Assembly: GCA_018302705.1 (NCBI GenBank)
Contig: JAGVZI010000012.1
Span: forward strand, 332-64,331
Length of the DNA: 64,000 bases
Source: Candidatus Woesearchaeota archaeon
GTDB lineage: Archaea > Nanobdellota > Nanobdellia > SCGC-AAA011-G17 > ARS1403
Reading direction: 5' to 3'
In this document: piece by piece, positions 1-64,000 of the stretch
Layout: each line of letters opens with the position of its first letter
Position numbering within the stretch: the stretch's first letter is position 1
Position numbers and translations under genes: made by a program
The notes under the pieces: generated by a model
What the model saw: the letters and a program-made list of their open reading frames with translations, nothing else
The model's database searches: none
What the model was told of the DNA's origin: nothing

Positions 1-989
1 TAGAAAAAGAAAAGCCTGAAATTAAAAAAGAAAAAAAACCAGAGCCGGAAAGGTTTGAAATAGAAGATTTGCCAGTGGTAGATAAGAAAGAAGAAGTGAA
101 GAAAAAAGGTTTTGTTTCTAAATTCGCAGAGAAGATTACAACCAAAAAAATTTCAGAAGAACAGTTCGAGGAAATCTTCCAAGATTTGCAGATCATTCTG
201 CTTGAAAACAATGTCGCCCTGGAAGTTGTGGATAAAATAAAGGAAGACCTGAAGAAAGAATTGCAGGAAAAGCAGATTAAAAGAACCCAAATAGAAGCCC
301 AGATAAAAGAAGCGCTAAAAAAATCCTTGGAGGAGATTCTCACCCCGCCAGAATTCGATTTGATTAAGGTTATTGAAAAGGCTAAGAAGGAATCAAGGCC
401 GGCAGTTATACTAATCATCGGCTATAATGGTTCGGGGAAATCACTGACATGCGCAAAGCTTGCTAATTTCTTAAAAGAAAAAGGATACAGGCCGATACTT
501 GGAGCGGCAGATGTTTTTCGTGCTGCAGGCGCTATTCAGTTAGTAGAGTATGGTAAAATAGCAAATATCCCGGTTATTGAAAACCCAAAGACAAAAGATT
601 CTTGCTCTGTTATTTTTGACACGATAAAGCATGCAAAATCAAAACACTTTGACGTGGTTGTAGCAGATACTTCAGGTAGAATACAGAATAATAAGGATTT
701 AATGGACGAGCTCAAAAAAATTTCAAGGATAAATAATCCAGATGCAACTCTTCTTGTAGTTGACTCATTAACAGGCTCTGATGTAGTAATACAGGTAGAT
801 GAATTTGATAAGAATATTTCTGTTGATGGATTAATTTTAACTAAAATAGATGTTGATGAAAGGGGGGGAGCATTTTTATCAGCAGTTTACACAGGGAAGA
901 AGCCGGTATTGTATATCTGCTCAGGCCAAAGGCTTAAAGACATTGAAGAATATAGTCCGGAGAGAGTTATAAGTCAGCTGGGACTATGA
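1..989 (+). CDS. ftsY: Signal recognition particle receptor FtsY (5' partial; the reading frame is open to the window edge, and the listed start at 69 is TTG)
   Basis: NG domain with GYNGSGKS P-loop and DTSGR, ending LTKIDVDERGGAFLS; in-frame with no stop back to position 3 (EKEKPEIKKEKKPEPE is a charged A-domain tail). Confidence 0.85.
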   Translation, partial: EKEKPEIKKEKKPEPERFEIEDLPVVDKKEEVKKKGFVSKFAEKITTKKISEEQFEEIFQDLQIILLENNVALEVVDKIKEDLKKELQEKQIKRTQIEAQIKEALKKSLEEILTPPEFDLIKVIEKAKKESRPAVILIIGYNGSGKSLTCAKLANFLKEKGYRPILGAADVFRAAGAIQLVEYGKIANIPVIENPKTKDSCSVIFDTIKHAKSKHFDVVVADTSGRIQNNKDLMDELKKISRINNPDATLLVVDSLTGSDVVIQVDEFDKNISVDGLILTKIDVDERGGAFLSAVYTGKKPVLYICSGQRLKDIEEYSPERVISQLGL

Positions 990-1022
990 ACATTTATAAA
1001 TTAGTTTTCCTCTAAAAATTAG

Positions 1023-2366
1023 ATGGTATTAGATAACCTTTCAGTATCGTTAAAGAATTCGTTGAAGAAAATAACATCTGCATTATTTATAGATGAAAGG
1101 ACAGTAAATGAGCTGGTCAAAGAAATCCAGAGAGCGCTTTTAGCAGCAGATGTCAATGTCCAATTAGTTTTCGATTTAACAAACAAGATTAAGCAGCGCT
1201 TCAGGGAAGAAAAGCCGACGAAAGACCAGCCTAAGAGGGAATTCTTAATCCATATTGTTTACGAGGAACTAACAAATCTATTAGGGAGAGAAAAAGAAGA
1301 AATAACAATTCAGCAAAAGAAACCATTCAAGATAATGCTTGTTGGCCTTTTTGGTTCTGGGAAAACTACGACAATATGCAAATTAGCAAATTACTATAAG
1401 AAAAGAAATTACAAAGTAGCTGTTTTAGGTTTGGATGTTCACAGGCCGGCGGCAACTCATCAGTTAAAATTATTATCGGAACAAGTAGGGGTGCAGTGCT
1501 TTATCGATGAGAAAGAAAAAGATCCGGTAAAAATTTACAAGGAATTTGAAAGCCAGTATAAAAACTATGATGTCTTAATTATTGACACAGCTGGAAGAGA
1601 TGCCTTGCTTCAAGAATTGATAGATGAGATAGAATCTTTGAACAAAATAATCCAGCCAGATGAGCGTATCTTAGTAATCCCTGCAGAACTCGGGCAGACA
1701 GCTGAAAGACAAGCAAAGCAGTTTCATAAATCCTGCAACATCACCGGCATTATAATTACAAAAATGGACGGTACAGCAAAAGCAGGAGGCGCTTTATCAG
1801 CTTGTTCGGTTTCAGGTGCAAAGATAAAATTCCTCGGTGTAGGAGAAAGGCCAAATGACTTAGAAACGTTCAACCCGCCAAATTTTGTTTCTCGTCTGCT
1901 GGGCATGGGTGACTTAGAGGCATTATTGGAAAAAGCAAAAGAAGCAATCTCAGAAAAGCAATCAAAGGATATTGAAAAAAGATTGTTGAAAGGAGAATTT
2001 AATTTAGTTGATTTGTATGAACAGATGGAAGCCATGTCAAAAATGGGCTCTCTTTCAAAACTAATGGAATTAGTTCCTGGAATGTCCCAGCTAAAGCTAC
2101 CAAAGGAAGTTTTGGACGTTCAGGAAGACAAGTTAAAGCATTGGAAATACTGCATGAACAGTATGACTAAGAGTGAGTTGGAAGAGCCGGAAATCATTTC
2201 GGGAGAGAGGATCTCAAGAATAAGTAAAGGCTCCGGAGTTCCTACATCTGAAATCAGAGATTTGCTAAAGCAATATAAGATGGCCAAGAAAATGATGTCT
2301 TCGATAAAAGGAAAGGATCCAGAAAAATTGATGAGAAAATTCAAAGGAAGAATTCCTGGAATGTAA
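1023..2366 (+). CDS. srp54: Signal recognition particle protein SRP54
   Basis: N-terminal MVLDNLSxSLKNSLKK, GLFGSGKTTT P-loop, DTAGR, ITKMDGTAKAGGALS, and a Met-rich M domain at the C-terminus. Confidence 0.9.
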   Translation: MVLDNLSVSLKNSLKKITSALFIDERTVNELVKEIQRALLAADVNVQLVFDLTNKIKQRFREEKPTKDQPKREFLIHIVYEELTNLLGREKEEITIQQKKPFKIMLVGLFGSGKTTTICKLANYYKKRNYKVAVLGLDVHRPAATHQLKLLSEQVGVQCFIDEKEKDPVKIYKEFESQYKNYDVLIIDTAGRDALLQELIDEIESLNKIIQPDERILVIPAELGQTAERQAKQFHKSCNITGIIITKMDGTAKAGGALSACSVSGAKIKFLGVGERPNDLETFNPPNFVSRLLGMGDLEALLEKAKEAISEKQSKDIEKRLLKGEFNLVDLYEQMEAMSKMGSLSKLMELVPGMSQLKLPKEVLDVQEDKLKHWKYCMNSMTKSELEEPEIISGERISRISKGSGVPTSEIRDLLKQYKMAKKMMSSIKGKDPEKLMRKFKGRIPGM

Positions 2367-2406
2367 TTTCAAATAAACATTTAAATCTATTTTCTTTAAA
2401 TAAATT

Positions 2407-3543
2407 ATGAAGAATTTTCAAGCAAGAATAGAAGATAAGTTAAGGGTAATCTCAAATTACTTAGATTACTCTTTGTATAAAACAAGAAGATTATTTTCAA
2501 GAGAGCCTTCTTTAAATAATGTAAGAAATATTTTAGTTGTTGAGTTAAAAAGAATTGGAGACATTTTGGTTGCAACTCCAACATTTAGGGCACTAAAGAG
2601 AAATTTTCCTCAAGCAAATATAGATGTTGTTATCCCGCCAGGAATGGAAGAGGTTTTGTTTTCAAATCCAGATATAAATAAAATTTTAACATGGGATAGG
2701 GAAAAAATAAAAGAAGATTACAATGATTACTTACAACAAATCAAAGACAAATATGATTTAGGAATTATCTTACACAATGGAACCTATGAATTTTCAAAAT
2801 TACTAAAAGGTGCAAAGATTCCTTACAGGATTGGCTGCACTCGGGTTGGTTTTAGAGAGCCCAAAGGGTATTTCTTAACTAAACAATTGTTGCCAGATAA
2901 AAAATTAAAGCATAAAATCGAGGACAATTTAGATGTTCTAAAATTGATTGGTATAAGTTCTATCGAGGATAAAAGTCCGGAAGCATATGTTTCAAAAGAA
3001 GCAGATCTATGGGCAAAGCAGAAATTCAAAGAACACAAAATAAATAGCAAGGATTTTACTGTAGTATTCTCAGTTGTCTCATGGACGCATCCTACCTGGT
3101 TTAAAGAAAGGTTCGCAGAGCTTGCAGATAAATTAATAGAAGACTACAAAGCAAAAATAATTTTTTTAGGGACAGAAAAAGAAAGAGAATTTATTTATTC
3201 TGTAAAAGAGCAAATGAAACAAAGAAAAAATAATTACTGGTTCGGCCAAACTTCAATTCAAGAGTTATTTGCAATAATAAAAAGTTCTGATTTAGTTATT
3301 GGGATAGATTCAGGGCCAACAAATATAGCAGCAGCTCTAAATAAGCCGGTAGTAACTTTATTTGGGGCAGGGGACAAAACTATCTGGGCACCCTATTCAC
3401 AGAATTCAATTTCAATCCAGAAAGATGAAGTTTGCACAGCATGCATGAAGTCAGAATGCAAGTGGAGAGGCGATAGACATTTGGAATGCATGAAAGCAAT
3501 CTCAGTAGATGATGTTTTAAATGCAATTGATAGATTTAGATAA
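2407..3543 (+). CDS. GT9-family glycosyltransferase (ADP-heptose heptosyltransferase-like) with a Cys-rich C-terminus
   Basis: ILVVELKRIGDILVATPTFRALKRNFPQANIDVV N-terminus is typical of GT9; C-terminal GIDSGPTNIAAAL motif; C-terminal CTACMKSECKWRGDRHLEC. Confidence 0.7.
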   Translation: MKNFQARIEDKLRVISNYLDYSLYKTRRLFSREPSLNNVRNILVVELKRIGDILVATPTFRALKRNFPQANIDVVIPPGMEEVLFSNPDINKILTWDREKIKEDYNDYLQQIKDKYDLGIILHNGTYEFSKLLKGAKIPYRIGCTRVGFREPKGYFLTKQLLPDKKLKHKIEDNLDVLKLIGISSIEDKSPEAYVSKEADLWAKQKFKEHKINSKDFTVVFSVVSWTHPTWFKERFAELADKLIEDYKAKIIFLGTEKEREFIYSVKEQMKQRKNNYWFGQTSIQELFAIIKSSDLVIGIDSGPTNIAAALNKPVVTLFGAGDKTIWAPYSQNSISIQKDEVCTACMKSECKWRGDRHLECMKAISVDDVLNAIDRFR

Positions 3544-3946
3544 CGCCCTGCTCCCTCAAAAAGAGATATATCAGGATTATAATAAGTACAATAACAACAA
3601 TCCTTGGATCAATTATGCCTTTTTTGTTTAATTTCATCTTTTCCAAATTTGACATACGAGATTTCAAATCTGAAATATCTCTTATTATATTTATTGTGTC
3701 TTTGAAACTATTTAAATCTTTTTGCAACATCTTTATGTCTCTAGAATTTTCAATAACTTTTTTGTCTCTTTGAGAAGAAACATCTACTCTCCATGATATT
3801 AAAAAGAAGATAATGACTAGCAAGAATATACCTATAAGGATTAATATGCCTATAGTAGACTTTTCCCCAAAAAACGAACCTACAATTACCCCTATAAGAC
3901 TTACAAAAATTCCAATAGAGTTAGTGATAATGTCCTGCCTCTTCAT
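3536..3946 (-). CDS. Small membrane protein with a coiled-coil segment (hypothetical)
   Basis: Two hydrophobic helices flanking a charged, heptad-like segment. Confidence 0.35.
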   Translation of the reverse strand: MKRQDIITNSIGIFVSLIGVIVGSFFGEKSTIGILILIGIFLLVIIFFLISWRVDVSSQRDKKVIENSRDIKMLQKDLNSFKDTINIIRDISDLKSRMSNLEKMKLNKKGIIDPRIVVIVLIIILIYLFLREQGVI

Positions 3947-3998
3947 TGAAAATAAATACTTCGAAAATTCTTTTAAACCTATCTAACCTATAAATATC

Positions 3999-4418
3999 AT
4001 GAGAATAACTCTAATCTCAACTTCCAATAAACAAGATAAAGGACCGAGAATAATTGCCAGTTTTTTAGAAAAAAATAAGCACCAGGTTGAAATCCTTTAC
4101 TCACCTGAAAAGCCTAATTGTAAAGATTCTGGATTGATTGTGGTTTCCGCTAATGTTTCTACTTGTAAAAAGGCTTCAAAGATAATCAAGGCTCTTAAAA
4201 AATTAAATAAGCCAATTGTTTACGCTGGAATTTATCCTTCTTTATATCCAGCTGAAGCTATAAAAGAAACAGATTTAGTTATTTTAAAAAATCCAAAAGA
4301 AACTATTTTGGAATTAGCAAATAAACTGGAGAACTTTCAGAAGATTAGTGACATTCCAAATTTATGGTTTAAAACTAGCAAAAAAAGGATTAGTCAAGAA
4401 TTAAAACAAATATTTTAA
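3999..4418 (+). CDS. Standalone B12-binding-domain-like protein, possibly a remnant of a B12-radical SAM gene
   Basis: MRITLISTSNKQDKGPRIIASFLEKNKHQVEIL... is collinear with the N-terminal B12-binding modules of the rSAM genes at 6514, 23113, 50522, 57410 and 60789, but has no CxxxCxxC domain. Confidence 0.45.
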   Translation: MRITLISTSNKQDKGPRIIASFLEKNKHQVEILYSPEKPNCKDSGLIVVSANVSTCKKASKIIKALKKLNKPIVYAGIYPSLYPAEAIKETDLVILKNPKETILELANKLENFQKISDIPNLWFKTSKKRISQELKQIF

Positions 4419-4696
4419 TCAGAAGATTGATCAAGTTTTTCTAAATAAATTACTGTATAGCTTCCAACAGAGTATTCTTCATATCTAATATTTGCACCAA
4501 AGTATTTTGCACCGATCCCATCTACTTCCCCACCATGAAGATAAAATGTATTTTCATATCCCCCATTCGCGCCTAAATTCAATAAGCAGTTACCTTCTCC
4601 ATCATCGGTCTTTATGACAACAGCATTAAAACACTCAATTGGAGAAAGCCCCTCTAATGCTCTTTTGATTAAATCTTGTCTTTCGGAATCTTCCAT
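4415..4696 (-). CDS. Hypothetical small protein
   Basis: 93-aa ORF between convergent genes; no recognisable motif. Confidence 0.25.
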   Translation of the reverse strand: MEDSERQDLIKRALEGLSPIECFNAVVIKTDDGEGNCLLNLGANGGYENTFYLHGGEVDGIGAKYFGANIRYEEYSVGSYTVIYLEKLDQSSD

Positions 4697-4752
4697 ATTA
4701 TCTTTAATAGTTCAAACTAAAACCTTAAAACCCTTTCTTCTCTATTTAATTT

Positions 4753-5898
4753 ATGAAAATAGCCCACATCAACATGTTCTATCTTCCAACCTATGGCGGA
4801 GTAGAAAGAGTAATGCAGGAACTAGCAGAGTATCAAGTGAAACAAGGGCATGAAGTTCATGTTTTCTGCTGTGACTCAGACAAATATCAAAGAATAAAAA
4901 ATAAAGAAGAAATAATCAACGGTGTTCATGTTCATCGCTATCCTTACTGGTTCCGCTTATCATTATCAACTTTTATCTGGCCTTCTTTTCTCTGGAAGCT
5001 TCCAAAATATGATTTTGATATTCTTCATTCACATGTTTCAGGTCATTTGTACGTTTTGCTAACCGGAATAGTCTCTAAATTCAAGAAATCAAAACACATC
5101 CATACAACTCACTGTCCTTGGACAGATGCATTCCATCCCGGTATACTAAAACCATTTATTTTTCTTAATGATAAAATCCTAAATAAAATTTCGTTCAATT
5201 TAATAGACAAGATAGTTTCAATCACACCATGGGAGCATGAAATATTGCAAAAGTACACAGAGAAAGGAAAAATTGTTACAATTCCAAATGGTGCAGATCC
5301 AATTTTATATAAAAAGATCTCTCCAAACAATTTCAAGAAAAAATATAACATCAAAGGAAAAATAATTTTGTTCTTGGGGAGATTAAATCCGACAAAAGGC
5401 CCAGAAGTTTTAGCTAAAGCAGGAAAAGAAATTCTAAAAGAGAGAAGTAATTTGTCTTTTGTATTTATAGGTTCAGATGAAGGTAAAGCAGAAGAAGTTA
5501 GAGAGATGATTAAAGATGAAAAAAATATGCAATATATTGGCCCGTTAAACGGAAAGGAAAAAATAGCCGAAGCTTATCAAGCATCTTCTGTTTACGTTTT
5601 GCCAAGTTATCGTGAAGGGCTTCCACTAACTTTATTTGAAGCAATGGCATCGGGGTTGCCAATAGTAGCCTCTCCAGTAAACGGGGTTCCCTTTGAGATG
5701 AAAAATAACGAGAACGGGTTTTTTGTTAACTATGGGGATATAAATGGCCTAAAAGAGAAAATCTTAAAAGTCATTGATAACCCGAAACTGGCTAGAGAGT
5801 TTTCAAAAAACAACAAGGAAAAATCTAAAAATTATACATGGGATAAAATAAATGAGCGTTATCTAAAGGTTTATGAAGATGCCAAAAATAAGGATTGA
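4753..5898 (+). CDS. Glycosyltransferase family 4 (GT-B)
   Basis: EGLPLTLFEAMASGLPIVAS motif, about 380 aa, typical GT4 architecture. Confidence 0.8.
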   Translation: MKIAHINMFYLPTYGGVERVMQELAEYQVKQGHEVHVFCCDSDKYQRIKNKEEIINGVHVHRYPYWFRLSLSTFIWPSFLWKLPKYDFDILHSHVSGHLYVLLTGIVSKFKKSKHIHTTHCPWTDAFHPGILKPFIFLNDKILNKISFNLIDKIVSITPWEHEILQKYTEKGKIVTIPNGADPILYKKISPNNFKKKYNIKGKIILFLGRLNPTKGPEVLAKAGKEILKERSNLSFVFIGSDEGKAEEVREMIKDEKNMQYIGPLNGKEKIAEAYQASSVYVLPSYREGLPLTLFEAMASGLPIVASPVNGVPFEMKNNENGFFVNYGDINGLKEKILKVIDNPKLAREFSKNNKEKSKNYTWDKINERYLKVYEDAKNKD

Positions 5899-6463
5899 AT
5901 TTGACAAAGCAACATGCATTGGAAACAAAGCGTGCTTGGCAATGGATTTCAAGAGATGGAAGGATGTTGGGGACAAAGTGGATTTAATTGGCGGCAAAGA
6001 AGTCCAAAAAGATATTTTTATTTTAGAAGGGGATTATTCAGAAGACGAAGTTGAAACCATTGTGGAAGGAGCTAAAGTCTGCCCTGTAAATGCGATCGGG
6101 GTTAGAAATCTAGGCACAGGAGGGGAATTATTCCAAAGAAAAATAACAACTGAAAACATGAAAGAGGTAAAAGCCAAATACGATGATAGAAAAGAATTTG
6201 TTCTAGACCCAGCGGGATATTTTTTGATAAAGACAAATCCAAAGTCAAAGGAAATAGAAGTGGCTTTTTGCAGGGAGCCAAACATAGTGTCATTAAAAGT
6301 AACTGGGGAAACCCCAATAGAAATCTACCAAACAATAATTAACAAAGAAAAATTAAAAATAAGGAATGATCATTATGCATATCTGGGAAGAGAGTTGGAA
6401 AAAGCCTATATTGCATTGAAAAAAGGAGTAAAATATATACAGGATGATGAGTTGGAGTTTTAA
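5873..6463 (+). CDS. Single-cluster ferredoxin-like domain protein with an uncharacterised C-terminal domain
   Basis: IEFDKATCIGNKAC...VCPVNAI matches the mono-cluster ferredoxin pattern (C-x5-C ... CP). Confidence 0.45.
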   Translation: MKMPKIRIEFDKATCIGNKACLAMDFKRWKDVGDKVDLIGGKEVQKDIFILEGDYSEDEVETIVEGAKVCPVNAIGVRNLGTGGELFQRKITTENMKEVKAKYDDRKEFVLDPAGYFLIKTNPKSKEIEVAFCREPNIVSLKVTGETPIEIYQTIINKEKLKIRNDHYAYLGRELEKAYIALKKGVKYIQDDELEF

Positions 6464-6513
6464 ATAAGGCACAACCTTAATAAATTATAATCTTTCTCAA
6501 AAAAGAGGTAAAA

Positions 6514-8011
6514 ATGAAAATCTCACTACTTTCAACTTCGACTTTCCCTGCAGACCAGGGTTTAAGGACTTTATCAGCTTGTTTAAAGAGAGAAGGCCAT
6601 GAAGTAAAGATGGTTTTCTTGACTCTGCCTGAAAAGGATTATTCTCAAATTTACAAAAAGTCAGTTTTAGACCAGGTAGACAAAGTAGTTGAAGGATCAG
6701 GATTAATAGGAATTACAGCAATGTCATCTACATCAACCAGGGCAAAGCAGCTAATAGAATATTACCAAAATAAAAAAATTCCAGTTGTTTGGGGAGGCGC
6801 AGCTCCCACATTCTTTCCTGAAAAATGCTTCCAATCCTGCAACATTGTAGCTGTTGGAGAGGCAGAAGAGGCATTATTGGAATTAGCATCTAAATTGGAA
6901 AAAGGAGAAGATATTGCAAAAGTAAAAAATCTTTACATCAGGATAAATGGAAAAGAATTCAGAAATCCTGTACGAATTAATTCTGGAAAAAGGAAAATTA
7001 ATACAGTTCCAGCCCAGGCACCTAGGAACAATTATTTATTTCCAGACAGAAAGGGGCTGTCCGCAGGCATGCTCTTACTGCACTAATAATATTTTAAGGG
7101 ATTTATACAAGGGAAAGTCGGATTTGCTAAGAACACATTCGGTTGATTACGTTATAGAAGAATTAAAAAGGTTGCATGAAAAATTCCCGCATATTGATGC
7201 ATTTGATTTAAGGGACGAAACTTTCACAATTAGAGATATTGCTTGGATTCGAGAATTTTCAGAAAAATACATCAAGTCAGGAATCGGCGTTAGATTAAAA
7301 TGTCTGGCAGAGCCAGCTTCGATGTCTGGAGAAAAAATCTCAAGAGAGAAAATAAAATTGCTTGTAGATGCAGGATTAACCGATATCATCGTCGGGATTC
7401 AATCAGGCTCTGACAGAGTTAATAAAGAAATATATAACAGGTTCATCACAAAAGACCAGTTGCTAAAGGCAGCCCAGACTTTAAATGAATTCAAAGGAAA
7501 GTTAACAGTCATGTATGATATTATAACCTGCAACCCATATGAAAACCCAGAGGATATTTTAGAAACAATCACATTAGTATTGCAAATCCCCCCGCCGTTT
7601 TATACTTCAGTAAATAATTTAATCTATTTTGAAGGAACTCCGTTATACAGAAGGGCATTAGCAGACGGGATAATCAGGCAGGAGTCAGACACAGCTGAAA
7701 TGTTAAACTACTGGGATAGATGGCAGCACATAAAATTAAAAAAGAAAAATCCTTATTTAAATCTTTTACTAAATTTAATGCGGGGACCCGCAACAAAATC
7801 AAGACTGGGATTAATGCCCCGTAGCTTTGTGAAGTCTCTAATAAAACCAAGAATTGTATCCTTTAATTTAAAGAACGAAGTTCCGACAAAAGCAATTGGA
7901 TCAATGGTTTCATTAATGGATTACTTCAGAGAGAATATCGCAAAACCAATTTACAGGTCAATGCCGATTGAGTTTAAAACCTGGTACGATCAGGTAAGGT
8001 ATAAGGCTTAA
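6514..8011 (+). pseudogene. B12-binding radical SAM protein interrupted by a +1 frameshift (ORFs 6514-7086 and 6947-8011 overlap)
   Basis: The N-terminal ORF is the B12-binding domain; the second ORF carries CPQACSYC (CxxxCxxC). By alignment to the paralog at 57410, the join lies near 6975-6995. Confidence 0.65.
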
Positions 8012-8042
8012 TCTTTTATAATCTTCTAATCTTTATTTAAGT

Positions 8043-9125
8043 ATGTTAACAGATGCCTTAGAACCAAATGAAGAAGTTCTTTTAATTAGTACTGCGAGAC
8101 TTGATCCGGATAAAGGAAGATGTTTTGCTTGGTATTTTGGTAAGCCACGAGGTGTAGGCTCAACTCATACGTATATTCATCACCCAATTTATTCTGGAGA
8201 AAAAGTTCTTGTATTAACAGGAGAAGAACCGATTGGGGTCTATGGTCCGGGTCAAGCATTAAGAGAGCTATTTGGAGTAACTTTATATGAAGGTTACCCA
8301 AGATTAAAGCGTGTATCTGCAGTCAATGGGCAAATATTTGGTTCTGTGAATTCAGATACTTTCATTCCAGATGAAGATGGTTCTAGAAAAGGCCGCATAC
8401 CAGATAAACTTGTGAAACTTGAATCATGGCAAAATTTTCAAGATATTTATACACATAAATGCAGGATTATGGATATTTATGGTGATGAAGAAAAATTATT
8501 CATATTAGATTATGATCGAATTATGCCAGAGCATATAATCCTGCCACCCCAAATAATCACTTCTTATAATAATAATAGTGGAGAGGTTAATTGTTTTTGG
8601 GAAAAAGATAATTACAATTTTTACTCTTCAATCCATGCAGGAAGTACAAAAATTTTTTTAGGGGGGGTTGGAACTATTAATGAAATCGATAAGTCTTCAC
8701 ATTTAGCAATCCCAAGGTATCATGATAGAAGTATTTCAAATGCATTTGAAGAATTAGGAGAAATTCTTGAAACAAAAGATTGTCAATCAATCCATTTTTT
8801 TTCGAACTTAAAGAGACATCAATTATTATCCATAAAAAAAAGGCATCCAAAATTCTTTGAAGAAGCCAGTCTAAACGAAATTTTGTTTTTTTATTGGGAT
8901 GCTTTTACTGTAAAACACCTCACTGAATATCAAAGTAATCTTGTCTACTCTGTTGGAAGAAGCCTCTTTGTTTATGGAGAGCGTCAACCTATGCATACCT
9001 TTAGAGATAATATAACCGGTTTGGTAAAAGTCCCATTAGAAATGTTGGTTGAATTGGAAGGCAGAATGAATCTAAGGATGGGTGCAAGAATAAAGAAAGA
9101 AACAAGGTTGAGTTTAGCTGCTTAA
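8043..9125 (+). CDS. Hypothetical protein (360 aa) with no recognisable motif
   Basis: Long clean ORF with local GC slightly above its neighbours. Confidence 0.45.
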   Translation: MLTDALEPNEEVLLISTARLDPDKGRCFAWYFGKPRGVGSTHTYIHHPIYSGEKVLVLTGEEPIGVYGPGQALRELFGVTLYEGYPRLKRVSAVNGQIFGSVNSDTFIPDEDGSRKGRIPDKLVKLESWQNFQDIYTHKCRIMDIYGDEEKLFILDYDRIMPEHIILPPQIITSYNNNSGEVNCFWEKDNYNFYSSIHAGSTKIFLGGVGTINEIDKSSHLAIPRYHDRSISNAFEELGEILETKDCQSIHFFSNLKRHQLLSIKKRHPKFFEEASLNEILFFYWDAFTVKHLTEYQSNLVYSVGRSLFVYGERQPMHTFRDNITGLVKVPLEMLVELEGRMNLRMGARIKKETRLSLAA

Positions 9126-9829
9126 TCCTTATACGAGCTAGCATCTTTAACACCACTCCAGTAAAAGCTTTTTTTCCTCAGCATGCAATTCAAGCATTTA
9201 CCACAATGTATTAATCTTTTCTTGCTGAAATTATTTCCAATATAGCAGCTATACGTTAATTCAAAAGGAACTTTTAACTCTTCTCCAAGTTTAATCGTTT
9301 CAATTTTGTCTAAATTAATTAGCGGTGCTATAATCTTATAGTCTCCATGATGAGTTGCATCCTTAACTAATTCATTGATCTTATTTACAAATTCTGGAGT
9401 TGTATCTTTCATATGCTCTCTTCCTTCATTTTTCAGTCCGATTATAATATCGTACTTCTCTTTATTATTCAAGAATTCAGATTCAGCAAAAGCCAGCGCA
9501 TTAATTAAAAATATAGAATTCCTTGCAGGGACCCACCAGCTTAATATTTGGTTTCCAGTATTTTCCAAATCTTTCTCCGTAGTTTCTTTAAATTCAATTT
9601 TCTGATTCAAAGCAGCTCCACTTATTTTCCCAAGCCATTTCAAATCAACTTTGATAAACTCCGCATTTAGTTTTTCAGCAATTTTTCTAGCACAAAATTC
9701 TTCTTCTTTTAAGCTTCTTTGGTTGTAATCAAAAAACAGGGATTTTATTTTCTCATAACTGTCTTTAACACGATAGGCAGCAACTACACTATCTAATCCT
9801 CCGGAGCATAAAATTATAGAGTTTTTCAT
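9122..9829 (-). CDS. queC: 7-cyano-7-deazaguanine synthase QueC (PP-loop ATPase)
   Basis: SGGLDS PP-loop, WVPARNSIFL, C-terminal YSCY...CGKCLNC zinc motif. Confidence 0.65.
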   Translation of the reverse strand: MKNSIILCSGGLDSVVAAYRVKDSYEKIKSLFFDYNQRSLKEEEFCARKIAEKLNAEFIKVDLKWLGKISGAALNQKIEFKETTEKDLENTGNQILSWWVPARNSIFLINALAFAESEFLNNKEKYDIIIGLKNEGREHMKDTTPEFVNKINELVKDATHHGDYKIIAPLINLDKIETIKLGEELKVPFELTYSCYIGNNFSKKRLIHCGKCLNCMLRKKSFYWSGVKDASSYKD

Positions 9830-9882
9830 GTTTTAAATTTACATAAAAAACCTTATAAAACTCTCTTAAGTATTTTTAGAGA

Positions 9883-10269
9883 ATGATAAGCAATAAAATC
9901 GTCAAAAAAATCCTCAAAACTTATGGGGAAGCTTGGATAGAGCAAGACATAGGCAAAATTCTGAGTATTTTTGCAAAAGATGGAGAATATTATGAGAGGG
10001 CATTTCAAGGGCCATTTAAAGGACATAAAGGTATTTCAAAATATTGGCAAACTAAAGTTGTTGAAGAAGAATCCAACATAAAATTTAAACTCCTTAATTA
10101 TTATGTTTGTGGAGATGTTGTAATCGCAGAATGGGATGCCTCCTTTGATAGTAACATAGAAAACGCAAGGATTCATATTAAAGAAGTTGCCATTCTGGAG
10201 ATAAATAAAGATAACAAAATAAAGTCTTTAAGAGAATATTGGCAATCTGAAAGTTTTCCATTAAAATGA
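9883..10269 (+). CDS. SnoaL/NTF2-like fold protein
   Basis: 128 aa with alternating hydrophobic pattern and W/Y content typical of NTF2-like cone domains. Confidence 0.4.
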   Translation: MISNKIVKKILKTYGEAWIEQDIGKILSIFAKDGEYYERAFQGPFKGHKGISKYWQTKVVEEESNIKFKLLNYYVCGDVVIAEWDASFDSNIENARIHIKEVAILEINKDNKIKSLREYWQSESFPLK

Positions 10270-10457
10270 CAATCGTAGCAGAATTGAAAAAAGGAGATAA
10301 AGTGATCTTAGACGGAGAAGTCTTGATTGTTGAAAACATTGAATTCTCTAAAATTGGGAAAATGGGGAAATCTAAGTGTAGATTAGAAGCGCTGAATAGC
10401 AAAAAGGAAAAAAAGGTTTTTATTTTGCAAACAGATCAAGAGATTGAATTACAATAA
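10266..10457 (+). CDS. aIF5A-like protein, N-terminal SH3-like/KOW domain only (63 aa)
   Basis: ELKKGDKVILDGEVLIVENIEFSKIGKMGKSKCRL aligns to aIF5A [35 protein letters not shown], including the hypusine-loop region; the C-terminal OB domain is absent. Confidence 0.5.
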   Translation: MTIVAELKKGDKVILDGEVLIVENIEFSKIGKMGKSKCRLEALNSKKEKKVFILQTDQEIELQ

Positions 10458-10489
10458 TCTTTAAAACTCTTTTTTATTCTAATCTTAAC

Positions 10490-11416
10490 ATGAATTACAT
10501 TATCATAACAAGTTATGGGGAAGTTAATACCACTGAAAAGGCCGTTTCTTCAGCTCTATCTCAGCTGCCGAAGAACACGAAATTGATTGTCTCAGATCCA
10601 TTTCCAGAAACAAAATGGATGCTCGAAGAAAAGTTTCCTAATAACAAAAACATAGAATACTTTGAAGACCCAGATCAAGGAAAGTCTAAAGCTTTAAATT
10701 TATTATTTCAAAAATTATGGTCTGAAGATAAAAACAGCGTTTTAATTTTAACAGATGGGGATGTTTATGTCTCTGAAAATTCTATAGGTGAAATCCTCAA
10801 GAAATTTGAAGATCCTAAAGTTGGATGCGTTTCTGGCAGACCAGTATCAATAAATCCAAGAAATGATAAATTTGGTTACTGGAGCCATTTCTTAGTAGAC
10901 GTTGGAGCCCATGAAATATCCAGAAAAAAAAGATACGAAAAAGGACAATTTCTGGAAACAACAGGATACTTTTTTGCTTTTAGAAATGGGGTTATTGATA
11001 AGATTCCTTTGGATGTAGCAGAAGATACAATTGTCCCTTATTACTTTTACAAAAAAGGGTATAAAATTGCTTATGCAGAAAATTCTCTGGTAAATGTCAA
11101 ATGGCCGACACATTTTAAGGATTGGATGAAGCAGAAAAAGAGAGCAGCAGATTCACATTCAAAATTAACAAAATACGCTCCAGATTTTCCAAAAGTTAAA
11201 TCTTTTTCAGGAGAAATCGTTGGTGGGTTAACAAATCTGCATTACATTTTCACTTATCCTAAAACATTCGAAGAATTTATCTGGACTTTGGAATTATTCC
11301 CTATAAGGCTTTATATGTGGATTTCATTGCAAAAGGATTTAAAATTCAAAAAGAAAGAATACAAAGATGGTTGGAGAGAAGATTTGGAAGTTAAATCAAC
11401 TAGGACTTTAGATTAA
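10490..11416 (+). CDS. Glycosyltransferase family 2
   Basis: IIITSYGEVNTT...KSKALNLLF...LILTDGDVYVS (GT-A fold; the DxD-type motif is the DGD in LILTDGDVYVS). Confidence 0.7.
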   Translation: MNYIIITSYGEVNTTEKAVSSALSQLPKNTKLIVSDPFPETKWMLEEKFPNNKNIEYFEDPDQGKSKALNLLFQKLWSEDKNSVLILTDGDVYVSENSIGEILKKFEDPKVGCVSGRPVSINPRNDKFGYWSHFLVDVGAHEISRKKRYEKGQFLETTGYFFAFRNGVIDKIPLDVAEDTIVPYYFYKKGYKIAYAENSLVNVKWPTHFKDWMKQKKRAADSHSKLTKYAPDFPKVKSFSGEIVGGLTNLHYIFTYPKTFEEFIWTLELFPIRLYMWISLQKDLKFKKKEYKDGWREDLEVKSTRTLD

Positions 11417-11815
11417 TTTGAACAATCTCAAGAATTCTCGCAAGCTCAAAACTTGAAAATCCGCTAAATTTTTTGATTTAAGAAAATCTCTATTTTCCGT
11501 TATTAAATAGTCCGCTCCAATTTTTTCGCAAAACGATGCAATAGCAATGTCTCCTTTGTTTAGCCCTAATTCTTTATATTTGTGGAATAAAGCTATAGGT
11601 AAAATGTCTTCATCAATGTATATCCCATTCTCCATAACCAATTTAAAGAAGTCCTTTTCTGCATCATTTCTTAGATTCCTGAGAACCTCGTCACGGATAA
11701 TTTTGTGGAGATGAAAATAGAAACCAACTCTTTGAAATAAAGGGTTTAATAAATTAGATTGTTCATTGATATGTTTAATATATTCATTGCTGTCCAAGAC
11801 AATGATAACCATCAC
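11408..11815 (-). CDS. vapC: PIN-domain toxin (VapC-like)
   Basis: N-terminal VIIVLDSNEYI (conserved Asp), about 135 aa, 4-bp overlap with the upstream RHH gene. Confidence 0.55.
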   Translation of the reverse strand: MMVIIVLDSNEYIKHINEQSNLLNPLFQRVGFYFHLHKIIRDEVLRNLRNDAEKDFFKLVMENGIYIDEDILPIALFHKYKELGLNKGDIAIASFCEKIGADYLITENRDFLKSKNLADFQVLSLREFLRLFKLI

Positions 11816-12126
11816 AAACCCTTAAACCATTTTTTGTATCTTGTTTCCCATTCATCGTTTCTCATTTTTTTAATCTTTGCAATAATCTCTTCTTGGGACA
11901 AGTGAGATGTATCCTCTCCAATTATTCTATCTTCCTTCTCCCATTTATCTAATATTTTTTTATTCTGTATTAAGTGTCTATCTGTAAGAATTTCTTTCCT
12001 TAAACTTTCCCTAACCAGTTCTGAAAAATTCGAAAACATTCCACCATCTATCAAAATCCTTGATTCTTTTAACAACTTCTTTGGCAATGTTATATTAATT
12101 CTTTGTATCTCTGACATAATACACAC
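11812..12126 (-). CDS. Ribbon-helix-helix antitoxin (VapB/CopG-like)
   Basis: INITLPKKLLKESRILID beta-strand/helix signature, small, translationally coupled to the PIN gene. Confidence 0.5.
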   Translation of the reverse strand: MCIMSEIQRINITLPKKLLKESRILIDGGMFSNFSELVRESLRKEILTDRHLIQNKKILDKWEKEDRIIGEDTSHLSQEEIIAKIKKMRNDEWETRYKKWFKGL

Positions 12127-12136
12127 TCAATACACA

Positions 12137-12490
12137 CTAATATTTAAATCTTTCTAATTCTTTCTTTAACTCTTTTAAGTTCTCAACAAAGATCACATCT
12201 TTATTATTGCACATTACACAAATCCTGTAATCCTTATGTATTGTTTTTTTATCCTCAACTAAAGCAATCACTTTTACATTTTTAGCATAAGCATAACCTA
12301 ATTCCCATGCAGTTCCAGAACTAATCCCTTTCCAATCTAAGACAGCAACGGGATCCATTCCGTCTTCAAAAATACCCATATCTCTATGAGGCAGATAAGT
12401 CTCTCCAAATTCCTCGCAAATTTTATTAACGTCTTCAAGTTTATCCCTATTTTCTTCCTCTCTTAAATTCCCAGCTACATAAATTTTCAT
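12137..12490 (-). CDS. Nucleoside 2-deoxyribosyltransferase-like protein
   Basis: MKIYVAG...SSGTAWELGYAYAKNVKVIAL resembles the NDT fold signature. Confidence 0.5.
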   Translation of the reverse strand: MKIYVAGNLREEENRDKLEDVNKICEEFGETYLPHRDMGIFEDGMDPVAVLDWKGISSGTAWELGYAYAKNVKVIALVEDKKTIHKDYRICVMCNNKDVIFVENLKELKKELERFKY

Positions 12491-12541
12491 AGGCCAATTT
12501 TTGATAACTATCTTTAAAAATGTAACTCTATAATTAAAACT

Positions 12542-12976
12542 ATGGTAAATCCAAAAATCGTAACCTCTGCAATAATAATAAAAAACGATAAAGTTTTGCT
12601 TATTAAAAGGAAAAAATATCCCGAAGAAAATAAATGGGCATTACCTGGAGGTTTAGGTTCTTTTAAAAAATTTTCAGATCCTCAAGAGGCAATTAAAGAT
12701 GAAGTAAGATATGATTTAAATACAGATTTTAAAATAAGATCTTTCTTTAATTATAGCTTTTATACAGGATTAGAAGGACCGATAATAACCCTTCATTTTA
12801 CCGGGACAATTTTAGAAGAACCATCTATAAATAAGGAGGATATATTTGCATACGAATACTTTTCTAAAGAAGAGATGCCAAGTAGGGAAGATATGGCATT
12901 TGATCATCATCTTATTTTAACAAATTTCTTTAAATCAGTAAATTCAAAAATGACTTCTAAGGATAAATGTGATTAA
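12542..12976 (+). CDS. NUDIX-family hydrolase (divergent)
   Basis: ALPGGLGSFKKFSDPQEAIKDEV is a partial Nudix box. Confidence 0.5.
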   Translation: MVNPKIVTSAIIIKNDKVLLIKRKKYPEENKWALPGGLGSFKKFSDPQEAIKDEVRYDLNTDFKIRSFFNYSFYTGLEGPIITLHFTGTILEEPSINKEDIFAYEYFSKEEMPSREDMAFDHHLILTNFFKSVNSKMTSKDKCD

Positions 12977-13991
12977 AATGAAATTCAATAGAGATTGCAA
13001 GTCCTTTCCTGGAGTTTATGCATGCGAGATTATGAAGACTGAAGGCTATGAAGACTGCTCTAATTGCATGTTCTATGAGCCAATTGAAAAAAAGATTTTA
13101 ATCATTCAATTAGGGGCGATGGGTGACGTAGTAAGAAGCTTTTTTTTAGAAAACAGCCAGCATGTTGATGAAATTTTAACCTTTGGCTCGGAGTCTTACA
13201 CAAGATTACAACAGGAGCATTTTGATGTCTTATTTAATCTGGAAATTTCTCCTCCAGCAACCTTATTAGCTAATTTAATTAATGCAAAAGAAAAATTTGG
13301 TTATTTTTTTGACAAAGACGGTCATCCTTCAGCATTCAACAAAGGGGCAGAAACTTATTTGCACACAGCATTTTCGGATTATCTAAATAGGATAACAAAA
13401 AAATCTTATCAAGAACTAATTTTTAAGGCTTTAGATTTAGAATATAAAAAGCAAGATTATTCATTCAAGCCGAAGATAAACAAAGAATATGCTCAAACTT
13501 TCTTGAAAATAAACCATTTAAAAAAAGAAGATAAAATTCTTGGAATTAATATCGGCTCTGCATCAAGATTTCCTTCAAAAACATGGCATTTAGATAAAGT
13601 CAAAGAATTAATATCCAAGATAAAGGAGGATTATAAAATTATTTTGCTAGGAGGACCAAATGAACTTGATAAACAAGAAGAACTTGAGAAATTAGCAATA
13701 ACAAATGATTTTAACAACACCATGGAAGAGTTCTGCTCGGTTTTGAGCATCTGCGATGTTTTAATTACAGGAGACTCATTACATTTGCATTTGGCAATAG
13801 CAATGAAAAAACCGACAATAGCTTTATTTTTCACAACGCCGTCATGGCAGATAGAAAATTATAATTTTCTAAAAAAGATAGACTCTCCATTGTTAGAAAA
13901 TTATTTCATGTCAGATCAATATCACGAAGAATTAACTAAAAGTATTTCAGCAGAAGAGGTATTAAAATGTCTGAAAAGCATGAGCATGTAG
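12969..13991 (+). CDS. GT9-family glycosyltransferase (heptosyltransferase-like) with a Cys-rich N-terminus
   Basis: ILIIQLGAMGDVV... N-domain, GDSLHLHLAIAMKKPTIALF C-domain. Confidence 0.65.
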   Translation: MIKMKFNRDCKSFPGVYACEIMKTEGYEDCSNCMFYEPIEKKILIIQLGAMGDVVRSFFLENSQHVDEILTFGSESYTRLQQEHFDVLFNLEISPPATLLANLINAKEKFGYFFDKDGHPSAFNKGAETYLHTAFSDYLNRITKKSYQELIFKALDLEYKKQDYSFKPKINKEYAQTFLKINHLKKEDKILGINIGSASRFPSKTWHLDKVKELISKIKEDYKIILLGGPNELDKQEELEKLAITNDFNNTMEEFCSVLSICDVLITGDSLHLHLAIAMKKPTIALFFTTPSWQIENYNFLKKIDSPLLENYFMSDQYHEELTKSISAEEVLKCLKSMSM

Positions 13992-14377
13992 TTGTCATAA
14001 CCGGAATTGTAAAGTTCAAAGATAAAATTCTCTTGTTGAAAAGAAATTCTAAAATGGAAATGCATCCAAATAAATGGTCATTCCCAGGAGGAAAAGTTAT
14101 TTCAGGTGAAACTTTATTTCAAGCACTGCAGCGAGAAATCAAAGAAGAAACAAATCTGGAAATAGAAGATACTAAAAGATATATTTCAGACTATACATTT
14201 ACTCGTCCTTCTGGAAAAAATACAATTGGTTTCTGTTTTCTTGTAAATGCAAAAAATAACAAAGTGAAATTAAGCAAAGAGTTTACAGATTTTTCTTGGA
14301 TATCTCCAGAAGAGATTGAGAATTATAATATTATTCCCTATCTAAAGGATGAAGTAAAAAAGGCATTTAGCACTTGA
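13967..14377 (+). CDS. NUDIX hydrolase (candidate ADP-sugar pyrophosphatase)
   Basis: Clear Nudix box PGGKVISGETLFQALQREIKEETNLEIE. Confidence 0.75.
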   Translation: MSEKHEHVVVITGIVKFKDKILLLKRNSKMEMHPNKWSFPGGKVISGETLFQALQREIKEETNLEIEDTKRYISDYTFTRPSGKNTIGFCFLVNAKNNKVKLSKEFTDFSWISPEEIENYNIIPYLKDEVKKAFST

Positions 14378-14392
14378 AAGCATAAATCTTTT

Positions 14393-15724
14393 TTGGATCT
14401 GTCAGAGTTTTCAAAAAAGAGAATACTTATTGTTGGAGATATTATGTTAGACAAACACATCTTTGGTACAATTTCAAGACTGTCTCCCGAAGCGCCAGTT
14501 CCAATTTTAAAAGCAGAAAAAGAATCGTATAATCCTGGAGGCGCTGCAAATCTAGCAAATAATATTTCTTCGCTAGGCGCAAAAGCATATCTCTCCGGAG
14601 TTGTTGGGAATGATGAGGCGCAAAAAATTTTATTTAAGGATCTTGAAAATAATAACATAGATACTTCATGTATAATAAAAACTTCAAAGCAAACGATACA
14701 AAAAATCAGAGGATTATCAAGGCAACATTTATTATATCATCAACATTTATTCAGAGTAGACTATGAAGACACCTCTCCAATTTCAAAAGATGATGAAGAA
14801 AAGCTTCTTTCATTAATAAGCTCAAAAATCAATAACGTAGATGCAATTATATTATGCGATTATGCAAAAGGGACTTTAACTGAAAACTTAGTAAAATCTT
14901 TAATCAGGTTAGCAAAAGAAAATAACAAATTAATTACAGCTGATTGCAAACCGATAAATGTTGAGTTCTATAAAAACATAGATTTACTGAAGCCGAATAA
15001 AAAAGAAGCAATTGAAATGACTTTAACAGAAAATATAATGGAAGCGGGAAAGAGATTGATGGAGAAACTAAATGCCAACATAGTTATAACGAAAGGAGCA
15101 GAAGGTTTTTCTATATTTGAAAAAAATGGTAACTGTTCTGATCTGCCCACTGATGTCAAAGAGGTTTATGATGTTTCAGGAGCTGGAGATACAGTAATGG
15201 CATTATTAACATTAGCACTCTCCTCTAATTATGAACTTAAAGATGCAGTTAAATTAGCAGACAGGGCTGCAAGCATCGTTATTAGCAAGCCTGGAGTTGT
15301 TTCAATTACCTTCGATGAATTACAAAGATCATTTACAAACAACATAAAAATTATCCCAAAAGAATGGGGAGAAGAGCAGTGGATTGTTAACAATGAAAAA
15401 TACTGCGGAAAGAAAATGCTCATCAAGCAGAATTATTACTGCTCATATCACATGCACAAAATAAAGGAAGAAACTTTCTATATATTAGATGGAGAATTAG
15501 AATTGATACATAATGGAAAATACTTAAAAGTTGGAAAAGGAGAAACTTTGCATATAAAACCTGGCGAGTATCATAGCTTTAGAGCATTGAAGGACACAAA
15601 TTTCTTCGAATTTTCAACACAGCATTTGGATGAAGATAACTACAGATTAACTAAGTCTTCTTTTGGAGATCATGAAAAATGGAAAAGAGAAATTGAAGAG
15701 GCAATAAAAAATGGGCAAGATTAA
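14393..15724 (+). CDS. hldA: Heptose-7-phosphate kinase (pfkB/RfaE domain I) fused to a C-terminal cupin
   Basis: ILIVGDIMLDKHIFGTISRLSPEAPVPIL plus GAGDT ribokinase-family motifs; C-terminal YCSYHMHKIKEETFYILDGELELI...GEYHSF cupin. Confidence 0.7.
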   Translation: MDLSEFSKKRILIVGDIMLDKHIFGTISRLSPEAPVPILKAEKESYNPGGAANLANNISSLGAKAYLSGVVGNDEAQKILFKDLENNNIDTSCIIKTSKQTIQKIRGLSRQHLLYHQHLFRVDYEDTSPISKDDEEKLLSLISSKINNVDAIILCDYAKGTLTENLVKSLIRLAKENNKLITADCKPINVEFYKNIDLLKPNKKEAIEMTLTENIMEAGKRLMEKLNANIVITKGAEGFSIFEKNGNCSDLPTDVKEVYDVSGAGDTVMALLTLALSSNYELKDAVKLADRAASIVISKPGVVSITFDELQRSFTNNIKIIPKEWGEEQWIVNNEKYCGKKMLIKQNYYCSYHMHKIKEETFYILDGELELIHNGKYLKVGKGETLHIKPGEYHSFRALKDTNFFEFSTQHLDEDNYRLTKSSFGDHEKWKREIEEAIKNGQD

Positions 15725-16760
15725 AACTCGTGATGAAATAAGAAAAATAGTAGAAGATCTGAAAAGAAAAAATAAAAAAACAGGATTTACTTCAGGCTCT
15801 TTTGATCTTCTTCACGTTGGTCATGTTGATTATTTAGAAAAAGCCAAACAAAAATGCGATGTTTTGATTGTCGGAGTTAATTCAGATTCCTCAATAAAAC
15901 AATATAAAGATCCAAATAGACCAATTATCTCTCAGCAACAAAGGATAAAATTAATCGCAGCACTATATATGGTTGATTATGCTTTCTTATTTGAAGAAAA
16001 GAACAATAATAAGAATATAGAAATTTTAAAACCAGATTTTTACATTAAAGCGGGGGACTATTCGCTATCTCAATTATCTTCAAAACCAATTGCAGAGAAA
16101 TATGGGGGGGAAGTGATTTTAATCCCTATAGAAGAAAAGATATCTACGACAGACATCATTGATAATATCAGAATGTTATCTTCAACAGATTCTATCGAGG
16201 ATCAGAAATTTGAAGGGGGTATAAAGGCGATATTTTTAGATAGAGACGGATCAATAAATGAGGAAGTAGAATATTTACATGATCCAGAACAATTTAAATT
16301 GACATCAAATGCTTTAGAAGGTATGAAAAAAATGCAGGATTTAGGATATAAATTAATGATAGTAACAAACCAGCCAGGTATTGGACTCGGATATTTTACA
16401 ATGGAAGATTTTTTCAAGGTCAATTTGCATATGTTCAAACAACTTTCACCGCATAGGATCCAAATAGATAAAATCTATTTTTGTCCACATACTATAACAG
16501 CGAATTGTGAATGTAGAAAACCAAAAATAGGTTTGATAAAAAGAGCACAGGAATATTACCAAGGAAAAATTGATTTGGAGCATTCTTTCTTCATAGGAGA
16601 TTCAACTACTGATGTAAAATGTGGACAAAATGCTGGTATAAAGACAATTCTTGTTAAAACAGGCAAAACAAAACAAGATAAAAAAGAAGATGTAAAACCA
16701 GATTTCACAGCTTTAAATTTATTAGAAGCAGCCAATATTATAGAAGAAAATTCAAACTAA
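15711..16760 (+). CDS. hldC: Heptose-1-phosphate adenylyltransferase (RfaE domain II) fused to a GmhB-type HAD phosphatase
   Basis: GFTSGSFDLLHVGHVDYLEKAK (HxGH nucleotidyltransferase); C-terminal AIFLDRDGSINEE...YFCPH...CECRKPKIGLI (histidinol-phosphatase-like HAD, GmhB-type). Confidence 0.7.
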   Translation: MGKIKTRDEIRKIVEDLKRKNKKTGFTSGSFDLLHVGHVDYLEKAKQKCDVLIVGVNSDSSIKQYKDPNRPIISQQQRIKLIAALYMVDYAFLFEEKNNNKNIEILKPDFYIKAGDYSLSQLSSKPIAEKYGGEVILIPIEEKISTTDIIDNIRMLSSTDSIEDQKFEGGIKAIFLDRDGSINEEVEYLHDPEQFKLTSNALEGMKKMQDLGYKLMIVTNQPGIGLGYFTMEDFFKVNLHMFKQLSPHRIQIDKIYFCPHTITANCECRKPKIGLIKRAQEYYQGKIDLEHSFFIGDSTTDVKCGQNAGIKTILVKTGKTKQDKKEDVKPDFTALNLLEAANIIEENSN

Positions 16761-17651
16761 AAATCCTGAATTATAGTAATCTTTAATCCCTTTCTCAATA
16801 TCAAATTCTGGAGCAAAACCAATTCTTTTCTTAGCTAAACTCATATCACATTCGGTATAATCTTGGTATTTCCCTATATAAGGGTTATCAATGTATTCCG
16901 GTTTCCTATTTGTTCCAAGAACCTTATTCAAAATCCTAATTAATTCGTTAAATGTTGTAGCCTTTCCATATCCACAATTAACAACACAACTTTCTTTCGC
17001 CTGAGAGGCCAGTAGATTTGCTTTAACAACGTCTCTGACATAGATATAATCCCTCTTTTGCTCACCATCTCTGAATATTTTTGGATTTTCTTTTAACATC
17101 TGATAAGCTAATTGATAGATCATTGTAGCTCTTTTTCCTTTAATATTTTCACCTGGGCCGTAAACATTACAATATCTTAAACCTACAAACACAACATCAG
17201 GATGTTTCTTGCCAAGTTCTTTTACAACATTTTCTAAAGCAATTTTGGATTCTGCATATGGATTCAATGGATTCAACAAAGTTTCATTTTCTTTATAGGG
17301 AGCAGAAGAATTCCCATATATTGCAGTTGAACTAGCGTATACTATTCGTTTACACCCATTTTTGATAACATATTCAAACAATTTCTTTGAAGAATCGACA
17401 TTAGCCCTAAACATTTCTGTTCTATCTATATTGGTGGTGTCATTTATTGCAGCTTGATGGAATAAAGCGTCTATTTTTCCTATAGAATCAAAATCCAAGC
17501 CTACAAAGCTTGGCTGTAGATATTTTTTAACACCTTTAATCTTCCTTTCAGAATCATTCCCAGTAATCAGAACATCATGTCCTTCTTTAATCAGTTCAAG
17601 AGCAATATTACTTCCGATAAATCCAGTGCCTCCAGTGACTAAAATTCTCAT
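16752..17651 (-). CDS. hldD: ADP-glycero-manno-heptose 6-epimerase-like SDR (the real start is probably the internal Met at 17651, not 17777)
   Basis: MRILVTGGTGFIGSNIALEL Rossmann motif, YxxxK SDR, about 300 aa, adjacent to the heptose genes. Confidence 0.7.
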   Translation of the reverse strand: MRILVTGGTGFIGSNIALELIKEGHDVLITGNDSERKIKGVKKYLQPSFVGLDFDSIGKIDALFHQAAINDTTNIDRTEMFRANVDSSKKLFEYVIKNGCKRIVYASSTAIYGNSSAPYKENETLLNPLNPYAESKIALENVVKELGKKHPDVVFVGLRYCNVYGPGENIKGKRATMIYQLAYQMLKENPKIFRDGEQKRDYIYVRDVVKANLLASQAKESCVVNCGYGKATTFNELIRILNKVLGTNRKPEYIDNPYIGKYQDYTECDMSLAKKRIGFAPEFDIEKGIKDYYNSGFLV

Positions 17652-17703
17652 AAATAACTTTATATAATAAACTTTTAAAAATGTATCCCATAATAAGGAG
17701 GAC

Positions 17704-18294
17704 ATGAAAATCCTAAAACAAGGCGCAGAATCTGTAATCATTTTAGATAAAAACAGGATAATAAAGCATAGAATCAAAAAAGGCTACAGAATAAAAGATA
17801 TCGACGAGAAAATCCGCAAGTTTAGAACAAGAAGCGAAGCAAGATTATTGGAAAAAGCAAGCATGAATGTTCCAAAAGTTCTGAATGTGGATGAAAATGA
17901 AATGAAAATTGAAATGGAGTATTTAAATGGGGATTTAATTAAAGACATCTTTGATAATTTAAATAAGAAGGAAAGATTAGCAGTCTGCAAGCAATTAGCA
18001 GAAGAAGTTTCCAAGTTACATTCTCAAGATATTATCCATGGCGATTTAACGACGTCAAATTTTATCCTAAAAAATGGAAAGGTTTATTTTATCGACTTCG
18101 GCTTGGGTTTCTTTTCGAACAAAACAGAAGACAAAGCAGTTGATCTGCATCTATTAAAGCAGGCATTAGAATCAAAACATTATAAGCATTTTAATGAATC
18201 TTATACGCAGATTTTAAGGCATTACAAGCACAAAGATGTTTTAAAAAGATTGGAAAAAGTTGAAAGCAGGGGAAGATATAAGGAAAGAAAATAA
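17704..18294 (+). CDS. bud32: KEOPS complex kinase Bud32
   Basis: TRSEARLLEKA...IIHGDLTTSNFIL...YFIDFGLG...EDKAVDLHLL. Confidence 0.8.
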   Translation: MKILKQGAESVIILDKNRIIKHRIKKGYRIKDIDEKIRKFRTRSEARLLEKASMNVPKVLNVDENEMKIEMEYLNGDLIKDIFDNLNKKERLAVCKQLAEEVSKLHSQDIIHGDLTTSNFILKNGKVYFIDFGLGFFSNKTEDKAVDLHLLKQALESKHYKHFNESYTQILRHYKHKDVLKRLEKVESRGRYKERK

Positions 18295-18301
18295 TCGCAG
18301 A

Positions 18302-18343
18302 TGTAGTGACAACCATAAAGCTTAAATAAGTGTAGTGACAACC
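18302..18343. promoter_or_regulatory. Two direct copies of TGTAGTGACAACC (29-bp period) between bud32 and the Fic gene
   Basis: Exact 13-mer at 18302-18314 and 18331-18343, each followed by an A/C-ATAAG-like tail. Confidence 0.4.
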
Positions 18344-18351
18344 CAATAAGG

Positions 18352-19293
18352 ATGGTAATATTAAGGAAAGTTAAAAGTAAGAATAAAGAATATTGGGTGC
18401 TAGTTCATTCTATAAGAGAAGGAAAGAAAATTATCCAAAGAACCAGATATATAGGAAAGAACCTTCCCCCGCCAAAAAGATTGGAGTATCTAAAAAAAGA
18501 GTTTCTTAAAGAAATAAAGGGAAACAGATACAAATACTTTTCATCTGAAGATATTGAAAGAATAGAGGGAAAAAAAGAAGAGTATAATAAAGAGATAAAT
18601 AAATTAAGCAAATTAGAAAAGAAGAAAAAATTAGAGGAGTTTATTGTTAGATATACATATGATAGTAGTAAATTATCAGGGCTTGATATTACTTTAAGAC
18701 AAACCTATCTGATTTTAGAGAAGGGGATTATCCCAAAAGGGTTTAAAAATCTAGTAATTATAAGGGAACTTGAAAATCATGAAAAGTGTATTATAGCCAT
18801 AACCAAATATAAGGGAAAGCTCGACCTCAGGTTTATCAAAAAAATGCACAATATTCTCTTTGTGGGTGTTGACGATAGTATTGCTGGAAAATTAAGATAC
18901 GAGATTAAGAGGGATGTTAAGATTGCCGGAACAGTTTATACTCCTCCTAAATGGCAGACTCTTAGAAAAGAGATGGATTATTTTTTCAAATGGTATGCAT
19001 CGGAAAACAGGAGATTACATCCATTAGAATTAGCAGCGTTAATCCATTTGAAGATAGCTTCCATACAGCCTTTTGTAGATGGAAATTCAAGATTGGCAAG
19101 ACTTTTAATGAACTGGATTTCAAGATTGGCAAGACTTTTAATGAACTGGATTCTATGGAAAAGGGAATATCCCCTAGTAGATATTCCGATAGAAGACTTA
19201 GAAAAATATTACGATGTGTTGGATCATTATCAAATAGAAAAAAATGAAAAGCCATTTATTAATTACATTAAAATAAAATATTTAGAAAAATAA
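18352..19293 (+). CDS. Fic/Doc-family protein with a degenerate motif (Gln in place of the catalytic His) and an 11-aa in-frame tandem duplication
   Basis: QPFVDGNSRLARLLMNWI-SRLARLLMNWI compared with the Fic consensus HPFx[DE]GNGRxxR. Confidence 0.6.
   Translation: MVILRKVKSKNKEYWVLVHSIREGKKIIQRTRYIGKNLPPPKRLEYLKKEFLKEIKGNRYKYFSSEDIERIEGKKEEYNKEINKLSKLEKKKKLEEFIVRYTYDSSKLSGLDITLRQTYLILEKGIIPKGFKNLVIIRELENHEKCIIAITKYKGKLDLRFIKKMHNILFVGVDDSIAGKLRYEIKRDVKIAGTVYTPPKWQTLRKEMDYFFKWYASENRRLHPLELAALIHLKIASIQPFVDGNSRLARLLMNWISRLARLLMNWILWKREYPLVDIPIEDLEKYYDVLDHYQIEKNEKPFINYIKIKYLEK
19088..19153 (+). repeat. Perfect 33-bp tandem duplication (two copies, 1 mismatch) inside the Fic ORF
   Basis: caagattggcaagacttttaatgaactggattt occurs twice in a row. 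Confidence 0.9.
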
Positions 19294-19380
19294 CAGGCAA
19301 AGTATGATTCAAAAGGATATAAATAAAATAATCTTTGTAATTTAGAAATTCTTATAACTTTTATTCTACTAACTTAATTA

Positions 19381-20661
19381 ATGATTAAAATAGGGATAAT
19401 TGGCGGGAGCGGTTTAGATAATCCAGAGCTTTTACAAGACTTTAAAGAAATTGAAGTCGATACAAAATATGGAAAGCCAAGCGATAAGTTAACAGTAGGT
19501 AAATTGGGAAATGCAGAAGTTGTCATCCTGCCAAGACATGGAAAGGGACACAAAATAACGCCGACAGGAGTTAATTACCGAGCCAATATACAAGCATTAA
19601 AAGATCAAAACGTAGATTATATTCTAGCAACAACAGCTTGTGGAAGCTTAAGAGAGGAAATTGGAAGAGGAGATTTTGTTATTCTTGATCAATTTATAGA
19701 TTTTACAAAACACAGAAAAATAAGTTTTCATGAGGATTTCAAAGATGGAATAAAGCACACTTCAATGGCAGCTCCTTTCGATGAAAAATTAAGAAAGATT
19801 TTAATTGAAATTTCTAAACAGCTAGGATTCAAAACACATGAAAAAGGGACAGTCATAACAATTGAAGGTCCAAGATTTTCAACAAGGGCAGAATCTCACA
19901 TGTTTAGGTCTTGGGGTGCAGATGTAATAAATATGTCAATAGCACCAGAATGTATCTTGGCGAATGAACTAAGTATTCCGTATGCAGCAATTGCAATGGT
20001 GACTGACTATGATTCATTTCTAGATGATCTCCCGCCTGTTACTTGGGAAGAAGTATTAAAAGTGTTCAATGAGAATGCTGAAAATGTAAAGAGATTATTA
20101 ATTGAAGCAATAAAAATATTAGGAGAAGAAAAATTTGATTTAAAACAGCACATCAGGACAGTCCCGCATTGGCCAAAACAAGGGGTAATGTTTAGGGATG
20201 TTACAACATTGTTGCAAGAGCCTAAGGCATTCAGTCACGTTATAGAAACTTTTTCTGAAAGATATAAAAATAAGAAAATAGACAAAGTTGTTGGCATAGA
20301 ATCTCGTGGTTTTATCTTCGGGTCGGCACTTGCGCATAAACTCAACCTCCCATTTATTCCAGTAAGAAAACCAAATAAACTTCCAGCTGAAACAGTATCT
20401 GAGGAATATGAATTAGAATATGGAAAAGACAAAGTTGAAATTCACAAAGATGCAATTAACGAAGGGGATAAAGTTTTGATTATAGACGACTTAATTGCAA
20501 CAGGAGGGACGGTGTTAGCAACTTGTAACTTGATCAAAAAGCTGCACGGAGAAGTTATTGAGTGTGGATTTATTATTGATTTGCCTGACCTAGGTGGAAA
20601 AAAGAAATTGCAAGAAGCTGGCTATAAGGTCTTTAATTTAGTAGAATTTGAAGGCGAATAA
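19381..20661 (+). CDS. Fusion of 5'-methylthioadenosine/purine nucleoside phosphorylase (N-terminal) and adenine phosphoribosyltransferase (C-terminal)
   Basis: MIKIGIIGGSGL...HMFRSWGADVINMS (PNP/MTAP family) then VVGIESRGFIFG...VLIIDDLIATGGT (PRTase type I). Confidence 0.8.
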   Translation: MIKIGIIGGSGLDNPELLQDFKEIEVDTKYGKPSDKLTVGKLGNAEVVILPRHGKGHKITPTGVNYRANIQALKDQNVDYILATTACGSLREEIGRGDFVILDQFIDFTKHRKISFHEDFKDGIKHTSMAAPFDEKLRKILIEISKQLGFKTHEKGTVITIEGPRFSTRAESHMFRSWGADVINMSIAPECILANELSIPYAAIAMVTDYDSFLDDLPPVTWEEVLKVFNENAENVKRLLIEAIKILGEEKFDLKQHIRTVPHWPKQGVMFRDVTTLLQEPKAFSHVIETFSERYKNKKIDKVVGIESRGFIFGSALAHKLNLPFIPVRKPNKLPAETVSEEYELEYGKDKVEIHKDAINEGDKVLIIDDLIATGGTVLATCNLIKKLHGEVIECGFIIDLPDLGGKKKLQEAGYKVFNLVEFEGE

Positions 20662-20698
20662 CAATCTTTTTAAAATCACTTTCTCATATTCTTCTTAT

Positions 20699-20793
20699 AG
20701 TCCCGTGGTGTAGCGGTCAAATTGATAAAAAATCAAGACTATGCATAGAGGCCTTTGGAGCCTTTGACGGAGGTTCGAATCCTCCCGGGACTA
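20699..20793 (+). tRNA. tRNA-Gln (anticodon UUG inferred), 95 nt, with an apparent ~22-nt intron at the D-loop/D-stem junction
   Basis: Acceptor AGTCCCG/CGGGACT, T-arm GGAGG-TTCGAAT-CCTCC, anticodon arm GAGGC-CTTTGGA-GCCTT, D-arm GTGT...GCAT split by ATTGATAAAAAATCAAGACTAT. Confidence 0.55.
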
Positions 20794-20810
20794 TTTATGG
20801 AAATAAAAAT

Positions 20811-21212
20811 ATGAAGTCTATTACTCAGAAACATTCAATGGGGTGCGGGATTGCTTGTGTGGCTTATATTGCAAGAAAAAAGTATGATGAGGTTTTAGAC
20901 CTTTTCGAAAAAGGATATGCCGAGACAAGAGGATACTATTGTAGAGATCTGGTAAATGCGCTCGATATGTTGGGATTAAAATATAGTTACAAAAAAGCTA
21001 CTGAAAAAAACAAAAGTTTAGTAAGGAAAGATGAGTCTATTATATTTATTAGGCGCTCCTCCAAGTATCCTGAGGGGCATTACATTGTTAAGACTAAAAT
21101 TGGCTGGATGAATCCATGGGTAAATTTTCCAGAATCAAATCCAATAAAATCAGGATTTAACAAAAGATTACATGGTCAGGCTCAATGGGTTTTATACAAA
21201 GGTAAAAAATGA
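20811..21212 (+). CDS. Papain-fold cysteine peptidase-like protein (C39-like)
   Basis: QKHSMGCGIACVAYI (Gln-Cys catalytic signature) and downstream GHYIV histidine. Confidence 0.4.
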   Translation: MKSITQKHSMGCGIACVAYIARKKYDEVLDLFEKGYAETRGYYCRDLVNALDMLGLKYSYKKATEKNKSLVRKDESIIFIRRSSKYPEGHYIVKTKIGWMNPWVNFPESNPIKSGFNKRLHGQAQWVLYKGKK

Positions 21213-21763
21213 ACAAGAAACATTTCATGTCAATCTTTATTGCATCTATTATGATACTTAGTGTTTTAGGAATTGCAATACAATATACTACTGGTAACTC
21301 TGAAAATATAAAGTTTCGAGGTCAGAAATTTAGTCCATATCAAGGGGGCTGGATAACATACAAGGATAATAAGCAGATAATAATCCCAACGCAGCCAGAT
21401 CTGCTCCAGTATCAGCAAGTTCCAGATATTGCTTTTGAAGATTTGAATAAGGCAGGTAAGATTTATTTTACCTCGAATCCAGATAATCAGCTTCCGCAGC
21501 AAGCGCTGTTTTCAATTCAGAATAACCTCTTTCCATACTTAAACAATGTTATAGTTGCTTGCATTGAAGACTCCCCAACATGCGCCAATCTCCCATTAAA
21601 AACATGCAGAGATGCATCTCAAGCAACGATAGTTATTCAAGCTCAAATAGATAAAACTCAAGAAACATCTTTCAATGACAACTGCCTTTTAATAAAGGGG
21701 CCAATGCAATTAATAACGCAGCAAGTTGATGCTTTAATACTAAATTTACACGGGATAAAATAA
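21209..21763 (+). CDS. Signal-anchored secreted/membrane protein (hypothetical)
   Basis: N-terminal hydrophobic helix FMSIFIASIMILSVLGIAI, then a soluble domain. Confidence 0.4.
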   Translation: MNKKHFMSIFIASIMILSVLGIAIQYTTGNSENIKFRGQKFSPYQGGWITYKDNKQIIIPTQPDLLQYQQVPDIAFEDLNKAGKIYFTSNPDNQLPQQALFSIQNNLFPYLNNVIVACIEDSPTCANLPLKTCRDASQATIVIQAQIDKTQETSFNDNCLLIKGPMQLITQQVDALILNLHGIK

Positions 21764-21766
21764 AAA

Positions 21767-22339
21767 ATGGAAGAAAGGACTTTGATGATTATAATTGCAG
21801 TAGTGTTAGTATTAGCAGCTCTATCTCCATTAGTCATAATAAAGAATCCAAATAAATATGATTACAACGATTTCAAAATAGAAAAAACCTCAACAGGATG
21901 GATGACATGGGCATATAAAGGCGAACAGCCGTATCAATTGCAGTTAAGGCATGATCCTAAGACCTTGGAAGATATCCTAGTGGATTCTGAGATCAGAGAA
22001 TTGGTTTTGTCAAAGCCGACGTTGGCAACAACTGTAGACCCAAATCTGACATCAAGGGCAGTTCTTGGAGCTATTGATATAGCAAACATTCTCGGAAGAA
22101 GATTGGGATTATATGGAATCCAAGTCATAGGTGCTACAACGGAGTTTGCAAACAACGGTACTTATGTTATCAATTGTAGCGATGTCCAGGAAAATTTGAA
22201 TGTAGCAGTTTTGAAATTAGGAGAAGAAACAAAAGTCTATTTGGAAGATAGCTGCATTATTTTGCAAGGCGAGACAGAAGAAGACATTAACCGGGCAGCA
22301 GATCGTTTTATTTACCATATATTAACTGTCATGCCTTAG
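21767..22339 (+). CDS. Signal-anchored secreted/membrane protein (hypothetical; same architecture as the upstream gene)
   Basis: N-terminal TM MIIIAVVLVLAALSPLVII. Confidence 0.4.
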   Translation: MEERTLMIIIAVVLVLAALSPLVIIKNPNKYDYNDFKIEKTSTGWMTWAYKGEQPYQLQLRHDPKTLEDILVDSEIRELVLSKPTLATTVDPNLTSRAVLGAIDIANILGRRLGLYGIQVIGATTEFANNGTYVINCSDVQENLNVAVLKLGEETKVYLEDSCIILQGETEEDINRAADRFIYHILTVMP

Positions 22340-23116
22340 ATATTCAATCCCCTTTTCAAAAGGTGTAGGGTTAAATCCGAAATCTTTTTTTATCTCATTA
22401 ATGTTGCAAGTTTTATCCTGCAGCAAATTTTTATCAATAAATCTAACAGCGAAATTTGGAATATTTATTCTGATCGCTTTCTTTGATAAGGCTCTGCATA
22501 TTTTGTCGACGATTTCATTAAAGCTCAAAATCTCACCGCCAACGAAGTAAGTTTTATTCTTTTCTTTGGATTTTATTATATTAGCTATTAAATCTACGAG
22601 GTCCCCAACGAATAATGGCTGTAGCTTCATATCTCCGTTTCCAGGAATAACCGCAATGGAATATTTCTTAATCATCTTTATAAGCATTTCAAGGTCTTTA
22701 TTGTTTCCCCGGCCATAGATAACCGTTGGTCTTAATATAGTATAATTTAATCCTGAATCTCGGACATAGTTTTCAGCAGATTTTTTGGATCTCCCATATC
22801 TTGTTTCTAAGATGGCATCATACGAGCTGATAAAAATGAATTTTTTAACATTGTTTACTACGCAGGCCTCAATCAGGTTTTTGGTTCCAAGAGAGTTTAC
22901 TTCCATGACATTGCCTTTAGTAATTCCTGCAAGGTGGACAACGACGTCAACTTTGCTTGCTTCCAGCAATAGGTCTTTATCAAATAAGTCTCCAAGGTAA
23001 ACATTTTTTCTATCAAATTTTTTCCTGCTCAATATTCTCACATCATAACCTTTATCGAGTACATTAAGGAGATTCCTACCAACAAATCCGGTAGCGCCAG
23101 TAATTAAGATTTTCAT
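22322..23116 (-). CDS. NAD-dependent epimerase/dehydratase (short SDR)
   Basis: MKILITGATGFVGRNLL Rossmann GxxGxxG. Confidence 0.75.
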   Translation of the reverse strand: MKILITGATGFVGRNLLNVLDKGYDVRILSRKKFDRKNVYLGDLFDKDLLLEASKVDVVVHLAGITKGNVMEVNSLGTKNLIEACVVNNVKKFIFISSYDAILETRYGRSKKSAENYVRDSGLNYTILRPTVIYGRGNNKDLEMLIKMIKKYSIAVIPGNGDMKLQPLFVGDLVDLIANIIKSKEKNKTYFVGGEILSFNEIVDKICRALSKKAIRINIPNFAVRFIDKNLLQDKTCNINEIKKDFGFNPTPFEKGIEYLRHDS

Positions 23117-24420
23117 GTGAAAAAAGTTTTTGTGAAATATTTATAAAAATATCTGGGTCTTAAATAATAGCCAACAAGGGCTTTCTGCTGGTATCTCATT
23201 ATTTTTTCCTCGCTTAAGTTGGGGTGATCAAATATTACATGGAAATTGTCATATAGGTCATAATTCTCTGTTTTTATCCTGTCTTTTATCGCATCATAAA
23301 ATTCAGTTCCTGGAATGGGGGTGCCTATTGTGAAGTTGGCAAAATCAGTATTTAACTTTTTAGAATATTTTAAAGTAGCCTTGATAGTTTCTTCAGTGTC
23401 ATTCTCCAAACCGATTACATAGAATCCGACAACCTTCATTCCAATCTTGTCGCAATGCCTAATCATTTTTTCCTGATGCTCTAAAGCTATAGGAAGCCTT
23501 TTACTTTTCCTTAAAACTTCAAGGTCAGCAGATTCAATCCCAACCTTTATAACGCGAAATCCAGCTTTATACATCAAGTCCAATAAATTTTCATCAACCC
23601 TGTCAAGTCTTGTCTCGCAACCTAGCTCGATATCTATTTTTTCTTTAATTATTTGATTGCATAACTCTTCAGTCCTTTTCCTTATCAGAGTAAACATTGG
23701 GTCTCTAAACTGGGCGCCTTTAACATTAAATTTCTCTTTAAGATACTTCAGCTCCCCCATCACATTCTCCACGCTTCTCATCCTGTATTTGCTTCCTAAG
23801 TTAGATTCAGAAATATAAGGACAGTAATTGCATCCGTAAGTGCATCCCCTGCTAGACAAAATAAAAGTAAATGGTTTCTTTGTAATTATTGGCTCGTAAG
23901 AGAATTTCTCAATTGGAAAAAGATCCCAGTCAGGATAAGGTAGGCCATCTAGGTTAGAAACAGGAGAGCTAATTAATCCTTTAGGAATATCCCTTTTATC
24001 TATTATCCTTCCAAGTACGGTTTCGACATCACCCTTTATAATAAATTCCGCTTCCCCAAAAAGTTCAGGTTTCATTGCAGGAAAAGGTCCAACCATTCCA
24101 ACCTTGATTCCTTTCTCTTTCAGATTTTTTAAAGCTATTAATTCATTGCTATGATTTGGCATGCTACCGTGCATTACAACCAGGTCAGCATCATCAACAG
24201 AATTAGAAATAGAAACATCATGCCCGTTTTCTTTCATTATAGTCGCACCATATGCATATGGTATATATGGAAAATATTCTCTATTAGTTCTCAAACCAGT
24301 CAATAATCTTGCAAAAAACCCCCTACCAGCATTGAAGCTTGTTCCATATCCTCCATTGTAGTCTCTATAAATCTTTTTGTCAGATTTAACATCCAAAAAT
24401 ACAACTTTCATACATAGCAA
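23113..24420 (-). CDS. B12-binding radical SAM protein
   Basis: N-terminal B12-binding module; SSRGCTYGCNYCPY (CxxxCxxC). Confidence 0.8.
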   Translation of the reverse strand: MLCMKVVFLDVKSDKKIYRDYNGGYGTSFNAGRGFFARLLTGLRTNREYFPYIPYAYGATIMKENGHDVSISNSVDDADLVVMHGSMPNHSNELIALKNLKEKGIKVGMVGPFPAMKPELFGEAEFIIKGDVETVLGRIIDKRDIPKGLISSPVSNLDGLPYPDWDLFPIEKFSYEPIITKKPFTFILSSRGCTYGCNYCPYISESNLGSKYRMRSVENVMGELKYLKEKFNVKGAQFRDPMFTLIRKRTEELCNQIIKEKIDIELGCETRLDRVDENLLDLMYKAGFRVIKVGIESADLEVLRKSKRLPIALEHQEKMIRHCDKIGMKVVGFYVIGLENDTEETIKATLKYSKKLNTDFANFTIGTPIPGTEFYDAIKDRIKTENYDLYDNFHVIFDHPNLSEEKIMRYQQKALVGYYLRPRYFYKYFTKTFFT

Positions 24421-24463
24421 AAAATTTAATTATCTTTTTAAGTCTTTTTAACATTGGAGATAT

Positions 24464-25010
24464 ATGCAACAGAAGATACTGGTGGGGTGCCCAACCTCAT
24501 TCCACAAAGAATACTGCTTGAAAGAATATGCTGAGGCAATTAATAAATTAACATATAAAAATCATGATGTTCTTTTAGTAGACAATTCTCCAGAAGGGGA
24601 TTATTCTGTAAAAATTAATGGGTTAGGTATGCCGACGGTAAAAGGCCCATATTTTGAGTCGGCAAGAGACTGCAAACAATATTATCCCGGGAGAGGTCTC
24701 TTCTAAATTAATTCCTTTAGTTTATGTTTTAGAGGATCAAAAAACAATTTCAATGAGGTCGTTAAATGAAGATGAGCTATGGAAAAATCAAGGTTTAATG
24801 CAGGTCATTTCAGCAGGACTCGGATGCATTCTTATCCACAAAAATATTTTAAAAAAAATTAAATTTCGATACGAACTGAATACATTTGATGACCGTTGGT
24901 TCTTCATGGATTTATACAATAAGAAGATTCCAGTATATGCAGATACTTCGATAAAATGCAAACATTTAATTTACAATCGGCCTTACCCATGGAGCAAGAT
25001 TAAAAAATGA
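24464..25010 (+). pseudogene. Degenerate, frameshifted member of the GT-A-like paralog family
   Basis: The N-terminus KILVGCPTSFHKEYCLKEY...LLVDNS and the C-terminus SAGLGCILIHKNIL...YADTSIKCKHLI are in different frames (ORFs 24464-24706 and 24654-25010); the middle has diverged. Confidence 0.55.
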
Positions 25011-25693
25011 AAAAGATTTTAGTAGGCTGCCCGACATCAAGCTATCATGAATATGCTTTGGAAGAATATGCAAGAGCAGTAAAGTCATTAACTTATCCTA
25101 ACTATGATATCTTATTAGTCGACAATTCTAAAGATGATTTGTATTTTAAAAAATTAAAGTTATTAAATTTGCCGACGATAAAAGGCCGATGGCATGAAGA
25201 AGCGAGAGAGAGAATTGTGGAGTCAAGAAATATCCTAAGGCAGAAAGTTATCGACGATGATTATGATTATTTTCTCTCATTGGAGCAGGATGTTATCCCC
25301 CCAAAAGATATAATAGAAAGGTTGTTGCAGCACAAGAAGCGCGTTATAAATGGAGTTTATTTCAATTATATAAATGCAAAGGAAGGAACAAGACTGGCTC
25401 CTGTAATATGGACAAAAGTAAATATGAAGAAAGAAGAAAGATATTTCCTGCATCCATCACAATTAAATAAAGGGCTGATGAAGATAGCCATTTCTGGAGT
25501 TGGCTGTATCTTGATACACAGATCGGTTTTGGAAAAAATAAAGTTCAGATATGAAAAACAATATCCATCATTCGATGATATCTTCTTCGGGTTGGATTGC
25601 AAGGAAAATAATATAGGCATTTATGCAGATACAAACATCGTTTGCAAGCATTTAATCAAAAACAGGCCTTGGAGCTGGAAAAATCTAAAATAA
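25007..25693 (+). CDS. GT-A-fold glycosyltransferase-like protein (paralog family, copy 2)
   Basis: KILVGCPTS...LLVDNS, LEQDVIPP (DxD-like), GVGCILIHRSVLEKIKFRY, DDIFFGLD, YADTNIVCKHLIKNRPWSW. Confidence 0.6.
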   Translation: MKKILVGCPTSSYHEYALEEYARAVKSLTYPNYDILLVDNSKDDLYFKKLKLLNLPTIKGRWHEEARERIVESRNILRQKVIDDDYDYFLSLEQDVIPPKDIIERLLQHKKRVINGVYFNYINAKEGTRLAPVIWTKVNMKKEERYFLHPSQLNKGLMKIAISGVGCILIHRSVLEKIKFRYEKQYPSFDDIFFGLDCKENNIGIYADTNIVCKHLIKNRPWSWKNLK

Positions 25694-25697
25694 AAAA

Positions 25698-26468
25698 ATG
25701 AAAAAAATTCTCGTCGGCAGTCCAGTAAATGAAATGTACGAATATTGCATTAAAGAATATACGGATGCAATCACATCCTTATCATATAAAAATTATGATA
25801 TCCTGCTAGTCGACAATTCAAAAACAGATGCATTCTATAAAAAATTAAAATCGATGAAAATAAAGGTAATTCGAGGGAAATACTTTGAAGAGCCAAGGGA
25901 TAGAATGATAGACGGCAGGAATATCCTAAGAGAGAAAGCAATAAATGAAAACTATGATTTTTTCATGAATATCGATCAGGACGTCATTCCTCCAAGAGAT
26001 ATAATCGAGCGCTTTTTGCAGCATAAGAAGCGCGTTATAACTGGCATTTACTTCAACTACAGGAAATTCACCCCGAGAAAATTAGGTTCAAAAGAAGGAG
26101 AAAGATACGGGGGTCTATTCCCCACTGTCTGGAGATTTACAAACAAAAAAGATGTAATTAGGCAGTTAAGGGAAGATGAATTAACCGGGCAGTTAGTTCA
26201 AATAGCTTCATCTGGTTCAGGCTGTTTGTTTATCCACAATTCAGTTCTAAAAAAAATAAATTTTCATTATTCAAAAGATAATGATAAACCTGAGAAAAAT
26301 TACTTTGTTTTTGATGACGCTTATTTCTGCAAAGACTTGATGGAATTAAAAATACCGGTATATGCAGACACATCAATGATATGCAGGCACTTAATAAAGG
26401 AGAAGGGTTGGACATGGTCAGATTATTATTCCAAAAATCAGAATAGAAAACAGAACAATAATATTTAA
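25698..26468 (+). CDS. GT-A-fold glycosyltransferase-like protein (paralog family, copy 3)
   Basis: Same conserved blocks: KILVGSPV, LLVDNSK, IDQDVIPP, GSGCLFIHNSVLKKINFHY, YADTSMICRHLIKEKGW. Confidence 0.6.
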   Translation: MKKILVGSPVNEMYEYCIKEYTDAITSLSYKNYDILLVDNSKTDAFYKKLKSMKIKVIRGKYFEEPRDRMIDGRNILREKAINENYDFFMNIDQDVIPPRDIIERFLQHKKRVITGIYFNYRKFTPRKLGSKEGERYGGLFPTVWRFTNKKDVIRQLREDELTGQLVQIASSGSGCLFIHNSVLKKINFHYSKDNDKPEKNYFVFDDAYFCKDLMELKIPVYADTSMICRHLIKEKGWTWSDYYSKNQNRKQNNNI

Positions 26469-26493
26469 ATACCTAATTCTCTTACTAAATAAT

Positions 26494-26748
26494 ATGCCAA
26501 AAGAAATACTAGTTGGAGAAGTAATTAGCTTTTACAGCCATATTGATGTAATAGCAATCCAGCTTTCAGCTCCGTTGAAAATAGGGGACAAAATTCATGT
26601 AAAAGGGGCTACAACAGACTTCACTCAGAAAGTAGATTCAATGCAAATAGAGCATAAAAAAGTTTTATCTGCAAAGAAAGGGGATTCTGTTGGAATTAAG
26701 ATAAAAGACAAGGCAAGAAAAAACGATAAGGTTTATAAAGCCGAATAA
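26494..26748 (+). CDS. Small beta-barrel protein (EF-Tu domain-2-like; hypothetical)
   Basis: 84 aa with alternating hydrophobic pattern and a GDKIHVKG motif. Confidence 0.3.
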   Translation: MPKEILVGEVISFYSHIDVIAIQLSAPLKIGDKIHVKGATTDFTQKVDSMQIEHKKVLSAKKGDSVGIKIKDKARKNDKVYKAE

Positions 26749-26838
26749 TCGCAGTCTTTTCAAGATAGGTCAGTGAAAGCTTGCCTATGCTGGATGTTTT
26801 CTGGTTTTGGTAAAGCTTTTTTTAAAAAATAAAGTAAA

Positions 26839-27294
26839 ATGGCAAGAATGCATTCAAGAAAGAAGGGTAAATCCTCAAGTAAAAAACCTTTAACTACTAG
26901 CAAGATTACCTGGCAGAGGTATGATAAAAATGAAATAGTGCAATTAATAATCAAGTTGGCCAAATCGCAAAAATCGCCGTCTCAAATAGGCATAACATTA
27001 AGAGATTCATACGGGATTCCAAATATCTCACAATTAACAGGGAAATCAATAACGCAGATATTATCAGAGGAGAAGCTGCTTCCAAAGCTCCCTGAGGATT
27101 TGCTGAGCTTAATAAAGAGGTATGTAAAGATAACAAAGCATTTGCAGTTGAATAAAAAAGACCAGCCATCAAAGAGGGGATTGCAGTTGACAGAGTCAAA
27201 GATAAAAAGGCTGGCAAAATATTATAAAAAGGCAGATAAAATCCCGGAAGATTGGAGATTCTCAAGAGAGCAAGCATCTCTTTTAATTGAATGA
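26839..27294 (+). CDS. rps15: Ribosomal protein S15 (uS15, archaeal S13e type)
   Basis: MARMHSRKKGKSSSKKP N-terminus and a C-terminal helical S15 fold; a TATA-like tttttaaaaaataaa lies about 25 nt upstream (leaderless). Confidence 0.9.
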   Translation: MARMHSRKKGKSSSKKPLTTSKITWQRYDKNEIVQLIIKLAKSQKSPSQIGITLRDSYGIPNISQLTGKSITQILSEEKLLPKLPEDLLSLIKRYVKITKHLQLNKKDQPSKRGLQLTESKIKRLAKYYKKADKIPEDWRFSREQASLLIE

Positions 27295-28658
27295 TGATGC
27301 AGTTGTTTCTTGAAAAGATAAGGCAGGAAGCTGAAAAATTAAAAGCATCTGATAGTCCTATAAGGGTAGTTTCTCATTTGGATGCAGATGGGCTATCCTC
27401 AGCAGCAATATTAACCAAGGCTTTAAAGAGGCTAAATAAAAAATTTGCATTGACGATTGTAAAGCAGCTTTCTCCAAATATATTATCTCAATTCAAGGCC
27501 GAATCTTATGAAACCTTTTTATTTGTTGATCTAGGCTCGGGGAATCTCGAGGATATAAAGGGGGTTATAAATGTTAAAAAAATTATCATACTAGATCACC
27601 ATCAGCCGCAGCAGATTGAAAACTCTTTTATTCATTTAAACCCGATATCATTCGGATTAGATGGCAACAGAGATGTTTCAGGAGCAGGCCTGGCTTATTT
27701 ATTTGCAAAATCCCTCGATGAGAAAAACAAAGATCTAGCTCCGCTAGCTTTAGTTGGTGCAATTGGAGACAATCAGGAGGATAAAGGGTTCTCTGGAATT
27801 AACAATCTTATCTTGGAGGATGCAAAGCCATATTTGGAAATAATCACCGGATTGAGAATGTTCGGAACTCAAACGAAGCCATTATCAAAAATATTGCAGT
27901 ACTCAACAGACCCTTACATACCAGGCATAACAGGGGACGAGCAGGCATCAAGAGAATTTTTACAAGAGCTAAATTTGGATCCGGAAAAAAAATTAATCCA
28001 TCTAGATCACGAGGAGATGAAAAAGCTAGTTACATTTATAATATTGCAGAGGCTTGGCTCGGAGGAAAACCCGGATGATGTCCTCGGCCCGATCTATCTC
28101 TTAAAATCAGAGCCGGAAGAATCGCCTACCAAGGATTTAAGGGAGTTCTCAACATTGTTGAATTCATGCGGCAGACTGAACAAGCCGTCATTGGGGATAG
28201 CAGCTTGCATGCAAGATAATAAGTTAAAACATGCAGCAATAAGTCTTTTGAATGAATATAAAAGGGAATTGATAGCATCATTAAACTGGTTTTACAATAG
28301 CAAGGAGAAAATAACAGAGCTAGAGGGATTGGTTATAATAAATGCAGAGGACAATGTAAAAGATACAATAATAGGGACTTTAACTTCAATGATAGCAAAA
28401 TCCAACCTCTATCAAGAGAACACCATCCTGATTTCATTAGCACATTCATTAGATGAAAATACAAAGATATCAATCCGCTGCTCAGGCTATAAAAACTCAG
28501 GTATTAATTTAAAAGAGGTCTTGAATTCAATAACCTCAAAGCTAGGGTGTCAGGCAGGCGGGCATAGAAATGCAGCAGGCGCTTTAATACCTCAGGAAAA
28601 AGAAGAGGAGTTTATCGAGCTGGCAAAGACCTTAAATGGGAAAACAATAATTTTATAA
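27291..28658 (+). CDS. DHH-family phosphoesterase (archaeal RecJ/GAN/Cdc45-like)
   Basis: VVSHLDADGLSSAAIL (DHH motif I), LDHHQP, and GGHRNAAG near the C-terminus. Confidence 0.75.
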   Translation: MMMQLFLEKIRQEAEKLKASDSPIRVVSHLDADGLSSAAILTKALKRLNKKFALTIVKQLSPNILSQFKAESYETFLFVDLGSGNLEDIKGVINVKKIIILDHHQPQQIENSFIHLNPISFGLDGNRDVSGAGLAYLFAKSLDEKNKDLAPLALVGAIGDNQEDKGFSGINNLILEDAKPYLEIITGLRMFGTQTKPLSKILQYSTDPYIPGITGDEQASREFLQELNLDPEKKLIHLDHEEMKKLVTFIILQRLGSEENPDDVLGPIYLLKSEPEESPTKDLREFSTLLNSCGRLNKPSLGIAACMQDNKLKHAAISLLNEYKRELIASLNWFYNSKEKITELEGLVIINAEDNVKDTIIGTLTSMIAKSNLYQENTILISLAHSLDENTKISIRCSGYKNSGINLKEVLNSITSKLGCQAGGHRNAAGALIPQEKEEEFIELAKTLNGKTIIL

Positions 28659-28682
28659 ACAAATTTTAGGCTTTAAAAAGGA

Positions 28683-29243
28683 ATGGCAAAGCAGGAAATA
28701 AAAGGAAAGAAAAAGCATTGGTATTCAATACTGCCGACATCAAATTTCAGAATACAGGAGATAGGCGAGACATTAACAGCAGATCCTTCCAGATTAATTG
28801 GAAAAACAGTTGCAGTGAATGGAATGGACCTAATGCGCGACCCAAAAAAGCAGAATATAAAGGTAACCTTCAGGATAACAGAGATTAAAGATAATAAGGC
28901 ATTGACAGAGATCAAGTCTTATCAAGTCCTGCCAAGCTCGATTAAAAGAATGGCGCATCAGGAAAAAGACAAGATAGATCATAGTTTTAAACTCGAAACA
29001 AAAGATAATATTGCAGTAGTAGCAAAGCCGGTCATTATCACAAGGGCAAAAACATCCCGGGCTGTTTTATCAAAAATAAGAAGGAACTCAGAGGAATTTT
29101 TAAGAGCAGCAATTAAAAGGCAGAGTTACCAAGAAGCAATTAATTCTTTATTGGAAGCAAAGCTGCAATCGCAATTGCGGGAGCATTTAAAAAAAATATA
29201 CCCGATTGCGGTCTGCCATATCAGAATATTCGAGAAGAGATAA
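28683..29243 (+). CDS. rps3ae: Ribosomal protein S3Ae (eS1)
   Basis: MAKQEIKGKKKHWYSILPTSNFRIQEIGETL is a typical S3Ae N-terminus. Confidence 0.9.
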   Translation: MAKQEIKGKKKHWYSILPTSNFRIQEIGETLTADPSRLIGKTVAVNGMDLMRDPKKQNIKVTFRITEIKDNKALTEIKSYQVLPSSIKRMAHQEKDKIDHSFKLETKDNIAVVAKPVIITRAKTSRAVLSKIRRNSEEFLRAAIKRQSYQEAINSLLEAKLQSQLREHLKKIYPIAVCHIRIFEKR

Positions 29244-29336
29244 TTATTTTTAAAGTAAATAACATGTTATTTTTTTATTGCCTCAATTGTCCATATGGCA
29301 GTAAGATTTATATACTATTAAAAGTCTTACTCTCTT

Positions 29337-30119
29337 ATGAGAATTAAATTTAAAAAAGGAAAACAGAGATGGTTAATGGAAAAAGCAATTAAAAAAGCTG
29401 GTTCAGAAAGAAAACTTAAAAAGATATTAAAAATACCTAATCAAACTGTAAATCACTATAGAACTGAATATGTTAATATCTCCAAAAAAAGACTTGATTT
29501 GATTATTAATTTCTTAGGAATAAAGATTAATGATGTAGATAAATTAATAGAAAAAAAATTAGATGAAAACTGGGGAAGACATAAAGGAGGTAGAGATCTT
29601 ATCCAAAAACATAAATCAAAAGGAACATATGAGATATATATTAAACATTTACAAAAAAGAGGGAAAATAATCTTTACCCAAATGCACAAAAACATGAAGA
29701 AAAAAGACCCGGAAAATTACTATAGAATACAATATGAAAAATTCAAAAAAGTAGGTCGATATAAATTTATCACAAAAAGAGGCGAGAAGGTTAGAAATAA
29801 ACTTGAAAAAGATACAGCAGATTTACTAAACTTTTTGAAATTAAAATACTCTTATGAGCCCTACATTGTTGCAAACAAAAGAGTTTATTTTCCTGATTTT
29901 AAGGTTGGGAAATTAATCTTAGAATGTACTGCATGGAGGGGATATTTAAAAGTTAGAAAATTAAAAAGAAAATTAAAAGATTTTGAAAAAGAGGGATTTA
30001 ATGTTAGATTTATAATTCCAGAAGATATAAAAAAGTTTTATAAACCGTTTGAAGATAAGATAATTACAGGTTTAAAAGAAGCCTCAGTAGCTCAGACTAT
30101 CCGAGGATTATCTCGATAG
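29337..30119 (+). CDS. HTH-containing protein with a C-terminal nuclease-like domain; its last ~13 codons overlap tRNA-Thr and are probably read-through
   Basis: ERKLKKILKIPNQTVNHYR helix-turn-helix; C-terminal YFPDFKVGKLILECTAW block; the ORF runs into the tRNA acceptor stem at 30081. Confidence 0.4.
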   Translation: MRIKFKKGKQRWLMEKAIKKAGSERKLKKILKIPNQTVNHYRTEYVNISKKRLDLIINFLGIKINDVDKLIEKKLDENWGRHKGGRDLIQKHKSKGTYEIYIKHLQKRGKIIFTQMHKNMKKKDPENYYRIQYEKFKKVGRYKFITKRGEKVRNKLEKDTADLLNFLKLKYSYEPYIVANKRVYFPDFKVGKLILECTAWRGYLKVRKLKRKLKDFEKEGFNVRFIIPEDIKKFYKPFEDKIITGLKEASVAQTIRGLSR

Positions 30120-30182
30120 GAGAGATGGTAGAGCAATTGCCTTGTAAGCAATAGGCCGGGGGTTCAAATCCCTCCTGAGGCT
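30081..30182 (+). tRNA. tRNA-Thr (anticodon UGU), 102 nt, with an apparent ~30-nt intron inside the D-loop
   Basis: Acceptor GCCTCAG/CTGAGGC, D-stem GCTC...GAGC with loop AG[ACTATCCGAGGATTATCTCGATAGGAGAGA]TGGTA, anticodon arm ATTGC-CTTGTAA-GCAAT, T-arm GGGGG-TTCAAAT-CCCTC; the inserted segment forms a hairpin CTATCCGAG/CTCGATAG. Confidence 0.6.
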
Positions 30183-30396
30183 TTATATAATGGATGTTCT
30201 TCAATAATCTTGTCAAAATATCTGCATCTCTTGCAGGCTCAACATTTCTAAAAGTCCTATAATCCTTAAAAATGAAGAAAAGTGATTTCATCATAAAACT
30301 TTTTTCAAAAATACAATTTAAATTATTTTATATTCTCAAGTTACATCATAAATCCTTCCAAAATCTTTTTATAACTGCCTATTTTAGAGATAATAA

Positions 30397-31110
30397 ATGA
30401 ATAACAAAACAACATTAGTAATTTTAGTTAGAGACGAGCTGGAGGCAATAAAGCAGCTCATTCCAAAAATATCGCTTAATTCTGTCGATGATGTAATTAT
30501 AATGGACGGCCAGTCAAAGGATGGAACAAGAGAGTTTTTACAAGAAAAAGGCTTCAAGGTTTTTACACAAAAAAAGCTAGGGAGGGGGAATGCTTTTTTA
30601 GAGTCTTTGGAGTATACTAGCAATGAAAATTTAATCTTCTTTTCAGGTGATGGGAATGAAAACTCAGAAGATATCCCTAAGATGAATCAATATTTGAAAG
30701 AGGGATATGATCTTGTAATTGGGGGGAGGTTTATTCTTGGTGGTTCAAAGAGCGATGATTCAGACGATCCTTTAAAAATAAGAAGATACGGAAATATAGC
30801 ATTCAGCAAAATAGTTGATACCATCTGGGGTAGCAATGTGAAAGACAGCATTAATGGATTTAGAGGGATGAAAAGAACCGCAATGGAAAGGATGAAATTG
30901 GATGCGCCAAAGCATGAAATTGAACTGCAAAGCACAATAAGGGCAGCAAAATTAAAATTAAAAATCAAGGAATTCCCAACAGCAGAGCAGGAAAGGCTTG
31001 GAGGGATAAGGAAAAACACTGCAGGAACTTCAATTTTAGCATACAGATTGAGCTTGTTTTTAATCAAAGAAATATTAATAGGGAAAAAATTTGCTGATGA
31101 AAAATCCTAA
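30397..31110 (+). CDS. Glycosyltransferase family 2 (small, soluble)
   Basis: LVILVRDELEAI...VIIMDGQSKDGT...GDGNENSEDI. Confidence 0.65.
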   Translation: MNNKTTLVILVRDELEAIKQLIPKISLNSVDDVIIMDGQSKDGTREFLQEKGFKVFTQKKLGRGNAFLESLEYTSNENLIFFSGDGNENSEDIPKMNQYLKEGYDLVIGGRFILGGSKSDDSDDPLKIRRYGNIAFSKIVDTIWGSNVKDSINGFRGMKRTAMERMKLDAPKHEIELQSTIRAAKLKLKIKEFPTAEQERLGGIRKNTAGTSILAYRLSLFLIKEILIGKKFADEKS

Positions 31111-31686
31111 AATCTTAGTCGGATGCCCAACCTCATTCCACAAAGAATACTGCTTGAAAGAATATGCTGAGGCAATTAATAAATTAACATATAAAAATCA
31201 CGATGTCCTTTTAGTAGACAATTCTCCAGAAGGGGATTATTCTGTAAAAATTAATGGGTTAGGTATGCCGACGGTAAAAGGCCCATATTTTGAGTCGGCA
31301 AGAGACCAAAAGATATAATAGAAAGGTTGTTGCAGCACAAGAAAGAAGTAATTACAGCAGTTTATTTTATGCCTCGAGGGAATACCCTAATACCCCTCTT
31401 GGCTATTAATGAAGGAAAAGAGAAATATGGCTATATCCCTTTTGAATACGTGGATAAGAGCAAGCATCTTATTCATGTGAATTATGCTGGCTTAGGAGTA
31501 ATATTAATCTCAAAAAAAGTTTTGGAAAAAATAAAGTTTAGGTTTGATGAAAAACCGGGCTTTGATGATTGGTTTTTTTGTAAGGATGCAGAAAGAGAAG
31601 GCTTTAAAATTTATGCTGATTTAGGGATAAAATGCAAGCACTTAATCAAAAACAGACCTTGGGATTGGAGTCAAATAAGACTATGA
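31091..31686 (+). pseudogene. GT-A-like paralog remnant with an internal deletion/frameshift; its 5' ~190 bp are nearly identical to 24470-24665
   Basis: KILVGCPTSFHKEYCLKEYAEAINKLTYKNHDVLLVDNSPEGDYSVKINGLGMPTVKGPYFESARD is the same as at 24464, then jumps to PKDIIERLLQHKKEV in another frame (ORFs 31091-31318 and 31327-31686). Confidence 0.55.
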
Positions 31687-32405
31687 TGCCTAAGGTTTTA
31701 GTAGGCAGCCCAGTATCTGACTTGTATGATTATTGCTTTGGGGAATTCGCAGACTCAAGAAAGTCTCTTACATACCCTAATTATGACCTATTTTTCATAG
31801 ATAACTCAAAACTAGAATCTTTCTCTAAGAAATTAAAGGATAATAACCTTCCTTTTACAAGAATAAAGTATTTGGAGAATGCTAGGGAAAGGATGGTAAG
31901 GAGCAGGAATCTATTAAGAGAGAAGACATTAAAAGAAGGATATGACTATTTTTTAAATCTAGATCAGGATATTATCCCTCCAAAAGATATAATAGAGAGG
32001 ATGCTTAAACACAATAAAACTATCCTTACCGGGGTTTATTTCGTCTATAACAGCCAATATTCAAACCAGCAAGCCAGCTACCTAATTCCTACCTTATGGG
32101 TTTCAGATATTGATTTTTCAAAAGCCAGTTTAGATGGGGCAAGTGTCAGATTAATGCACCCAAGAGAGTTAGAGGATAATAATGTTGTTAGAGTAGTATC
32201 TTGTGGCTCTGGCTGTCTTTTGATTCATAAATCAGCCTTGGAAAAAATAGAATTCCGCTATGATCCATTTTTTCCTTACTTTGACGACAATTGGTTCTGC
32301 AGGGATGCTTTTTACAATGGCTTTGACATCTTTGCTGATACATCAATAAAATGCAGGCATTTAATAAAGGAAAAGCCATGGAAATGGACAGAGCTAAAGA
32401 AGTAG
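31683..32405 (+). CDS. GT-A-fold glycosyltransferase-like protein (paralog family, copy 5; start at MMPKVLVG)
   Basis: KVLVGSPVSDLYDYCFGEF, FFIDNSK, LDQDIIPP, GSGCLLIHKSALEKIEFRY, FADTSIKCRHLIKEKPWKW. Confidence 0.6.
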   Translation: MMPKVLVGSPVSDLYDYCFGEFADSRKSLTYPNYDLFFIDNSKLESFSKKLKDNNLPFTRIKYLENARERMVRSRNLLREKTLKEGYDYFLNLDQDIIPPKDIIERMLKHNKTILTGVYFVYNSQYSNQQASYLIPTLWVSDIDFSKASLDGASVRLMHPRELEDNNVVRVVSCGSGCLLIHKSALEKIEFRYDPFFPYFDDNWFCRDAFYNGFDIFADTSIKCRHLIKEKPWKWTELKK

Positions 32406-32444
32406 CCAAAAGCTTTTTATTGGCATTTTATCTTAAAATCCTAA

Positions 32445-32517
32445 GGGTCCGTGGTCTAGTGGCTATGACGTCTCCTTGACGTGGAGGAATTCGGCAGTTC
32501 GAATCTGCCCGGACCCA
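32445..32517 (+). tRNA. tRNA-Val (anticodon GAC), intronless
   Basis: Acceptor GGGTCCG/CGGACCC, anticodon arm TCTCC-TTGACGT-GGAGG, T-arm GGCAG-TTCGAAT-CTGCC, discriminator A. Confidence 0.85.
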
Positions 32518-32617
32518 ATCATTTAGCCAATAAATAGCCAATAAATTGCTCTTAACTGGGTTTAAGGATATCTATGAGCTGTTTATAAAGCCCCTTAGCT
32601 ATTAGGCTCACCACAAG

Positions 32618-32630
32618 CTATATAAATAAA
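32618..32630 (+). promoter_or_regulatory. TATA-box-like element upstream of the S-layer gene, with SD GGAGGTG at 32683-32689
   Basis: ctatataaataaa about 65 nt upstream of ATG 32697, and GGAGGTG 7 nt upstream of the ATG. Confidence 0.4.
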
Positions 32631-32696
32631 CCAAGTCTTTAAACTCCCAATGAATAATACTCCCAAATTAATGGGACACATGGAGGTGTGTATTTA

Positions 32697-34955
32697 ATGA
32701 GAACTAAAAGAGTGTTGAGAAAAATAGCCGCTCTTTCTACCGGTGCAGCAATGCTTTCTGGGTCAATAACAGGGGCACTAGCACTGAGTTATACCTTAGC
32801 TGATTACCCAGCGCCATTTATTACAAATGGGGTGTTTTCTGGTGTTATAGCTGTAGGTCAAAATGCGGCAGCATCTGATACAATAGGTCAGGCTGTTTTA
32901 TTAGCTGATCTGCAAACAAAGGCTGTTTCTCCAGCAGGTGGAACAACAGTTACAGTAGCTGGAGGCATTTCTGAGGATATTCCACTTGGAGCGAATATTT
33001 CAGACTCGAATTCATATACAATGGATATTGAGTTAGCAGATGATGATATAGACAACTTGTTAGATGGAACAATCTCTTTTCAAGGCGCAGAATACGATGT
33101 AGAAGAGTTTATAGAAATAAATCAAGCAGGTAATGCTGTTTCAGCTGAAACTTCATTGACAAGTGCTGAAGATGATTATCAGACAGATGTTGTCTTGGAA
33201 GTAGCTAGAGATTCCATAAAATATTATTATGCATTCTCTGAGTCTATCCAAGTAAACATAACAACAAGCTCTGACCCATTAAACATAAAATTCTTGGGCA
33301 AGACTTTAAAGATTACAGACATTGACGACAACACTGAAGGCAAGTTTACAGCTTATGTGGGCTCAGAATACTTTCTGGATTCAGGAGACTCAGTAGTTGC
33401 AAGTGGAAAAACTGTAAAGTTAGTTAGAGTAGGCTCTGCAGGAGCCATAGTAGTAGATGTAGACGGAGTAACTGAGACACTTTCATCTAGTACGACTAAA
33501 ACAATAAATGGTATTGAGATTGTAAATGATGAAACATTCTACGACAGTAATAATCAGGCTGCATCATCCGCCAGTTTAATTATTGGTAAGGATGCCCAAG
33601 AAACCTACAAAGATGGGGATGCATTTGCTGGAGAGGACAAAGATAATCCAGATTGGGTATGGAATGTATCAAACATAAAAGAATCCACACTATCTACAAC
33701 AGCATCCACAACAGCAGAATTTACAGGTCCATTTTTTGGTATAGAAAATGATTTCATCTACAATGATGATTCAGACAACCCTCCAAAAGTAGGAGAATGT
33801 ATAGACCTGCCCAATAACTATGTAAGTATTTGCTTAGATAGCTTTACAGTATCAGACGACAATTATGCAACTTATACCTTAGAGTATGAAAGCTCAGCAG
33901 ATCTAAGTCAGGCAGTAGGAACATTATCAGCTGCTAAAAGCGTTCAGATTAGTACACCACAGTCTGAAGGCATAGTTATTAAGGGAAGTAATTTAGGTAG
34001 ATTTAATGGCACAGCAAAAGACATTAAAACAAACAAGGTTTGGTTGTATGCAACATCTGGTACAGGAAACTCTGTAAATCTTGGAGCAAATGGCTCAGAT
34101 ATTGGGGTCTTTTATAGGGATGTAGATGACAGTAAAGTCAAATTGGCTGGACAGATCATCAATGAAACATTAGGAGCAGGTTTAGCCAGGCCTTTGGAGA
34201 TAAACTATGACAATACAAAGGACACAGATATGCAGATATTCGTAGACCATACTTCGACAGATGTAGGCGAGCGAGTAAATGTAACGTTTGTACCCTATCA
34301 TAGTACAGATCTACCAGACTACAACGATAACATAACCGTAGATTGGGCATTAAGTAGTGGAACCTTTAATTCATTAGGAACAACTGCCTCATCAGAGGAA
34401 GCCATAGAATTGCTATGGACAGGAGCAGGAGCAGCAGCTGCACCAACTACAATAGGTACAAAAGATGAAGACCACAGAACAAGATATGGTATCATCATAA
34501 GAGATCCAAAAGCACACGGTAGTAGTGATGAAGTTGTATTGGACATTCCAGGAGATCAAGTGCAGGCAAATGTAGTCCTCAAAGGTACATCGACTAAAAC
34601 AACATCAACTGGTGGCTCTGTAGTAGTAAATCCAATTCCAAGTAGTGCAGCCGCTTTTTCAGAAGAAATTACAAGCGCAAGTGCCCAAAACTTGATCGTA
34701 GTAGGTGGTCCAGCAGTAAATCCATTGGCAAATAGCGTGTTTGGCTTGACAAGAAGCGACTTTACACCAAATGAAGCCATGGTTAAATTAGCTGACAATG
34801 GTGCAAATGTAGCATTGTTAGTGGCGGGTTATGAAGCTGTAGATACAAGAAATGCAGCTTTAGCAGTAGCCGCTGGCAAATTAGCTGGGTTGAGCAAGGC
34901 AGAAGCTAAAGTAGTTTCAACAACGCAAACAGTTGGAAGCTACACAGTAGAATAA
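32697..34955 (+). CDS. S-layer protein, Methanococcales type (S_layer_N/S_layer_C-like)
   Basis: Signal peptide MRTKRVLRKIAALSTGAAMLSGSITGALA; C-terminal NLIVVGGPAVNPLANSVFG...ALLVAGYEAVDTRNAALAVAAGKLAG block; Thr/Ser-rich with several N-x-S/T sequons. The listed start 32688 is GTG; ATG 32697 has a better SD. Confidence 0.75.
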   Translation: MRTKRVLRKIAALSTGAAMLSGSITGALALSYTLADYPAPFITNGVFSGVIAVGQNAAASDTIGQAVLLADLQTKAVSPAGGTTVTVAGGISEDIPLGANISDSNSYTMDIELADDDIDNLLDGTISFQGAEYDVEEFIEINQAGNAVSAETSLTSAEDDYQTDVVLEVARDSIKYYYAFSESIQVNITTSSDPLNIKFLGKTLKITDIDDNTEGKFTAYVGSEYFLDSGDSVVASGKTVKLVRVGSAGAIVVDVDGVTETLSSSTTKTINGIEIVNDETFYDSNNQAASSASLIIGKDAQETYKDGDAFAGEDKDNPDWVWNVSNIKESTLSTTASTTAEFTGPFFGIENDFIYNDDSDNPPKVGECIDLPNNYVSICLDSFTVSDDNYATYTLEYESSADLSQAVGTLSAAKSVQISTPQSEGIVIKGSNLGRFNGTAKDIKTNKVWLYATSGTGNSVNLGANGSDIGVFYRDVDDSKVKLAGQIINETLGAGLARPLEINYDNTKDTDMQIFVDHTSTDVGERVNVTFVPYHSTDLPDYNDNITVDWALSSGTFNSLGTTASSEEAIELLWTGAGAAAAPTTIGTKDEDHRTRYGIIIRDPKAHGSSDEVVLDIPGDQVQANVVLKGTSTKTTSTGGSVVVNPIPSSAAAFSEEITSASAQNLIVVGGPAVNPLANSVFGLTRSDFTPNEAMVKLADNGANVALLVAGYEAVDTRNAALAVAAGKLAGLSKAEAKVVSTTQTVGSYTVE

Positions 34956-34990
34956 AAAGGTTAAAACCTTTTTTTCTTTTTTCTTTTCGA
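34955..34990 (+). terminator. Hairpin plus oligo-T tract after the S-layer gene
   Basis: AAAAGGTT/AACCTTTT stem followed by TTTTTTTCTTTTTTCTTTT. Confidence 0.45.
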
Positions 34991-35025
34991 TTAAATTTTT
35001 AAACTAGGTTTTTTATCTATCCATA

Positions 35026-35820
35026 ATGAATCATCCTAGAGTTCTGGTAGGCTGTCCAGTATCCGAGTATCATAGCTATTGTACAAAGGATTATCTTTCT
35101 GCAATAACACATCTTACATATTCTAATTACAATGTCCTTCTAGTAGATAACTCAAAGACAAGCAGCTTTTTTAAGTTTCTAGAGAAACAAGGAATTAATG
35201 TAATAAAATCTAGGTACGACGAAAACCCGCGCGAAAGAATTATTAATTCAAGAAACTTATTAAGGCAGCATGCATTAGATAATAACTATGACTATTTGTT
35301 CTCATTAGAGCAGGATATTATCCCCCCAAAAGATGTTCTAGAAATCTTAACCTCGCATAAAAAAGATGTAATAAGCGGGGTTTACTGTGGCAACATTAAA
35401 GTAGGGGGTAAGTTAAGAATCCTTCCGCTAGTCTACAAATTCCCCCCAGAATCAAGGCTAGAAGAGGCAAAGCAAGTCATTAATGCCTCAAATCTAAAAG
35501 AATTAAAAGAAGAAACTGGCTCTTCATATCTGGAAATGGTTAAAGCATATTACACAATTGAGGAGCTGGAGAAAGAAAGCTCTCCAACCCTTGTGCATTC
35601 CTGCGGTTTAGGTTGTGTTCTTATAAGCAGAGCAGTACTAGAAAAAGTAACATTCAGATACTCAGAGAAATACGGTGGATGGGATGATGTCTGGTTTTGC
35701 GAGGATACTAAAAAATTGGGGTTCAAAATCTACATAGATCCAAAGATAAAATGCAGGCATTTAATCAAAAACAGACCTTGGAGTTGGAAGAGTCTTCTAA
35801 AATCGCAAAATCATAAGTAG
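35026..35820 (+). CDS. GT-A-fold glycosyltransferase-like protein (paralog family, copy 6)
   Basis: RVLVGCPVSEYHSYCTKDY, LLVDNSK, LEQDIIPP, SCGLGCVLISRAVLEKVTFRY, DDVWFCED, KIKCRHLIKNRPWSW. Confidence 0.6.
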   Translation: MNHPRVLVGCPVSEYHSYCTKDYLSAITHLTYSNYNVLLVDNSKTSSFFKFLEKQGINVIKSRYDENPRERIINSRNLLRQHALDNNYDYLFSLEQDIIPPKDVLEILTSHKKDVISGVYCGNIKVGGKLRILPLVYKFPPESRLEEAKQVINASNLKELKEETGSSYLEMVKAYYTIEELEKESSPTLVHSCGLGCVLISRAVLEKVTFRYSEKYGGWDDVWFCEDTKKLGFKIYIDPKIKCRHLIKNRPWSWKSLLKSQNHK

Positions 35821-35825
35821 CTTCT

Positions 35826-36389
35826 CTAGAAATAGGTTCCTTTAGTCTTACCCTTGTGAAGATAGTGCAACAAGATTATAGATAAAGAAAGAACTGCAAT
35901 TATGATAATGCCGGGTAAAAAATATTGAAAATAACCCTCATTTATCTTTTCATCAGCAACATTCCAGTCAGAAAGGTCTATATCCGCTTCAGGATCCCAA
36001 TCCTCAAGTCTTCTAAATAGCAGGTTTACCTTATCTTTCTCACTATCTATATTCAATAAATTAATGCTTAATTCTTTTCCACCTTTCTTATCAAAATCCA
36101 GCCTTAATTCATATTTCTTTGTGAGAAACAGATAGTCAGGAGTATGTAATCCCCTTTCTAAAAAAAGAAATAAATCCAATTCAATGCTATTATCTTTGAT
36201 TTCGTCGATAATTAATGTATTGTTATACCCCCCATATTCAAATAAAATCCTATCGCTCTTCTGCAGCCATAAATCATACCTATCGTTTGCATTGAAGTCT
36301 AATTCAAAAGTTTTCCCTTCATCTGCATAAGCCAAAGGCAGGAGCAGCAGATAAAATAGACAACCAAGGATCATCAGTCTTACATTCAT
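35826..36389 (-). CDS. Exported protein with a C-terminal TM anchor (hypothetical)
   Basis: Signal peptide MNVRLMILGCLFYLLLLPLAYA, C-terminal IIIAVLSLSIILLHYL plus a basic tail. Confidence 0.4.
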   Translation of the reverse strand: MNVRLMILGCLFYLLLLPLAYADEGKTFELDFNANDRYDLWLQKSDRILFEYGGYNNTLIIDEIKDNSIELDLFLFLERGLHTPDYLFLTKKYELRLDFDKKGGKELSINLLNIDSEKDKVNLLFRRLEDWDPEADIDLSDWNVADEKINEGYFQYFLPGIIIIAVLSLSIILLHYLHKGKTKGTYF

Positions 36390-36463
36390 GAGGAGGATAT
36401 AAAAAATCTCATTTATAAATTTTATCAGAATTAAAAATATATAATAAAAAAAGAAAAAGAAAT

Positions 36464-38908
36464 TTATTTCCTTTTATTCACATAATAGCCGATTGCTACG
36501 ATGGCAACAATAACTATCAGTGTCCACCATAACCATGCCAAGCTTCTTCCAGCGACTGGTGTAACTTCTCTTTCTTCACGAGTTTCACCAGTTTCTGTAG
36601 TCTCTCTAGCTCGCTCTTCTTCTGCTTTAATCTTTGCAGCTCCTTCCTCTAACTTAGTTACAGTTACATCAGCTACACCATTAGCAACACCATTCAATTG
36701 AACCTTCATATCCTCTGTACCATCAGCATTTACATCAACAGATTTGCTCTGGCCAGCATTTAACTTAACAGTTATTGGGTCTGATGCTATCATTAATGTA
36801 ACGCTATTTGCAGTCACTTCATTGAATGTTATTGTGTGCTTTGTAACTCCATCAAAGCTAAAACTCTTTACTCTTCCCTGGCTTGCCTTGAATGTAGCTT
36901 GTGGAGATGTAGTAAAGTCAACATCAAAGCTTACTACAGCAGCTCCTCCACCTGCTCCCCCACCACCCGCTCCAGCAGATGAAATACTTACACTAAAGTC
37001 ATTTGAACCTGTTGTTTGAGTTTCATATTCATTATCTACAAAGTCAAATACTTTACACTTAACACCATAAGATCCTGTTGTTCCTATATCTAATCCACTA
37101 AAAGTTTTTTTGTTTGTCCCGCTAGTACTGCTCTCCTTATCGTAGATTTTCTCCACTCCGCCTGGTTTTATTAATGTCCATTGATAAGCCTCTACTCCGC
37201 TAGCACCATCGCCTCCAGTACATGTATACTCTATAGTATCAGCAGTTGTTATTCCTCTTGTTGCAGGTACACCCAATGTAGCAGTTGGAACTGTTCCATC
37301 AACCGTAATCAAGAATGGCCCTTCATATGTAGTATAATTATTAGGCAAATTCCCAGACAGTTTATAATCGGCACTGGCATTACCTAAAACTATGTAGAAC
37401 TGGAGAGTATTCCCGTCACTAGCATTAGCATCTATGGAGTATTCATAAGTACTTCTGGTATTTGATTGTTCATTTACCTCAAATACTGTACTTAAATTTG
37501 AAGTATTTAAGTCATTCTCCCCATCAAAGTTTGTTATGTTTAAGAGATATCCATTATTAATATTCATTGCACCAGTTAAATTATAGTAGAAGGTAATAGG
37601 TGTATTATTTCCTGGCTTCGTTGCTCCCAAAACATCAAATCTTATAGTCCAGTTAGTTGCAGATAGATAATCACTGCTTCCATCTGTATCACTACCACCA
37701 TTCCTAATATTTCCTCTAGCATCTTCAATAGTTATATTTGGAATATAAGGCAAGGTATCATTTATTGAAATACTAAATGGTTGGGCCCCAGCATTGGAAT
37801 CATTAATAGTTATTTCATTATTAAATGAATCATTCATAAGTATCATAAATGATAATGTCCTATTTCCACTACCTGTTCCAAAGCTTGTAAAGTTAGTATT
37901 CAGATGAGCAGCTGAAATAGTCCATACATACTTGATAGCATGAGTATAACTAGCATCAGCGGCAATTGAACCTATTGGACCTTGAGTAACAATAGGCCTA
38001 TTAATTCTAGTATTGCTTGTTAATAATAATTCTCCTAATTCTTCATTAGTTCCATTTATGAGGAGCCATGCCATATCCCCATCAACACTGCTGCTTACAT
38101 CGCTCGAATCATTTGCAGGATTCTGCTCATAGAATGTTGCTGTCACAACTAGATTAGATTGGTTGCTCAAAAATGTCATAAAATCATCATGAATAGTTCC
38201 ATTAAATGTCCCATTCTCCCAAGTAGTATTTCCATCTGAAATATTCAACTCGACTAATGTTGGAGCCCTACCATCAATATAAGTTGTAAGAGTTGTAGTA
38301 TTATCAACAGTAGCCGCATCATTAGAGCTAACATTAATAATAAAGTTAGATCTGTCTTCTCTATTACTAATTGCAGTTACATTGAAACGGATAATAATAG
38401 AAGTATTCTCAAGATTTAATGAACCAATAGCACTCGCATTATAACAATTTATTTGTGTAGCGCTTAGATTTAAGCATGTCCAATCTCCTATAGCCCCATT
38501 TACGATAGTAACATTAGAGAAAGTCACATTTTCAGTAGCAGCAACATCGCAATCAGCAACTGTTCCAGTATCTGCCATGCATGCAAAGCCTGAAGATTCA
38601 TTACCCGCTTGAACATCACCAATGCTCATCCATCCGCTAAAGCTATAATTTGCATCCCAAGAAACAGTAATATTAGTTATATTATTTCCAGTACCATATG
38701 TAACAGTCACATTAGCAATCTCGCTATCTCCTCCTTTAGTAGTATTCTCATATTCAATGCCAGCATATTCCCCGCCATATACGCTAATATTAGCGGATCT
38801 CAAAAGATCACTAGGACTATCATCCGAATCAACTATAGCATTACTAACAACCAAACCAATAAGAAGAAGAAAACCAAATAAAATAGACACACCTACTTTT
38901 TTATCCAT
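36464..38908 (-). CDS. Large surface glycoprotein: extremely sequon-rich, Gly-rich linker, Thr/Glu-rich stalk, C-terminal TM helix with basic tail (start at MDKK)
   Basis: More than 50 N-x-S/T sequons (NISVYGG, NVTVTYGTGNNITNITVSW, NGTN...), AGAGGGGAGGGA, ...ETTETGETREEREVTPVAGRSLAWLWWTLIVIVAIVAIGYYVNKRK; SD GGGGTG 8 nt upstream. Confidence 0.7.
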   Translation of the reverse strand: MDKKVGVSILFGFLLLIGLVVSNAIVDSDDSPSDLLRSANISVYGGEYAGIEYENTTKGGDSEIANVTVTYGTGNNITNITVSWDANYSFSGWMSIGDVQAGNESSGFACMADTGTVADCDVAATENVTFSNVTIVNGAIGDWTCLNLSATQINCYNASAIGSLNLENTSIIIRFNVTAISNREDRSNFIINVSSNDAATVDNTTTLTTYIDGRAPTLVELNISDGNTTWENGTFNGTIHDDFMTFLSNQSNLVVTATFYEQNPANDSSDVSSSVDGDMAWLLINGTNEELGELLLTSNTRINRPIVTQGPIGSIAADASYTHAIKYVWTISAAHLNTNFTSFGTGSGNRTLSFMILMNDSFNNEITINDSNAGAQPFSISINDTLPYIPNITIEDARGNIRNGGSDTDGSSDYLSATNWTIRFDVLGATKPGNNTPITFYYNLTGAMNINNGYLLNITNFDGENDLNTSNLSTVFEVNEQSNTRSTYEYSIDANASDGNTLQFYIVLGNASADYKLSGNLPNNYTTYEGPFLITVDGTVPTATLGVPATRGITTADTIEYTCTGGDGASGVEAYQWTLIKPGGVEKIYDKESSTSGTNKKTFSGLDIGTTGSYGVKCKVFDFVDNEYETQTTGSNDFSVSISSAGAGGGGAGGGAAVVSFDVDFTTSPQATFKASQGRVKSFSFDGVTKHTITFNEVTANSVTLMIASDPITVKLNAGQSKSVDVNADGTEDMKVQLNGVANGVADVTVTKLEEGAAKIKAEEERARETTETGETREEREVTPVAGRSLAWLWWTLIVIVAIVAIGYYVNKRK

Positions 38909-39126
38909 TAGATACACACCCCTTTGATTTATTTTTGATAAACTCAATATTATCAACCTCTTTGAATTACCAATATAAAATCATATCCCATATATAAAGC
39001 TTTCGTCAATGGTCGTATTAAGTTAAGTAATAGTAAATGACCCCCCTTATAATATTCTTTTTAGCTAAAAAGATAATTAGATGGGGTTAATAATCGGGTC
39101 TGTAGAAATCTTTATAATCCTTCATT

Positions 39127-39816
39127 TTGAGTTTTATCTACATGGCAATAACCCAAACAATACAGGAATTTGCATTGCAGAGCTCACAAGGAAGTATAGT
39201 TAATCTAATCGTAGGGCTTATATTAACATTAATTTTCACATTTATAACAAGCAGGTTATATGTAAAGTATGGAAGTGCCCTATCCAACCGAGAGAGGTTT
39301 GCAAGAAACTTTGTTATCTTGGGCATGGTTACAACATTAGTCATCTCTGTTGTGAAATCATCATTAGCTCTCTCTCTCGGTCTTGTCGGAGCTCTCTCAA
39401 TTGTAAGATTTCGTGCAGCAATTAAAGATCCGGAAGAAATAGTATATTTATTTTTAGTAATTGGAATAGGATTGGGATTAGGGGCTAATCAATGGATAAT
39501 AACAACAACCGCATTTGTGATAATCGTGGCTGCAATAACTGGGAGATCTTATCTAAAAAGAAACCCAGATATGAGGGGCCTATCTTTGCTAATAACAATA
39601 CCGGCTCCAAGAGAGAATTCATTTTCAAAGATAAGGCAAGTTCTCGCAAGAAACTGTAAATCTGTTAATCTGAAAAGATACGATGAAAATCAAATAGGCC
39701 TAGAAGCGCTTTTTATAATAGATTTTAATAATATTAGAAGCCTTGAGAACATTAAAGATGAACTGAAGTCCTCATTCAGTCAAGTCCAGATTTCATTTCT
39801 TGATAATATTATATAA
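39127..39816 (+). CDS. DUF4956-family membrane protein
   Basis: LIVGLILTLIFTFITSRLY...LGLVGALSIVRFRAAIKDPEEIVYLFLVIGIGLGLG. Confidence 0.6.
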   Translation: MSFIYMAITQTIQEFALQSSQGSIVNLIVGLILTLIFTFITSRLYVKYGSALSNRERFARNFVILGMVTTLVISVVKSSLALSLGLVGALSIVRFRAAIKDPEEIVYLFLVIGIGLGLGANQWIITTTAFVIIVAAITGRSYLKRNPDMRGLSLLITIPAPRENSFSKIRQVLARNCKSVNLKRYDENQIGLEALFIIDFNNIRSLENIKDELKSSFSQVQISFLDNII

Positions 39817-39821
39817 TAATC

Positions 39822-42428
39822 ATGGAACTAAATAAAAAAAAGAAGTTCGATTACTCAGAACCAATAACTAATTACAAGGCACGTATATATATAATAGGCA
39901 TAATTATAATCTCAATAATTATTATGACTTTTTTAGTAGGTATCTATTTTGGGATAATTTATACAATCCAGATAAACGATTTTTATGATAAATTCCCACA
40001 AAAGTTTGATGATATCCCTCACTACTTCCAGGGTAAGTTTTTCAATTCTGAAAAAATGTATATTGATATAAAGTTCTTAGATTACACAAAACTCAAAGAA
40101 AAAAGAGATGAGGCGCTACAAAAAGGCATACTAATCAAATCAGGAGATGATGAAGTTCCAGCAACTATCACTTATAAAGATAAATCGGTTAAAGTAAATC
40201 TTAGATTAAAAGGTGATTGGGTTGTAGATCATCTGACAGGTAACAAATGGTCCTTCAGAATCAATGCAAAAGGAGATAATGCAATTATGGGGATGGAGGA
40301 ATTTTCCTTGCACAGACCAGAAGCAAGACACTATATTTACGAATGGTTGTTCCATAGAGCATTGAAAAAAGAAGGCCTTATCGGATTAAGATATTCATTT
40401 TTGACAGTGATTCTTAATGGGGATAGTCTCGGAACTTACGCATTAGAAGAGCATTTCACGAAACAACTTTTGGAATCAAATAACAGAAGGGAAGCTCCGA
40501 TTATAAGTTTTAATGAAAATAGAATTTGGCAGATTAGAGATGAAATGCCTTTTTTTATCTCTCAAAATAACGAGCTAGAAATAGAAGATGAAACATTTTT
40601 ATCGTCGGAGATAGACTCATATTCAACAAAGAAAGTAAATGAAGATCCAGAATTCCGTAATCAATATTTAATGGCAAAAGACCTGCTAGAATCTTTTAGA
40701 ATAGGGAGATTAGAAGCGAGTGATGCATTTGATTCTGAAAAATATGCAAAATTTCTTGCTTTAACTGATCTGTTCGGAGCATGGCATGGCCAAGTATATA
40801 CAAACATGAAATTTTATTATAATCCAATAACCTCAAAATTAGAACCAATAGGGTTTGATGCATCAACAGGTGAAAAAATATCCGGTCTAATAATTAATCC
40901 ACAAAATCCACTGATTACTGAAAAGTTCATAGAATTATTATTTAAGGATTCAGAATTCACAGAGCAATACATCGAGGAGCTGGAGATATTATCACAAAAA
41001 GAGTATCTAGACGATTTCTTTTCAGAAATTGATAAAGAATTGCAAGATAATCTAAAAATAATTTATAGAGAAACCCCGAGTTTTGATTTTTCAAAAGAGA
41101 TATTCTACAAAAATCAGGAAGTTATCCAAGAAATGTTAAATCCAAAACTTGCAATCTTGCCTTATTTTGAAAAGTATGAAAACAGCATTTTAACATTAAA
41201 AATAGGAAATTTTCATGCTCTGCCAATAGAGATACAGGATATCTTCATCGAAGATAAAAAATTAAAACCCATATCCAGAGAAATATTTGAAGGAAAAAAG
41301 GATGGAGAAATTATCAATTTCAAAAAAATAGAATTTAATATACCTAATGAATATAATCTTGATGTTTCAGAAGAGTCTATCAAAGAAATTCAGATAAATT
41401 ATAAAATTCTGGGAGCTCAAAAAATATTTTCTAGAAAAGTAATCCAGTGGAAGTATCTGGATACAAACTCATTTGAAGAGGACATATTTAGGAAAAAAAG
41501 TAATGCAGAAAATTTTGGTTTCTTGATAATTGATCATGATAAAAAATTAATTTCAGTTAGGCCTGGAACTTGGACTTTAGATAAAGATTTAATTTTACCT
41601 ACAGATTTTACATTTAAAATAAATGAGGGGACAAATTTAGTTGTAATTAATAATGCACGCATTGTATCATATTCACCATTGCGCTTTATATCTATAAAAG
41701 ATAATCCAATATTAATTGACTTCAATAAAGGAAAAGGGGTCTTGGTATTAAATGCTAATAGAGAAACAATTTTAGAGAATGTTATTTTTGATGGTTTGCC
41801 AGATCCTTCAGGAGTCGGTATTGGATTAACGGGGGCAATAACTTTTTATGAATCTCCTGTATTAATAAATAATGTAGCTTTTATTAACGGGAAAGCAGAG
41901 GATTCTCTGAATATAATCCGTTCAAATTTCACTATAAGCTCAACCTTGGTTAAGGGAGCAAGTTCTGATTGTATAGATATAGACTTTAGCAATGGAGTTA
42001 TTAGGGATTCAACATTTGAACAATGTACAAATGATGGAGTAGATTTCTCAGGAAGTAAAGTTAAAATTAACAATATTAAAATAGATAAAGCAGGCGACAA
42101 GGCTATTAGTATTGGGGAGTTGAGTGAAGTAAATGCAGAAGGAATCTCTATCTATAATTCAAATATAGGGATAGCCGTCAAGGATAATTCTAATGTAGAG
42201 ATGAATAACCTACAAGTTTCAAATACAAAATTTGGAGTTTCATTGTATCAAAAGAAACCAGAGTTTGGACCAGCATCTGCAAAAATAACAAGTATCGATA
42301 TGGAAGAAGTTGAAATTCCTTACTTTATCGAGCATGGTTCTCTGCTTTATGTTGATGGAAAAGAGATAAAAGAAAGGATATCAAGAAAAGAATTAGTAGA
42401 ATATAGTTTTGATGGTATAACAACATAG
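39822..42428 (+). CDS. CotH-family (atypical kinase-like) protein with a C-terminal right-handed beta-helix repeat domain
   Basis: N-terminal TM; KWSFRINAKGD...MEEFSLHRPEARHYIYEWLFHRALKKEGLIGLRYSF (CotH core); C-terminal NxxG/DxxxS repeats typical of parallel beta-helices. Confidence 0.65.
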   Translation: MELNKKKKFDYSEPITNYKARIYIIGIIIISIIIMTFLVGIYFGIIYTIQINDFYDKFPQKFDDIPHYFQGKFFNSEKMYIDIKFLDYTKLKEKRDEALQKGILIKSGDDEVPATITYKDKSVKVNLRLKGDWVVDHLTGNKWSFRINAKGDNAIMGMEEFSLHRPEARHYIYEWLFHRALKKEGLIGLRYSFLTVILNGDSLGTYALEEHFTKQLLESNNRREAPIISFNENRIWQIRDEMPFFISQNNELEIEDETFLSSEIDSYSTKKVNEDPEFRNQYLMAKDLLESFRIGRLEASDAFDSEKYAKFLALTDLFGAWHGQVYTNMKFYYNPITSKLEPIGFDASTGEKISGLIINPQNPLITEKFIELLFKDSEFTEQYIEELEILSQKEYLDDFFSEIDKELQDNLKIIYRETPSFDFSKEIFYKNQEVIQEMLNPKLAILPYFEKYENSILTLKIGNFHALPIEIQDIFIEDKKLKPISREIFEGKKDGEIINFKKIEFNIPNEYNLDVSEESIKEIQINYKILGAQKIFSRKVIQWKYLDTNSFEEDIFRKKSNAENFGFLIIDHDKKLISVRPGTWTLDKDLILPTDFTFKINEGTNLVVINNARIVSYSPLRFISIKDNPILIDFNKGKGVLVLNANRETILENVIFDGLPDPSGVGIGLTGAITFYESPVLINNVAFINGKAEDSLNIIRSNFTISSTLVKGASSDCIDIDFSNGVIRDSTFEQCTNDGVDFSGSKVKINNIKIDKAGDKAISIGELSEVNAEGISIYNSNIGIAVKDNSNVEMNNLQVSNTKFGVSLYQKKPEFGPASAKITSIDMEEVEIPYFIEHGSLLYVDGKEIKERISRKELVEYSFDGITT

Positions 42429-42442
42429 GGTAATCATTTAAA

Positions 42443-43147
42443 ATGACAATTCAGATTAATAATATTAGCTTTTTTGGATATGAGAGAAAATTTAGGGTAG
42501 ATGAATTAACAAAAGAAGAAGTAGAATTAATTATAAAGAAAAATGTAGGGCATTTTAATGAAATCTTTCATCAAAGGGTTATAAATAATATTTATTTAGA
42601 TACGCAATCTTTTTCAAATTATACAGATAACCTAGATGGGATTCCTGAGAAAATCAAAATAAGGATCAGGTGGTACGGTAATACTTTCGGCTTGATTAAA
42701 AATCCACATTTAGAAATAAAGATGAGAAATGAATTTTTAGTAAATAAAAGAAAATATCCGCTGAATGATTTTAAAATAGATAATGATTTTTCACTTGATG
42801 ATCTTAAAAAAAATATCATCTCTTCTAAAGTACCTAATCGGATTAAAGAAGAAATAAAATCCTTAAGATTTTCTTTATTTAATACTTACATAAGAAAGTA
42901 TTTCATGTCAGCGCATAATGTGTGTAGGTTGACAATTGATTCAGATATGAGATTTATTTATTTATCTAAAAATACCAATTTATTCTTGAAAAGAGCTAGA
43001 GATGATGCAATCATTGTAGAATTAAAATATAATAAAAATAAGGATAATATTATAAGTATGTTCTCTTCAGAATTCCCATTTCGGATGACTAAGTGCTCAA
43101 AATATGCTATAGGTATTGATAAATTGAATATGAATAATCTATATTAG
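42443..43147 (+). CDS. VTC/CYTH-like domain protein
   Basis: YERKFRVDELTKEEVE...IRIRWYGN...IVELKYNK triphosphate-tunnel-like beta-strand pattern; found in the CotH-VTC-DUF4956 arrangement. Confidence 0.5.
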   Translation: MTIQINNISFFGYERKFRVDELTKEEVELIIKKNVGHFNEIFHQRVINNIYLDTQSFSNYTDNLDGIPEKIKIRIRWYGNTFGLIKNPHLEIKMRNEFLVNKRKYPLNDFKIDNDFSLDDLKKNIISSKVPNRIKEEIKSLRFSLFNTYIRKYFMSAHNVCRLTIDSDMRFIYLSKNTNLFLKRARDDAIIVELKYNKNKDNIISMFSSEFPFRMTKCSKYAIGIDKLNMNNLY

Positions 43148-43218
43148 TCTTCAGTAGAATATTAATAGAGGGTTATATTTAAGTCAAATTTAAAAGGTTT
43201 ATTAATTGATTTAAATAA

Positions 43219-44913
43219 ATGAAGTGGTTTAAAAAATTAATTTTTTTGTATCTTTTTTTTGTTATAGTTAAAATTTTCTTAGTTTATATGATCCCGGCAC
43301 CAAGTGAGTTTAATGATGGCTATATCTATGCAAAGATGGCTAGAAGTTTTTTTAATTCATTTGAGTTTAGTGTACATGGAATCCCGGCAAGGTTATATCC
43401 CCCATTATATCCGGCCATATTATCCATATCCTATATTTTCAAAGATATGCATATAGTATATTTTACTATGAAGATCATAAACTCTATACTCTCATCACTA
43501 ATAATCTTTCCAGCATGGTTAATAGCAAGAGAATTTGTTTCGAGAAGAAAAGCGTTCATTGCAGCAACATTGGTTTCGATTATCCCCTCGAATTTTTCCT
43601 TTGCTCCATTTATAATGGCAGAAAACCTATTCTATCCGCTGTTTCTTTTTACAGTTTACTTTGCTTATAAATATTTAAAAAAGAATTCGCATCTCTATGC
43701 AGCATTGTCAGGGTTTTTCTTAGGATTAACATACCTAACTAAGACAACCACAATTGTACTTGTCATTTCAATTTTTTTATTATCCCTATATAAGATCGCA
43801 AATAAAGATATATGTATAAATAAGTTTTTAATTTTCTGTTCAGCTGCACTTGCTATAATTATTCCTTGGACAATAATAAAAGGATTAATCTTCGGATTTA
43901 CTCCTATTGGGATTTTCGGGGTTTATGTAACTGAAGCAGCTAAATTTACTCTTTCTAATTTTTGGAGCAATTTTGCAATCTGGATAATATTATATTCTGG
44001 ATTTATTATTTTGGCATCTGGGATTATATTCTTCGTTTCAAGTGCTTTATTATTAAAAAATAAACAGACAAAAACTATCTTCTTGATCTTCCTTCTATCC
44101 ACAATCACAATAATCTTAATGGGAGCAAATCATAATGTTGAAGAATCTACTATAAATTCACAATACATTACCGGAAGACCTGTGGGAAGATATATTGATA
44201 CAACTTTATCATTGCTTTTTATCTTGGGTTTTATAGGATTAGATATGTATATAAGAAATAAAGAAAAATTGCATAAATATTTCAAAAAAGTAGCTATGGC
44301 AACCATCCCCATAGTTGCATTCTCTTCATTACTTGTAATGTTCCCGTTGTTTCCTGTGAACAACATGTCATTAACATGGTTAGGACTTTCAAATTTTATA
44401 TTAGATATCTTGATCAATAACAAGGTAGATTTTAATCCAGCATTCTCTTTAATCAATATTATAATTATCGCAGCAATTTTGACTTCAATTATCTTAGTAT
44501 TTTCCTATAATCTTCTTAAGGTTAATTTACAAAAGGTAATTGCTTTTTTTATTCTCTTTTTTATCTTGGTGAATGCAAGTAATTATGCAATAGCTTATTA
44601 CAATTCAAATACTTATTGGTATAAAGGAGAGCAAATGCAATTAGGAATATGGTTCAATGATTTTGATAAGGATAGAATTTCAAATATCCTTATTGACAAG
44701 AGAGATTGTGGTACTCAAATAGATAAACTAAGTCAATATTCTCTTTGCCATTATCCCATCTTTACAATCATAGGATTTTGGTTAAATGATGAAATCAAGA
44801 TACAAGTTCCTGATAATCTTGAAGGATTTGATTACATAATCTCTAGACACAATCTACCATTAGAGATAATAAGGGAAACAGAAAGTGGGATAAAAATATA
44901 TAAGACAAAATAG
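43219..44913 (+). CDS. GT-C-fold integral membrane glycosyltransferase (ArnT/PMT-like, GT39/83-like)
   Basis: More than 10 TM helices; N-terminal DGYIYAKMARSF...ARLYPPLYPAIL loop motif like the DE..Y...A...PPL of GT39/83. Confidence 0.5.
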   Translation: MKWFKKLIFLYLFFVIVKIFLVYMIPAPSEFNDGYIYAKMARSFFNSFEFSVHGIPARLYPPLYPAILSISYIFKDMHIVYFTMKIINSILSSLIIFPAWLIAREFVSRRKAFIAATLVSIIPSNFSFAPFIMAENLFYPLFLFTVYFAYKYLKKNSHLYAALSGFFLGLTYLTKTTTIVLVISIFLLSLYKIANKDICINKFLIFCSAALAIIIPWTIIKGLIFGFTPIGIFGVYVTEAAKFTLSNFWSNFAIWIILYSGFIILASGIIFFVSSALLLKNKQTKTIFLIFLLSTITIILMGANHNVEESTINSQYITGRPVGRYIDTTLSLLFILGFIGLDMYIRNKEKLHKYFKKVAMATIPIVAFSSLLVMFPLFPVNNMSLTWLGLSNFILDILINNKVDFNPAFSLINIIIIAAILTSIILVFSYNLLKVNLQKVIAFFILFFILVNASNYAIAYYNSNTYWYKGEQMQLGIWFNDFDKDRISNILIDKRDCGTQIDKLSQYSLCHYPIFTIIGFWLNDEIKIQVPDNLEGFDYIISRHNLPLEIIRETESGIKIYKTK

Positions 44914-44924
44914 GAGATAGAGAA

Positions 44925-45815
44925 ATGATAAAGCACAAAAGAAGATTAATTATCTTTTTAATATCAGGAATTTTGTTATTTTATATATTGCAAGGGATAA
45001 ATATAACAAATCTTTCTCTCTTGCTTAAAAATGCAAATTATCTTTTCCTTATGTCTGTCATCCCCCTAGTTATAGCCATATTTTTCATAAAGGTTGCAAG
45101 GCTAAATCTTATCCTAAAAATAGTAGGAATAAATATTAGATTCTCGGAACTGTCAAAAATTTTTCTTATAGGAAGTACGTATGGGTTAATTACTCCGGGG
45201 AGGGTAGGTGAGTTCGGTAGAGTGTATTATTTTAATGAAGACAAATCAAAGACTTTTCCATCATTAATAGTAGAAAGATTAGCTGATATTTTTATCCTAG
45301 TAATGCTTTCAAATATTACCCTCTTCCTCCTCTTCAGAGATATATCATTAATATTTATCTCCTTCGTAGCTTCATTATTTCTCTTGATTTTCACATTCAT
45401 ATTGATTAATAAAAAGGTGGCTTATTTTGTCTTGACAATTTTTAAAGTAAGCAAAGATAAACGGAATGAATACATGGAAAACCTGTTAGAAATTCTAAAA
45501 AGAAAACATTTATCTAAAATTCTAATGCTAACACTGTTAAATTTTACAATTTCATTTATAGTAGCATTTGTAATTTTAAAGTCTCTAGATTTTTCTGCCA
45601 ATTATCTTCTTATTTTTTCTCTGCCAATTATCATTTTATTTAGTAATATTCCTATAACAATTTCAGGAACGGGGTTAAGGGAATTTATAACAGTCTATTC
45701 TTTTACACAATTAGGTGCAGTTCCAGAATTGGGATTTTCATTTTCACTGATATTGTTCTTAACAACTATCTTATTGCCAGGATTAATTGGATTTTTCCTT
45801 ATCCTTAGAAAGTAA
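44925..45815 (+). CDS. Flippase-like (UPF0104/LPG-synthase-TM-like) membrane protein
   Basis: 8 TM helices; GSTYGLITPGRVGEFGRVYY motif. Confidence 0.5.
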   Translation: MIKHKRRLIIFLISGILLFYILQGINITNLSLLLKNANYLFLMSVIPLVIAIFFIKVARLNLILKIVGINIRFSELSKIFLIGSTYGLITPGRVGEFGRVYYFNEDKSKTFPSLIVERLADIFILVMLSNITLFLLFRDISLIFISFVASLFLLIFTFILINKKVAYFVLTIFKVSKDKRNEYMENLLEILKRKHLSKILMLTLLNFTISFIVAFVILKSLDFSANYLLIFSLPIIILFSNIPITISGTGLREFITVYSFTQLGAVPELGFSFSLILFLTTILLPGLIGFFLILRK

Positions 45816-47123
45816 TTTGCTTTTTTTAAGAATTTCATCAACAGCGTTATAAGAAGATTTTATTATATAATTTACATTCCTGCTATTGGGATAAATCATG
45901 ACATTCCCAGCAAAATACAATCCCTTAATCGGGCTTTCTATATTAGGCATTATTTTAAGAAAATCAATCGTGTAAAGTGGTGTAGCAAAAGCATTTCTTG
46001 AGATTTTTTTCCAAAGAATGTCCTCTTCTTCGAGCTCTGGAAACATCTCTTTTAAAGAATCCAAAAATAGTCTAATTATCTCATCATCATTTTTATTCCA
46101 CCATTCATTATTTTTTTCTACATATTTTCCAAGATAAACAATATGATCTCCTCCATAGTGTTTCTCATTTTCTAAGTTTGTATGCTCTACCATAACTCCA
46201 AAAGGAACATCTTCAGAGAGTATATTAATCCAGTAAAAATCACTTAATCTTATTTTTAATCCTACAAGTACGCATATCACTGCTTGATAATCAATTTTTT
46301 TTAATCTGTCTTGATAATCTATAGGAAAATCTTTAATTAACTTTAAACTTAGATTTATTGGCAGAGTGTTAATAACATAGTCGCCTTCAATTTTTTTCTT
46401 TCTTCCATTGCTTTCAAATTCAACAATGAATTTCTCACCTATTTTTTTAATGTTTTTAATCTCAGAATTCATATGATACTGAACAGATCTTCTTGAAGCT
46501 TCTTTAATAGAATTTAAAATAGATTGATAGCCCCCTCTAAAGTATCCAAGTATTTCTTTGCCGCCTTTAGATCTTGTAATTGCTCTGGCTTTTATCCTTT
46601 CACAAACAAAAGCAGCAGAAGCCCTTTTCATAGACATTCCGAATTTTATCCTTAATAGATATCTAAAAATTTTTTCATAAGCCTCATCCCCCCATTGATC
46701 TTTCAACCATTCTTCGGCATTTAATTCCTCCAATTTTTCTGTGTCTTTCTGAAAATAAGAAATTTTTAAAGTCATCAGTCCGAACCTTATCCTGTTTAAA
46801 AACTTTAATGGTTTAAACCTTAATAAGTCAAGAGGAGTAGACATCTTATACAATCTCCTGTTGTAAAAAAATCCAACTTTAGACTCGTTCCATTTAAGCT
46901 TGTCATATAAATTCAGCTCTCTCAGCAATTCTAAAAAGATATCATCGGTCGTATATACAATGTGGTAAAATCTTTCTATATCATAGTTTTTTATTTTGTA
47001 ACTTGAAACTAATCCTCCGACAATCGGTGCTTTTTCAATTACTTCTGCATTAATCCCGAGCTTAGATAACCTATATGCTGCTCCAAGTCCTGCAGGTCCT
47101 CCACCAAGTATAATAACTTTCAT
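45783..47123 (-). CDS. FAD/NAD(P)-dependent oxidoreductase (amine oxidase/desaturase-like)
   Basis: MKVIILGGGPAGLGAAYRLSKLGINAEVIEKAPIVGG dinucleotide-binding motif. Confidence 0.7.
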   Translation of the reverse strand: MKVIILGGGPAGLGAAYRLSKLGINAEVIEKAPIVGGLVSSYKIKNYDIERFYHIVYTTDDIFLELLRELNLYDKLKWNESKVGFFYNRRLYKMSTPLDLLRFKPLKFLNRIRFGLMTLKISYFQKDTEKLEELNAEEWLKDQWGDEAYEKIFRYLLRIKFGMSMKRASAAFVCERIKARAITRSKGGKEILGYFRGGYQSILNSIKEASRRSVQYHMNSEIKNIKKIGEKFIVEFESNGRKKKIEGDYVINTLPINLSLKLIKDFPIDYQDRLKKIDYQAVICVLVGLKIRLSDFYWINILSEDVPFGVMVEHTNLENEKHYGGDHIVYLGKYVEKNNEWWNKNDDEIIRLFLDSLKEMFPELEEEDILWKKISRNAFATPLYTIDFLKIMPNIESPIKGLYFAGNVMIYPNSRNVNYIIKSSYNAVDEILKKSKLLSKDKEKSN

Positions 47124-48070
47124 CGCTCTAAAATCTTTTCAATTTCATAGTTTTTTCTAGCATCATAGTAAATCCTTATTTGTATTTCAGCTAAGAAACC
47201 AAACATAATAAATAAAATTCCAATTATTACAAGGAATATGGAAGCTAGCAACAAAGGTCCAATATCTGCCTCACCAAATCTTAAATAATATAATATGGTA
47301 GTAATGGTTTTTATTATACCCAAAACAAGTCCTACTAAGATTAATATCCCCCCTATAAATCCAAAGAAATGCAAAGGTCTTCTTGAATAATCCAGCCAGA
47401 ATTTTACATAAAATAAATCCAAAAATCCTTTAAAAATTCTTTTTGCATTATATTTGCTTTTCCCATGCTTTCTCTCACTGTGCCTTACTTTCACTTCTCC
47501 TATTCTAAATCCGTACTGAGAAATAATTGCAGTTATGTACCTGTGCATATCACCATATAGGTTTAGGTTTTCCACAGCCTCCTTTCTATAGGCCTTCAAA
47601 GAGCACCCAGAATCATGTATATCCTCCTTTATCAAAAATCTTCTAAATGAATTAGCAATCTTTGAAAAAATTCGCTTTTCAAGTGGATCTATTCTATCAA
47701 ATCTCCAGCCACTGACAACATCATAGCCATCTTCGATTTTTTTTAGCAATCCAGGAATATCTTCAGGATGATTTTGCAGATCCCCGTCCATCGTAACAAT
47801 GACATCTCCGCTAGAATACTTAAGTCCTGAAACTGTAGCAGCGCACTCTCCAAAATTTTTCCTATGTTTTATAACCTTTACATGCATATCTCTTTTATAA
47901 ATTTCTTCTAGAATTGAAAAGGAATTATCTTTACTTCCATCATCAGTAAATATGATCTCGTAATCTACACCGATTTTATTCATAACCTTGCTTAATCTAG
48001 TATATAATTCAATGAGGTTTCCTTCTTCATTATATACGGGTATTGCCACTGAAATTTTTTTGAATTTCAT
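47120..48070 (-). CDS. GT2 polyprenol/dolichol-phosphate glycosyltransferase (GtrB/DPM1-like) with C-terminal TM helices
   Basis: ISVAIPVYNEEGNL...FTDDGSKDNS...TMDGDLQ...; two C-terminal TM helices. Confidence 0.8.
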   Translation of the reverse strand: MKFKKISVAIPVYNEEGNLIELYTRLSKVMNKIGVDYEIIFTDDGSKDNSFSILEEIYKRDMHVKVIKHRKNFGECAATVSGLKYSSGDVIVTMDGDLQNHPEDIPGLLKKIEDGYDVVSGWRFDRIDPLEKRIFSKIANSFRRFLIKEDIHDSGCSLKAYRKEAVENLNLYGDMHRYITAIISQYGFRIGEVKVRHSERKHGKSKYNAKRIFKGFLDLFYVKFWLDYSRRPLHFFGFIGGILILVGLVLGIIKTITTILYYLRFGEADIGPLLLASIFLVIIGILFIMFGFLAEIQIRIYYDARKNYEIEKILER

Positions 48071-48079
48071 AAGACGTCT

Positions 48080-49702
48080 TCAAACAGAGAATATTATAAA
48101 TTTATTGTTCTCATAAGCAACTTGAAAATTTAGCTTCTTAGGTTTATCAAATATAATGTAATCAATATCATACTCTTCTTTAATTTTTAGTATATCCTCT
48201 TCAGAAAGTTCATTATAGTTTTCAATGCATTTTTTGCTTTCTTCAAGAAAATTACAATTTATGAAATTCAGCCTTTTTAAGTATTCTGGAATTATTTCTT
48301 CTCCATTTGGGTTTAAAATTATCCCCAACCCAAGATCCTTGCCACTTACAAAAATGCTTCTTTCAGAATAAAATCTAAAGGGTTTGTCATAGCGAGTAAC
48401 AAATAATGCATCCTTTTTAGTATTGTTTTTACTCCAAAGTTGGATGTCAATCCATTCATCATAATAATCTGTCCAAGGCAAATTAACATGGTTCTCCCCC
48501 TTCCAAATATTCGCACCTATCGAGCCAATAATTAAAAAAACTAGAACTGAAGAAATCAAAGCTGCCTTAAACCACTTTGTTTTTTTAAAATATCTAAGGA
48601 TTATAAAAGCAACTATAACATATAATAGGATAGCAAGATATACCTTCATATTCCCGTTGTAAAACAAAGCAACACCTAGAAAGATTCCAAGAAGATTGTG
48701 AGAAAATTTAGGCTTCATAATAAGACCATAGATATAATTTGAAGAATATAAAAGGGCAAATATTACAAGAAATGGAGCACTTCTAAGCAGATGTAGTTGT
48801 ATTATGCTTCTAATCGGCAGAATTTCAGAGAACACAAATCCAAGGATGAGCATAATAAATACAGCCAGTGAAAAAATAGCAATAGTCCTATTATAGATTT
48901 CTCTTTTCTTATTTCTAAATTTATATGCAAGAAAGAATAATATCATAATTGGAATGAAATTTAACCATACAGATATAGCCCATGTTGAAGGAAAAAGATG
49001 CAACCCTGCTCTAGTCCTGGCAACATCGATCCATAAAGGACTAGGAATGAGACTTTCCTTTTTTCTGCCAAGCACAGTAATTAAAAAAGGCAAGGAAGCT
49101 ATTATTAAAGAGCCAAAAGATAAAAATATTTTAAACTTTCCTATTTTATTAAATTTAAAAAGAAAATAGAGTAAAAACATTGATAGAACAAAAATGCTAG
49201 TCATTCCATGAAAATTAAAACTTAATCCAAGAAAGATAAAAGACCATATGTATCTTCGTTTCAGAAATAAATAAATTGCCAGCAATAAAAATGGAAAGAC
49301 AAAAGTAGAATGCTGAAGTGCATAATCCCTAGTATGTGCTCCTCCTATAGTGTTTTTTGGAATAATAGAAAATAACACAGATAAATAAGAAACATAATCA
49401 TTGTTGAATAATAATTTAGTTAGCTTAAAAATCATAATGAATGTAAAATATAATAAAAAGAAATAAAGGAAGAAGCTAGTCCACTCTAATTTATCTCCAC
49501 TCAATCTTACTAATAAGTCATAAAAAAATCCAGGATATTCTGTATTATGAATGTAAAAATCCCTAGTATAAAGGGTGCTGTCTATCTTAGCCTTAGCCAA
49601 AGAAAAATAATTTGTATGGTTTTCTTCTCCAAACCTATATCCTTCTATTAAAATTGCAAAAATTGTTAGTAATAACAGGAATATTAGATATTTATTTTTC
49701 AT
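48080..49702 (-). CDS. Large polytopic membrane protein with a C-terminal soluble domain (hypothetical; possibly a glycan polymerase/GT-C-like)
   Basis: More than 10 TM helices, about 150-aa C-terminal hydrophilic domain. Confidence 0.35.
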   Translation of the reverse strand: MKNKYLIFLLLLTIFAILIEGYRFGEENHTNYFSLAKAKIDSTLYTRDFYIHNTEYPGFFYDLLVRLSGDKLEWTSFFLYFFLLYFTFIMIFKLTKLLFNNDYVSYLSVLFSIIPKNTIGGAHTRDYALQHSTFVFPFLLLAIYLFLKRRYIWSFIFLGLSFNFHGMTSIFVLSMFLLYFLFKFNKIGKFKIFLSFGSLIIASLPFLITVLGRKKESLIPSPLWIDVARTRAGLHLFPSTWAISVWLNFIPIMILFFLAYKFRNKKREIYNRTIAIFSLAVFIMLILGFVFSEILPIRSIIQLHLLRSAPFLVIFALLYSSNYIYGLIMKPKFSHNLLGIFLGVALFYNGNMKVYLAILLYVIVAFIILRYFKKTKWFKAALISSVLVFLIIGSIGANIWKGENHVNLPWTDYYDEWIDIQLWSKNNTKKDALFVTRYDKPFRFYSERSIFVSGKDLGLGIILNPNGEEIIPEYLKRLNFINCNFLEESKKCIENYNELSEEDILKIKEEYDIDYIIFDKPKKLNFQVAYENNKFIIFSV

Positions 49703-49734
49703 TGAACCTCTATATAAAGGCTTTAGTAAACCTT

Positions 49735-50496
49735 CTAAATATTTTTTAATGGCCGATCTTCAGCTTTCTTTGATGCACCCATAGCAAAATATCCGCAAAG
49801 CATTGGAAATGTTTTAGATAATGAAAAGTCCAGACTAGGAGAATAGATGAATCTAAAAGGATATGGGATGACACTTCTTCGTTTTGAAAAATTTATGATG
49901 AAGCCTTTATTTAAGAGCATAGATTTTAACTCATTTAATTTATAAAAGTTATTTCCCTCTTTCACGCAGTTATTTGAGACTCCAAGAAATTTTAACAATA
50001 TCCTTATAAAAATGTTTTCTATATTCGGCTCACAAATAACAAATACACCTCCAGGTTTCAAAATCCTATTTGCCTCCCTAATTACTTTTTCAGCTACATT
50101 TTTATTAAAATGGTTAAAAGTAACAAAAATTACAACGAAGTCGAAGTGCTCATTTTCGTAATTGATGTTGGTAGCAGATCCCAATACGAATTCGGTTTTA
50201 GGATAAATAACTCTAGCAAGTTCAATAGACTTATCAGAGATGTCTAGGCCTACAGTTTTTTTTGTAATGCTATTAAGATAGTCTGCAGAATGCCCTATCC
50301 CGCATGCTATCTCTAATCCGACAAGCTCATTTAAGCTTTTTTTAAAACAGGAGTTGAGAATTTCAATAGTAATGTTTTCTTTAACTTTTGCATAATATTT
50401 ATATCTTTTCCATCTGTTAAAGTAAACTTCTTCACATATTCTATTAAAAGATTCTCGTTGCATGTCTTCTATAGTAGTATTCATACTAAGGTTCAA
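49735..50496 (-). CDS. Class I SAM-dependent methyltransferase
   Basis: VGLEIACGIGHSADYL (motif I), LKPGGVFVICEP. Confidence 0.7.
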   Translation of the reverse strand: MNLSMNTTIEDMQRESFNRICEEVYFNRWKRYKYYAKVKENITIEILNSCFKKSLNELVGLEIACGIGHSADYLNSITKKTVGLDISDKSIELARVIYPKTEFVLGSATNINYENEHFDFVVIFVTFNHFNKNVAEKVIREANRILKPGGVFVICEPNIENIFIRILLKFLGVSNNCVKEGNNFYKLNELKSMLLNKGFIINFSKRRSVIPYPFRFIYSPSLDFSLSKTFPMLCGYFAMGASKKAEDRPLKNI

Positions 50497-50521
50497 CTAA
50501 CAAGAAGAATTATAAACATTA

Positions 50522-51964
50522 TTATTGAGAAATTACAGTTACTGCTGCAGAAGCCAATTCCCTGAATTCTCTAAAAGATCTTACCTTAGAAATCATCTTG
50601 AAAACATAACTAGGTCTTAAGTAGAAGCTCCTATAAGCTTTTTTCAGCCATTCATCTAGCTCCTTGCTGGATAGTTTACATCCGGGGACTCTTATCTCAT
50701 CACTCTCAGTAGTCTTTCCTACAGTGAAATCTTTCCAGTAATCTCTTCCAATCTCATCTATGACATCATCGTACAAAGGTGTGCCAGCAATTGGAGTTAA
50801 TTTATTGATCTGCACATAATCCAAGTCTAAGCTTTTAGCAAATTCAATAGTCTCTTTTACAGACTCTTCCGTTTCTCCTGGAAATCCAATAATAAAGAAA
50901 CCGAAAGGAGACATGCCTGCTTCCTGTGTCCATTTAACAGCCTGCTCAATTTTCTCTCGTGGCATATATCTCTTCATTTTATGTAAAATCTCTTCATTAG
51001 CAGATTCAATGCCGTAGTTAACTCTCACACATCCTGCTTTCGCAATTAATTGTAGCAATTCTTTATTCACGCAGTCTGCTCTAGTTCTAATGCTGAATGT
51101 AAGTCTTTTATTTAACCCTCTTCTTATGATTTCATTGCAAATCTTTTCAGCTCTAGGTTGATTTATTGTAAATGTCTCGTCATAGAATATAATCTCTTTT
51201 ATTCCATATTTATCAGCACATTCCTCCATCTCATCTACTACATCCTTGTAATCCCTATAAAAAGCAGTCTTGTCTGTGCTGCAATATGTACACTTGTAAG
51301 GGCAACCAGTAGCAGTTAGCATAGTGCTTACAGGCCTTCTTTTAGAAATCAATGTAGAATATCTCTCATTGGGCAGCAAATCCCTGGCAGGATGAGGTAT
51401 GCCTTTCCAATAATCAGTTCTTCTAGGTCTTGGAGCTGTTATTATAATTTTACCTTCTCTGTCTTTATATCCAATGCCTTTAACTTTGCTCAAGTCTTTT
51501 TTACTCTTAAGGGATTCCATCAGCTCAGGCAAGGTCTCCCAAGCTTCTCCAATTACAATATAATCAACAACATTGTACATCTCTAAAGTTTCTTTAGGAT
51601 ATGACAAGGTATGCGGTCCGCCAAGAATCATTTTAATGTTTAGCTTTGACTTGATATACTCCATCCATTCAACAGTTATCTTCAAGCTCGCAGTAATAAC
51701 TCCAAACATCAAAAAATCAGGATTGTGCTCTTTTATCTTTTCAATCATCTCTTCTTTTGTATAATGGATAGCATAGCCGTCGATTATTCCAACCTCGTAT
51801 CCTCTATTTCTCATGTAAGCAGCCAAATAAGCAACACCTAGAGGAGGAAGAACAACGCCTTTCTTGGAGTAAAGTTTATGAATCTTCTTAGTATAATACA
51901 ATCTCTGCATTTGTTGAGGTGGTTGTATAAATAAAATCTTCATATTATCTCCAAAAGTTAACAA
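50522..51964 (-). CDS. B12-binding radical SAM protein
   Basis: N-terminal B12-binding module; TATGCPYKCTYCS. Confidence 0.8.
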   Translation of the reverse strand: MLTFGDNMKILFIQPPQQMQRLYYTKKIHKLYSKKGVVLPPLGVAYLAAYMRNRGYEVGIIDGYAIHYTKEEMIEKIKEHNPDFLMFGVITASLKITVEWMEYIKSKLNIKMILGGPHTLSYPKETLEMYNVVDYIVIGEAWETLPELMESLKSKKDLSKVKGIGYKDREGKIIITAPRPRRTDYWKGIPHPARDLLPNERYSTLISKRRPVSTMLTATGCPYKCTYCSTDKTAFYRDYKDVVDEMEECADKYGIKEIIFYDETFTINQPRAEKICNEIIRRGLNKRLTFSIRTRADCVNKELLQLIAKAGCVRVNYGIESANEEILHKMKRYMPREKIEQAVKWTQEAGMSPFGFFIIGFPGETEESVKETIEFAKSLDLDYVQINKLTPIAGTPLYDDVIDEIGRDYWKDFTVGKTTESDEIRVPGCKLSSKELDEWLKKAYRSFYLRPSYVFKMISKVRSFREFRELASAAVTVISQ

Positions 51965-52115
51965 TTGTTAAATAAATATTTGGATACTAGACTTTATATA
52001 TTTTTCTCTCAGCAAGTTTATTTTTAGACCGAGTTACATAATGAAGGAACTAATAAAAACCAAATCCATTAAAGAGATTATAAGAAAAACTAAGGCAGGA
52101 ATAAAAATTCTAAAT

Positions 52116-52997
52116 TCATAATTTAGTGCTTAACACTTCTTCGGCAATTCTCTTATAAGGTATAATCTTTATCTGTAATTCTCTTGTTTTATCAATGATA
52201 CCTTTATGAATTTGGAGTTCAGGATCATATTCCATAACTGCCCAAGGATGTAAGCACAGAGATATATAAATTAGTTTGTCTCTGGACATCTCAATTGCAC
52301 TTTTCATGAGACTTGTATAGTGTTGAAGGATTTCTTCAGGGTCACTAGGAGTTTGTTTTAGATACTTGTGCGCTTTTTCAGCAGTAAAAATATCATCATG
52401 CCAGCCGTGCGAGGGAATCTCCACTATGTTATTATATCCGATATTATTATATGTATGTGGTTGTCTTTGATGTGTCAGTTTTGCTTCAATAGAATCTTCG
52501 CCTCTTAAATCAGATGAAACAAAACGTAATCCGGTTTTACTTAATGCCTCAACCATTTCAGGGAGATCTGATAAGTCATGGTGATATCCCATGGGGGTTC
52601 TTAATCCTATAGGATCGATATCTAAAATTTTTTTTAGAGTTTGATTTGCTTTTTCAACATCGTCTACAAATTGTTGCCATGATACAATGGGTTTACCTTC
52701 ATTCCTTTTAATTCTCCTAAAAATTAGATGAGAATAACTATGCTGTTGTATATCATTCAATCTACTTCTACAATATATCCCTCTAAGCTCGTCTTTAGAA
52801 AAATCTCGTAAACATTTTTCTAAATAATCTCCAAGAATAAAAAAAGTTCTTGGCACATTTTCTTCATCTAAAAAATCAGAAAGCCGGTTTATAAATCTTA
52901 ATTGCTCTCTCCTAAATTGCTTACCATTATAAGAATCAGCAAATATTCCATAAGGTCTTTCAGTATCATATCCAAGAGATAGTATCACATTAGACAT
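52116..52997 (-). CDS. Polysaccharide deacetylase-like (CE4-like) protein
   Basis: ILSLGYDTERPYG...TFFILGDYLE resembles the CE4 TFDDG/...F.vG pattern; weak. Confidence 0.4.
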   Translation of the reverse strand: MSNVILSLGYDTERPYGIFADSYNGKQFRREQLRFINRLSDFLDEENVPRTFFILGDYLEKCLRDFSKDELRGIYCRSRLNDIQQHSYSHLIFRRIKRNEGKPIVSWQQFVDDVEKANQTLKKILDIDPIGLRTPMGYHHDLSDLPEMVEALSKTGLRFVSSDLRGEDSIEAKLTHQRQPHTYNNIGYNNIVEIPSHGWHDDIFTAEKAHKYLKQTPSDPEEILQHYTSLMKSAIEMSRDKLIYISLCLHPWAVMEYDPELQIHKGIIDKTRELQIKIIPYKRIAEEVLSTKL

Positions 52998-53006
52998 TTT
53001 ATTTAT

Positions 53007-53966
53007 CTATCTAGAAAGGTAATTCCTTTTAATCCATTCAGCAGTTCTATCAATACCTTCTTCAAAGCTTATAGATTCTCTAAAGCCTAATTGTTCTATT
53101 TTTGTAGTATCTGGAACTGGGTAGTAGTTTTCACCGAGCCTTTCTGGACGATAAGTAATCTCCAGTCCGGGATTATATTTCCTAATTAATTTTTTAGCCA
53201 AATCCTCTATTGAGATCCTTGTTTTGGAAGCAACATTATAAACTTCCCCAACAGTTTCAGATTCATGCCGAAGCATAAGCATATTTGCTTCTACAATATC
53301 ATCAATATATGTAAAGCATCTGAGTTGCTTTCCACCAAAAACTATAGGGCTTTCTCCTTTTAGGATTCTACTCAAGAAAATACTAATTACTCCTACCTCT
53401 CCTTCAGGGTCCTCTCTCGGACCAAATACATGAAAATATCGTAATACTCTAACATCTATTCCAAAATTCTTAGCATAATATTTACAATAAGACTCTACAG
53501 CATTTTTACTTATCCCATATACCGTGCTTGGATTTTTAGGACTCTCCTCTTTCATGGGGGTCCTATCTATAGAACTACCAAGAACAGATCCAGTAGAAGC
53601 ATGAATAATTTTGGTCCTAGAAGACCCTCTAGCTGCTTCTAGTATCATTGAACTACCCAAAACATTAGTTTCAATATCGGAGAAAGGGGCTTTTAAAGAA
53701 TGAACTAGCTTAGCAGCAGCTTCATGGAACACATAATCACTTTTTTGAACTAGATATCTTGTAAGTGCATAATCCGTTATAGATCCTTGAATAAATTCCA
53801 CTCTTTGATCGTTAATGGCATCTTTTAAGCGTTCGACTTTACCGCTATTAAGATTATCTAATATCTTAACCTTTCCAGCTCCCTCTTTTAAACATCTATC
53901 TACTAAATGGCTACCAATAAAACCTGCACCACCAGTAACCAGAACTGTCTTTTCTTTCAGTAACAT
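53007..53966 (-). CDS. NAD-dependent nucleotide-sugar epimerase/dehydratase
   Basis: VLVTGGAGFIGSHLVDRCL, YGISK (YxxxK). Confidence 0.8.
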   Translation of the reverse strand: MLLKEKTVLVTGGAGFIGSHLVDRCLKEGAGKVKILDNLNSGKVERLKDAINDQRVEFIQGSITDYALTRYLVQKSDYVFHEAAAKLVHSLKAPFSDIETNVLGSSMILEAARGSSRTKIIHASTGSVLGSSIDRTPMKEESPKNPSTVYGISKNAVESYCKYYAKNFGIDVRVLRYFHVFGPREDPEGEVGVISIFLSRILKGESPIVFGGKQLRCFTYIDDIVEANMLMLRHESETVGEVYNVASKTRISIEDLAKKLIRKYNPGLEITYRPERLGENYYPVPDTTKIEQLGFRESISFEEGIDRTAEWIKRNYLSR

Positions 53967-54121
53967 TTTAATTGAAATTAAAAAACAGGTTTTTTAAATA
54001 TATTGCTTATTAAGAATATATAACCCTCAACTATATTAATAATTTCGGGATAACACACAAACTCGACTTTGCCAAAACTTTTAAATAAGGTTATTTTGAA
54101 GAACTTGATTGGGGGGTAACT

Positions 54122-55063
54122 ATGTACAAACATTTAAAGGTCTCGCTTGTTATTCCGGCATATAATGAAGAGAAGCTAATAGTCCCAACACTAGAAAACG
54201 TACCTAAAATAATAGACAAGGTTTATGTTGTAGATGATGCTAGTACAGATAATACCCATTTAATTGTTAATAAATTAATCCAAAAAGATAAACGGATAAC
54301 TCTCCTCAGGCATCAAGCCAATAAAGGGACTGGAAATGCAATTATAACTGGATATAAACAATCTTCTAAGGATGGACATGACATAGCTGTAGTCATAGGT
54401 GGAGATAATCAGATGGATCTTGCCGATTTAAATAATTTTCTTGAGCCAATAGCAAATAATGAAGCAGACTACACGAAAGGGAATAGGTTCCTTTTAGGGG
54501 GGAATGCTTATACAGACATGCCAAAAAAACGCTTTTTTGGTAATGCTATCTTGACCTTCATGACCAAATTTGCATCTGGCTATTGGAAAATTTTTGATAC
54601 TCAAGATGGCTATACTGCAATATCTAAGAGGGTTATAGATAAGGTTGATTGGTCGAGAGCATCAGTAGGATATGGTTATGTTTCAGACTTCTTGATTCTT
54701 TTTAATGTCTATAACATTCGAGTCAAAGATGTTCCAAGAAAGGCAATTTACTTAAAAGGAGAAAGACAATCACAGATTAAAATTTTTAGATATATGATAA
54801 CTGTTGGTCCTAGAATTATTAAAAAATTTTTCTGGAGAATAAATACAAAATATCTAATCCAAGATTTCCATCCGCTTATTTTATTTTACTATTTCTCTTT
54901 TGTCTTGTTGCCCTTAGGCACAATCTTAGCATTTAAAGTAGGCTATCAAGGGCTGACTGGGCTAGCTTCCGGAAACCTGGCAGTTCTTTCGGCCCTATTG
55001 CTAATCATGGGCACACAATTCTTACTTTTTGCAATTTTGTTTGATATGCAGGCAAATCAATAG
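54122..55063 (+). CDS. GT2 polyprenol-phosphate glycosyltransferase with C-terminal TM helices
   Basis: VSLVIPAYNEEKLI...VDDASTDNT...GGDNQ; C-terminal TM pair. Confidence 0.8.
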   Translation: MYKHLKVSLVIPAYNEEKLIVPTLENVPKIIDKVYVVDDASTDNTHLIVNKLIQKDKRITLLRHQANKGTGNAIITGYKQSSKDGHDIAVVIGGDNQMDLADLNNFLEPIANNEADYTKGNRFLLGGNAYTDMPKKRFFGNAILTFMTKFASGYWKIFDTQDGYTAISKRVIDKVDWSRASVGYGYVSDFLILFNVYNIRVKDVPRKAIYLKGERQSQIKIFRYMITVGPRIIKKFFWRINTKYLIQDFHPLILFYYFSFVLLPLGTILAFKVGYQGLTGLASGNLAVLSALLLIMGTQFLLFAILFDMQANQ

Positions 55064-55190
55064 ATTATTCAGTTTCAAAATAATTAATTTATCAAGAATA
55101 CAAATTCTTAAAACCTCAAAAATATTTGATAAATATGTAACAATTTTTGGGGAAGCTAAATTTTTAAATATATCTTTATTCAAATTAAAA

Positions 55191-56377
55191 ATGAACTATG
55201 ATATTATTAGATTATTAGATAAATATATGGGGGTACCATTATGTTTTTTGTTTTCTATAATAGATAGCTTATTCCCAAAAGGTAAAAAAAGAGAAATAAA
55301 AAATATCCTAATCATAAGATTTTGGGGGATTGGCAGCATAATACTCTCTTCTCCGACATTAAAGACTATTAGGGAAAATTATCCACAAGCTAAAATTTAT
55401 TTCCTAACAATGAAGAGAAATGAAGGGGTTTATGACGGCAGCAATTTAATGGATGAGATTATCTATTATAATTTCAAAAATTATTTCAATGTTTTTAAAG
55501 ATTTTTTTAAAGTAATTTTCTACATAAGGAAAAAAAAGATTGACCTGGCAATTGATTTAGAGCATTTCTCGAAATTTTCGAGCATAGTCACTTATTTAAG
55601 TGGAGCATGGGAAAGGGCAGGTTTTTTCACAAAGGGGCAACATAGAGAGGGGGTATATACAATTAAGGTTCCATTCAGTGATTATCATCACGTGGTTGAA
55701 AACTTTTTAAATATTCCACTATATATAGGTTTGAAATCAAACTCTGGTAATCTTGTTAAACTTCCTGTGACCGATAAGGAAAAGATTTATATAAATCAAT
55801 TATTAGAAAAGAATAAGGTAGGCAAGAAGGATCTAATAGTGGGGATAAATATCAATTCAAGCGATTTTGCAATTGAAAGAAGATGGCCAAAAGAAAAATA
55901 TGTGGAACTGGCTGATAAAATATTAAAAAAGCATCCGAATGCAAAAATATTTTTTATAGGAGCTAAGTTTGATAAAGAATTTGTGCAATCTACAATAGAT
56001 ATGATTCGGGACCATTCAAAATGAAAGAAGAAAAAAAGAGGGTAATTAATCTGGCTGGAGAAACTAACTTATTAGAGTTGGCAGCGTTTATGGAGAAATG
56101 TGATTTGTTTATCTCCAATGATTCAGGCCCATTACATCTGGCAACAGCAATGGATGTCCGAACAGTATCTTTTTTCGGACCAGAAACCCCTGCATTATAT
56201 GGCCCAAGAGGAAAGAAGCATTCCATTTTATACAAGAAACTGCCCTGTAGCCCATGTATCACGGTTTATAACAATAAGACGGTTCGCTGCCCATATGATT
56301 CAAGGTGCTTAAAAACAATAGAAGTAGATGAAGCATTCAAAATAGTTGAACAAAAATTAAAGCAGATTAAAAAATGA
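55191..56377 (+). pseudogene. GT9 heptosyltransferase-like gene split by a single-base frameshift (ORFs 55029-56024 and 56021-56377)
   Basis: GT9 N-terminus ILIIRFWGIGSIILSSPTL and C-terminus INLAGETNLLELAAF...NDSGPLHLATAM lie in adjacent frames; inserting one A in the A4 run 56017-56020 restores a continuous ...IRDHSKMKEEKKRVINLAGE... Confidence 0.65.
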
Positions 56378-57450
56378 AAAGGCATATTGTTCTCGCAAAG
56401 AAAATAATTGAATCTAATTTTAAATATCTGGATTTTCCATATAAATTAACATTGATTACAACTTATAACTGCAACAGCAAATGTTTAACTTGCAATATCT
56501 GGAAAATAGATGATTTCTCCCAAGAGTTAAAACTGGAAGAATATCAAGAATTTTTTAAGAAATCAAATGAATTCTCGTGGGTGGATATAAGTGGAGGGGA
56601 GATATTCTTGAGAAAGGATATTGTTGAACTAGCTAAGGCAATAACAGACAATTGTAAGAACCTATATATGCTGCATTTTCCAACAAATTCCCTTCTGCCT
56701 AAAAGGGTTATAGAAAAAACAAAAGAAATTTTAGAACTGAAACCGAATAAATTAATTGTAACTGTCAGCTTGGATGGCAATGAGGGACTACATGATAAGA
56801 TAAGAGGAGTGAAAGGCAACTTCGAAAAATGCATGCAAACTTATGAGGGATTAAAAAGTATGGGTGTTGAGACCTATTTTGGTTTTACTCTATCTAATTA
56901 CAATTTAGGTATGATTGATAAAACTTTTGAAGCTGTTAAAAGGAGGTTTAATCACATCACATGGGATGATTTTCATATGAATATCTCAAATTCTTCAGAT
57001 CATTATTATGGAATTAAGATGAGACAGCTTACTACTGCCGAAGTTGTTTCTGAAGTAAACCGGTTTATTCAAAAGAGAGGAATTCCAAGGACACCTGTTC
57101 AAATACTAGAATATAGGTATTTAAGCAAAATCGAAGAATTCTTGAAAACTAGAAGAACCCCTGTTACATGTAAGGCTCTTTCATCTTCATGTTTCTTAGA
57201 TCCAAAGGGGGATGTTTATCCTTGTAATTCTTTTAGTAAAGTAATGGGGAATATAAGGAACTATGATTATGATTTAAGGAAGATATGGAACCTGCCTTCT
57301 ACTCAAGAGACAAGAGAAGGAATAACTAAAGGTAAATGCCCGCATTGCTGGACTCCATGTGAGGCATATCAGAGTCTTTTAGGAAATTTATTTAATCAGG
57401 AGGTAAAGCATGAAGTTATTGATGATAAACCCCCCATCCAAGCATGCTGA
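56374..57450 (+). CDS. Radical SAM protein with a C-terminal SPASM/twitch-like Cys cluster
   Basis: TYNCNSKCLTCN (CxxxCxxC); C-terminal CKALSSSCFLDPKGDVYPCNS...CPHCWTPC. Confidence 0.75.
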   Translation: MKRHIVLAKKIIESNFKYLDFPYKLTLITTYNCNSKCLTCNIWKIDDFSQELKLEEYQEFFKKSNEFSWVDISGGEIFLRKDIVELAKAITDNCKNLYMLHFPTNSLLPKRVIEKTKEILELKPNKLIVTVSLDGNEGLHDKIRGVKGNFEKCMQTYEGLKSMGVETYFGFTLSNYNLGMIDKTFEAVKRRFNHITWDDFHMNISNSSDHYYGIKMRQLTTAEVVSEVNRFIQKRGIPRTPVQILEYRYLSKIEEFLKTRRTPVTCKALSSSCFLDPKGDVYPCNSFSKVMGNIRNYDYDLRKIWNLPSTQETREGITKGKCPHCWTPCEAYQSLLGNLFNQEVKHEVIDDKPPIQAC

Positions 57451-58906
57451 TGGCTCAACGAATCCAAGAATATATTTACCAATTGGTTTGCTTTATCTAG
57501 CATCAATGCTGGAAAAACACAATCATCAAGTAAAAGTATATGATGGAAGGTTAAGTGCAAAGATCACAAAGGACTCAAATGGAAACATTCATTTTGGCGA
57601 TAGTTGGGAAGAAGTTAGAAAGGTAATTCAGGATTTTAATCCAGAAATAGTTTGCATATCCTGCATGTTCTCAAACCAAAGCTCACAGGCATTTAAGACA
57701 GCCGAGATTGCAAAAGAAATAAGCAAAGATATTCTAGCGGTCGTTGGGGGACCGCATCCATCTGTTGATACTGCATTTGTAAATAATAAATTTGTTGATA
57801 TCCAAGTATCAGGAGAAGGAGAGTTCACCATCCTTGACATTGTTGATTATTTTAATGGTAAGAAGAAACTAGATGAAATAAAGGGTATTGCATTCAAAGA
57901 AAATGATGAAGTAAAAATTATGAAAAAAAGAGAATTTATTGATGCTCTTGATGAAATCCCTTTTCCGGCATACCATCTAGTTGATATGGAGGAATATTTT
58001 AGAAAACAAAATCACGGTTATGGGGCAAGACCATTAATTAGGGGAAAGAGAGTTGTATCCATAATCACTAGTAGAGGCTGTCCTTATGAATGTACATTCT
58101 GCTCAATATTCTTATCAATGGGAAGAAAATTCAGATATCATTCTCCCAATTATGTTTTAAATCATATTCAATTATTAAAAGAGAAATATGGAGTAGACTT
58201 TATTCTATTTGAAGATGACAATATGTCTTTAAGATTAAAAAGATTTGACGAAATTTTAGAGGGTATGATCTCAAGAAGGTTAAATGATGTTAAATGGGGC
58301 GTAATTAATGGATTAAGAGCAGATACTTTGAGCAGAGAGATGATGCTCAAGATGAAGCGAGCTGGCTGCTCATATGTAGTGATAGCGATCGAATCAGGAG
58401 TTCAGAGGGTTGTTAATGACGTGATTAAAAAATATCTTGATTTAAAGAAAGTAGTCAGAGTTTGTGAGGATGCAATGCAGGTTAAAATGGAGATGTATGC
58501 ATATTATATAGTTGGATTTCCTGATGAAACAATGGATGAGATAAAGCAGACAATAAACTTTGCAATGATGCTTGATGATAAATATGGTGTATTCCCCATG
58601 GTTAACATAGCAACACCGTTGTATGGGACTGAACTCTATAGCAGAGCAGAAGAAACAGGATCTCTTGTGCAGGAGGTAACAGAAGAAGGCTTGTTAAAGG
58701 CAACACAAACTCACGGCTCAGGATTGATACAAACTTCTGAATTTACATTTGAAGATTTGCAAAAAGAAAATAAAAGATTGAATAGGAACATTTTCAAGAA
58801 TCTTGTTAAAAGATCAATTCTTCATCCTCCTTTACTGGTAAATTATATCTCTACTACGATTAAAAACCCATATGTAATAAAGAAATATGTCTTCGGGAAA
58901 GGTTGA
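57410..58906 (+). CDS. B12-binding radical SAM protein
   Basis: N-terminal B12 module; TSRGCPYECTFCS; 41-nt overlap with the upstream rSAM-SPASM gene. Confidence 0.8.
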   Translation: MKLLMINPPSKHADGSTNPRIYLPIGLLYLASMLEKHNHQVKVYDGRLSAKITKDSNGNIHFGDSWEEVRKVIQDFNPEIVCISCMFSNQSSQAFKTAEIAKEISKDILAVVGGPHPSVDTAFVNNKFVDIQVSGEGEFTILDIVDYFNGKKKLDEIKGIAFKENDEVKIMKKREFIDALDEIPFPAYHLVDMEEYFRKQNHGYGARPLIRGKRVVSIITSRGCPYECTFCSIFLSMGRKFRYHSPNYVLNHIQLLKEKYGVDFILFEDDNMSLRLKRFDEILEGMISRRLNDVKWGVINGLRADTLSREMMLKMKRAGCSYVVIAIESGVQRVVNDVIKKYLDLKKVVRVCEDAMQVKMEMYAYYIVGFPDETMDEIKQTINFAMMLDDKYGVFPMVNIATPLYGTELYSRAEETGSLVQEVTEEGLLKATQTHGSGLIQTSEFTFEDLQKENKRLNRNIFKNLVKRSILHPPLLVNYISTTIKNPYVIKKYVFGKG

Positions 58907-59545
58907 ATGGCAGAAAAAAACAAATGGGGTGAATTCTTTCAGAAAAAAGGATTTCTATCTTTATTTATAATATATTTAGACAGGATTTATTTTTCAAAGA
59001 GGGTTAAAAATTTTTTGGTTAAAAATTTAAAAGAAGGAGACTCTATATTAGAGCCAGGATGCGGCTCGGGGTATGTATCAATACAATTTGCTAAAGAGGG
59101 ATATAATGTCACATTTCTAGACAATTCAGATATTGCATTAAAATTAGTTAAAGAACAATACCCAAAAGCAAATACAATTAAAGCCGATATAAATAAAATG
59201 CCGTTTAGGAGCAGTACTTTTGATCTGACATGGAACTATGGAGTAATTGAACATTTTGATAATCCGGAGAAAGTTGTGAAAGAAATGATAAGGGTGACAA
59301 AAGAGCAAGGAAAACTAATCTTAGTAGTCCCGGCATATATGTCACTGATGCATTTTTTGTATAAAATACTAAATGCTTTTAATCTTTGGACAATAGATAA
59401 ACAAATATTTTTCAAGAAGAGCGAGCTCAAATCTTTATTAAAAAAAGCCGATTTAGATAAGATAGAGATTTCAAGGCCTATACTATCGCTAGGATTATCC
59501 TTATTTGCTTCAGCAACTAAAAAGCAGCAAGAAAGTCCAAAATAA
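58907..59545 (+). CDS. Class I SAM-dependent methyltransferase
   Basis: ILEPGCGSGYVSIQFAKEGYNVTFLDNS. Confidence 0.7.
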   Translation: MAEKNKWGEFFQKKGFLSLFIIYLDRIYFSKRVKNFLVKNLKEGDSILEPGCGSGYVSIQFAKEGYNVTFLDNSDIALKLVKEQYPKANTIKADINKMPFRSSTFDLTWNYGVIEHFDNPEKVVKEMIRVTKEQGKLILVVPAYMSLMHFLYKILNAFNLWTIDKQIFFKKSELKSLLKKADLDKIEISRPILSLGLSLFASATKKQQESPK

Positions 59546-60737
59546 ATATCATTGATATACCAATTACTATCAATGGGATCATTCTTTTTTTGATTTGTGA
59601 AAATACAAGCCCGGAACTAATTGCAATAATTGGGTCTAAAGGGATAAAATATCTTCCGGCGCTTTGTGTTCCAAAGCAAACACCATTTTTGATTAGATAA
59701 ACTGGATCACACCCTAACAAAACTGTCAAGCCAAATTGAACTAGAGGAACTAATAACAAGAAATTTAGATTTATTTTATCTGAGTTATTATAGAATTTTT
59801 TAATACCAACTAGAGTAGTTATAATAAGTGTTATACTGGCTAGTCCTACAAGGAAAAATATTTTCTCCTCTCCACCATACACTCCACCCCAAAATCCTCT
59901 TGCTAGATGAGCTAATCCGGAAAATAATTCTCTTTCCTTAAAATAGCTAGTGATATCTCCAAAAGGACTGTCAAATAGGATTTTGTTTCTGATTAGAACA
60001 CCACCCCCAATTACTATTGCAGTTAGAAGAGAATATGAAAGTAATTTTGCTTCATTATATTTTCTATTGAAATATTTAAAAATGATGTAAATTGCTAAAG
60101 CTATAAAGATTGCAATGGCAGATAATCTTGACAATAAGCCTAGGCCTGCAAAAACTCCAAATATTATCGCATTTTTCTTATTTTTATTAACTGCGAATCT
60201 GATAAAAAAGTAAAATATTAGAGAATAAACAAAATAATACATGATATCATTATGAATAAAGCCGCTATGGTACAAGTGAACTGGTAAGAAAGCAAAAATA
60301 ATCAAGGAATAGGTAACAAAACTCTTTTCATTTTCAAAATAGTTAGAGATCTTTTTTAAGGACAGGAAGAAGAATATATTAGCACAAATCATTAAGACAA
60401 CAGAAAGAAATTCAAGCAACAATAATCCCTTACCCGGTGAAAGATTGTAGACAAATCCCCCGAGAAAATAATACAAAGGACTATGGAACATACTTCTAAT
60501 ATTTTCTTTTGATAGATCTCCGTTTATACCCGCATCAGAATTAGTCTGAACTTCTCTAGGCAGATTCCAGGTATTAGCAACATATTTGATTGTATTAAAA
60601 TGCCAATAAAGATCAGAAGAAAGCTTTATTTCTTTTTCAATTGTATTCCCCTCTTTATAAGAATTTATAACTGGATAGGAATATATCGAAAGACTTATTA
60701 ATAATATTAAGATAAACCTCTTGTAATCATCTTCCAT
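59517..60737 (-). CDS. GT-C-fold-like polytopic membrane protein (PMT/ArnT-like)
   Basis: About 11 TM helices, HSPLYYFLGG loop motif resembling the one at 43219. Confidence 0.45.
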   Translation of the reverse strand: MEDDYKRFILILLISLSIYSYPVINSYKEGNTIEKEIKLSSDLYWHFNTIKYVANTWNLPREVQTNSDAGINGDLSKENIRSMFHSPLYYFLGGFVYNLSPGKGLLLLEFLSVVLMICANIFFFLSLKKISNYFENEKSFVTYSLIIFAFLPVHLYHSGFIHNDIMYYFVYSLIFYFFIRFAVNKNKKNAIIFGVFAGLGLLSRLSAIAIFIALAIYIIFKYFNRKYNEAKLLSYSLLTAIVIGGGVLIRNKILFDSPFGDITSYFKERELFSGLAHLARGFWGGVYGGEEKIFFLVGLASITLIITTLVGIKKFYNNSDKINLNFLLLVPLVQFGLTVLLGCDPVYLIKNGVCFGTQSAGRYFIPLDPIIAISSGLVFSQIKKRMIPLIVIGISMIFILDFLAAF

Positions 60738-60788
60738 AACTAGTCGGTCATAGAATAATTAATAAAATTATCCAATTAAAATAGTAAA

Positions 60789-62207
60789 ATGCCTCCAAAA
60801 CAAAAAAAAGTATTGCTTGCTATAACCTGGGATTATTATGGCGCTTATAAGACCAAGCTAGCGGTGGCTGTTCCTAAAATACCTAATTTAGCATTGGCAA
60901 CAATTGCAGCACCTTTGATGGAAAAAGGTTTTATTGTAAAGATATTTGACCCGAATATAATTGAGATAGATCCAAAAATAGCTTTCTTAAAGATGCTTAA
61001 TGACTTTCATCCAGACTATGTAGCGATTTCATTCCCCTCAGCATTATATTCAAAAGCAAAAGAGGCATTTAACATAGTTAAGGACTTTGATAAAAATATA
61101 ACTACTGTTGGTGGAGGTCCGCATACTTCTGTAGAGCCCAAGAAAACATTGGAAGATATGAAAAACATGGATGTTGCAATTGTGGGAGAAGGGGATTATA
61201 CATTATTAGAAATGGCTCAGGGCAAAAATCTTAAAAATGTTAAGGGTATAGCTTATAGAAAAGGTAAGAGAACCTTTACCAACCCAACAAGGAATTTGAT
61301 AGAGGATATAAATATGCTTCCATTTCCCCGCTGGGATTTATATGATTTATCAAAGTATCACAGCCCAAGAATAAGCTCTAAAAAGTCTCCGATAGGTTCT
61401 GTAGAAACCAGCAGGGGTTGTGCATGGGGTTGCACTTATTGTAATAAAGGAGTTTTTTTCAAGAAATGGAGAGTTAAAACACCAAAAAGAGTAGTCGATG
61501 AAATGGAATATATGTTGGATATAGGCTTCAAGGAAATAAGGATTGAAGATGATATGTTTACCACGGATAAAAAAAGAGCAAAGCAGATTTGTGATGAAAT
61601 AATAAATAGGGGGTTGAAATTTCCTTGGAATTGTGGTAATGGTATAAGGGCAGATTCTGTTGATTTGGAGTTGCTGAAAAAGATGAAGCAGGCTGGTTGT
61701 TACAGCATTAGTATTGGTGTTGAATCAGGCGATCAAAAAATTCTAGATAATATAGACAAAGGAACAACAGTAGAAAAAATAAGAACTGCTTTCTCATTAG
61801 CTAAGCAGGCAAAAATAAATACCGTAGCATTTTTTATGATTGGTTTACCTGGGCAAGATGAAGAGTCAATAAACACTTCAATAAAACTTGCAAATGAAAT
61901 AAAACCAGATGCATTGAAAGTAGGAATCACAGTTCCACTTCCAGGAACTACATTATACAATCAGGTAAGGGCAGATGGAAGAATACTGAATGAAGACTGG
62001 GATAATTATAATTACAATGATGTAACCTCAACTTATCGGCATGACACCATGGATTGGCCCATAATAAATAAATATTTAAAAATTTTTTACAGAAAAACAC
62101 TTCTAAAACCTTGGTTTATATGGAATAGAATAAGAAAAGGAATCCTCTCTGGAGATTTATTTTATGATGCATACTATTTTCTAAAAACCATTAGATATGG
62201 TTGGTAA
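60789..62207 (+). CDS. B12-binding radical SAM protein
   Basis: N-terminal B12 module; TSRGCAWGCTYCN. Confidence 0.8.
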   Translation: MPPKQKKVLLAITWDYYGAYKTKLAVAVPKIPNLALATIAAPLMEKGFIVKIFDPNIIEIDPKIAFLKMLNDFHPDYVAISFPSALYSKAKEAFNIVKDFDKNITTVGGGPHTSVEPKKTLEDMKNMDVAIVGEGDYTLLEMAQGKNLKNVKGIAYRKGKRTFTNPTRNLIEDINMLPFPRWDLYDLSKYHSPRISSKKSPIGSVETSRGCAWGCTYCNKGVFFKKWRVKTPKRVVDEMEYMLDIGFKEIRIEDDMFTTDKKRAKQICDEIINRGLKFPWNCGNGIRADSVDLELLKKMKQAGCYSISIGVESGDQKILDNIDKGTTVEKIRTAFSLAKQAKINTVAFFMIGLPGQDEESINTSIKLANEIKPDALKVGITVPLPGTTLYNQVRADGRILNEDWDNYNYNDVTSTYRHDTMDWPIINKYLKIFYRKTLLKPWFIWNRIRKGILSGDLFYDAYYFLKTIRYGW

Positions 62208-62256
62208 TTCTTCTATCTGATGTTATAGATCAAGTTCCATTCTTTATCTCTGAAAA

Positions 62257-63324
62257 TCATTTAATAGGAAGATAAACCTCTTGATGTAGCGCACTTGATT
62301 TGTAAATCGCTTCAGCTAATTCTAAACTCTTTCTTCCTTCAAAGCCATCAACTAAATGTCCCAGGTCAACTACACTTGCTTGATAACTATCATTTTCTAA
62401 AATACAGGATTTTACTCTTTGATAGAATTGCCTATGTGCAAAATTTGGAATCGATGCAGGATTTGTTAATCTGCTACTATATGCTCCATCTTCATTCGTA
62501 TAATCTCTGAATTCCCATAACTCTGTTTTATCAGCTGCCAATCCCCCAATTTTAACAGAACCATTTTTGCCATATATCGCAATAGCTCCTTCTAAATTTC
62601 TCGGATATGTGCAAATTGTAGCATCTATTGAGCCTAATGCCCCACTTTCAAATTCTACCGTAGCAACACCTGTATCATCAGTTTCAATGCCAGGATGACC
62701 TAAATTATTCACAATAGAATACACTCTTTTTATTGGTCCTCCAAACCACCGAAGTAAATCAAGATGGTGTATTGCCTGGTTTAGAAAAATCCCTCCATCC
62801 ATATTCTTAGTTCCTCTCCAAGAACCAGAACTAAAATATTCTTGGTCTCTAGTCCATTTCAAGACAACACTTAATTGATATATCTCTCCAAAGCGCCCTC
62901 TGTCTAATGCCTTTCTTGTCTCTATAACGGGAAGATGATGCCTGTATTGTTTCACAACAAATAACCTTGTACTGTTCTTGTCACAAGCTTCAATCATATC
63001 ATCTGCATCTGCTAAATTAAGGGCCATTGGTTTTTCTACAATCACATCTTTTCCAGCGTCGGCTGCTTCAATTGTCATTTCAGGATGTAATCCCGAGGGG
63101 GTGCATATAATAACAACGTCAATATTTTCATTTCTCAACATATCTTGATAGTTCCCATAGCCTATAGAAGGATTATATTTATTGACAACTTCTCCAAGTC
63201 TTTTTTCATTAACATCGCACACAGCTACAAGCTTGGATTCAGGTAGTTGTTCAATTGCATCCAAATGCTTTGAAGATATTCTTGCACATCCAGCTAAAGC
63301 AAAATTAAGATAATTTTTCATCAT
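62257..63324 (-). CDS. Gfo/Idh/MocA-family NAD(P)-dependent oxidoreductase (sugar dehydrogenase-like)
   Basis: N-terminal Rossmann KLVAVCDVNEKRL; EKPMALNLADADDM consensus. Confidence 0.75.
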   Translation of the reverse strand: MMKNYLNFALAGCARISSKHLDAIEQLPESKLVAVCDVNEKRLGEVVNKYNPSIGYGNYQDMLRNENIDVVIICTPSGLHPEMTIEAADAGKDVIVEKPMALNLADADDMIEACDKNSTRLFVVKQYRHHLPVIETRKALDRGRFGEIYQLSVVLKWTRDQEYFSSGSWRGTKNMDGGIFLNQAIHHLDLLRWFGGPIKRVYSIVNNLGHPGIETDDTGVATVEFESGALGSIDATICTYPRNLEGAIAIYGKNGSVKIGGLAADKTELWEFRDYTNEDGAYSSRLTNPASIPNFAHRQFYQRVKSCILENDSYQASVVDLGHLVDGFEGRKSLELAEAIYKSSALHQEVYLPIK

Positions 63325-63394
63325 CTAGATTTTTAAAGAATGCTTAATAAATTTTATTATTATAAGAGATATATAATCTAGCTCAACAATATAA

Positions 63395-64000
63395 ATAATT
63401 CGGTTGGCGGTGATTCCTCATCTTTAGCGTGATGCTTCATCTTGAGGTGAGCCGCCAACAGGAAAAATAAAGGATTATTAACAAAGGCTCTTTCTTTTTT
63501 ACGTCGGTAATCTGACGTAAATGTATAAGGCCTCATACAGCCAAAAAAACTGTACGAGGTGAAGTAGGCATGAATACTGAGAAGTATCAAGAGTTAAAAA
63601 GCCTTTCGCATAGCAAAGGCCAAAATTGGTACCATGTAATTTTGGTACCAAGAGCAAGATGCCCGGTGTTTCGATTTGAGCCAACCAAAAGGTTGTGTGA
63701 AGAAGCACTTGTAACAATATGCAAAAGACACAAAGTAGAACTTTTTGCATACCAAGTAATGCCAGATCATGTGCACATCTTTCTTTCTTGTCCACCAAGA
63801 AAGCCCATTCTGAAAGTTTGTGCAATGATTAAGGGAGGAACATCTTACTACATAAGATCTAAGATGCCTTCCTTGAGAAGATACCCAAGACTTTGGAGCA
63901 AGGGCATCTTCTACAGAAGTGTAGGCAATGTAAGTGCAGAGTCAATAAGGAACTACATTGAAAACAGTAAAGGAAATGATTGGCATCAAACCAGGAATAT
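63395..64000 (+). mobile_element. IS200/IS605-family element, left-end hairpins plus tnpA, truncated by the window edge
   Basis: Nested palindromes at 63403-63470 and hairpin ACGTC...GACGT at 63502-63520 upstream of a Y1 HUH transposase gene. Confidence 0.55.
63570..64000 (+). CDS. tnpA: IS200/IS605 transposase TnpA (Y1/HUH), 3' end beyond the window (not in the ORF track because it has no stop)
   Basis: MPDHVHIFLSCPP (HuH), IKGGTSYYIRSK, RLWSKGIFYRSVGNVSAESIRNYIENS; SD GAGGTGA at 63556-63562. Confidence 0.8.
   Translation, partial: MNTEKYQELKSLSHSKGQNWYHVILVPRARCPVFRFEPTKRLCEEALVTICKRHKVELFAYQVMPDHVHIFLSCPPRKPILKVCAMIKGGTSYYIRSKMPSLRRYPRLWSKGIFYRSVGNVSAESIRNYIENSKGNDWHQTRN

Follow-up and report, generated by a model that had tools for sequence, protein, structure and literature searches.

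A cupin fused to a heptose kinase as a candidate sedoheptulose-7-phosphate isomerase in a Woesearchaeota ADP-heptose gene module

The stretch of DNA analysed here (the window) is 64 kb long, and the heptose module under study occupies positions 12542-17651 (Table 1). All six ORFs of the gene order given in a preliminary description of this DNA (NUDIX, GT9, NUDIX, kinase plus cupin, adenylyltransferase plus GmhB, and HldD on the opposite strand) were recovered in place. The five genes on the plus strand are closely packed, with gaps of -8, -25, +15 and -14 nt. Eleven independent groundwater contigs carry an identical kinase-cupin protein, and the fusion is therefore not an assembly artefact; the HldD length of 299 aa is also called by gene callers on sibling contigs. 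Archaeal host markers in the window comprise ribosomal S3Ae and S13/S15-N, a GAN-type DHH-CID nuclease and Bud32, and the nearest relatives carry the names Woesearchaeota or Nanoarchaeota. The module had been regarded as probably horizontally acquired, but it shows no compositional sign of recent transfer and is conserved across Woesearchaeota and Nanoarchaeota.

Table 1. Features of the heptose module and related genes in the 64-kb window.
Feature	Position	Strand	Basis
NUDIX-fold protein, small (144 aa)	12542-12976	+	weak Pfam NUDIX, 29.6 bits
GT9 glycosyltransferase (heptosyltransferase-family)	12969-13991	+	Pfam Glyco_transf_9 59.6 bits; best NCBIfam heptosyltransferase I
NUDIX hydrolase, MutT/NudI-like, 136 aa	13967-14377	+	Pfam NUDIX 71.4 bits
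PfkB heptose-kinase + cupin fusion, 443 aa	14393-15724	+	TIGR02198, PfkB and Cupin_2 profile matches
Kinase domain of kinase-cupin protein	14393-15331	+	TIGR02198 329 bits, aa 3-313; PfkB 135.8 bits, aa 10-303
Cupin domain of kinase-cupin protein, aa 315-443	15335-15724	+	Cupin_2 at aa 350-402
Adenylyltransferase + GmhB fusion, 349 aa	15711-16760	+	rfaE_dom_II + NF006506
Adenylyltransferase domain (HldC / HldE domain II type), aa 1-154	15711-16172	+	TIGR02199 164.9 bits, aa 13-154
GmhB-type HAD-IIIA phosphatase domain, aa 172-349	16224-16760	+	NF006506 169.8 bits, aa 172-343
HldD-type ADP-glyceromanno-heptose 6-epimerase, 299 aa, ATG at 17651	16752-17651	-	TIGR02197 244.9 bits
Second GT9 glycosyltransferase	2407-3543	+	Pfam Glyco_transf_9 102.6 bits
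Third GT9, split into two overlapping ORFs	55029-56377	+	N-part 55029-56024, C-part 56021-56377
S-layer-like protein	32688-34955		

The domain identities of the kinase, phosphatase, adenylyltransferase, epimerase and GT9 are established, as is the cupin fold. Among NCBIfam models, the kinase domain is matched best by TIGR02198 (rfaE_dom_I) with 329 bits, 16 bits short of the cutoff of 345, versus 79 bits for ribokinase, and the adenylyltransferase by TIGR02199 (rfaE_dom_II) with 164.9 bits (cutoff 181.5) versus 42 bits for glycerol-3-P cytidylyltransferase. Since the rfaE-type models far outscore their competitors, the two domains do not group with ribokinases and glycerol-3-P cytidylyltransferases, the grouping that had been named as evidence against a heptose route. 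An ISTT motif lies at aa 144-147 of the adenylyltransferase with no arginine nearby (motif context EVILIPIEEKISTT). The GmhB domain reaches 169.8 bits with NF006506 (cutoff 178), exceeds the cutoffs of TIGR01656 and TIGR01662 and carries HAD motif I (DxD) as DRDGS at aa 177, while HldD is matched best by TIGR02197 (244.9 bits, cutoff 274.6) versus 127.6 bits for GalE.

In HldE, kinase and adenylyltransferase form one polypeptide. This arrangement does not occur in the window, where the kinase is joined to the cupin and the adenylyltransferase to GmhB. The latter fusion had been considered unusual; it is common in bacteria and archaea, and its architecture is identical in all 120 best matches. 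The kinase-cupin fusion itself is widespread as well, and databases already hold it under generic names. The kinase and adenylyltransferase domains are those of HldE and of the heptose nucleotidyltransferases with one, two or three domains (Tang et al., 2024). Their partition in the window differs from that in these enzymes, and the rare cupin-kinase-adenylyltransferase (CUP-KIN-AT) and KIN-AT-CUP proteins resemble the published isomerase/kinase/transferase tridomain type. Contrary to the preliminary description, an ADP-heptose pathway in an archaeon is not unusual: a report on it exists (Tang et al., 2024, via PMC11461863 and PMC11573728), and it is widespread in DPANN.

As the preliminary description had stated, a SIS-domain GmhA is lacking in the window: no SIS domain turned up when practically all ORFs of 100 aa or more were scanned with Pfam, and E. 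coli and archaeal GmhA sequences used as phmmer probes matched none of the stop-to-stop ORFs of 50 aa or longer. We consider it quite probable that the cupin is a metal-dependent sedoheptulose-7-P isomerase within a five-step, three-protein ADP-heptose route. In such a route, the cupin would bind a divalent metal via H353, H355, E360 and H394 and would convert sedoheptulose-7-P to D-glycero-D-manno-heptose-7-P through a cis-enediol, with chemistry as in D-lyxose/D-mannose isomerases and cupin phosphomannose isomerases, whose substrates share this C2-C4 stereochemistry. C1 would be phosphorylated by the PfkB domain at the N-terminus of the kinase-cupin protein, the GmhB domain of the 349-aa protein would remove the 7-phosphate of heptose-1,7-bisphosphate, the N-terminal domain of that protein would adenylylate heptose-1-P, and HldD would epimerise C6''. 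The substrate, the reaction and the metal of the cupin, as well as the glycan acceptor, are inferred.

The cupin domain has a double-stranded beta-helix fold with motif 1 (H-x-H-x3-4-E) and the His of motif 2. The metal-binding His/Glu set is present, the four putative ligands named above being invariant in 160 of 160 family members. The catalytic-type residues are K340, K358, E406 and D413/D415. Altogether 19 positions are invariant in this highly conserved family, among them K323, W325, E328, N333, Y337, C338, T409, H411 and R418, and neither the four metal-ligand nor the four catalytic-type residues vary at all among archaeal, bacterial and phage members. That the domain is instead a non-catalytic sugar-binding or regulatory module tuning the kinase, as cupins elsewhere act as ligand-binding domains and a weak AraC_binding match might suggest, is hardly credible given this invariance and the frequent occurrence of the cupin as a free-standing gene and its fusion to enzymes other than the kinase. 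All eight active-site residues of the D-lyxose/D-mannose ketol-isomerases are kept in the family; by alignment, K358, E406, D413 and K340 correspond to K86, E156, D163 and K62 of D-lyxose isomerase. In that enzyme, the Lys, Glu and Asp are essential by mutation and K62 binds the sugar. The members of the cupin family, which form about 870 clusters at 50% identity (E <= 1e-10), come from DPANN archaea, Patescibacteria, Bdellovibrionota, Planctomycetota and Dependentiae, as well as from hundreds of contigs of marine phages.

The closest characterised relatives of the cupin are manno/lyxo-type ketol-isomerases. It scores 21.9 bits against Pfam Lyx_isomer (threshold 20.8), but without any single stretch passing, and 20.1 bits against MannoseP_isomer (threshold 23.6); judged by these profiles, it is best treated as a sister family. 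The Lyx_isomer enzymes (PF07385; PDB 7nzo, 2y0o, 3kmh) are larger (170-230 aa), act on unphosphorylated pentoses or hexoses and have no link to heptose genes. The family of the window cupin differs from them by an additional N-terminal strand, K-x-W-G-x-E-x-W, that is invariant, and by the likewise invariant H411 and R418, which may bind phosphate. The small cupin phosphomannose isomerases (PMIs) of Thermococcus (PDB 7zvy/7zvm) and the type II PMI domain of ManC (PF01050) are alike in size, fold and metal motif and isomerise a 2-ketose phosphate to a manno-aldose phosphate, as proposed for the cupin; however, identity is about 21%, the scores lie under the family thresholds and the genomic context is heptose, not mannose. 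The euryarchaeal cupin phosphoglucose isomerase (cPGI, PF06560) belongs to another cupin family, with about 190 aa, another substrate and a role in glycolysis. GmhA (SIS fold, EC 5.3.1.28, TIGR00441) has the same reaction and pathway position as proposed for the cupin, but the two are unrelated in sequence and fold, an alpha/beta SIS protein versus a beta-barrel of about 110 aa with His/His/Glu/His ligands. The isomerase domain of the published tridomain enzyme is reportedly GmhA-like.

Because the closest characterised relatives use unphosphorylated sugars or mannose-6-P, fructose-6-P/mannose-6-P is a chemically possible substrate. The cupin might then be a PMI (fructose-6-P to mannose-6-P) or a broad sugar-phosphate isomerase serving GDP-mannose or general glycans, while the true sedoheptulose-7-P isomerase would be a GmhA from another part of the genome or, for phages, from the host. 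The weak matches to the MannoseP_isomer and GMP_PMI models, a solved small cupin PMI among the top structural neighbours, and the identical chemistry and stereochemistry are in line with this. So is the occurrence of many family members away from heptose genes: 44 of 80 genomic and 25-30 of 80 viral cupins have no heptose gene within 8-10 kb. Yet nothing mannose-related was found around these lone cupins, and in at least one such genome the pathway lies on another contig.

Fusions and gene neighbourhoods argue further against a PMI. The cupin occurs in at least 10 fusion architectures; those found are KIN-CUP, CUP-KIN, KIN-AT-CUP, CUP-KIN-AT, GMHB-CUP-AT, AT-CUP, CUP-smallHAD, smallHAD-CUP, CUP-HddC, CUP-RmlD-like and GT9-CUP-KIN. 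All identifiable partners are heptose-pathway enzymes; no fusion with SIS or with a mannose-pathway enzyme was found among them. A heptose kinase is fused to the cupin or lies next to it in 36 of 80 species genomes, and the cupin pairs with both of the unrelated heptose-7-P kinases, PfkB-type and GHMP HddA-type. The substrate that these two kinases have in common is the proposed product of the isomerase. In syntenic Woesearchaeota operons, a GmhA (TIGR00441, 183.7 bits) takes in locus L097 the place that the cupin holds in L098, L100 and L101; the GmhA side of this swap is one genome, and the neighbouring genes are 53-69% identical. HldD and a GSU2086-family protein alternate independently of the swap. 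An NTP_transferase gene beside these operons could point to mannose metabolism, but it accompanies the SIS version of the operon as well as the cupin version. The cupin family is coupled near-obligately to heptose-nucleotide genes, and SIS/GmhA is missing from those cassettes. Cupin and SIS protein both lie near heptose genes in two genomes, a Saccharibacteria genome (L074) and phage SynMITS9220M01, each of which has two cassettes, and every one of these cassettes contains a single isomerase candidate.

The phage cassettes consist of adenylyltransferase, kinase, a small HAD phosphatase, cupin and HldD. Among the best 80 matches for each query, which are phylogenetically related, 77 of 80 phage loci found via the kinase have the cupin and none has SIS, while 50 of 80 loci found via the cupin also have the kinase. 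In these cassettes, the isomerase is the sole step lacking an enzyme and the cupin the sole enzyme lacking a step. Complete cyanophage genomes with the cupin cassette contain no SIS gene anywhere, one two-cassette phage excepted; were the cupin a PMI, each cupin cassette would remain without an isomerase. On this evidence, we regard the PMI reading as unlikely. The cyanophage LPS/heptose cassette (e.g., P-SSM2 PSSM2_309-313) has the same enzyme set as the window, cupin included, although its genes are separate and its phosphatase is a small HAD enzyme of 114 aa. Cyanophage records mislabel this phosphatase as "phosphoheptose isomerase" and the cupin as a nucleotidyltransferase or cysteine dioxygenase.

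An action of the cupin on a later intermediate, for example as a metal-assisted ADP/GDP-(keto)heptose epimerase yielding another heptose isomer (compare the CapF cupin domain and RmlC/Cj1430-type enzymes), appears very unlikely. The earlier proposal of a cupin in place of GmhA, with three genes sufficing for the five steps, is strongly supported on the comparative side by residues, relatives, fusions, neighbourhoods, the in-place swap and the near-exclusivity with SIS, whereas the isomerase activity itself stays a prediction.

The window holds three GT9 genes. Those previously placed at 2407 and 55191 are both present, the latter in split form, with profile positions 8-155 (21.8 bits) in the first ORF and 163-238 (73.7 bits) in the second; both halves match the 2407 GT9. 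The GT9 at 12969 has a 26-aa in-frame deletion after GDVVRS relative to sibling contigs (compared with L008). It is the probable consumer of ADP-heptose, and the 2407 GT9 is a possible additional one. The order GT9-NUDIX-kinase/cupin is kept in L015, L017, L019, L020, L025 and L027. The NUDIX gene at 13967 adjoins the kinase-cupin gene in six other genomes and is a conserved part of the Woesearchaeota module; its best NCBIfam matches are generic Nudix, MutT and NudI, and it resembles MutT/NudI-type enzymes more than ADP-sugar hydrolases. The hydrolysis of ADP-heptose suggested earlier for the two NUDIX proteins is a speculative role. The 12542 NUDIX is present only in the near-identical sibling contigs L008-L011. 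Heptosylation of the S-layer protein by the module product is plausible.

ADP-heptose and its relatives are building blocks for LPS cores, capsules and glycoproteins and potent agonists of vertebrate ALPK1-TIFA innate immunity. At present, organisms are counted as heptose producers on the basis of their homologues of GmhA, HldE/HldA-HldC and GmhB. A literature search found no paper on a cupin sedoheptulose-7-P isomerase. The cupin family probably represents a second, non-homologous class of sedoheptulose-7-phosphate isomerase, in which case surveys of NDP-heptose producers that rely on a GmhA homologue would systematically overlook or wrongly score many archaea, bacteria and viruses. The viral heptose pathway regarded as "phosphatase-less" would then turn out complete: its phosphatase would be the product of the gene now annotated as isomerase, and its isomerase the cupin. 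If this is true, the first step now missing from many heptose cassettes of archaea, bacteria and phages would be filled, long-standing mis-annotations in model cyanophages such as P-SSM2 and S-SM2 would be corrected, and the census of heptose producers would change, and with it the statement that the phosphatase is lacking in viruses. Enzymatic synthesis would gain a compact route in which three proteins convert sedoheptulose-7-P to ADP-L,D-heptose. After the cupin phosphoglucose isomerase, there would also be another textbook example of a SIS-type sugar-phosphate isomerase replaced convergently by a cupin.

The heptose module consists of six genes, whose reading frames lie exactly where the preliminary description had placed them. 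The five genes on the forward strand overlap or nearly abut, with intergenic gaps of -8, -25, +15 and -14 nt. In the kinase-cupin protein, the kinase part (aa 3-313) groups with heptose-7-phosphate kinases, RfaE domain I, and not with ribokinase (329 vs 79 bits), and the nucleotidyltransferase was assigned to heptose-1-phosphate adenylyltransferases (TIGR02199, 165 bits) rather than glycerol-3-phosphate cytidylyltransferases (42 bits); HMM comparison thus bore out both earlier groupings. The remaining parts matched GmhB (aa 172-343 of the 349-aa protein, 170 bits) and HldD (245 bits vs 128 bits for GalE). Each of the four heptose models was the clear top match, with a score slightly under the NCBI equivalog cutoff, as expected with divergent archaeal sequences. 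An identical copy of the kinase-cupin protein is present on 11 independent groundwater contigs, thus the fusion is real. The adenylyltransferase lacks an arginine in the vicinity of ISTT and, by the arginine rule given in commentaries on Tang et al., might be ATP-specific. Compared with sibling contigs that are otherwise identical (e.g., L008), the GT9 copy within the module lacks 26 aa in frame (TSILSAIKEKYGRNIKITWLTSQECK) directly behind GDVVRS, and may be impaired by this deletion. Overall, only the cupin sets the module apart from an ordinary ADP-heptose pathway.

Locations of features in the window and in compared loci (L-numbers denote individual genomic or viral contigs)
Feature	Location	Strand	Matches and remarks
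Weak NUDIX protein	12542-12976	+	Pfam and NCBIfam
GT9	12969-13991	+	Pfam and NCBIfam
Solid NUDIX protein	13967-14377	+	Pfam and NCBIfam; conserved; resembles MutT/NudI types
443-aa protein (kinase-cupin)	14393-15724	+	TIGR02198 at aa 3-313; Cupin_2 at aa 350-402
349-aa protein (adenylyltransferase-GmhB)	15711-16760	+	TIGR02199 at aa 13-154; GmhB at aa 172-343
HldD, 299 aa		opposite, converging on + genes	TIGR02197
Additional GT9	2407-3543
Third GT9, split	55029-56024 (N-terminal ORF) and 56021-56377 (C-terminal ORF)		4-nt overlap
S-layer-like protein	32688-34955
Nucleoside 2-deoxyribosyltransferase-like gene	12137-12490
Fic-domain protein	18352-19293
PNP_UDP_1-phosphoribosyltransferase fusion	19381-20661
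tRNA, 95 nt	20699-20793
868-aa protein together with its DUF4956 and VTC-domain neighbours	39127-43147
Radical SAM genes	3999-4418, 6514-8011, 23113-24420, 50522-51964, 56374-57450, 57410-58906, 60789-62207
GSU2086-family protein, L097	9100-9996
GSU2086-family protein, L015	11385-12176
GSU2086-family protein, L017	11393-12331
GSU2086-family protein, L022	2840-3811
GSU2086-family protein, L027	10843-11817
PSSM2_311, 114 aa (L264, phage P-SSM2, AY939844.2)	3221-3565
PSSM2_312, cupin (L264, phage P-SSM2, AY939844.2)	3546-3902

A gene for the first step, the isomerization of sedoheptulose-7-phosphate by the SIS-fold enzyme GmhA, had been reported missing from the window. This was confirmed twice: no SIS domain turned up in a Pfam scan of essentially all window ORFs with 100 aa or more, and GmhA probes from E. 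coli and archaea gave no phmmer match in any stop-to-stop ORF of at least 50 aa. The cupin had been proposed as its replacement. This domain spans aa 315-443, and its highly conserved family comprises 868 clusters at E <= 1e-10 among 1.84 billion representatives, with 20 invariant columns in a 75-member alignment and 19 invariant positions across 160 members from genomes and phages, regardless of genomic context. The AlphaFold model of the domain is confident (pLDDT 95), and the family profile could be aligned over almost its whole length with two D-lyxose isomerases (E 6.5e-9 and 2.2e-8). The active site of the Thermofilum D-lyxose isomerase contains K62, H75, H77, K86, E88, H143, E156 and D163, of which E88 and the three His coordinate Mn; activity is lost on mutation of the residues equivalent to K86, E156 and D163 (PMC8378251). 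All eight align with family residues, in the window protein (K340, H353, H355, K358, E360, H394, E406 and D413; alignment with a single numbering offset), including the metal ligands that were to be checked, H353, H355, E360 and H394. Thus, the catalytic machinery of a metal-dependent ketol-isomerase is complete in the cupin. The known relatives of this kind convert ketoses to lyxo/manno-configured aldoses and back, and by its sugar stereochemistry the conversion of sedoheptulose-7-phosphate to D-glycero-D-manno-heptose-7-phosphate is the same transformation with further carbons. K323, H411 and R418 are candidate residues for binding the phosphate. A quercetinase/dioxygenase identity, indicated by the best PDB sequence matches (YxaG), was rejected since that similarity is confined to the generic central metal motif. 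A viral fold search (BFVD) returned generic cupins only.

Further evidence comes from an exchange in place. Four Woesearchaeota contigs, with 53-69% identity between their shared genes, have the common order STT3/AglB - GT2 - DUF2304 - GT9 ... NTP_transferase(-) - X - Y, followed by a PfkB kinase, GmhB and an adenylyltransferase. Slot X is a free-standing cupin in L098, L100 and L101, and in L097 a 187-aa SIS protein with GmhA (TIGR00441, 183.7 bits) as top match. Slot Y holds HldD in the three cupin operons and a GSU2086-family protein in L097 (NF052581, 420 bits; a remote deoxyhypusine-synthase-like fold). The GSU2086-family protein occurs in DPANN heptose clusters without HldD and might act on the nucleotide-heptose as an alternative enzyme. 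An exchange of the whole cassette, cupin with HldD for SIS with GSU2086, would also describe L097 and would couple the cupin to HldD, but was rejected, since GSU2086 homologues terminate cupin clusters without HldD in L015, L017, L022 and L027. Therefore, the two slots assort independently and the swap of cupin for GmhA holds irrespective of slot Y.

The cupin is also physically linked to heptose enzymes. The kinase-cupin architecture of the window was found in 73 of the best 120 kinase homologues, and further arrangements of kinase (KIN), cupin (CUP) and adenylyltransferase (AT) were CUP-KIN, KIN-AT-CUP and CUP-KIN-AT. The best 150 family representatives add GMHB-CUP-AT (GMHB, GmhB phosphatase), AT-CUP, CUP-smallHAD, smallHAD-CUP, CUP-HddC, CUP-RmlD-like and GT9-CUP-KIN. 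So many architectures indicate that fusion arose repeatedly and independently; all identifiable partners are enzymes of NDP-heptose synthesis or use, and no SIS protein was a partner among the fusions examined. The cupin profile detected relatives in 426 species genomes. In the 80 loci fetched for neighborhood counts, the cupin was fused to the kinase in 26 and adjacent to it in 10, in Woesearchaeota, Nanoarchaeota, Iainarchaeota, Methanosarcinales-labelled MAGs, Patescibacteria, Bdellovibrionota and others; by our own estimate, the chance of a single-copy kinase lying within 10 kb is about 1%. Only one of these 36 kinase-linked loci has a SIS gene nearby. The other 44 loci lack heptose neighbors and mostly represent one conserved Dependentiae synteny and Planctomycetota; for one lone cupin (GCA_028714095.1), HldD and an adenylyltransferase-GmhB fusion lie on a different contig. 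Free-standing cupins of Dependentiae/TM6-type loci (L048-L050, L057, L062-L065, L068-L071, L079, L083, L085-L086, L091) share a conserved block with phosphatidylserine decarboxylase, ribulose-phosphate 3-epimerase, LpxK, GlmU and a MraY/WecA-like transferase, which is an envelope and pentose-phosphate neighborhood and not a heptose cassette. Similarly, 25 viral loci within L105-L184 (e.g., L115, L129, L138) have a cupin with no kinase or adenylyltransferase within 8 kb, and their neighbors are ordinary, uninformative phage genes. Neighbor clustering of lone cupins does not decide function in either set.

The cupin is not restricted to one kinase family. Heptose kinases of the PfkB and GHMP families are unrelated; they produce different anomers for different nucleotides, with heptose-7-phosphate as common substrate. 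In phage SynMITS9220M01, locus L145 and phage Bellamy, the cupin lies between an HddA-type GHMP heptose-7-phosphate kinase (NF049969 top match, 287 bits) and an HddC-like transferase, followed by GDP-mannose-4,6-dehydratase-like and RmlD-like enzymes that fit a GDP-alpha-heptose/6-deoxyheptose route. Since the substrate common to both kinase families is the isomerase product, this pairing points to the first step and not a later one.

In viral contigs, where the cupin family has at least 582 members, 80 loci fetched via the cupin contained the kinase in 50, the adenylyltransferase in 55 and an HldD-like SDR in 39 cases, with SIS or canonical GmhB in none. In a cupin-independent sample of 80 phage loci fetched via the kinase (at least 591 relatives), 77 contained the cupin and none a SIS gene; the three loci without cupin have only ~0.6-1.8 kb of contig beyond the kinase. 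The phage cassette encodes an adenylyltransferase (rfaE_dom_II top match), a kinase (rfaE_dom_I), a protein of ~115 aa, the cupin and an HldD-like epimerase (heptose_epim), as in PSSM2_309-313 of Prochlorococcus phage P-SSM2. Here PSSM2_311 is annotated as "phosphoheptose isomerase" and was considered as the true isomerase. However, it has no similarity to SIS, carries the HAD motifs DIDGT, FTAR, GKP and IDDK, and matches HAD-fold capsule-biosynthesis phosphatases (PDB 9iqw, E 1e-10; 1xpj; TIGR01689). By these motifs and matches PSSM2_311 is a mislabelled small HAD-fold phosphatase, and the label may be the source of the published claim of viral heptose pathways without phosphatase. The cupin PSSM2_312 is called "putative nucleotidyltransferase" in GenBank and "cysteine dioxygenase" in RefSeq, and the same labelling recurs in S-SM2, S-CAM1, S-CAM3, S-T4 and other cyanophages. 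In each sample of 80 viral loci, 57-60 encode the small phosphatase. After assignment of the kinase, phosphatase, transferase and epimerase, the isomerase is the only unfilled step and the cupin the only enzyme without a step. Among 14 named cyanophages with the cupin, a GmhA query of the complete genomes found a SIS gene in only one. Both SynMITS9220M01 and L074 (Saccharibacteria) encode the cupin and a divergent GmhA-like SIS protein in two cassettes, HddA with cupin and a second kinase with SIS, transferase and HldD in the former, PfkB with cupin and HddA with SIS-GmhB in the latter. Each cassette has one isomerase candidate.

The window itself is archaeal by its markers (ribosomal S3Ae, S13/S15-N, GAN-type DHH-CID nuclease, Bud32), and its nearest relatives bear Woesearchaeota or Nanoarchaeota labels. 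The sequence outside the module forms an island rich in glycosylation genes, with numerous GT2/Anp1-like transferases, two PMT_2 (GT-C) proteins, methyltransferases and several B12-radical-SAM enzymes; no STT3 was detected in the window. The split third GT9 could be either a frameshifted gene or a genuine two-piece enzyme. Radical SAM genes are unusually dense, several B12-binding and one SPASM, and are interspersed with glycosyltransferases and methyltransferases, which suggests extensive glycan or lipid modification. One B12-binding gene is present as two overlapping ORFs (6514-7086, 6947-8011) and as one 517-aa ORF in L008 (1911-3464); its span is ~56 nt shorter in the window, which suggests that an indel disrupted it. 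The nucleoside 2-deoxyribosyltransferase-like gene encodes 117 aa vs 134 aa on a sibling contig. The Fic-domain protein has 313 aa vs 302 aa on sibling contigs, with the 11 aa SRLARLLMNWI duplicated in tandem right behind the Fic motif region. The tRNA, matched by Rfam (54.7 bits) and missed by ARAGORN, is probably an intron-containing archaeal tRNA. A 426-aa ORF fuses a PNP_UDP_1 domain (MTA/purine nucleoside phosphorylase-like) to a phosphoribosyltransferase domain, and this fusion also adjoins a lone heptose-type kinase in L099. An 868-aa protein without Pfam match, flanked by DUF4956 and VTC-domain proteins, may form with them a polyphosphate-related trio in a DPANN archaeon.

Three expectations of the preliminary description had to be revised. 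An archaeal ADP-heptose pathway is not unusual as such, as commentaries (PMC11461863, PMC11573728) on Tang et al. (Science 2024) describe NDP-heptose enzymes that function in archaea, viruses and eukaryotes. Nor is the adenylyltransferase-GmhB fusion: both domains are present in 120 of the 120 best matches (52-61% identity), from KSB1, Calditrichota, Bacteroidota, Bdellovibrionota and DPANN, and in a KSB1 genome the fusion follows a SIS gene. Such similarity between bacterial and archaeal fusions suggests an ancient exchange. For recent horizontal transfer, finally, there is no compositional sign, as GC is uniformly low across the window (0.28-0.38) and does not shift at the module. Related archaea have the module beside AglB/STT3 and a GT9, which suggests that heptose may enter their N-glycans. 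A full-text literature search returned nothing relevant linking a cupin to sedoheptulose-7-phosphate isomerase, ADP-heptose or GmhA, and databases name the kinase-cupin relatives "cupin domain-containing protein", "PfkB family carbohydrate kinase" or "heptose-7-phosphate kinase". Judged from sequence and genomic context, the cupin is very probably a non-homologous sedoheptulose-7-phosphate isomerase. If true, this reading would reach far beyond the window, to bacteria and to abundant marine phages.

Follow-up and report, generated by a model that had tools for sequence, protein, structure and literature searches.

The non-canonical tRNA introns of Thermoproteales, Nanoarchaeota, ARMAN and Methanopyrus kandleri (tRNA-Glu(UUC)) are, in the excerpts of the two accounts used here (PMC5829648, PMC4090602), short and protein-spliced and lie outside position 37/38, the D-arm included. 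The same excerpts accept the relaxed HBh' form as a type of bulge-helix-bulge (BHB) member and report in vitro cleavage of one intron of this form, in the D-loop of M. kandleri tRNA-Glu, by an EndA of broad specificity (PMC5829648). The excerpt of PMC5829648 also gives DPANN lineages, Woesearchaeota among them, many disrupted tRNA genes and an alpha4-type EndA with an extra L3 loop. Non-canonical tRNA introns of DPANN archaea are already described, and an earlier note on the DNA analyzed here, which assigned such positions mainly to Thermoproteales and a few reduced lineages, was broadly right, DPANN being among such lineages. A further relevant process is collaborative homing, known for F-CphI and the psbA intron in cyanophage S-PM2 (PMC6083498) and for mobE and I-TevIII in T4 (PMC2790892).

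Here we describe tRNA-Gln(UUG) and tRNA-Thr(UGU) of an uncultured Woesearchaeota (DPANN) archaeon, whose best S3Ae matches are Candidatus Woesearchaeota MAGs, in a window of 64,000 nucleotides (the whole stretch of DNA analyzed). Both genes carry inserts that are very probably protein-spliced introns of the archaeal kind, lying at non-canonical sites in the D-loop (15/16 in Thr(UGU), 21/22 in Gln(UUG)). What the present case adds is the ORF that overlaps tRNA-Thr (ORF-260), the product of which has an NCBI record as a Woesearchaeota protein. The tRNA-Thr intron and a nuclease-like gene ending inside the tRNA gene occur nearly always together, which hints at how such introns might spread.

D-loop inserts in tRNA-Gln and tRNA-Thr

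The tRNA-Gln(UUG) gene (20699–20793) scores 54.7 bits with the Rfam tRNA model, with a 25-nt insertion in the D-loop, and is missed by ARAGORN until 22 nt are removed (Table 1), upon which it is called as tRNA-Gln(UUG). The first 28 nt of the spliced gene match the intron-less tRNA-Gln of locus L003, the D-arm of which is GUGUAGCGGUCAAGCAU. On the unspliced tRNA-Thr, ARAGORN and Rfam call only 30110–30182, at 33 bits and with a mismatched acceptor stem, because intron sequence is read as the 5' half. The true span of tRNA-Thr(UGU) is 30081–30182; once the 30-nt insert is taken out, the acceptor stem GCCUCAG/CUGAGGC and the D-arm GCUC-AGUGGUA-GAGC both pair perfectly, and the gene becomes a clean ARAGORN call for tRNA-Thr. 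The intron-less tRNA-Thr of L013 and L004 reads GCCUCAGUAGCUCAGUGGUAGAGC, and the 5' exon in the window matches both.

Clean tRNAs on removal, together with insert-free relatives, bear out the claim of the earlier note that both genes carry inserts in the D-loop region, and the boundaries it bracketed prove exact against the same-locus, intron-less genes of L003 (Gln) and of L013 and L004 (Thr). ARAGORN, which it had named as a check, succeeds with both genes after excision, having missed one and miscalled the other unspliced. Its placement of both inserts at the same point, on the 3' side of the D-loop, is incorrect: the Thr insert separates G15 from U16, which places it on the 5' side of the loop, before G18G19, and the Gln insert follows A21, site 21/22 being the D-loop/D-stem junction.

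As the note had stated, tRNA-Val(GAC), used here for comparison, is insert-free (Rfam 59.1 bits and an ARAGORN call). Upstream of it is a box like the TATA-like box of tRNA-Gln, at equal spacing, and tRNA-Gln genes of relatives likewise have an upstream TATA-like box; the tRNA-Gln box is the putative promoter of that gene.

Table 1. Coordinates in the window of the two interrupted tRNA genes, the comparison gene, ORF-260 and associated elements
Feature	Position	Strand	Basis
TATA-like box TTTTTAAAA, 23 nt upstream of tRNA-Gln	20667..20675	+	read from sequence
tRNA-Gln(UUG) 5' exon, positions 1-21	20699..20720	+	Rfam; ARAGORN after splicing
tRNA-Gln intron AUUGAUAAAAAAUCAAGACUAU, 22 nt, site 21/22	20721..20742	+	relaxed BHB geometry; absent in relatives
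tRNA-Gln 3' exon, positions 22-73, CCA unencoded	20743..20793	+	Rfam; ARAGORN after splicing
TATA-like box TTTTTAAAG, 24 nt upstream of tRNA-like remnant	29247..29255	+	read from sequence
Degenerate intron-less copy of tRNA 5' part, GCCTCAATTGTCCATATGGCAG	29280..29301	+	comparison with relatives
ORF-260, helix-turn-helix and PD-(D/E)xK nuclease-like (predicted)	29337..30119	+	homologues; AlphaFold2; fold matches
TTTTATAAA within ORF-260, coding for conserved FYK motif, 36 nt upstream of tRNA-Thr	30036..30044	+	
tRNA-Thr(UGU) 5' exon, positions 1-15	30081..30095	+	acceptor GCCUCAG pairs with CUGAGGC at 30175-30181
tRNA-Thr intron ACUAUCCGAGGAUUAUCUCGAUAGGAGAGA, 30 nt, site 15/16	30096..30125	+	relaxed BHB geometry; covariation
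tRNA-Thr 3' exon, positions 16-73	30126..30182	+	ARAGORN; Rfam
tRNA-Val(GAC), comparison gene	32445..32517	+	intron-free; Rfam and ARAGORN

At the corresponding loci, the genes of L003, L005, L013, L004, L001, L015, L016, L029, L030 and L033 are either intron-less or interrupted differently. The same tRNA genes have an intron at 27/28 or 37/38, or none, in close relatives, and tRNA-Val has a D-loop intron in L019 and a T-loop intron in L020; intron position in this Woesearchaeota (DPANN) group turns over fast. The 15/16 intron of tRNA-Thr is shared by the window and seven other sequences, eight in all. The tRNA-Gln intron occurs with identical sequence in L007, an independent contig, and is absent from the relatives L003, L029, L030, L033 and L001; as it is seen in one strain only, it is without comparative support of its own.

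Splice-site geometry and intron class

A common rule describes the junctions: a 4-nt helix strand Ha, a bulge of two exon nucleotides and one intron nucleotide, an inner helix, the 4-nt strand Hb, and then two intron nucleotides and one exon nucleotide. Ten introns fit it, namely the eight Thr D-loop introns, the Gln intron of the window and the Val intron of L019, and in 10/10 the central helix has 3–4 of 4 bp and the 3' site lies two nucleotides past it. In tRNA-Thr the helix is (G)CUC/GAG(A), with bulge AG|A, inner hairpin CUAUC.GAG/CUCGAUAG and 3' site GA|U; three of the four central base pairs form in the window, and all four in L019, L020 and L027. In tRNA-Gln the helix GGUC/GACU has 4/4 bp, with bulge AA|A, inner helix UUGAU/AUCAA and 3' site AU|G. 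Random window segments of the same length fit this geometry by chance in 0.5% (Thr) and 1% (Gln) of cases. The rule agrees with canonical introns, for which the excerpted review places the first two anticodon nucleotides within the central 4-bp helix (PMC4090602).

The outer exon–exon helix has 0 bp in every intron examined, that of tRNA-Gln included, so the motif is not the strict hBHBh' form but the relaxed HBh' form. The earlier note had suggested folding the junctions for BHB or hBH motifs, which yields this relaxed motif in both genes, and the missing outer helix fits its statement that a splicing endonuclease accepting relaxed motifs is required.

The inner hairpin in the Thr insert, which the note had described as clean, is found with compensatory changes across relatives. 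Over the eight sequences, 93.8% of helix cells are paired, compared with about 50% in slid controls; compensatory double changes occur in 6/10 pairs, and 0/500 shuffles reach the score. Local minimum-free-energy folds give back the helix, the 3-nt bulge and the hairpin. Computed for the full-length tRNA-Thr precursor, the minimum-free-energy fold keeps the D-stem, pairs ACUAUC with GAUGGU and is more stable than the BHB conformer by about 7 kcal/mol; in that of tRNA-Gln, the 3' splice site lies at a helix edge, not in a clean bulge.

We rejected group I and group II introns, as an Rfam scan of the window gives no intron-family match either at the gathering threshold or at E <= 5. No Rfam family of any kind matches either insert, and the inserts are only 22–30 nt long. 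The reading as archaeal BHB-type introns, proposed in the earlier note, is supported because excision restores tRNAs whose 5' parts match those of intron-less relatives, and by the junction geometry and the covariation of the Thr inner helix. As for the enzyme, no PF01974 or PF02778 protein occurs among window ORFs of at least 90 aa, and tblastn with M. jannaschii EndA gives zero matches in the window or in 39 loci.

In the precursor, the four exon nucleotides just 5' of the 5' splice site (D-stem GCUC in tRNA-Thr, D-loop GGUC in tRNA-Gln) would pair with the four intron nucleotides just 5' of the 3' site. The 5' cut would fall within the 3-nt bulge, which is followed by the intron-internal hairpin, and the 3' cut two nucleotides past the central helix, the outer helix closing it being absent, as in an HBh' bulge-helix-bulge. 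Cleaved at both sites by EndA, the precursor would have its exons joined by an RNA ligase into a normal D-arm; the EndA of this host would then be one that tolerates relaxed motifs.

An ORF that ends within tRNA-Thr

The last 13 codons of ORF-260 lie in the 5' exon and intron of tRNA-Thr, and its stop codon TAG lies at 30117–30119. The 39-nt overlap with the tRNA gene given in the earlier note is right; its assignment to the 5' exon is not, since just 15 nt are exon and 24 nt intron. ORF-260 has 67 homologues, and the family likewise always reads into a tRNA 5' end; distant family members show the same arrangement on tRNA-Asn. It matches no Pfam or NCBIfam family. The AlphaFold2 model (pLDDT 90) matches Bax1, the homing endonuclease I-Bth0305I, phage endonuclease I, and Vsr-type and homing endonucleases; Foldseek gives E 2.5e-3 and a TM of 0.67 on the target for I-Bth0305I (3r3p) and reaches E 5.7e-8 among phage endonuclease I and homing endonucleases, the E-values being modest throughout. 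Residues E174, D187 and E196 are invariant in the family. ORF-260 is accordingly modeled with a PD-(D/E)xK nuclease fold with conserved acidic residues, in keeping with the helix-turn-helix and nuclease-like domain that the note had predicted.

The sequence TTTTATAAA is conserved as DNA throughout the ORF-carrying loci, even in members just 41% identical, and is kept in L014 though the remainder of the ORF is deleted, making it a candidate internal promoter for the tRNA. The spacing of TTTTTAAAG matches that at tRNA-Gln and tRNA-Val, and it is probably the ancestral tRNA-Thr promoter. Between the tRNA 5' remnant and ORF-260 is another TATA-like box (29305–29314). Taken alone, the remnant in the window does not reach significance (866/2000 shuffles), nor do those upstream of the ORF in L022 and L027; at the equivalent position it is significant in L035 (15/15 identical, 0/2000), L025 (4/2000), L038 (13/2000) and L020 (27/2000). 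Derived changes are common to the remnants in the window and in L019, which are closer to each other than to their own tRNAs. Neither profile families nor fold matches reveal a recombinase domain in ORF-260, and we rejected a tRNA-targeting integrative element on this ground and on the insignificance of the repeat in the window.

Judged from 11 loci and one marker tree, the distribution of ORF-260 may depart from host relatedness. It is absent from the closest relatives, L013 and L001 (S3Ae 78–80% identical to the window), and occupies the same site in L019 and L022 (S3Ae just 47% and 35% identical), where its own identity of 75% and 58% is above that of the flanking S15, GAN and S3Ae genes. 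L014 is a deletion derivative in which the last ~90 nt of the ORF remain. The 15/16 intron occurs in 8/10 ORF-carrying and 0/8 ORF-less loci (Fisher p = 0.001, uncorrected for phylogeny); in L034 the ORF is present and the D-loop intron absent. Relatives of ORF-260 are found neither on viral contigs nor in phage records.

Alternative explanations

That the inserts are retained, giving mature tRNAs with an enlarged D-loop and an extra hairpin, is very improbable. Both do form stable hairpins able to protrude from the D-loop, but the Thr insert pairs with the D-stem and the Gln insert with G18G19, elements that the tRNA core needs, and their junctions obey an endonuclease geometry rarely fitted by chance; moreover, the same tRNA is insert-free in close relatives, and the conserved GAG mimicking a D-stem strand would have no role. 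It is harder still to believe that both genes are pseudogenes broken by insertions, with functional copies elsewhere in the genome, of which our view covers 64 kb only. The poor handling of both genes by ARAGORN and Rfam would fit; however, the exons are intact, the spliced tRNA-Thr is 100% identical to that of L020, the Thr intron structure is kept, with compensatory changes, across lineages at 35–47% S3Ae identity, and promoter-like boxes are kept. In addition, small DPANN genomes usually have one gene per tRNA species.

With both inserts read as spliced introns, ORF-260 may be an ordinary, vertically inherited accessory host gene that abuts tRNA-Thr by chance in compact DPANN genomes, an account that we find credible without quite favoring it. 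Intron co-occurrence would then reflect shared ancestry and repeated loss, and the overlap only the first in-frame stop of the tRNA; the intron-less D-loop also has such a stop (CAG UGG UAG), so overlap is possible without an intron. The synteny S15-GAN-S3Ae-ORF-tRNA-Thr common to the window, L019 and L022 fits this account, as do L034 and the derived changes shared by the window and L019 remnants, which suit common descent over fresh homing. Against it, the ORF is more alike between distant genomes than three flanking housekeeping genes, is missing in the closest relatives and partly deleted in L014, and combines a nuclease fold with a duplicated tRNA 5' part, as is typical of mobile DNA. These features instead suit a more doubtful proposal, in which the Thr intron, though spliced, belongs to, or is carried along by, a mobile cassette with a nuclease gene. 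ORF-260 would be a free-standing homing-type endonuclease lodged in tRNA-Thr, delivering its own promoter, ORF, replacement 5' exon and short intron while the resident 5' part decays upstream as a remnant. With the intron splitting the presumed cleavage site in the D-arm, carriers would be protected from the nuclease and the intron copied with the ORF ('collaborative homing'), a concept with phage precedent (PMC6083498, PMC2790892). The predicted likeness to I-Bth0305I, phage endonuclease I, Vsr-type and homing endonucleases, the patchy presence of the ORF, the significant remnants in four relatives, the tracking of the ORF by the intron and the placement of family members on tRNA-Asn all favor it. 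However, the nuclease activity and target are putative, L034 has the ORF alone, the remnant is insignificant in three loci, viral relatives are missing from the records searched, and purifying selection on a host function could explain the high ORF conservation.

Comparison with known systems

The introns described here have in common with the non-canonical BHB/HBh' introns of the excerpted accounts one intact bulge, a 4-bp exon–intron central helix and an intron hairpin, as well as several introns per gene among relatives, with rapid gain, loss and change of position. Unlike the hosts of those introns, the present host is a mesophilic, low-GC Woesearchaeota MAG, and sites 15/16 and 21/22 are outside those in the excerpted list of the review (20/21, 22/23, 25/26 and others). 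The study of Kaneta et al. 2018 (PMC5829648) concerns the same superphylum, includes a Woesearchaeota genome and finds more tRNA gene disruption in DPANN; its excerpted text gives genome-level counts and does not mention the present locus, the conserved 15/16 Thr intron or the overlapping nuclease ORF.

ORF-260 is flanked by what may be a second, partial copy of the tRNA 5' part, and the functional gene would be rebuilt from the ORF-side copy, in the manner of att-site elements and atp6 ORFs. With integrative elements, part of a tRNA gene comes to be present twice (att sites), and in fungal mitochondrial atp6, endonuclease ORFs supply a new gene end, the displaced one persisting as a remnant. 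Unlike att-site elements, the ORF-260 element is without an integrase, is <1 kb and duplicates the tRNA 5' rather than 3' end.

Archaeal rRNA BHB introns encoding LAGLIDADG homing endonucleases (Thermoproteales 16S, PMC4496867) similarly combine a BHB-type intron with a gene resembling a site-specific nuclease and are patchy in distribution. In contrast to these, ORF-260 begins upstream, outside the intron, and ends within it, its predicted fold is PD-(D/E)xK, and the intron is 30 nt long. Collaborative homing offers a possible analogy, as there too a free-standing nuclease gene adjoins an intron-containing gene, the intron lies at the expected cut site and the two co-occur; in those cases, self-splicing group I introns interrupt protein genes of phages, whereas the present one would be protein-spliced and sits in a cellular tRNA gene.

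Probable Introns in the D-loops of Two tRNA Genes

Comparison with related loci and the fit to a splice-site rule support the presence, in tRNA-Gln(UUG) and tRNA-Thr(UGU) of this Woesearchaeota archaeon, of putative D-loop introns of the relaxed HBh' type, a bulge-helix-bulge (BHB) motif without the outer helix. Standard gene finders miss or miscall them. In the window, ARAGORN calls only tRNA-Thr at 30110-30182 and tRNA-Val at 32445-32517, while the Rfam tRNA model adds tRNA-Gln, with 54.7 bits and a D-loop insertion of 25 nt; a more permissive Rfam scan of the window returned no further tRNA and no intron ribozyme. The tRNA-Thr call at 30110-30182 scores just 33 bits in Rfam, and several positions of its acceptor and D stems fail to pair. 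Read from the sequence, the real gene starts at 30081, with a flawless acceptor stem between GCCUCAG and the CUGAGGC of its 3' end; its D-stem is GCUC...GAGC once the 30-nt insert is set aside. We therefore rejected the ARAGORN/Rfam model, in which four acceptor pairs are mismatched and which begins 29 nt downstream of the true 5' exon. When the inserts are excised, ARAGORN returns a 73-nt tRNA-Gln(UUG) and tRNA-Thr(UGU) with perfect arms.

The earlier note had recognized inserts in both genes, as the Rfam alignment and the clean calls after excision confirm, and the boundaries that it bracketed are exact, because genes of relatives that lack these introns at the same locus equal the spliced 5' parts of the window genes. 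It had also placed both inserts at one site, which proved wrong: that in tRNA-Thr lies between G15 and U16, before G18G19, and that in tRNA-Gln follows A21, where the D-loop ends. In intron mode, ARAGORN proposes a 37/38-type intron for the Gln region, but the resulting tRNA-Ile(GAU) is implausible, its D-arm being mispaired; this model was rejected because the Rfam alignment and the relatives' genes favor a D-loop insert.

Both genes are thus mishandled by standard tools, with ARAGORN missing Gln and truncating Thr and Rfam assigning a false 5' half to Thr. DPANN genomes annotated in this way will therefore seem to lack essential tRNAs.

Features of the window and of related loci (L numbers), with a caret marking the splice site
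Feature	Position	Description
tRNA-Gln(UUG)	20699-20793	
Putative Gln intron	20721-20742	22 nt, site 21/22
Gln central helix		GGUC/GACU, 4/4 bp
Gln bulge and inner helix		5' bulge AA^A; 3' site AU^G; inner helix UUGAU/AUCAA
tRNA-Thr(UGU)	30081-30182	
Putative Thr intron	30096-30125	30 nt, site 15/16
Thr central helix		GCUC/GAGA, 3/4 bp (4/4 in L019, L020, L027)
Thr bulge and inner helix		5' bulge AG^A; 3' site GA^U; inner helix CUAUC(C)GAG/CUCGAUAG
tRNA-Thr(UGU) with 27/28 intron	L001:10596-10681; L015:1317-1401; L016:3596-3682; L006:129-214; end of L003	
tRNA-Thr with three introns	L022, after 3740	extra introns at 37/38 and in T-loop
tRNA-Val	L019, after 3880	D-loop intron
tRNA-Val	L020, after 3810	T-loop intron
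tRNA-Asn(GUU)	L038, after 2240	introns at 8/9 and 30/31
ORF-260	29337-30119 (+)	
TTTTATAAA box in ORF-260	30036-30044	codes conserved FYK; 36 nt upstream of tRNA-Thr
Degenerate tRNA 5' part	29280-29301	intron-less
TATA-like box	29305-29314	
Inverted repeat	29300-29331	AGTAAGA-N18-TCTTACT
Genes flanking ORF-260	26839-29243	S15, RecJ/Cdc45-like, S3Ae
LAGLIDADG-type endonuclease ORF	L029:1701-2408	
Fic/DOC-domain protein	18352-19293	flanks tRNA-Gln region
Phosphorylase-phosphoribosyltransferase	19381-20661	426 aa
Peptidase-C39-like protein	20811-21212	small; flanks tRNA-Gln region
B12-binding ORF	6514-7086	
Radical-SAM ORF	6947-8011	140-nt overlap with B12-binding ORF
Intact fused paralogues	50522-51964; 57410-58906; 60789-62207	

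Splice-Site Anatomy

In canonical introns, the first two anticodon nucleotides sit in the central 4-bp helix (PMC4090602), which fixes the register of our rule. On the 5' side the rule takes four exon nucleotides followed by a bulge of two exon nucleotides and one intron nucleotide; symmetrically, the 3' side comprises four intron nucleotides and then two intron nucleotides and one exon nucleotide. No outer exon-exon helix occurs in any intron examined by the rule, so the motif is of the relaxed HBh' form. By chance, 0.5-1% of random window segments meet the rule. The helix, the 3-nt bulge, and the hairpin reappear in short local folds; in the full-length Thr precursor the BHB conformer lies ~7 kcal/mol above the computed optimum, and the minimum-free-energy fold of Gln places the 3' site at a helix edge. 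The local minimum-free-energy fold of Thr suggests an alternative 3' register in which the GAG at 30120-30122 supplies the central helix; it was rejected because the helix directly follows the inner hairpin in all relatives and because the D-loop of intron-less relatives reads AGUGGUA. The 7-mer AGACUAU occurs both where the Gln intron ends (UCAAGACUAU) and at the Thr junction UCAG^ACUAU (30093-30100); it is short, its registers differ, and the match may be due to chance.

Non-canonical introns with relaxed BHB motifs, including D-arm sites, are well described for Crenarchaeota, Nanoarchaeota, ARMAN, and M. kandleri (PMC4090602, PMC5829648), and a DPANN genome survey by Kaneta et al. included a Woesearchaeota genome (PMC5829648). 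Given these earlier descriptions of relaxed introns and of DPANN gene disruption, the window introns belong to a known kind. Kaneta et al. (PMC5829648) report that an alpha4-type splicing endonuclease (EndA) with an 'L3' loop accompanies increased tRNA gene disruption. No EndA was detected in Pfam scans of 70 window ORFs, nor by tblastn with M. jannaschii EndA, a query checked against PDB entry 1a79, in the window and ~200 kb of related loci.

Intron Turnover among Relatives

We fetched same-locus sequences with S3Ae, for which a metagenome scan gave at least six loci, and with the phosphorylase-phosphoribosyltransferase fusion gene that precedes tRNA-Gln. The tRNA-Gln gene is intron-less in L003, L029, and L030, and its first 28 nt in L003 equal the spliced window gene; in L001 and L033 it is interrupted at 37/38 by 17 nt. 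Only the window and a contig of the same strain, L007, showed the Gln D-loop intron.

In the relatives, tRNA-Thr(UGU) follows S3Ae by ~40 nt. It is intron-less in L005 and lacks the D-loop intron in L013, where its first 32 nt are identical to the window gene after splicing; in L004 the intron is of 13 nt and lies at 37/38. Five relatives lacking ORF-260 (L001, L003, L006, L015, and L016) have instead a 14-nt intron at 27/28, in which GCUC mimics the 5' strand of the D-stem and pairs with GAGC (positions 22-25); with almost no inner helix, the result is a bulge-helix-loop-like motif. A 15/16 intron of length similar to that of the window is also found in L014, L019, L020/L021, L022, L025, L026, and L027/L028, some of which have extra introns (at 37/38 in L014, L019, and L027). 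The adjoining tRNA-Val is likewise interrupted in L019 and L020. Excision gives clean tRNAs for both of these tRNA-Val genes, for tRNA-Thr of L022, and for tRNA-Asn(GUU) of L038.

All of the 15/16 introns share the GAG opposite the D-stem strand, and the hairpin varies with compensation. Paired cells amount to 93.8%, versus ~50% in controls with the partners shifted 1-3 columns; double changes occur in 6/10 pairs, and the covariation score was reached by 0/500 shuffles. The reading of the inserts as non-canonical archaeal introns, which the note had put forward, is supported by the relatives, the splice-site rule, and, for Thr, this covariation. Among close relatives, one tRNA gene has an intron at 15/16, 27/28, or 37/38, several, or none, making the locus a compact comparative series that documents fast intron turnover outside Thermoproteales.

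Host and Genomic Context

The window (GC ~33%) encodes archaeal ribosomal proteins S3Ae and S15, an archaeal Cdc45/RecJ-like protein, and SRP54/FtsY, along with numerous glycosyltransferases and radical-SAM enzymes. The best relatives of S3Ae are from Candidatus Woesearchaeota MAGs (72-81% identity), and several public metagenome assemblies contain near-identical contigs; samples with this population include ENA ERZ28563625 and JGI 3300002105. The overlapping B12-binding and radical-SAM ORFs look like one B12-dependent radical-SAM gene broken by a frameshift; intact fused paralogues occur at three places in the window. The protein upstream of tRNA-Gln joins a methylthioadenosine-phosphorylase-like domain to a phosphoribosyltransferase domain, a very widespread fusion (>7,800 database proteins at E <= 1e-60). 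The C39-like gene is absent beside tRNA-Gln in L030 and L033.

A Nuclease-Like ORF Ending inside tRNA-Thr

The most interesting lead is a conserved nuclease-like ORF whose 3' end falls within tRNA-Thr and which tends to accompany the D-loop intron of that gene. This ORF, ORF-260, is a real gene with 67 homologues (~260 aa, 33-75% identity), annotated at NCBI as 'hypothetical protein J4443_02535 [Candidatus Woesearchaeota archaeon]' and matching no Pfam or NCBIfam family. In its confident AlphaFold2 model (pLDDT 90), an Xre-type helix-turn-helix domain at the N-terminus is followed by a PD-(D/E)xK nuclease domain at the C-terminus; the invariant E174, FPD187F, and E196 are consistent with a nuclease active site. 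Fold matches, with modest E-values, include Bax1, the PD-(D/E)xK homing endonuclease I-Bth0305I, and R2 and T7 endonucleases, as well as, among viral proteins, endonuclease I, Vsr-like, and homing endonucleases; the PHROG match is 'endonuclease'. No relatives were found in phage records or IMG/VR contigs. A relationship to EndA was rejected, there being no EndA structures among the fold matches.

The note had observed that the 3' end of this ORF reads into tRNA-Thr, and indeed its last 13 codons consist of the 5' exon (ASVAQ) and 24 nt of the intron, with the UAG of the intron hairpin as stop codon. Homologues in L019, L020, L022, L025-L028, and L034 read into tRNA-Thr in the same frame, and ...ASVA(Q) is the C-terminal end of many family members. 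Members 41% identical to ORF-260 read into the multi-intron tRNA-Asn(GUU) of L038 and a similar multi-intron tRNA in L035. We infer that the TTTTATAAA box inside ORF-260 is the probable tRNA-Thr promoter; in L014 the part with this box survives and the remaining ORF is deleted.

A degenerate, intron-less tRNA 5' part lies upstream of ORF-260, at a distance from a preceding TATA-like box (29247-29255) that equals that of the tRNA start in relatives lacking the ORF. Its similarity is not significant in the window alone; remnants at the same position are significant in L035 (15/15 nt), L025, L038, and L020. An inverted repeat between the remnant and the ORF-260 start overlaps a second TATA-like box, at 29305-29314.

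In a relative, L029, a LAGLIDADG-type endonuclease ORF lies exactly between the tRNA-Gln promoter and the intron-less tRNA-Gln, extends 17 nt into the tRNA, and ends at the D-loop UAG. It represents a second nuclease family in the position that ORF-260 occupies relative to a tRNA gene. A search upstream of it for a tRNA-Gln 5' remnant gave only a 6-mer match, which is not significant. Together with the strain-specific Gln D-loop intron of the window, this ORF would fit the tentative homing proposal given below, in which nuclease genes would besiege tRNA genes and introns would act as protection.

Possible Mobility of ORF-260 and the Linked Intron

The distribution of ORF-260 is patchy. The closest relatives, L013 and L001 (S3Ae 78-80% identical), lack it, and the far more distant L019 and L022 (S3Ae 47% and 35%) have it at the same place. 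The window ORF is 75% and 58% identical to those of L019 and L022, and three flanking genes are less conserved (S15 70% and 52%, RecJ/Cdc45-like 61% and 33%, S3Ae 47% and 35%). The 15/16 intron accompanies the ORF in 8/10 distinct ORF-carrying loci, versus 0/8 lacking it (p = 0.001, uncorrected for phylogeny); the exceptions are L034, without a D-loop intron, and L038, with an intron at 8/9. On this circumstantial evidence, mobility of the ORF-260 locus is a tentative and rather unlikely reading, and vertical inheritance with losses is also plausible. Of much the same low probability is the proposal that the family comprises hitherto undescribed homing-type nucleases of DPANN archaea that target tRNA genes and spread a linked intron.

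Under that proposal, the element would enter the 5' third of a tRNA gene, bringing a replacement 5' exon and promoter, and would be linked on the DNA to a short protein-spliced intron interrupting the likely D-arm target; the putative nuclease would spread this intron via co-conversion. The mechanism by which short BHB introns in tRNA genes are gained and move is called unknown in the literature (PMC4090602). If true, the proposal would provide the first concrete DNA-level mechanism for these events, and should the association of ORF-260 with the 15/16 intron stem from mobility, a single protein and two DNA substrates would suffice for a direct test of how short protein-spliced tRNA introns are gained, a question of long standing.

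Taken together, the nuclease fold, patchy presence, decaying copy, and fixed site are reminiscent of the cycle that homing endonuclease genes go through, and the pairing of ORF-260 with the adjoining intron is similar to the 'collaborative homing' of a free-standing endonuclease with a neighboring intron (PMC6083498, PMC2790892).

Follow-up and report, generated by a model that had tools for sequence, protein, structure and literature searches.

Six homologous glycosyltransferase-like genes, A to F, are encoded in the 64,000-nucleotide stretch of Candidatus Woesearchaeota DNA analysed here (the window), which is part of an NCBI MAG contig (J4443_). Two of them, A and D, are broken in the deposited sequence. 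The question raised by the locus is whether these breaks record decay and renewal of glycosyltransferases beside a surface-layer gene, as proposed in a first-pass annotation, or have another origin. The explanation preferred as a whole, with a probability of roughly three in four, combines old and conserved GT-A paralogues, sequence losses specific to this contig, one A-to-D gene conversion and a role in the synthesis of a surface glycan.

The paralogue array and its neighbours

All six genes are located on the plus strand and are of similar size, about 230–260 aa. Copy A (24464–25010) lacks 152 nt in the window, at 24670/24671, and is thereby broken; where intact, elsewhere, it encodes 232 aa. 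The start of copy B (25007–25693, 228 aa) shares 4 nt with the stop of A; copy C (25698–26468, 256 aa) follows. Copy D begins at 31091 or 31097, ends at 31686 and is broken by a loss of 91 nt at 31306; its intact product, seen elsewhere, is 226 aa long. Copy E (31683–32405) overlaps the stop of D; read from its ATG at 31683 it has 240 aa, and a longer ORF begins at 31632. Copy F (35026–35820) encodes 264 aa. Pairwise identity among the intact copies is 38–53%, with tblastn E-values of 1e-54 to 1e-75; no seventh copy was found by tblastn across the 64-kb window. The six homologous ORFs proposed in the first-pass annotation are thereby borne out, and the motif blocks described in them are real: residues invariant among 45 family members include G7, P9, D39-N40, Q94-D95 (preceded by E or D), G164, G166, D190-D191 and H215. 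Each protein is small and soluble, with a C-terminal half comprising the invariant His and a variable insert specific to the paralogue. No membrane segment, sought as a 19-residue stretch with mean hydropathy above 1.6, was detected in intact B, C, E and F.

The array is preceded on the minus strand by genes for an NAD-dependent sugar epimerase/reductase (22322–23116) and an HpnJ/BchE-like radical SAM enzyme (23113–24420), the latter divergent from A and kept as its neighbour across the genus. Copy C is followed on the plus strand by a gene for an 84-aa protein resembling EF-Tu domain 2 (26494–26748), which is also found 3' of the A–C block in relatives. Further genes on this strand encode ribosomal protein S15 (26839–27294; precomputed Pfam matches Ribosomal_S13_N and S15 on an identical gene), an archaeal RecJ-family nuclease of the DHH type (27291–28658; NF053576, NCBIfam RecJ_archaeal, 447.7 bits), ribosomal protein S3Ae (28683–29243; precomputed Pfam match on an identical gene), tRNA-Thr (TGT; 30110–30182; ARAGORN) and a classical GT2 enzyme resembling AglJ and dolichyl-phosphate hexose transferases (30397–31110). 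The last scores 106 bits against TIGR04182, below the equivalog cut-off, and its end overlaps the start of D. Between E and F are located tRNA-Val (GAC; 32445–32517, plus strand; ARAGORN) and the gene of a 755-aa S-layer-type surface protein (32688–34955, plus strand; Pfam S_layer_C, 30.6 bits versus a cut-off of 23.9). Beyond F, the minus strand encodes a surface protein of 830 aa (36464–38956) whose N-terminal part includes a hydrophobic segment. In relatives, homologues of each of the two surface proteins are adjacent as well. Bracketing of S15, the RecJ-like gene, S3Ae, two tRNAs and the S-layer gene by the array was thus described correctly.

Age of the array and integrity of copies A and D

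The two lesions, a frameshift in A and an internal out-of-frame deletion in D, are present in this sequence as the annotation described them. In the window, A is devoid of about residues 70–120, and D of about residues 71–100, including the E-Q-D motif. They were taken as signs of true pseudogenes and of an ongoing birth-and-death process among the paralogues that could diversify the surface glycan. Lesions that shift the frame and remove the E-Q-D motif agree with such a process, as do copy numbers of 1 to 6 per locus in the wider lineage and the presence of three copies after the S-layer gene in one related genome. The process is nevertheless highly improbable here, given the state of both genes in other assemblies and in relatives.

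Outside the lesions, ENA scaffold_2244 and the window are 100% identical, and the scaffold carries both genes intact (A, 232 aa; D, 226 aa). Contigs from JGI are 100.000% identical to the window over 6,636 nt and 11,100 nt. In a cluster look-up, the broken A and D fragments occurred on only one NCBI contig, intact A on 4 contigs and intact D on 2; exact-product look-ups with the truncated A and D fragments gave no match. A pseudogene would carry its disruption in the genome, beyond one assembly; the lesions that break A and D in the window are absent from independent, otherwise identical assemblies of the same population. Four more internal losses, of 55, 50, 78 and 26 nt, are located in the window contig at 6975, 12349, 13139 and 14393, respectively. 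All four fall in unique sequence, and at each site the window is contradicted by 3–5 mutually agreeing assemblies. Together with those in A and D, six losses occur in 25 kb of this contig, and the resulting fragments are annotated by NCBI as separate hypothetical proteins.

The lesions of A and D have a common left breakpoint, within a repeat that the two genes share, with microhomology of at most 1 nt. Both left breakpoints are situated 91 nt past the last SNP that discriminates A from D, an offset consistent with loss of copy-specific phasing by the assembler. A de Bruijn graph mechanism with a single k-mer was considered for the breakpoints and rejected: the right breakpoints fit no one k-mer size. 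A search for the deletion-junction pattern in JGI metagenome contigs gave 0 matches, a weak negative from a sparse collection, since the intact control matched one contig only, although other JGI contigs contain that sequence. From the comparison of assemblies, the damage in A and D is almost certainly due to assembly errors in the deposited contig. The different repeat arrangement that the annotation had named as a refutation is found in part: in better assemblies the copy number stands, but A and D are built differently inside.

Orthologues in genus-level relatives are intact and syntenic. All six occur in the same order in JACPIN and JACOZQ; CAYIWL contains intact A–C, also in the same order. 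The C-terminal halves form six orthologue groups, with identities of 66–84% within and 26–50% between groups. Judged from these sequences, the six-gene arrangement is old, and its paralogues are anciently diverged and syntenically conserved; their divergence is long past. The claim of ongoing birth-and-death is not upheld. Origin of the array by segmental duplication of ABC into DEF was also rejected: in the C-terminal tree, A clusters with (D,F) and B with C, so that the two triplets do not match gene for gene.

Gene conversion between A and D

The first ~190 bp of A and D had been reported as about 98% identical and attributed to recent duplication or gene conversion. Positions 24488–24670 of A and 31124–31306 of D differ at 2 of 183 nt (98.9% identity), with sharp edges. 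In intact assemblies the full tract is longer, 342 nt at 99.4% identity, and corresponds to nt 19–360 of A; it covers the N-terminal half of the gene and stops where homology among the paralogues ends. Portions of the tract kept in the window are 24482–24670 in A and, flanking the 91-nt loss, 31118–31368 in D (both on the plus strand). Other paralogue pairs are 68–76% identical, versus 99.4% in the tract. Assemblies from ENA and from JGI show the repeat in A as well as in D. The N-terminal half of D groups with A-type sequences, its C-terminal half with D orthologues. The tract is therefore sharply bounded, turns up in independent data and conflicts with the orthologue tree, and these alignments show that a single recent A-to-D gene conversion overwrote the N-terminal half of D. 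No comparable tract was found in relatives, in which the best within-genome paralogue identity is 79%. In bacterial surface-glycan loci, for example the lgt genes of Neisseria, neighbouring transferase paralogues recombine into hybrid genes. The present locus would resemble these mosaics in recombination between transferase paralogues; it differs in having one recent conversion in one species, with neither a homopolymer tract nor evidence of phase variation.

The repeat left by the A-to-D conversion is misassembled by several assemblers. Within the same repeat, A is shortened by 138 nt in assembly L012 and by 21 nt in P0125, and a boundary chimera occurs in L099. In L016 and L019, the 5' part of A is joined to the 3' part of D. 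At least 12 contigs start inside the A/D repeat, and two more end there. Such diversity might instead indicate that the 342-bp repeat truly is prone to recombination and deletion in the organism, producing on/off or chimeric transferase variants and heterogeneity resembling phase variation: five versions of gene A exist among the assemblies, all differing only within the repeat or at its edge, and the A of the window carries two SNPs within the repeat that are absent from other assemblies. This alternative is considered very unlikely. The A5'–D3' chimeras would delete S15, RecJ, S3Ae and tRNA-Thr and would not be viable as the main genotype; termination of many contigs inside the repeat is typical for short-read graphs; and small losses occur outside repeats too, both in the window contig and in another assembly. 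Equally slight is the chance that A, B and D repeatedly swap their N-terminal, nucleotide-sugar-binding halves and keep their own C-terminal, acceptor halves, in which case conversion in this small-genome archaeon would re-pair donors with acceptors and the lesions and chimeras would partly reflect real, recombination-driven population heterogeneity in surface-glycan synthesis.

Contig-specific losses beside one conversion remain the preferred account. If the damage in A and D is artefactual, the locus is ordinary. Signals of pseudogenes or birth-and-death on MAG contigs can stem from sequence lost at scaffold joins; repeats longer than the k-mer size of the assembler are a second source of false pseudogene signals in MAGs.

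Fold, family membership and proposed role

The annotation regarded the proteins as small GT-A glycosyltransferases of a possibly uncharacterised family, and both parts of this view are supported. The AF2 model of copy B (pLDDT 93.7, pTM 0.92) shows the architecture of GT-A enzymes, one Rossmann-like alpha/beta/alpha domain built around a mixed beta-sheet. Its [E/D]-Q-D motif follows strand 88–92, in agreement with the acidic DxD-type metal/nucleotide-binding motif expected after the fourth strand. All 50 listed Foldseek PDB matches are GT-A enzymes with probability 1.00, those at the top being Mimivirus R699, ColGalT1, Mnn9, LH3, SpsA, TarP and A197. Against Pfam Anp1 (PF03452; gathering score 28.8 bits), E (36.4) and F (29.6) score above the threshold, and A (26.0), B (25.1), C (27.6) and D (26.9) below it; the match spans only profile positions ~113–176 of 263 (about 55 positions). 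Against Pfam Glycos_transf_2 (PF00535; gathering score 23.3 bits), C (32.3) and B (24.4) score above, E (21.4) and F (18.2) below, and A and D give no match. The scores for both Pfam models are marginal and differ from copy to copy. The sole NCBIfam match of the paralogues is rhamnosyltransferase TIGR01556, at 23–27 bits versus a cut-off of 200 bits. Fold and profile comparisons support the assignment of A–F to a small GT-A glycosyltransferase family that has no dedicated curated model. About 1,570 matches to the family were found, and all named ones belong to Woesearchaeota/Nanoarchaeia or unclassified archaeal MAGs. The same holds for 78 genome loci, save three titled uncultured Methanosarcinales. 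Full-text literature searches returned no paper on the A–F family or locus.

Among known enzymes, yeast Mnn9/Anp1 (GT62, PF03452; PDB 3zf8) is close in several respects. It has the GT-A fold, gives the top query-normalised TM-score (0.73) among the 50 listed PDB matches and is the only significant match in a profile search of PDB sequences (E = 8.5e-4), in which the E-Q-D motif is placed opposite its N-A-D and the invariant His opposite its C-terminal His. Mnn9 itself is anchored in the Golgi as a type II membrane protein and synthesises alpha-1,6-mannan as part of a heteromeric complex, whereas the archaeal proteins are about 230 aa long, soluble and predicted to be cytoplasmic; identity in the structural alignment is 17%, and the Anp1 match is partial, with A–D below the cut-off. 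The best Foldseek E-values, 1e-13 to 1e-10, are given by collagen glycosyltransferases that share the GT-A core (Mimivirus R699, human ColGalT1 of GT25 and the GT domain of LH3). For R699, activity as a UDP-sugar transferase has been characterised (PMC9546862, PMC12279948). Collagen glycosyltransferases are far larger, multi-domain or dimeric, only 12–21% identical to the archaeal proteins and directed at hydroxylysine of collagen; no collagen-like substrate occurs in the context of A–F. Similar in size and minimal GT-A architecture are A197 of STIV (PDB 2c0n), found by both sequence and fold searches, and the glycosyltransferases of Klosneuvirus and Orpheovirus (BFVD matches with TM up to 0.80–0.82). 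These small viral and archaeal enzymes, of uncharacterised specificity, are 16–26% identical to the paralogues and differ in genomic context.

The Agl GT2 enzymes of archaea (AglJ, AglG, AglI, AglE) are soluble or peripheral GT-A proteins adding sugars stepwise onto dolichol-phosphate for S-layer glycoproteins. The same role is proposed for A–F, and an AglJ-like gene lies within the array; unlike the Agl enzymes, the paralogues (B, C, E and F) match no Agl NCBIfam model, and their GT2 Pfam scores are marginal. From fold and neighbourhood, the likely role is cytoplasmic assembly of a glycan for surface glycoproteins. The six enzymes would work in the cytoplasm as metal-dependent transferases, the N-terminal half ending in [E/D]-Q-D binding the nucleotide sugar, and each may use a different sugar or a different acceptor during building of a lipid-linked glycan. 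Their partners in the same 64-kb glycan island would be the AglJ-like GT2, the epimerases and the radical SAM enzymes, and the finished glycan would be transferred to the neighbouring S-layer-type protein and to the 830-aa surface protein. What is proposed for donor, acceptor, stereochemistry and a link with N-glycosylation is drawn from fold and neighbourhood.

The window is rich in glycan-synthesis genes, and what the paralogues help to build could be other than protein-linked, for instance a glycolipid of the membrane or a polymer of secondary cell-wall or capsule-like type. The window encodes a heptose-nucleotide pathway together with three GT9 heptosyltransferase-like proteins, as well as one LPG_synthase_TM protein and two PMT_2/ArnT-like GT-C enzymes; an AglB/STT3 gene was not found in its 64 kb, and the S-layer-type protein shows no sequon enrichment (8 versus 8.5 expected). 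With these features a different product has some probability, though distinctly less than a glycoprotein glycan. Against it, in 42 of 78 loci of other genomes a family member has a homologue of the S-layer-type or the 830-aa protein no more than 5 kb away, and the AglJ-like dolichyl-phosphate hexose transferase gene overlaps the start of D. The 830-aa protein is strongly enriched in N-x-S/T sequons (37 versus 15.8 expected) and is a likely, predicted target of glycosylation.

In the preferred reading, the family to which A–F belong is large, consists of small GT-A enzymes, has no curated model and is often encoded beside S-layer-type genes. The conversion, limited to the N-terminal half, is a small and tidy case of modular glycosyltransferase evolution. 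Glycans of DPANN archaea are, to our knowledge, little studied, and the family is a reasonable entry point to the surface glycosylation of these organisms.

The six paralogues, their family and fold

Six homologous genes, all on the + strand, are confirmed by ORF listing, protein alignment, self-BLASTN and tBLASTN over the window. Copy A (24464-25010) is present there as two overlapping ORF fragments and copy D (31091/31097-31686) as two fragments; copies B (25007-25693, 228 aa), C (25698-26468, 256 aa), E (31683-32405, 240 aa) and F (35026-35820, 264 aa) are intact. Intact copies share 38–53% identity pairwise and match one another in tBLASTN at E = 1e-54 to 1e-75. No seventh family copy was found in the 64-kb window by tBLASTN. 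The motifs described in the first-pass annotation are real; residues invariant in a 45-member alignment include G7, P9, D39-N40, R69, R74-N75, Y86-D87, Q94-D95, G164, G166, D190-D191, H215 and W224. As had been noted, genes for S15, a DHH protein (archaeal RecJ, 447.7 bits) and S3Ae lie between copies, and tRNA-Thr and tRNA-Val are found where they had been placed. A 755-aa protein exceeds the Pfam S_layer_C threshold (30.6 bits vs 23.9). Start-stop overlaps at A/B, GT2/D and D/E suggest co-expression. Spacers flanking S3Ae vary. In the window's species S3Ae is followed by a gene for a 260-aa protein of weak HTH similarity (29337-30119), and the end of this ORF overlaps the tRNA-Thr start; in a relative (L001, 13713-14774) a RelA_SpoT-domain gene instead separates RecJ from S3Ae, and S3Ae is followed by a methyltransferase-GT2 fusion.

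An annotated protein of a Candidatus Woesearchaeota MAG is identical to copy B. A profile built from the four intact copies matches 1,568 proteins at E <= 1e-3, all named ones from Woesearchaeota or Nanoarchaeota. With one genome scanned per species, 168 family loci were confirmed; the 78 retained are, by record title, Woesearchaeota, Nanoarchaeota/Nanoarchaeia and unclassified archaeal MAGs, except for three uncultured Methanosarcinales. No curated family in Pfam or NCBIfam fits the copies. Pfam matches to Anp1 (GT62) and Glycos_transf_2 are marginal and inconsistent between copies, and the sole NCBIfam match is a rhamnosyltransferase model (23–27 bits vs a 200-bit cut-off). The proposed GT-A-like membership is supported by structure prediction and by a profile match in the PDB. 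The AlphaFold2 model of copy B, made with the 45-member alignment as input, is confident (pLDDT 93.7, pTM 0.92). Its top Foldseek matches in the PDB are all GT-A glycosyltransferases: Mimivirus R699, human ColGalT1, yeast Mnn9, LH3, SpsA, TarP and STIV A197. Mnn9 has the highest TMq among the matches listed (0.73) and is found at E = 8.5e-4 in the profile search of PDB sequences, where the family [E/D]-Q-D motif and invariant C-terminal His align with the corresponding Mnn9 positions. Small giant-virus glycosyltransferases reach TM 0.80–0.82 to the same model. Maximum 19-residue hydropathy of copies B, C, E and F is <= 1.6, i.e. they have no hydrophobic segment, and they are read as soluble cytoplasmic enzymes.

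Copies A and D in independent assemblies

Copies A and D had been taken as decayed. Both are intact in assemblies made independently from the same groundwater population, recovered among many contigs by exact look-up of the B and E proteins. The broken fragments (NCBI proteins MBS3151226.1, MBS3151237.1 and MBS3151238.1, J4443_ locus tags) occur on one contig only, of 64,510 bp, which is the source of the window. ENA scaffold_2244 (44.6 kb), identical to the window outside the lesions, carries A intact at 232 aa and D intact at 226 aa. The window's A lacks nt 208-359 (152 nt) and its D about nt 211-301 (91 nt); each loss falls entirely within a 342-nt tract common to A and D, and the two have a common left breakpoint and <=1 nt of microhomology. 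On either side of the D lesion, JGI contigs match the window at 100.000% over 6,636 nt and 11,100 nt. Four contigs carry intact A, with a near-identical version from JGI besides; two carry intact D, and one of these is 93,992 bp long.

Other contigs are also irregular here. A is short by 138 nt in one (L012) and by 21 nt in the 93,992-bp contig (protein P0125), another (L099) is a chimera at the repeat boundary, and at least 12 begin within the A/D repeat, with two more ending there. Two ENA contigs (L016, 2350-3027; L019, 1086-1763; protein P0127) have the 5' part of A fused to the 3' half of D, followed by E. This join would remove 6.6 kb with S15, RecJ, S3Ae and tRNA-Thr and almost certainly arose where an assembler jumped the 342-bp repeat. 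At window 24573 and 24579, in copy A within the tract, T replaces C; shown by no other assembly, these differences are either a minor strain variant or further assembly error.

Four further losses are found in the window: 55 nt at 6975, which leaves a 517-aa B12-binding radical SAM gene as two overlapping ORFs, 6514-7086 and 6947-8011; 50 nt at 12349; 78 nt at 13139/13140, within a GT9-like gene (363–366 aa in other assemblies); and 26 nt at 14393. All are in unique sequence, and at each site 3–5 independent assemblies concur against the window. Between 43 and 64 kb the window agrees with another assembly without any difference. Six losses in a single contig, of which four have nothing to do with a repeat, point to sequence lost at scaffold joins rather than to mutation, with a probability of roughly 0.8. 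The JGI contig Ga0208375_1010469 has its own 38-nt loss (at ~4492, vs window 49717-49756), so small assembly-specific deletions are not peculiar to the NCBI contig. The apparent decay of A and D is best explained by defects of this deposited contig.

Gene conversion and age of the array

The near-identical stretch reported earlier is borne out: in the window, A 24488-24670 matches D 31124-31306 at all but 2 of 183 nt, and the edges of the match are abrupt. In intact assemblies the common tract extends to 342 nt, A nt 19-360 against D nt 22-363, and contains 2 mismatches (99.4% identity). The recent conversion proposed from the shorter stretch is real. All other within-genome paralogue pairs have 68–79% nucleotide identity, and the near-identical tract occurs in the window's species only. 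In their N-terminal halves C, E and F keep their orthologue groups and D does not: it is identical to A in the window's species, and groups with A-type sequences in JACPIN and B-type sequences in JACOZQ, both genus-level relatives. The tract is 74–79% identical to A orthologues vs 61–69% to D orthologues, which indicates conversion from A to D. Its 5' edge is just past the start codon, where upstream homology ends, and its 3' edge is at the conserved V-Y-F strand, beyond which the paralogues carry an unalignable variable insert; the tract thus occupies the entire homologous block. Mapped on the copy B model, the block corresponds to the Rossmann-like subdomain up to and including the E-Q-D motif and the strand that follows it. 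In GT-A enzymes the N-terminal half binds the nucleotide-sugar, and the shape of the acceptor site depends on the C-terminal half. Since the converted block is the nucleotide-sugar-binding half, A and D probably use the same donor and different acceptors.

JACPIN and JACOZQ have all six orthologues intact in the same order, with the S15/RecJ/S3Ae block inside; a third genus-level relative, CAYIWL, has A-C orthologues intact in the same order. Protein identity to these genomes is 68–83%. Trees of C-terminal halves give six clean orthologue groups (66–84% identity within, 26–50% between). More distant Nanoarchaeota (L036, L040, L051) still have one A-type and one C-type copy, upstream of an EF-Tu-D2-like gene, S15, RecJ and S3Ae. 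Among 99 sequences screened (the window, 20 same-population contigs and 78 genome loci), most loci, taken at up to 20 kb, hold 1–3 copies and only those of the window's genus 5–6; in one relative, three copies follow the S-layer gene. The six-gene array is old and stable. Copy number varies between species, over long times, and the variation is not ongoing in this genome, contrary to the proposed birth-and-death process. Of the first-pass annotation, the sequence, the GT-A-like family and the recent conversion stand; the dynamic locus with two decaying copies probably does not.

Glycan genes of the window and likely role

The 64-kb window is rich in glycan-synthesis genes. Pfam matches identify three GT9 (heptosyltransferase-like) genes (2407-3543, 12969-13991, 55029-56024), a PfkB-kinase/cupin fusion (14393-15724) and a cytidylyltransferase/HAD-phosphatase fusion (15711-16760); together these resemble a nucleotide-heptose pathway (HldE/GmhB-like), probably unusual in an archaeon. 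Also present are one GT4 gene, four further classical GT2 genes (10490-11416, 30397-31110, which is AglJ-like, 47120-48070, 54122-55063), two PMT_2 GT-C proteins, four epimerases/dehydratases and a polysaccharide deacetylase. Radical SAM genes are at 6514-8011 (split in the window), 23113-24420, 50522-51964, 56374-57450, 57410-58906 and 60789-62207. Four of these have a Pfam B12-binding domain match, the split one included (five genes in the tally for the whole window), one is of SPASM type, and 23113-24420 has B12-type NCBIfam matches only. Their unusual concentration, with two methyltransferases nearby (49735-50496, 58907-59545), suggests that the sugars are heavily modified and possibly C-methylated. 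A gene for a Y1 (IS200-type) transposase (~63570-64000, - strand) continues past the right edge of the window and an RVT_1 reverse-transcriptase-domain gene lies just past the left end in other assemblies (L100/L101, 688-1230), so mobile elements flank the glycan island.

An 830-aa surface protein (36464-38956, - strand) has an N-terminal hydrophobic segment, a Gly/Ala-rich linker and 37 N-x-S/T sequons vs 15.8 expected from composition; the S-layer-type protein is without sequon enrichment. Homologues of the 830-aa protein adjoin the GT family in many Woesearchaeota loci, and 42 of the 78 loci in other genomes have a family member <=5 kb from a homologue of one or the other protein. An AglB gene was not found in the window. 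A DUF4956 protein, an 868-aa protein (CotH match on an identical gene) and a VTC-domain protein at 39127-43147 are also kept beside surface-protein genes in a related genome (L002, 14017-17968) and may be linked to polyphosphate or surface kinase functions.

In sum, the locus holds six conserved paralogues, members of an unnamed GT-A family of archaea, beside surface-protein genes and with one recent half-gene conversion. A glycolipid or wall polymer is a serious alternative as the product. On gene context, the best reading is that the paralogues would build a lipid-linked glycan stepwise in the cytoplasm, destined for surface glycoproteins.
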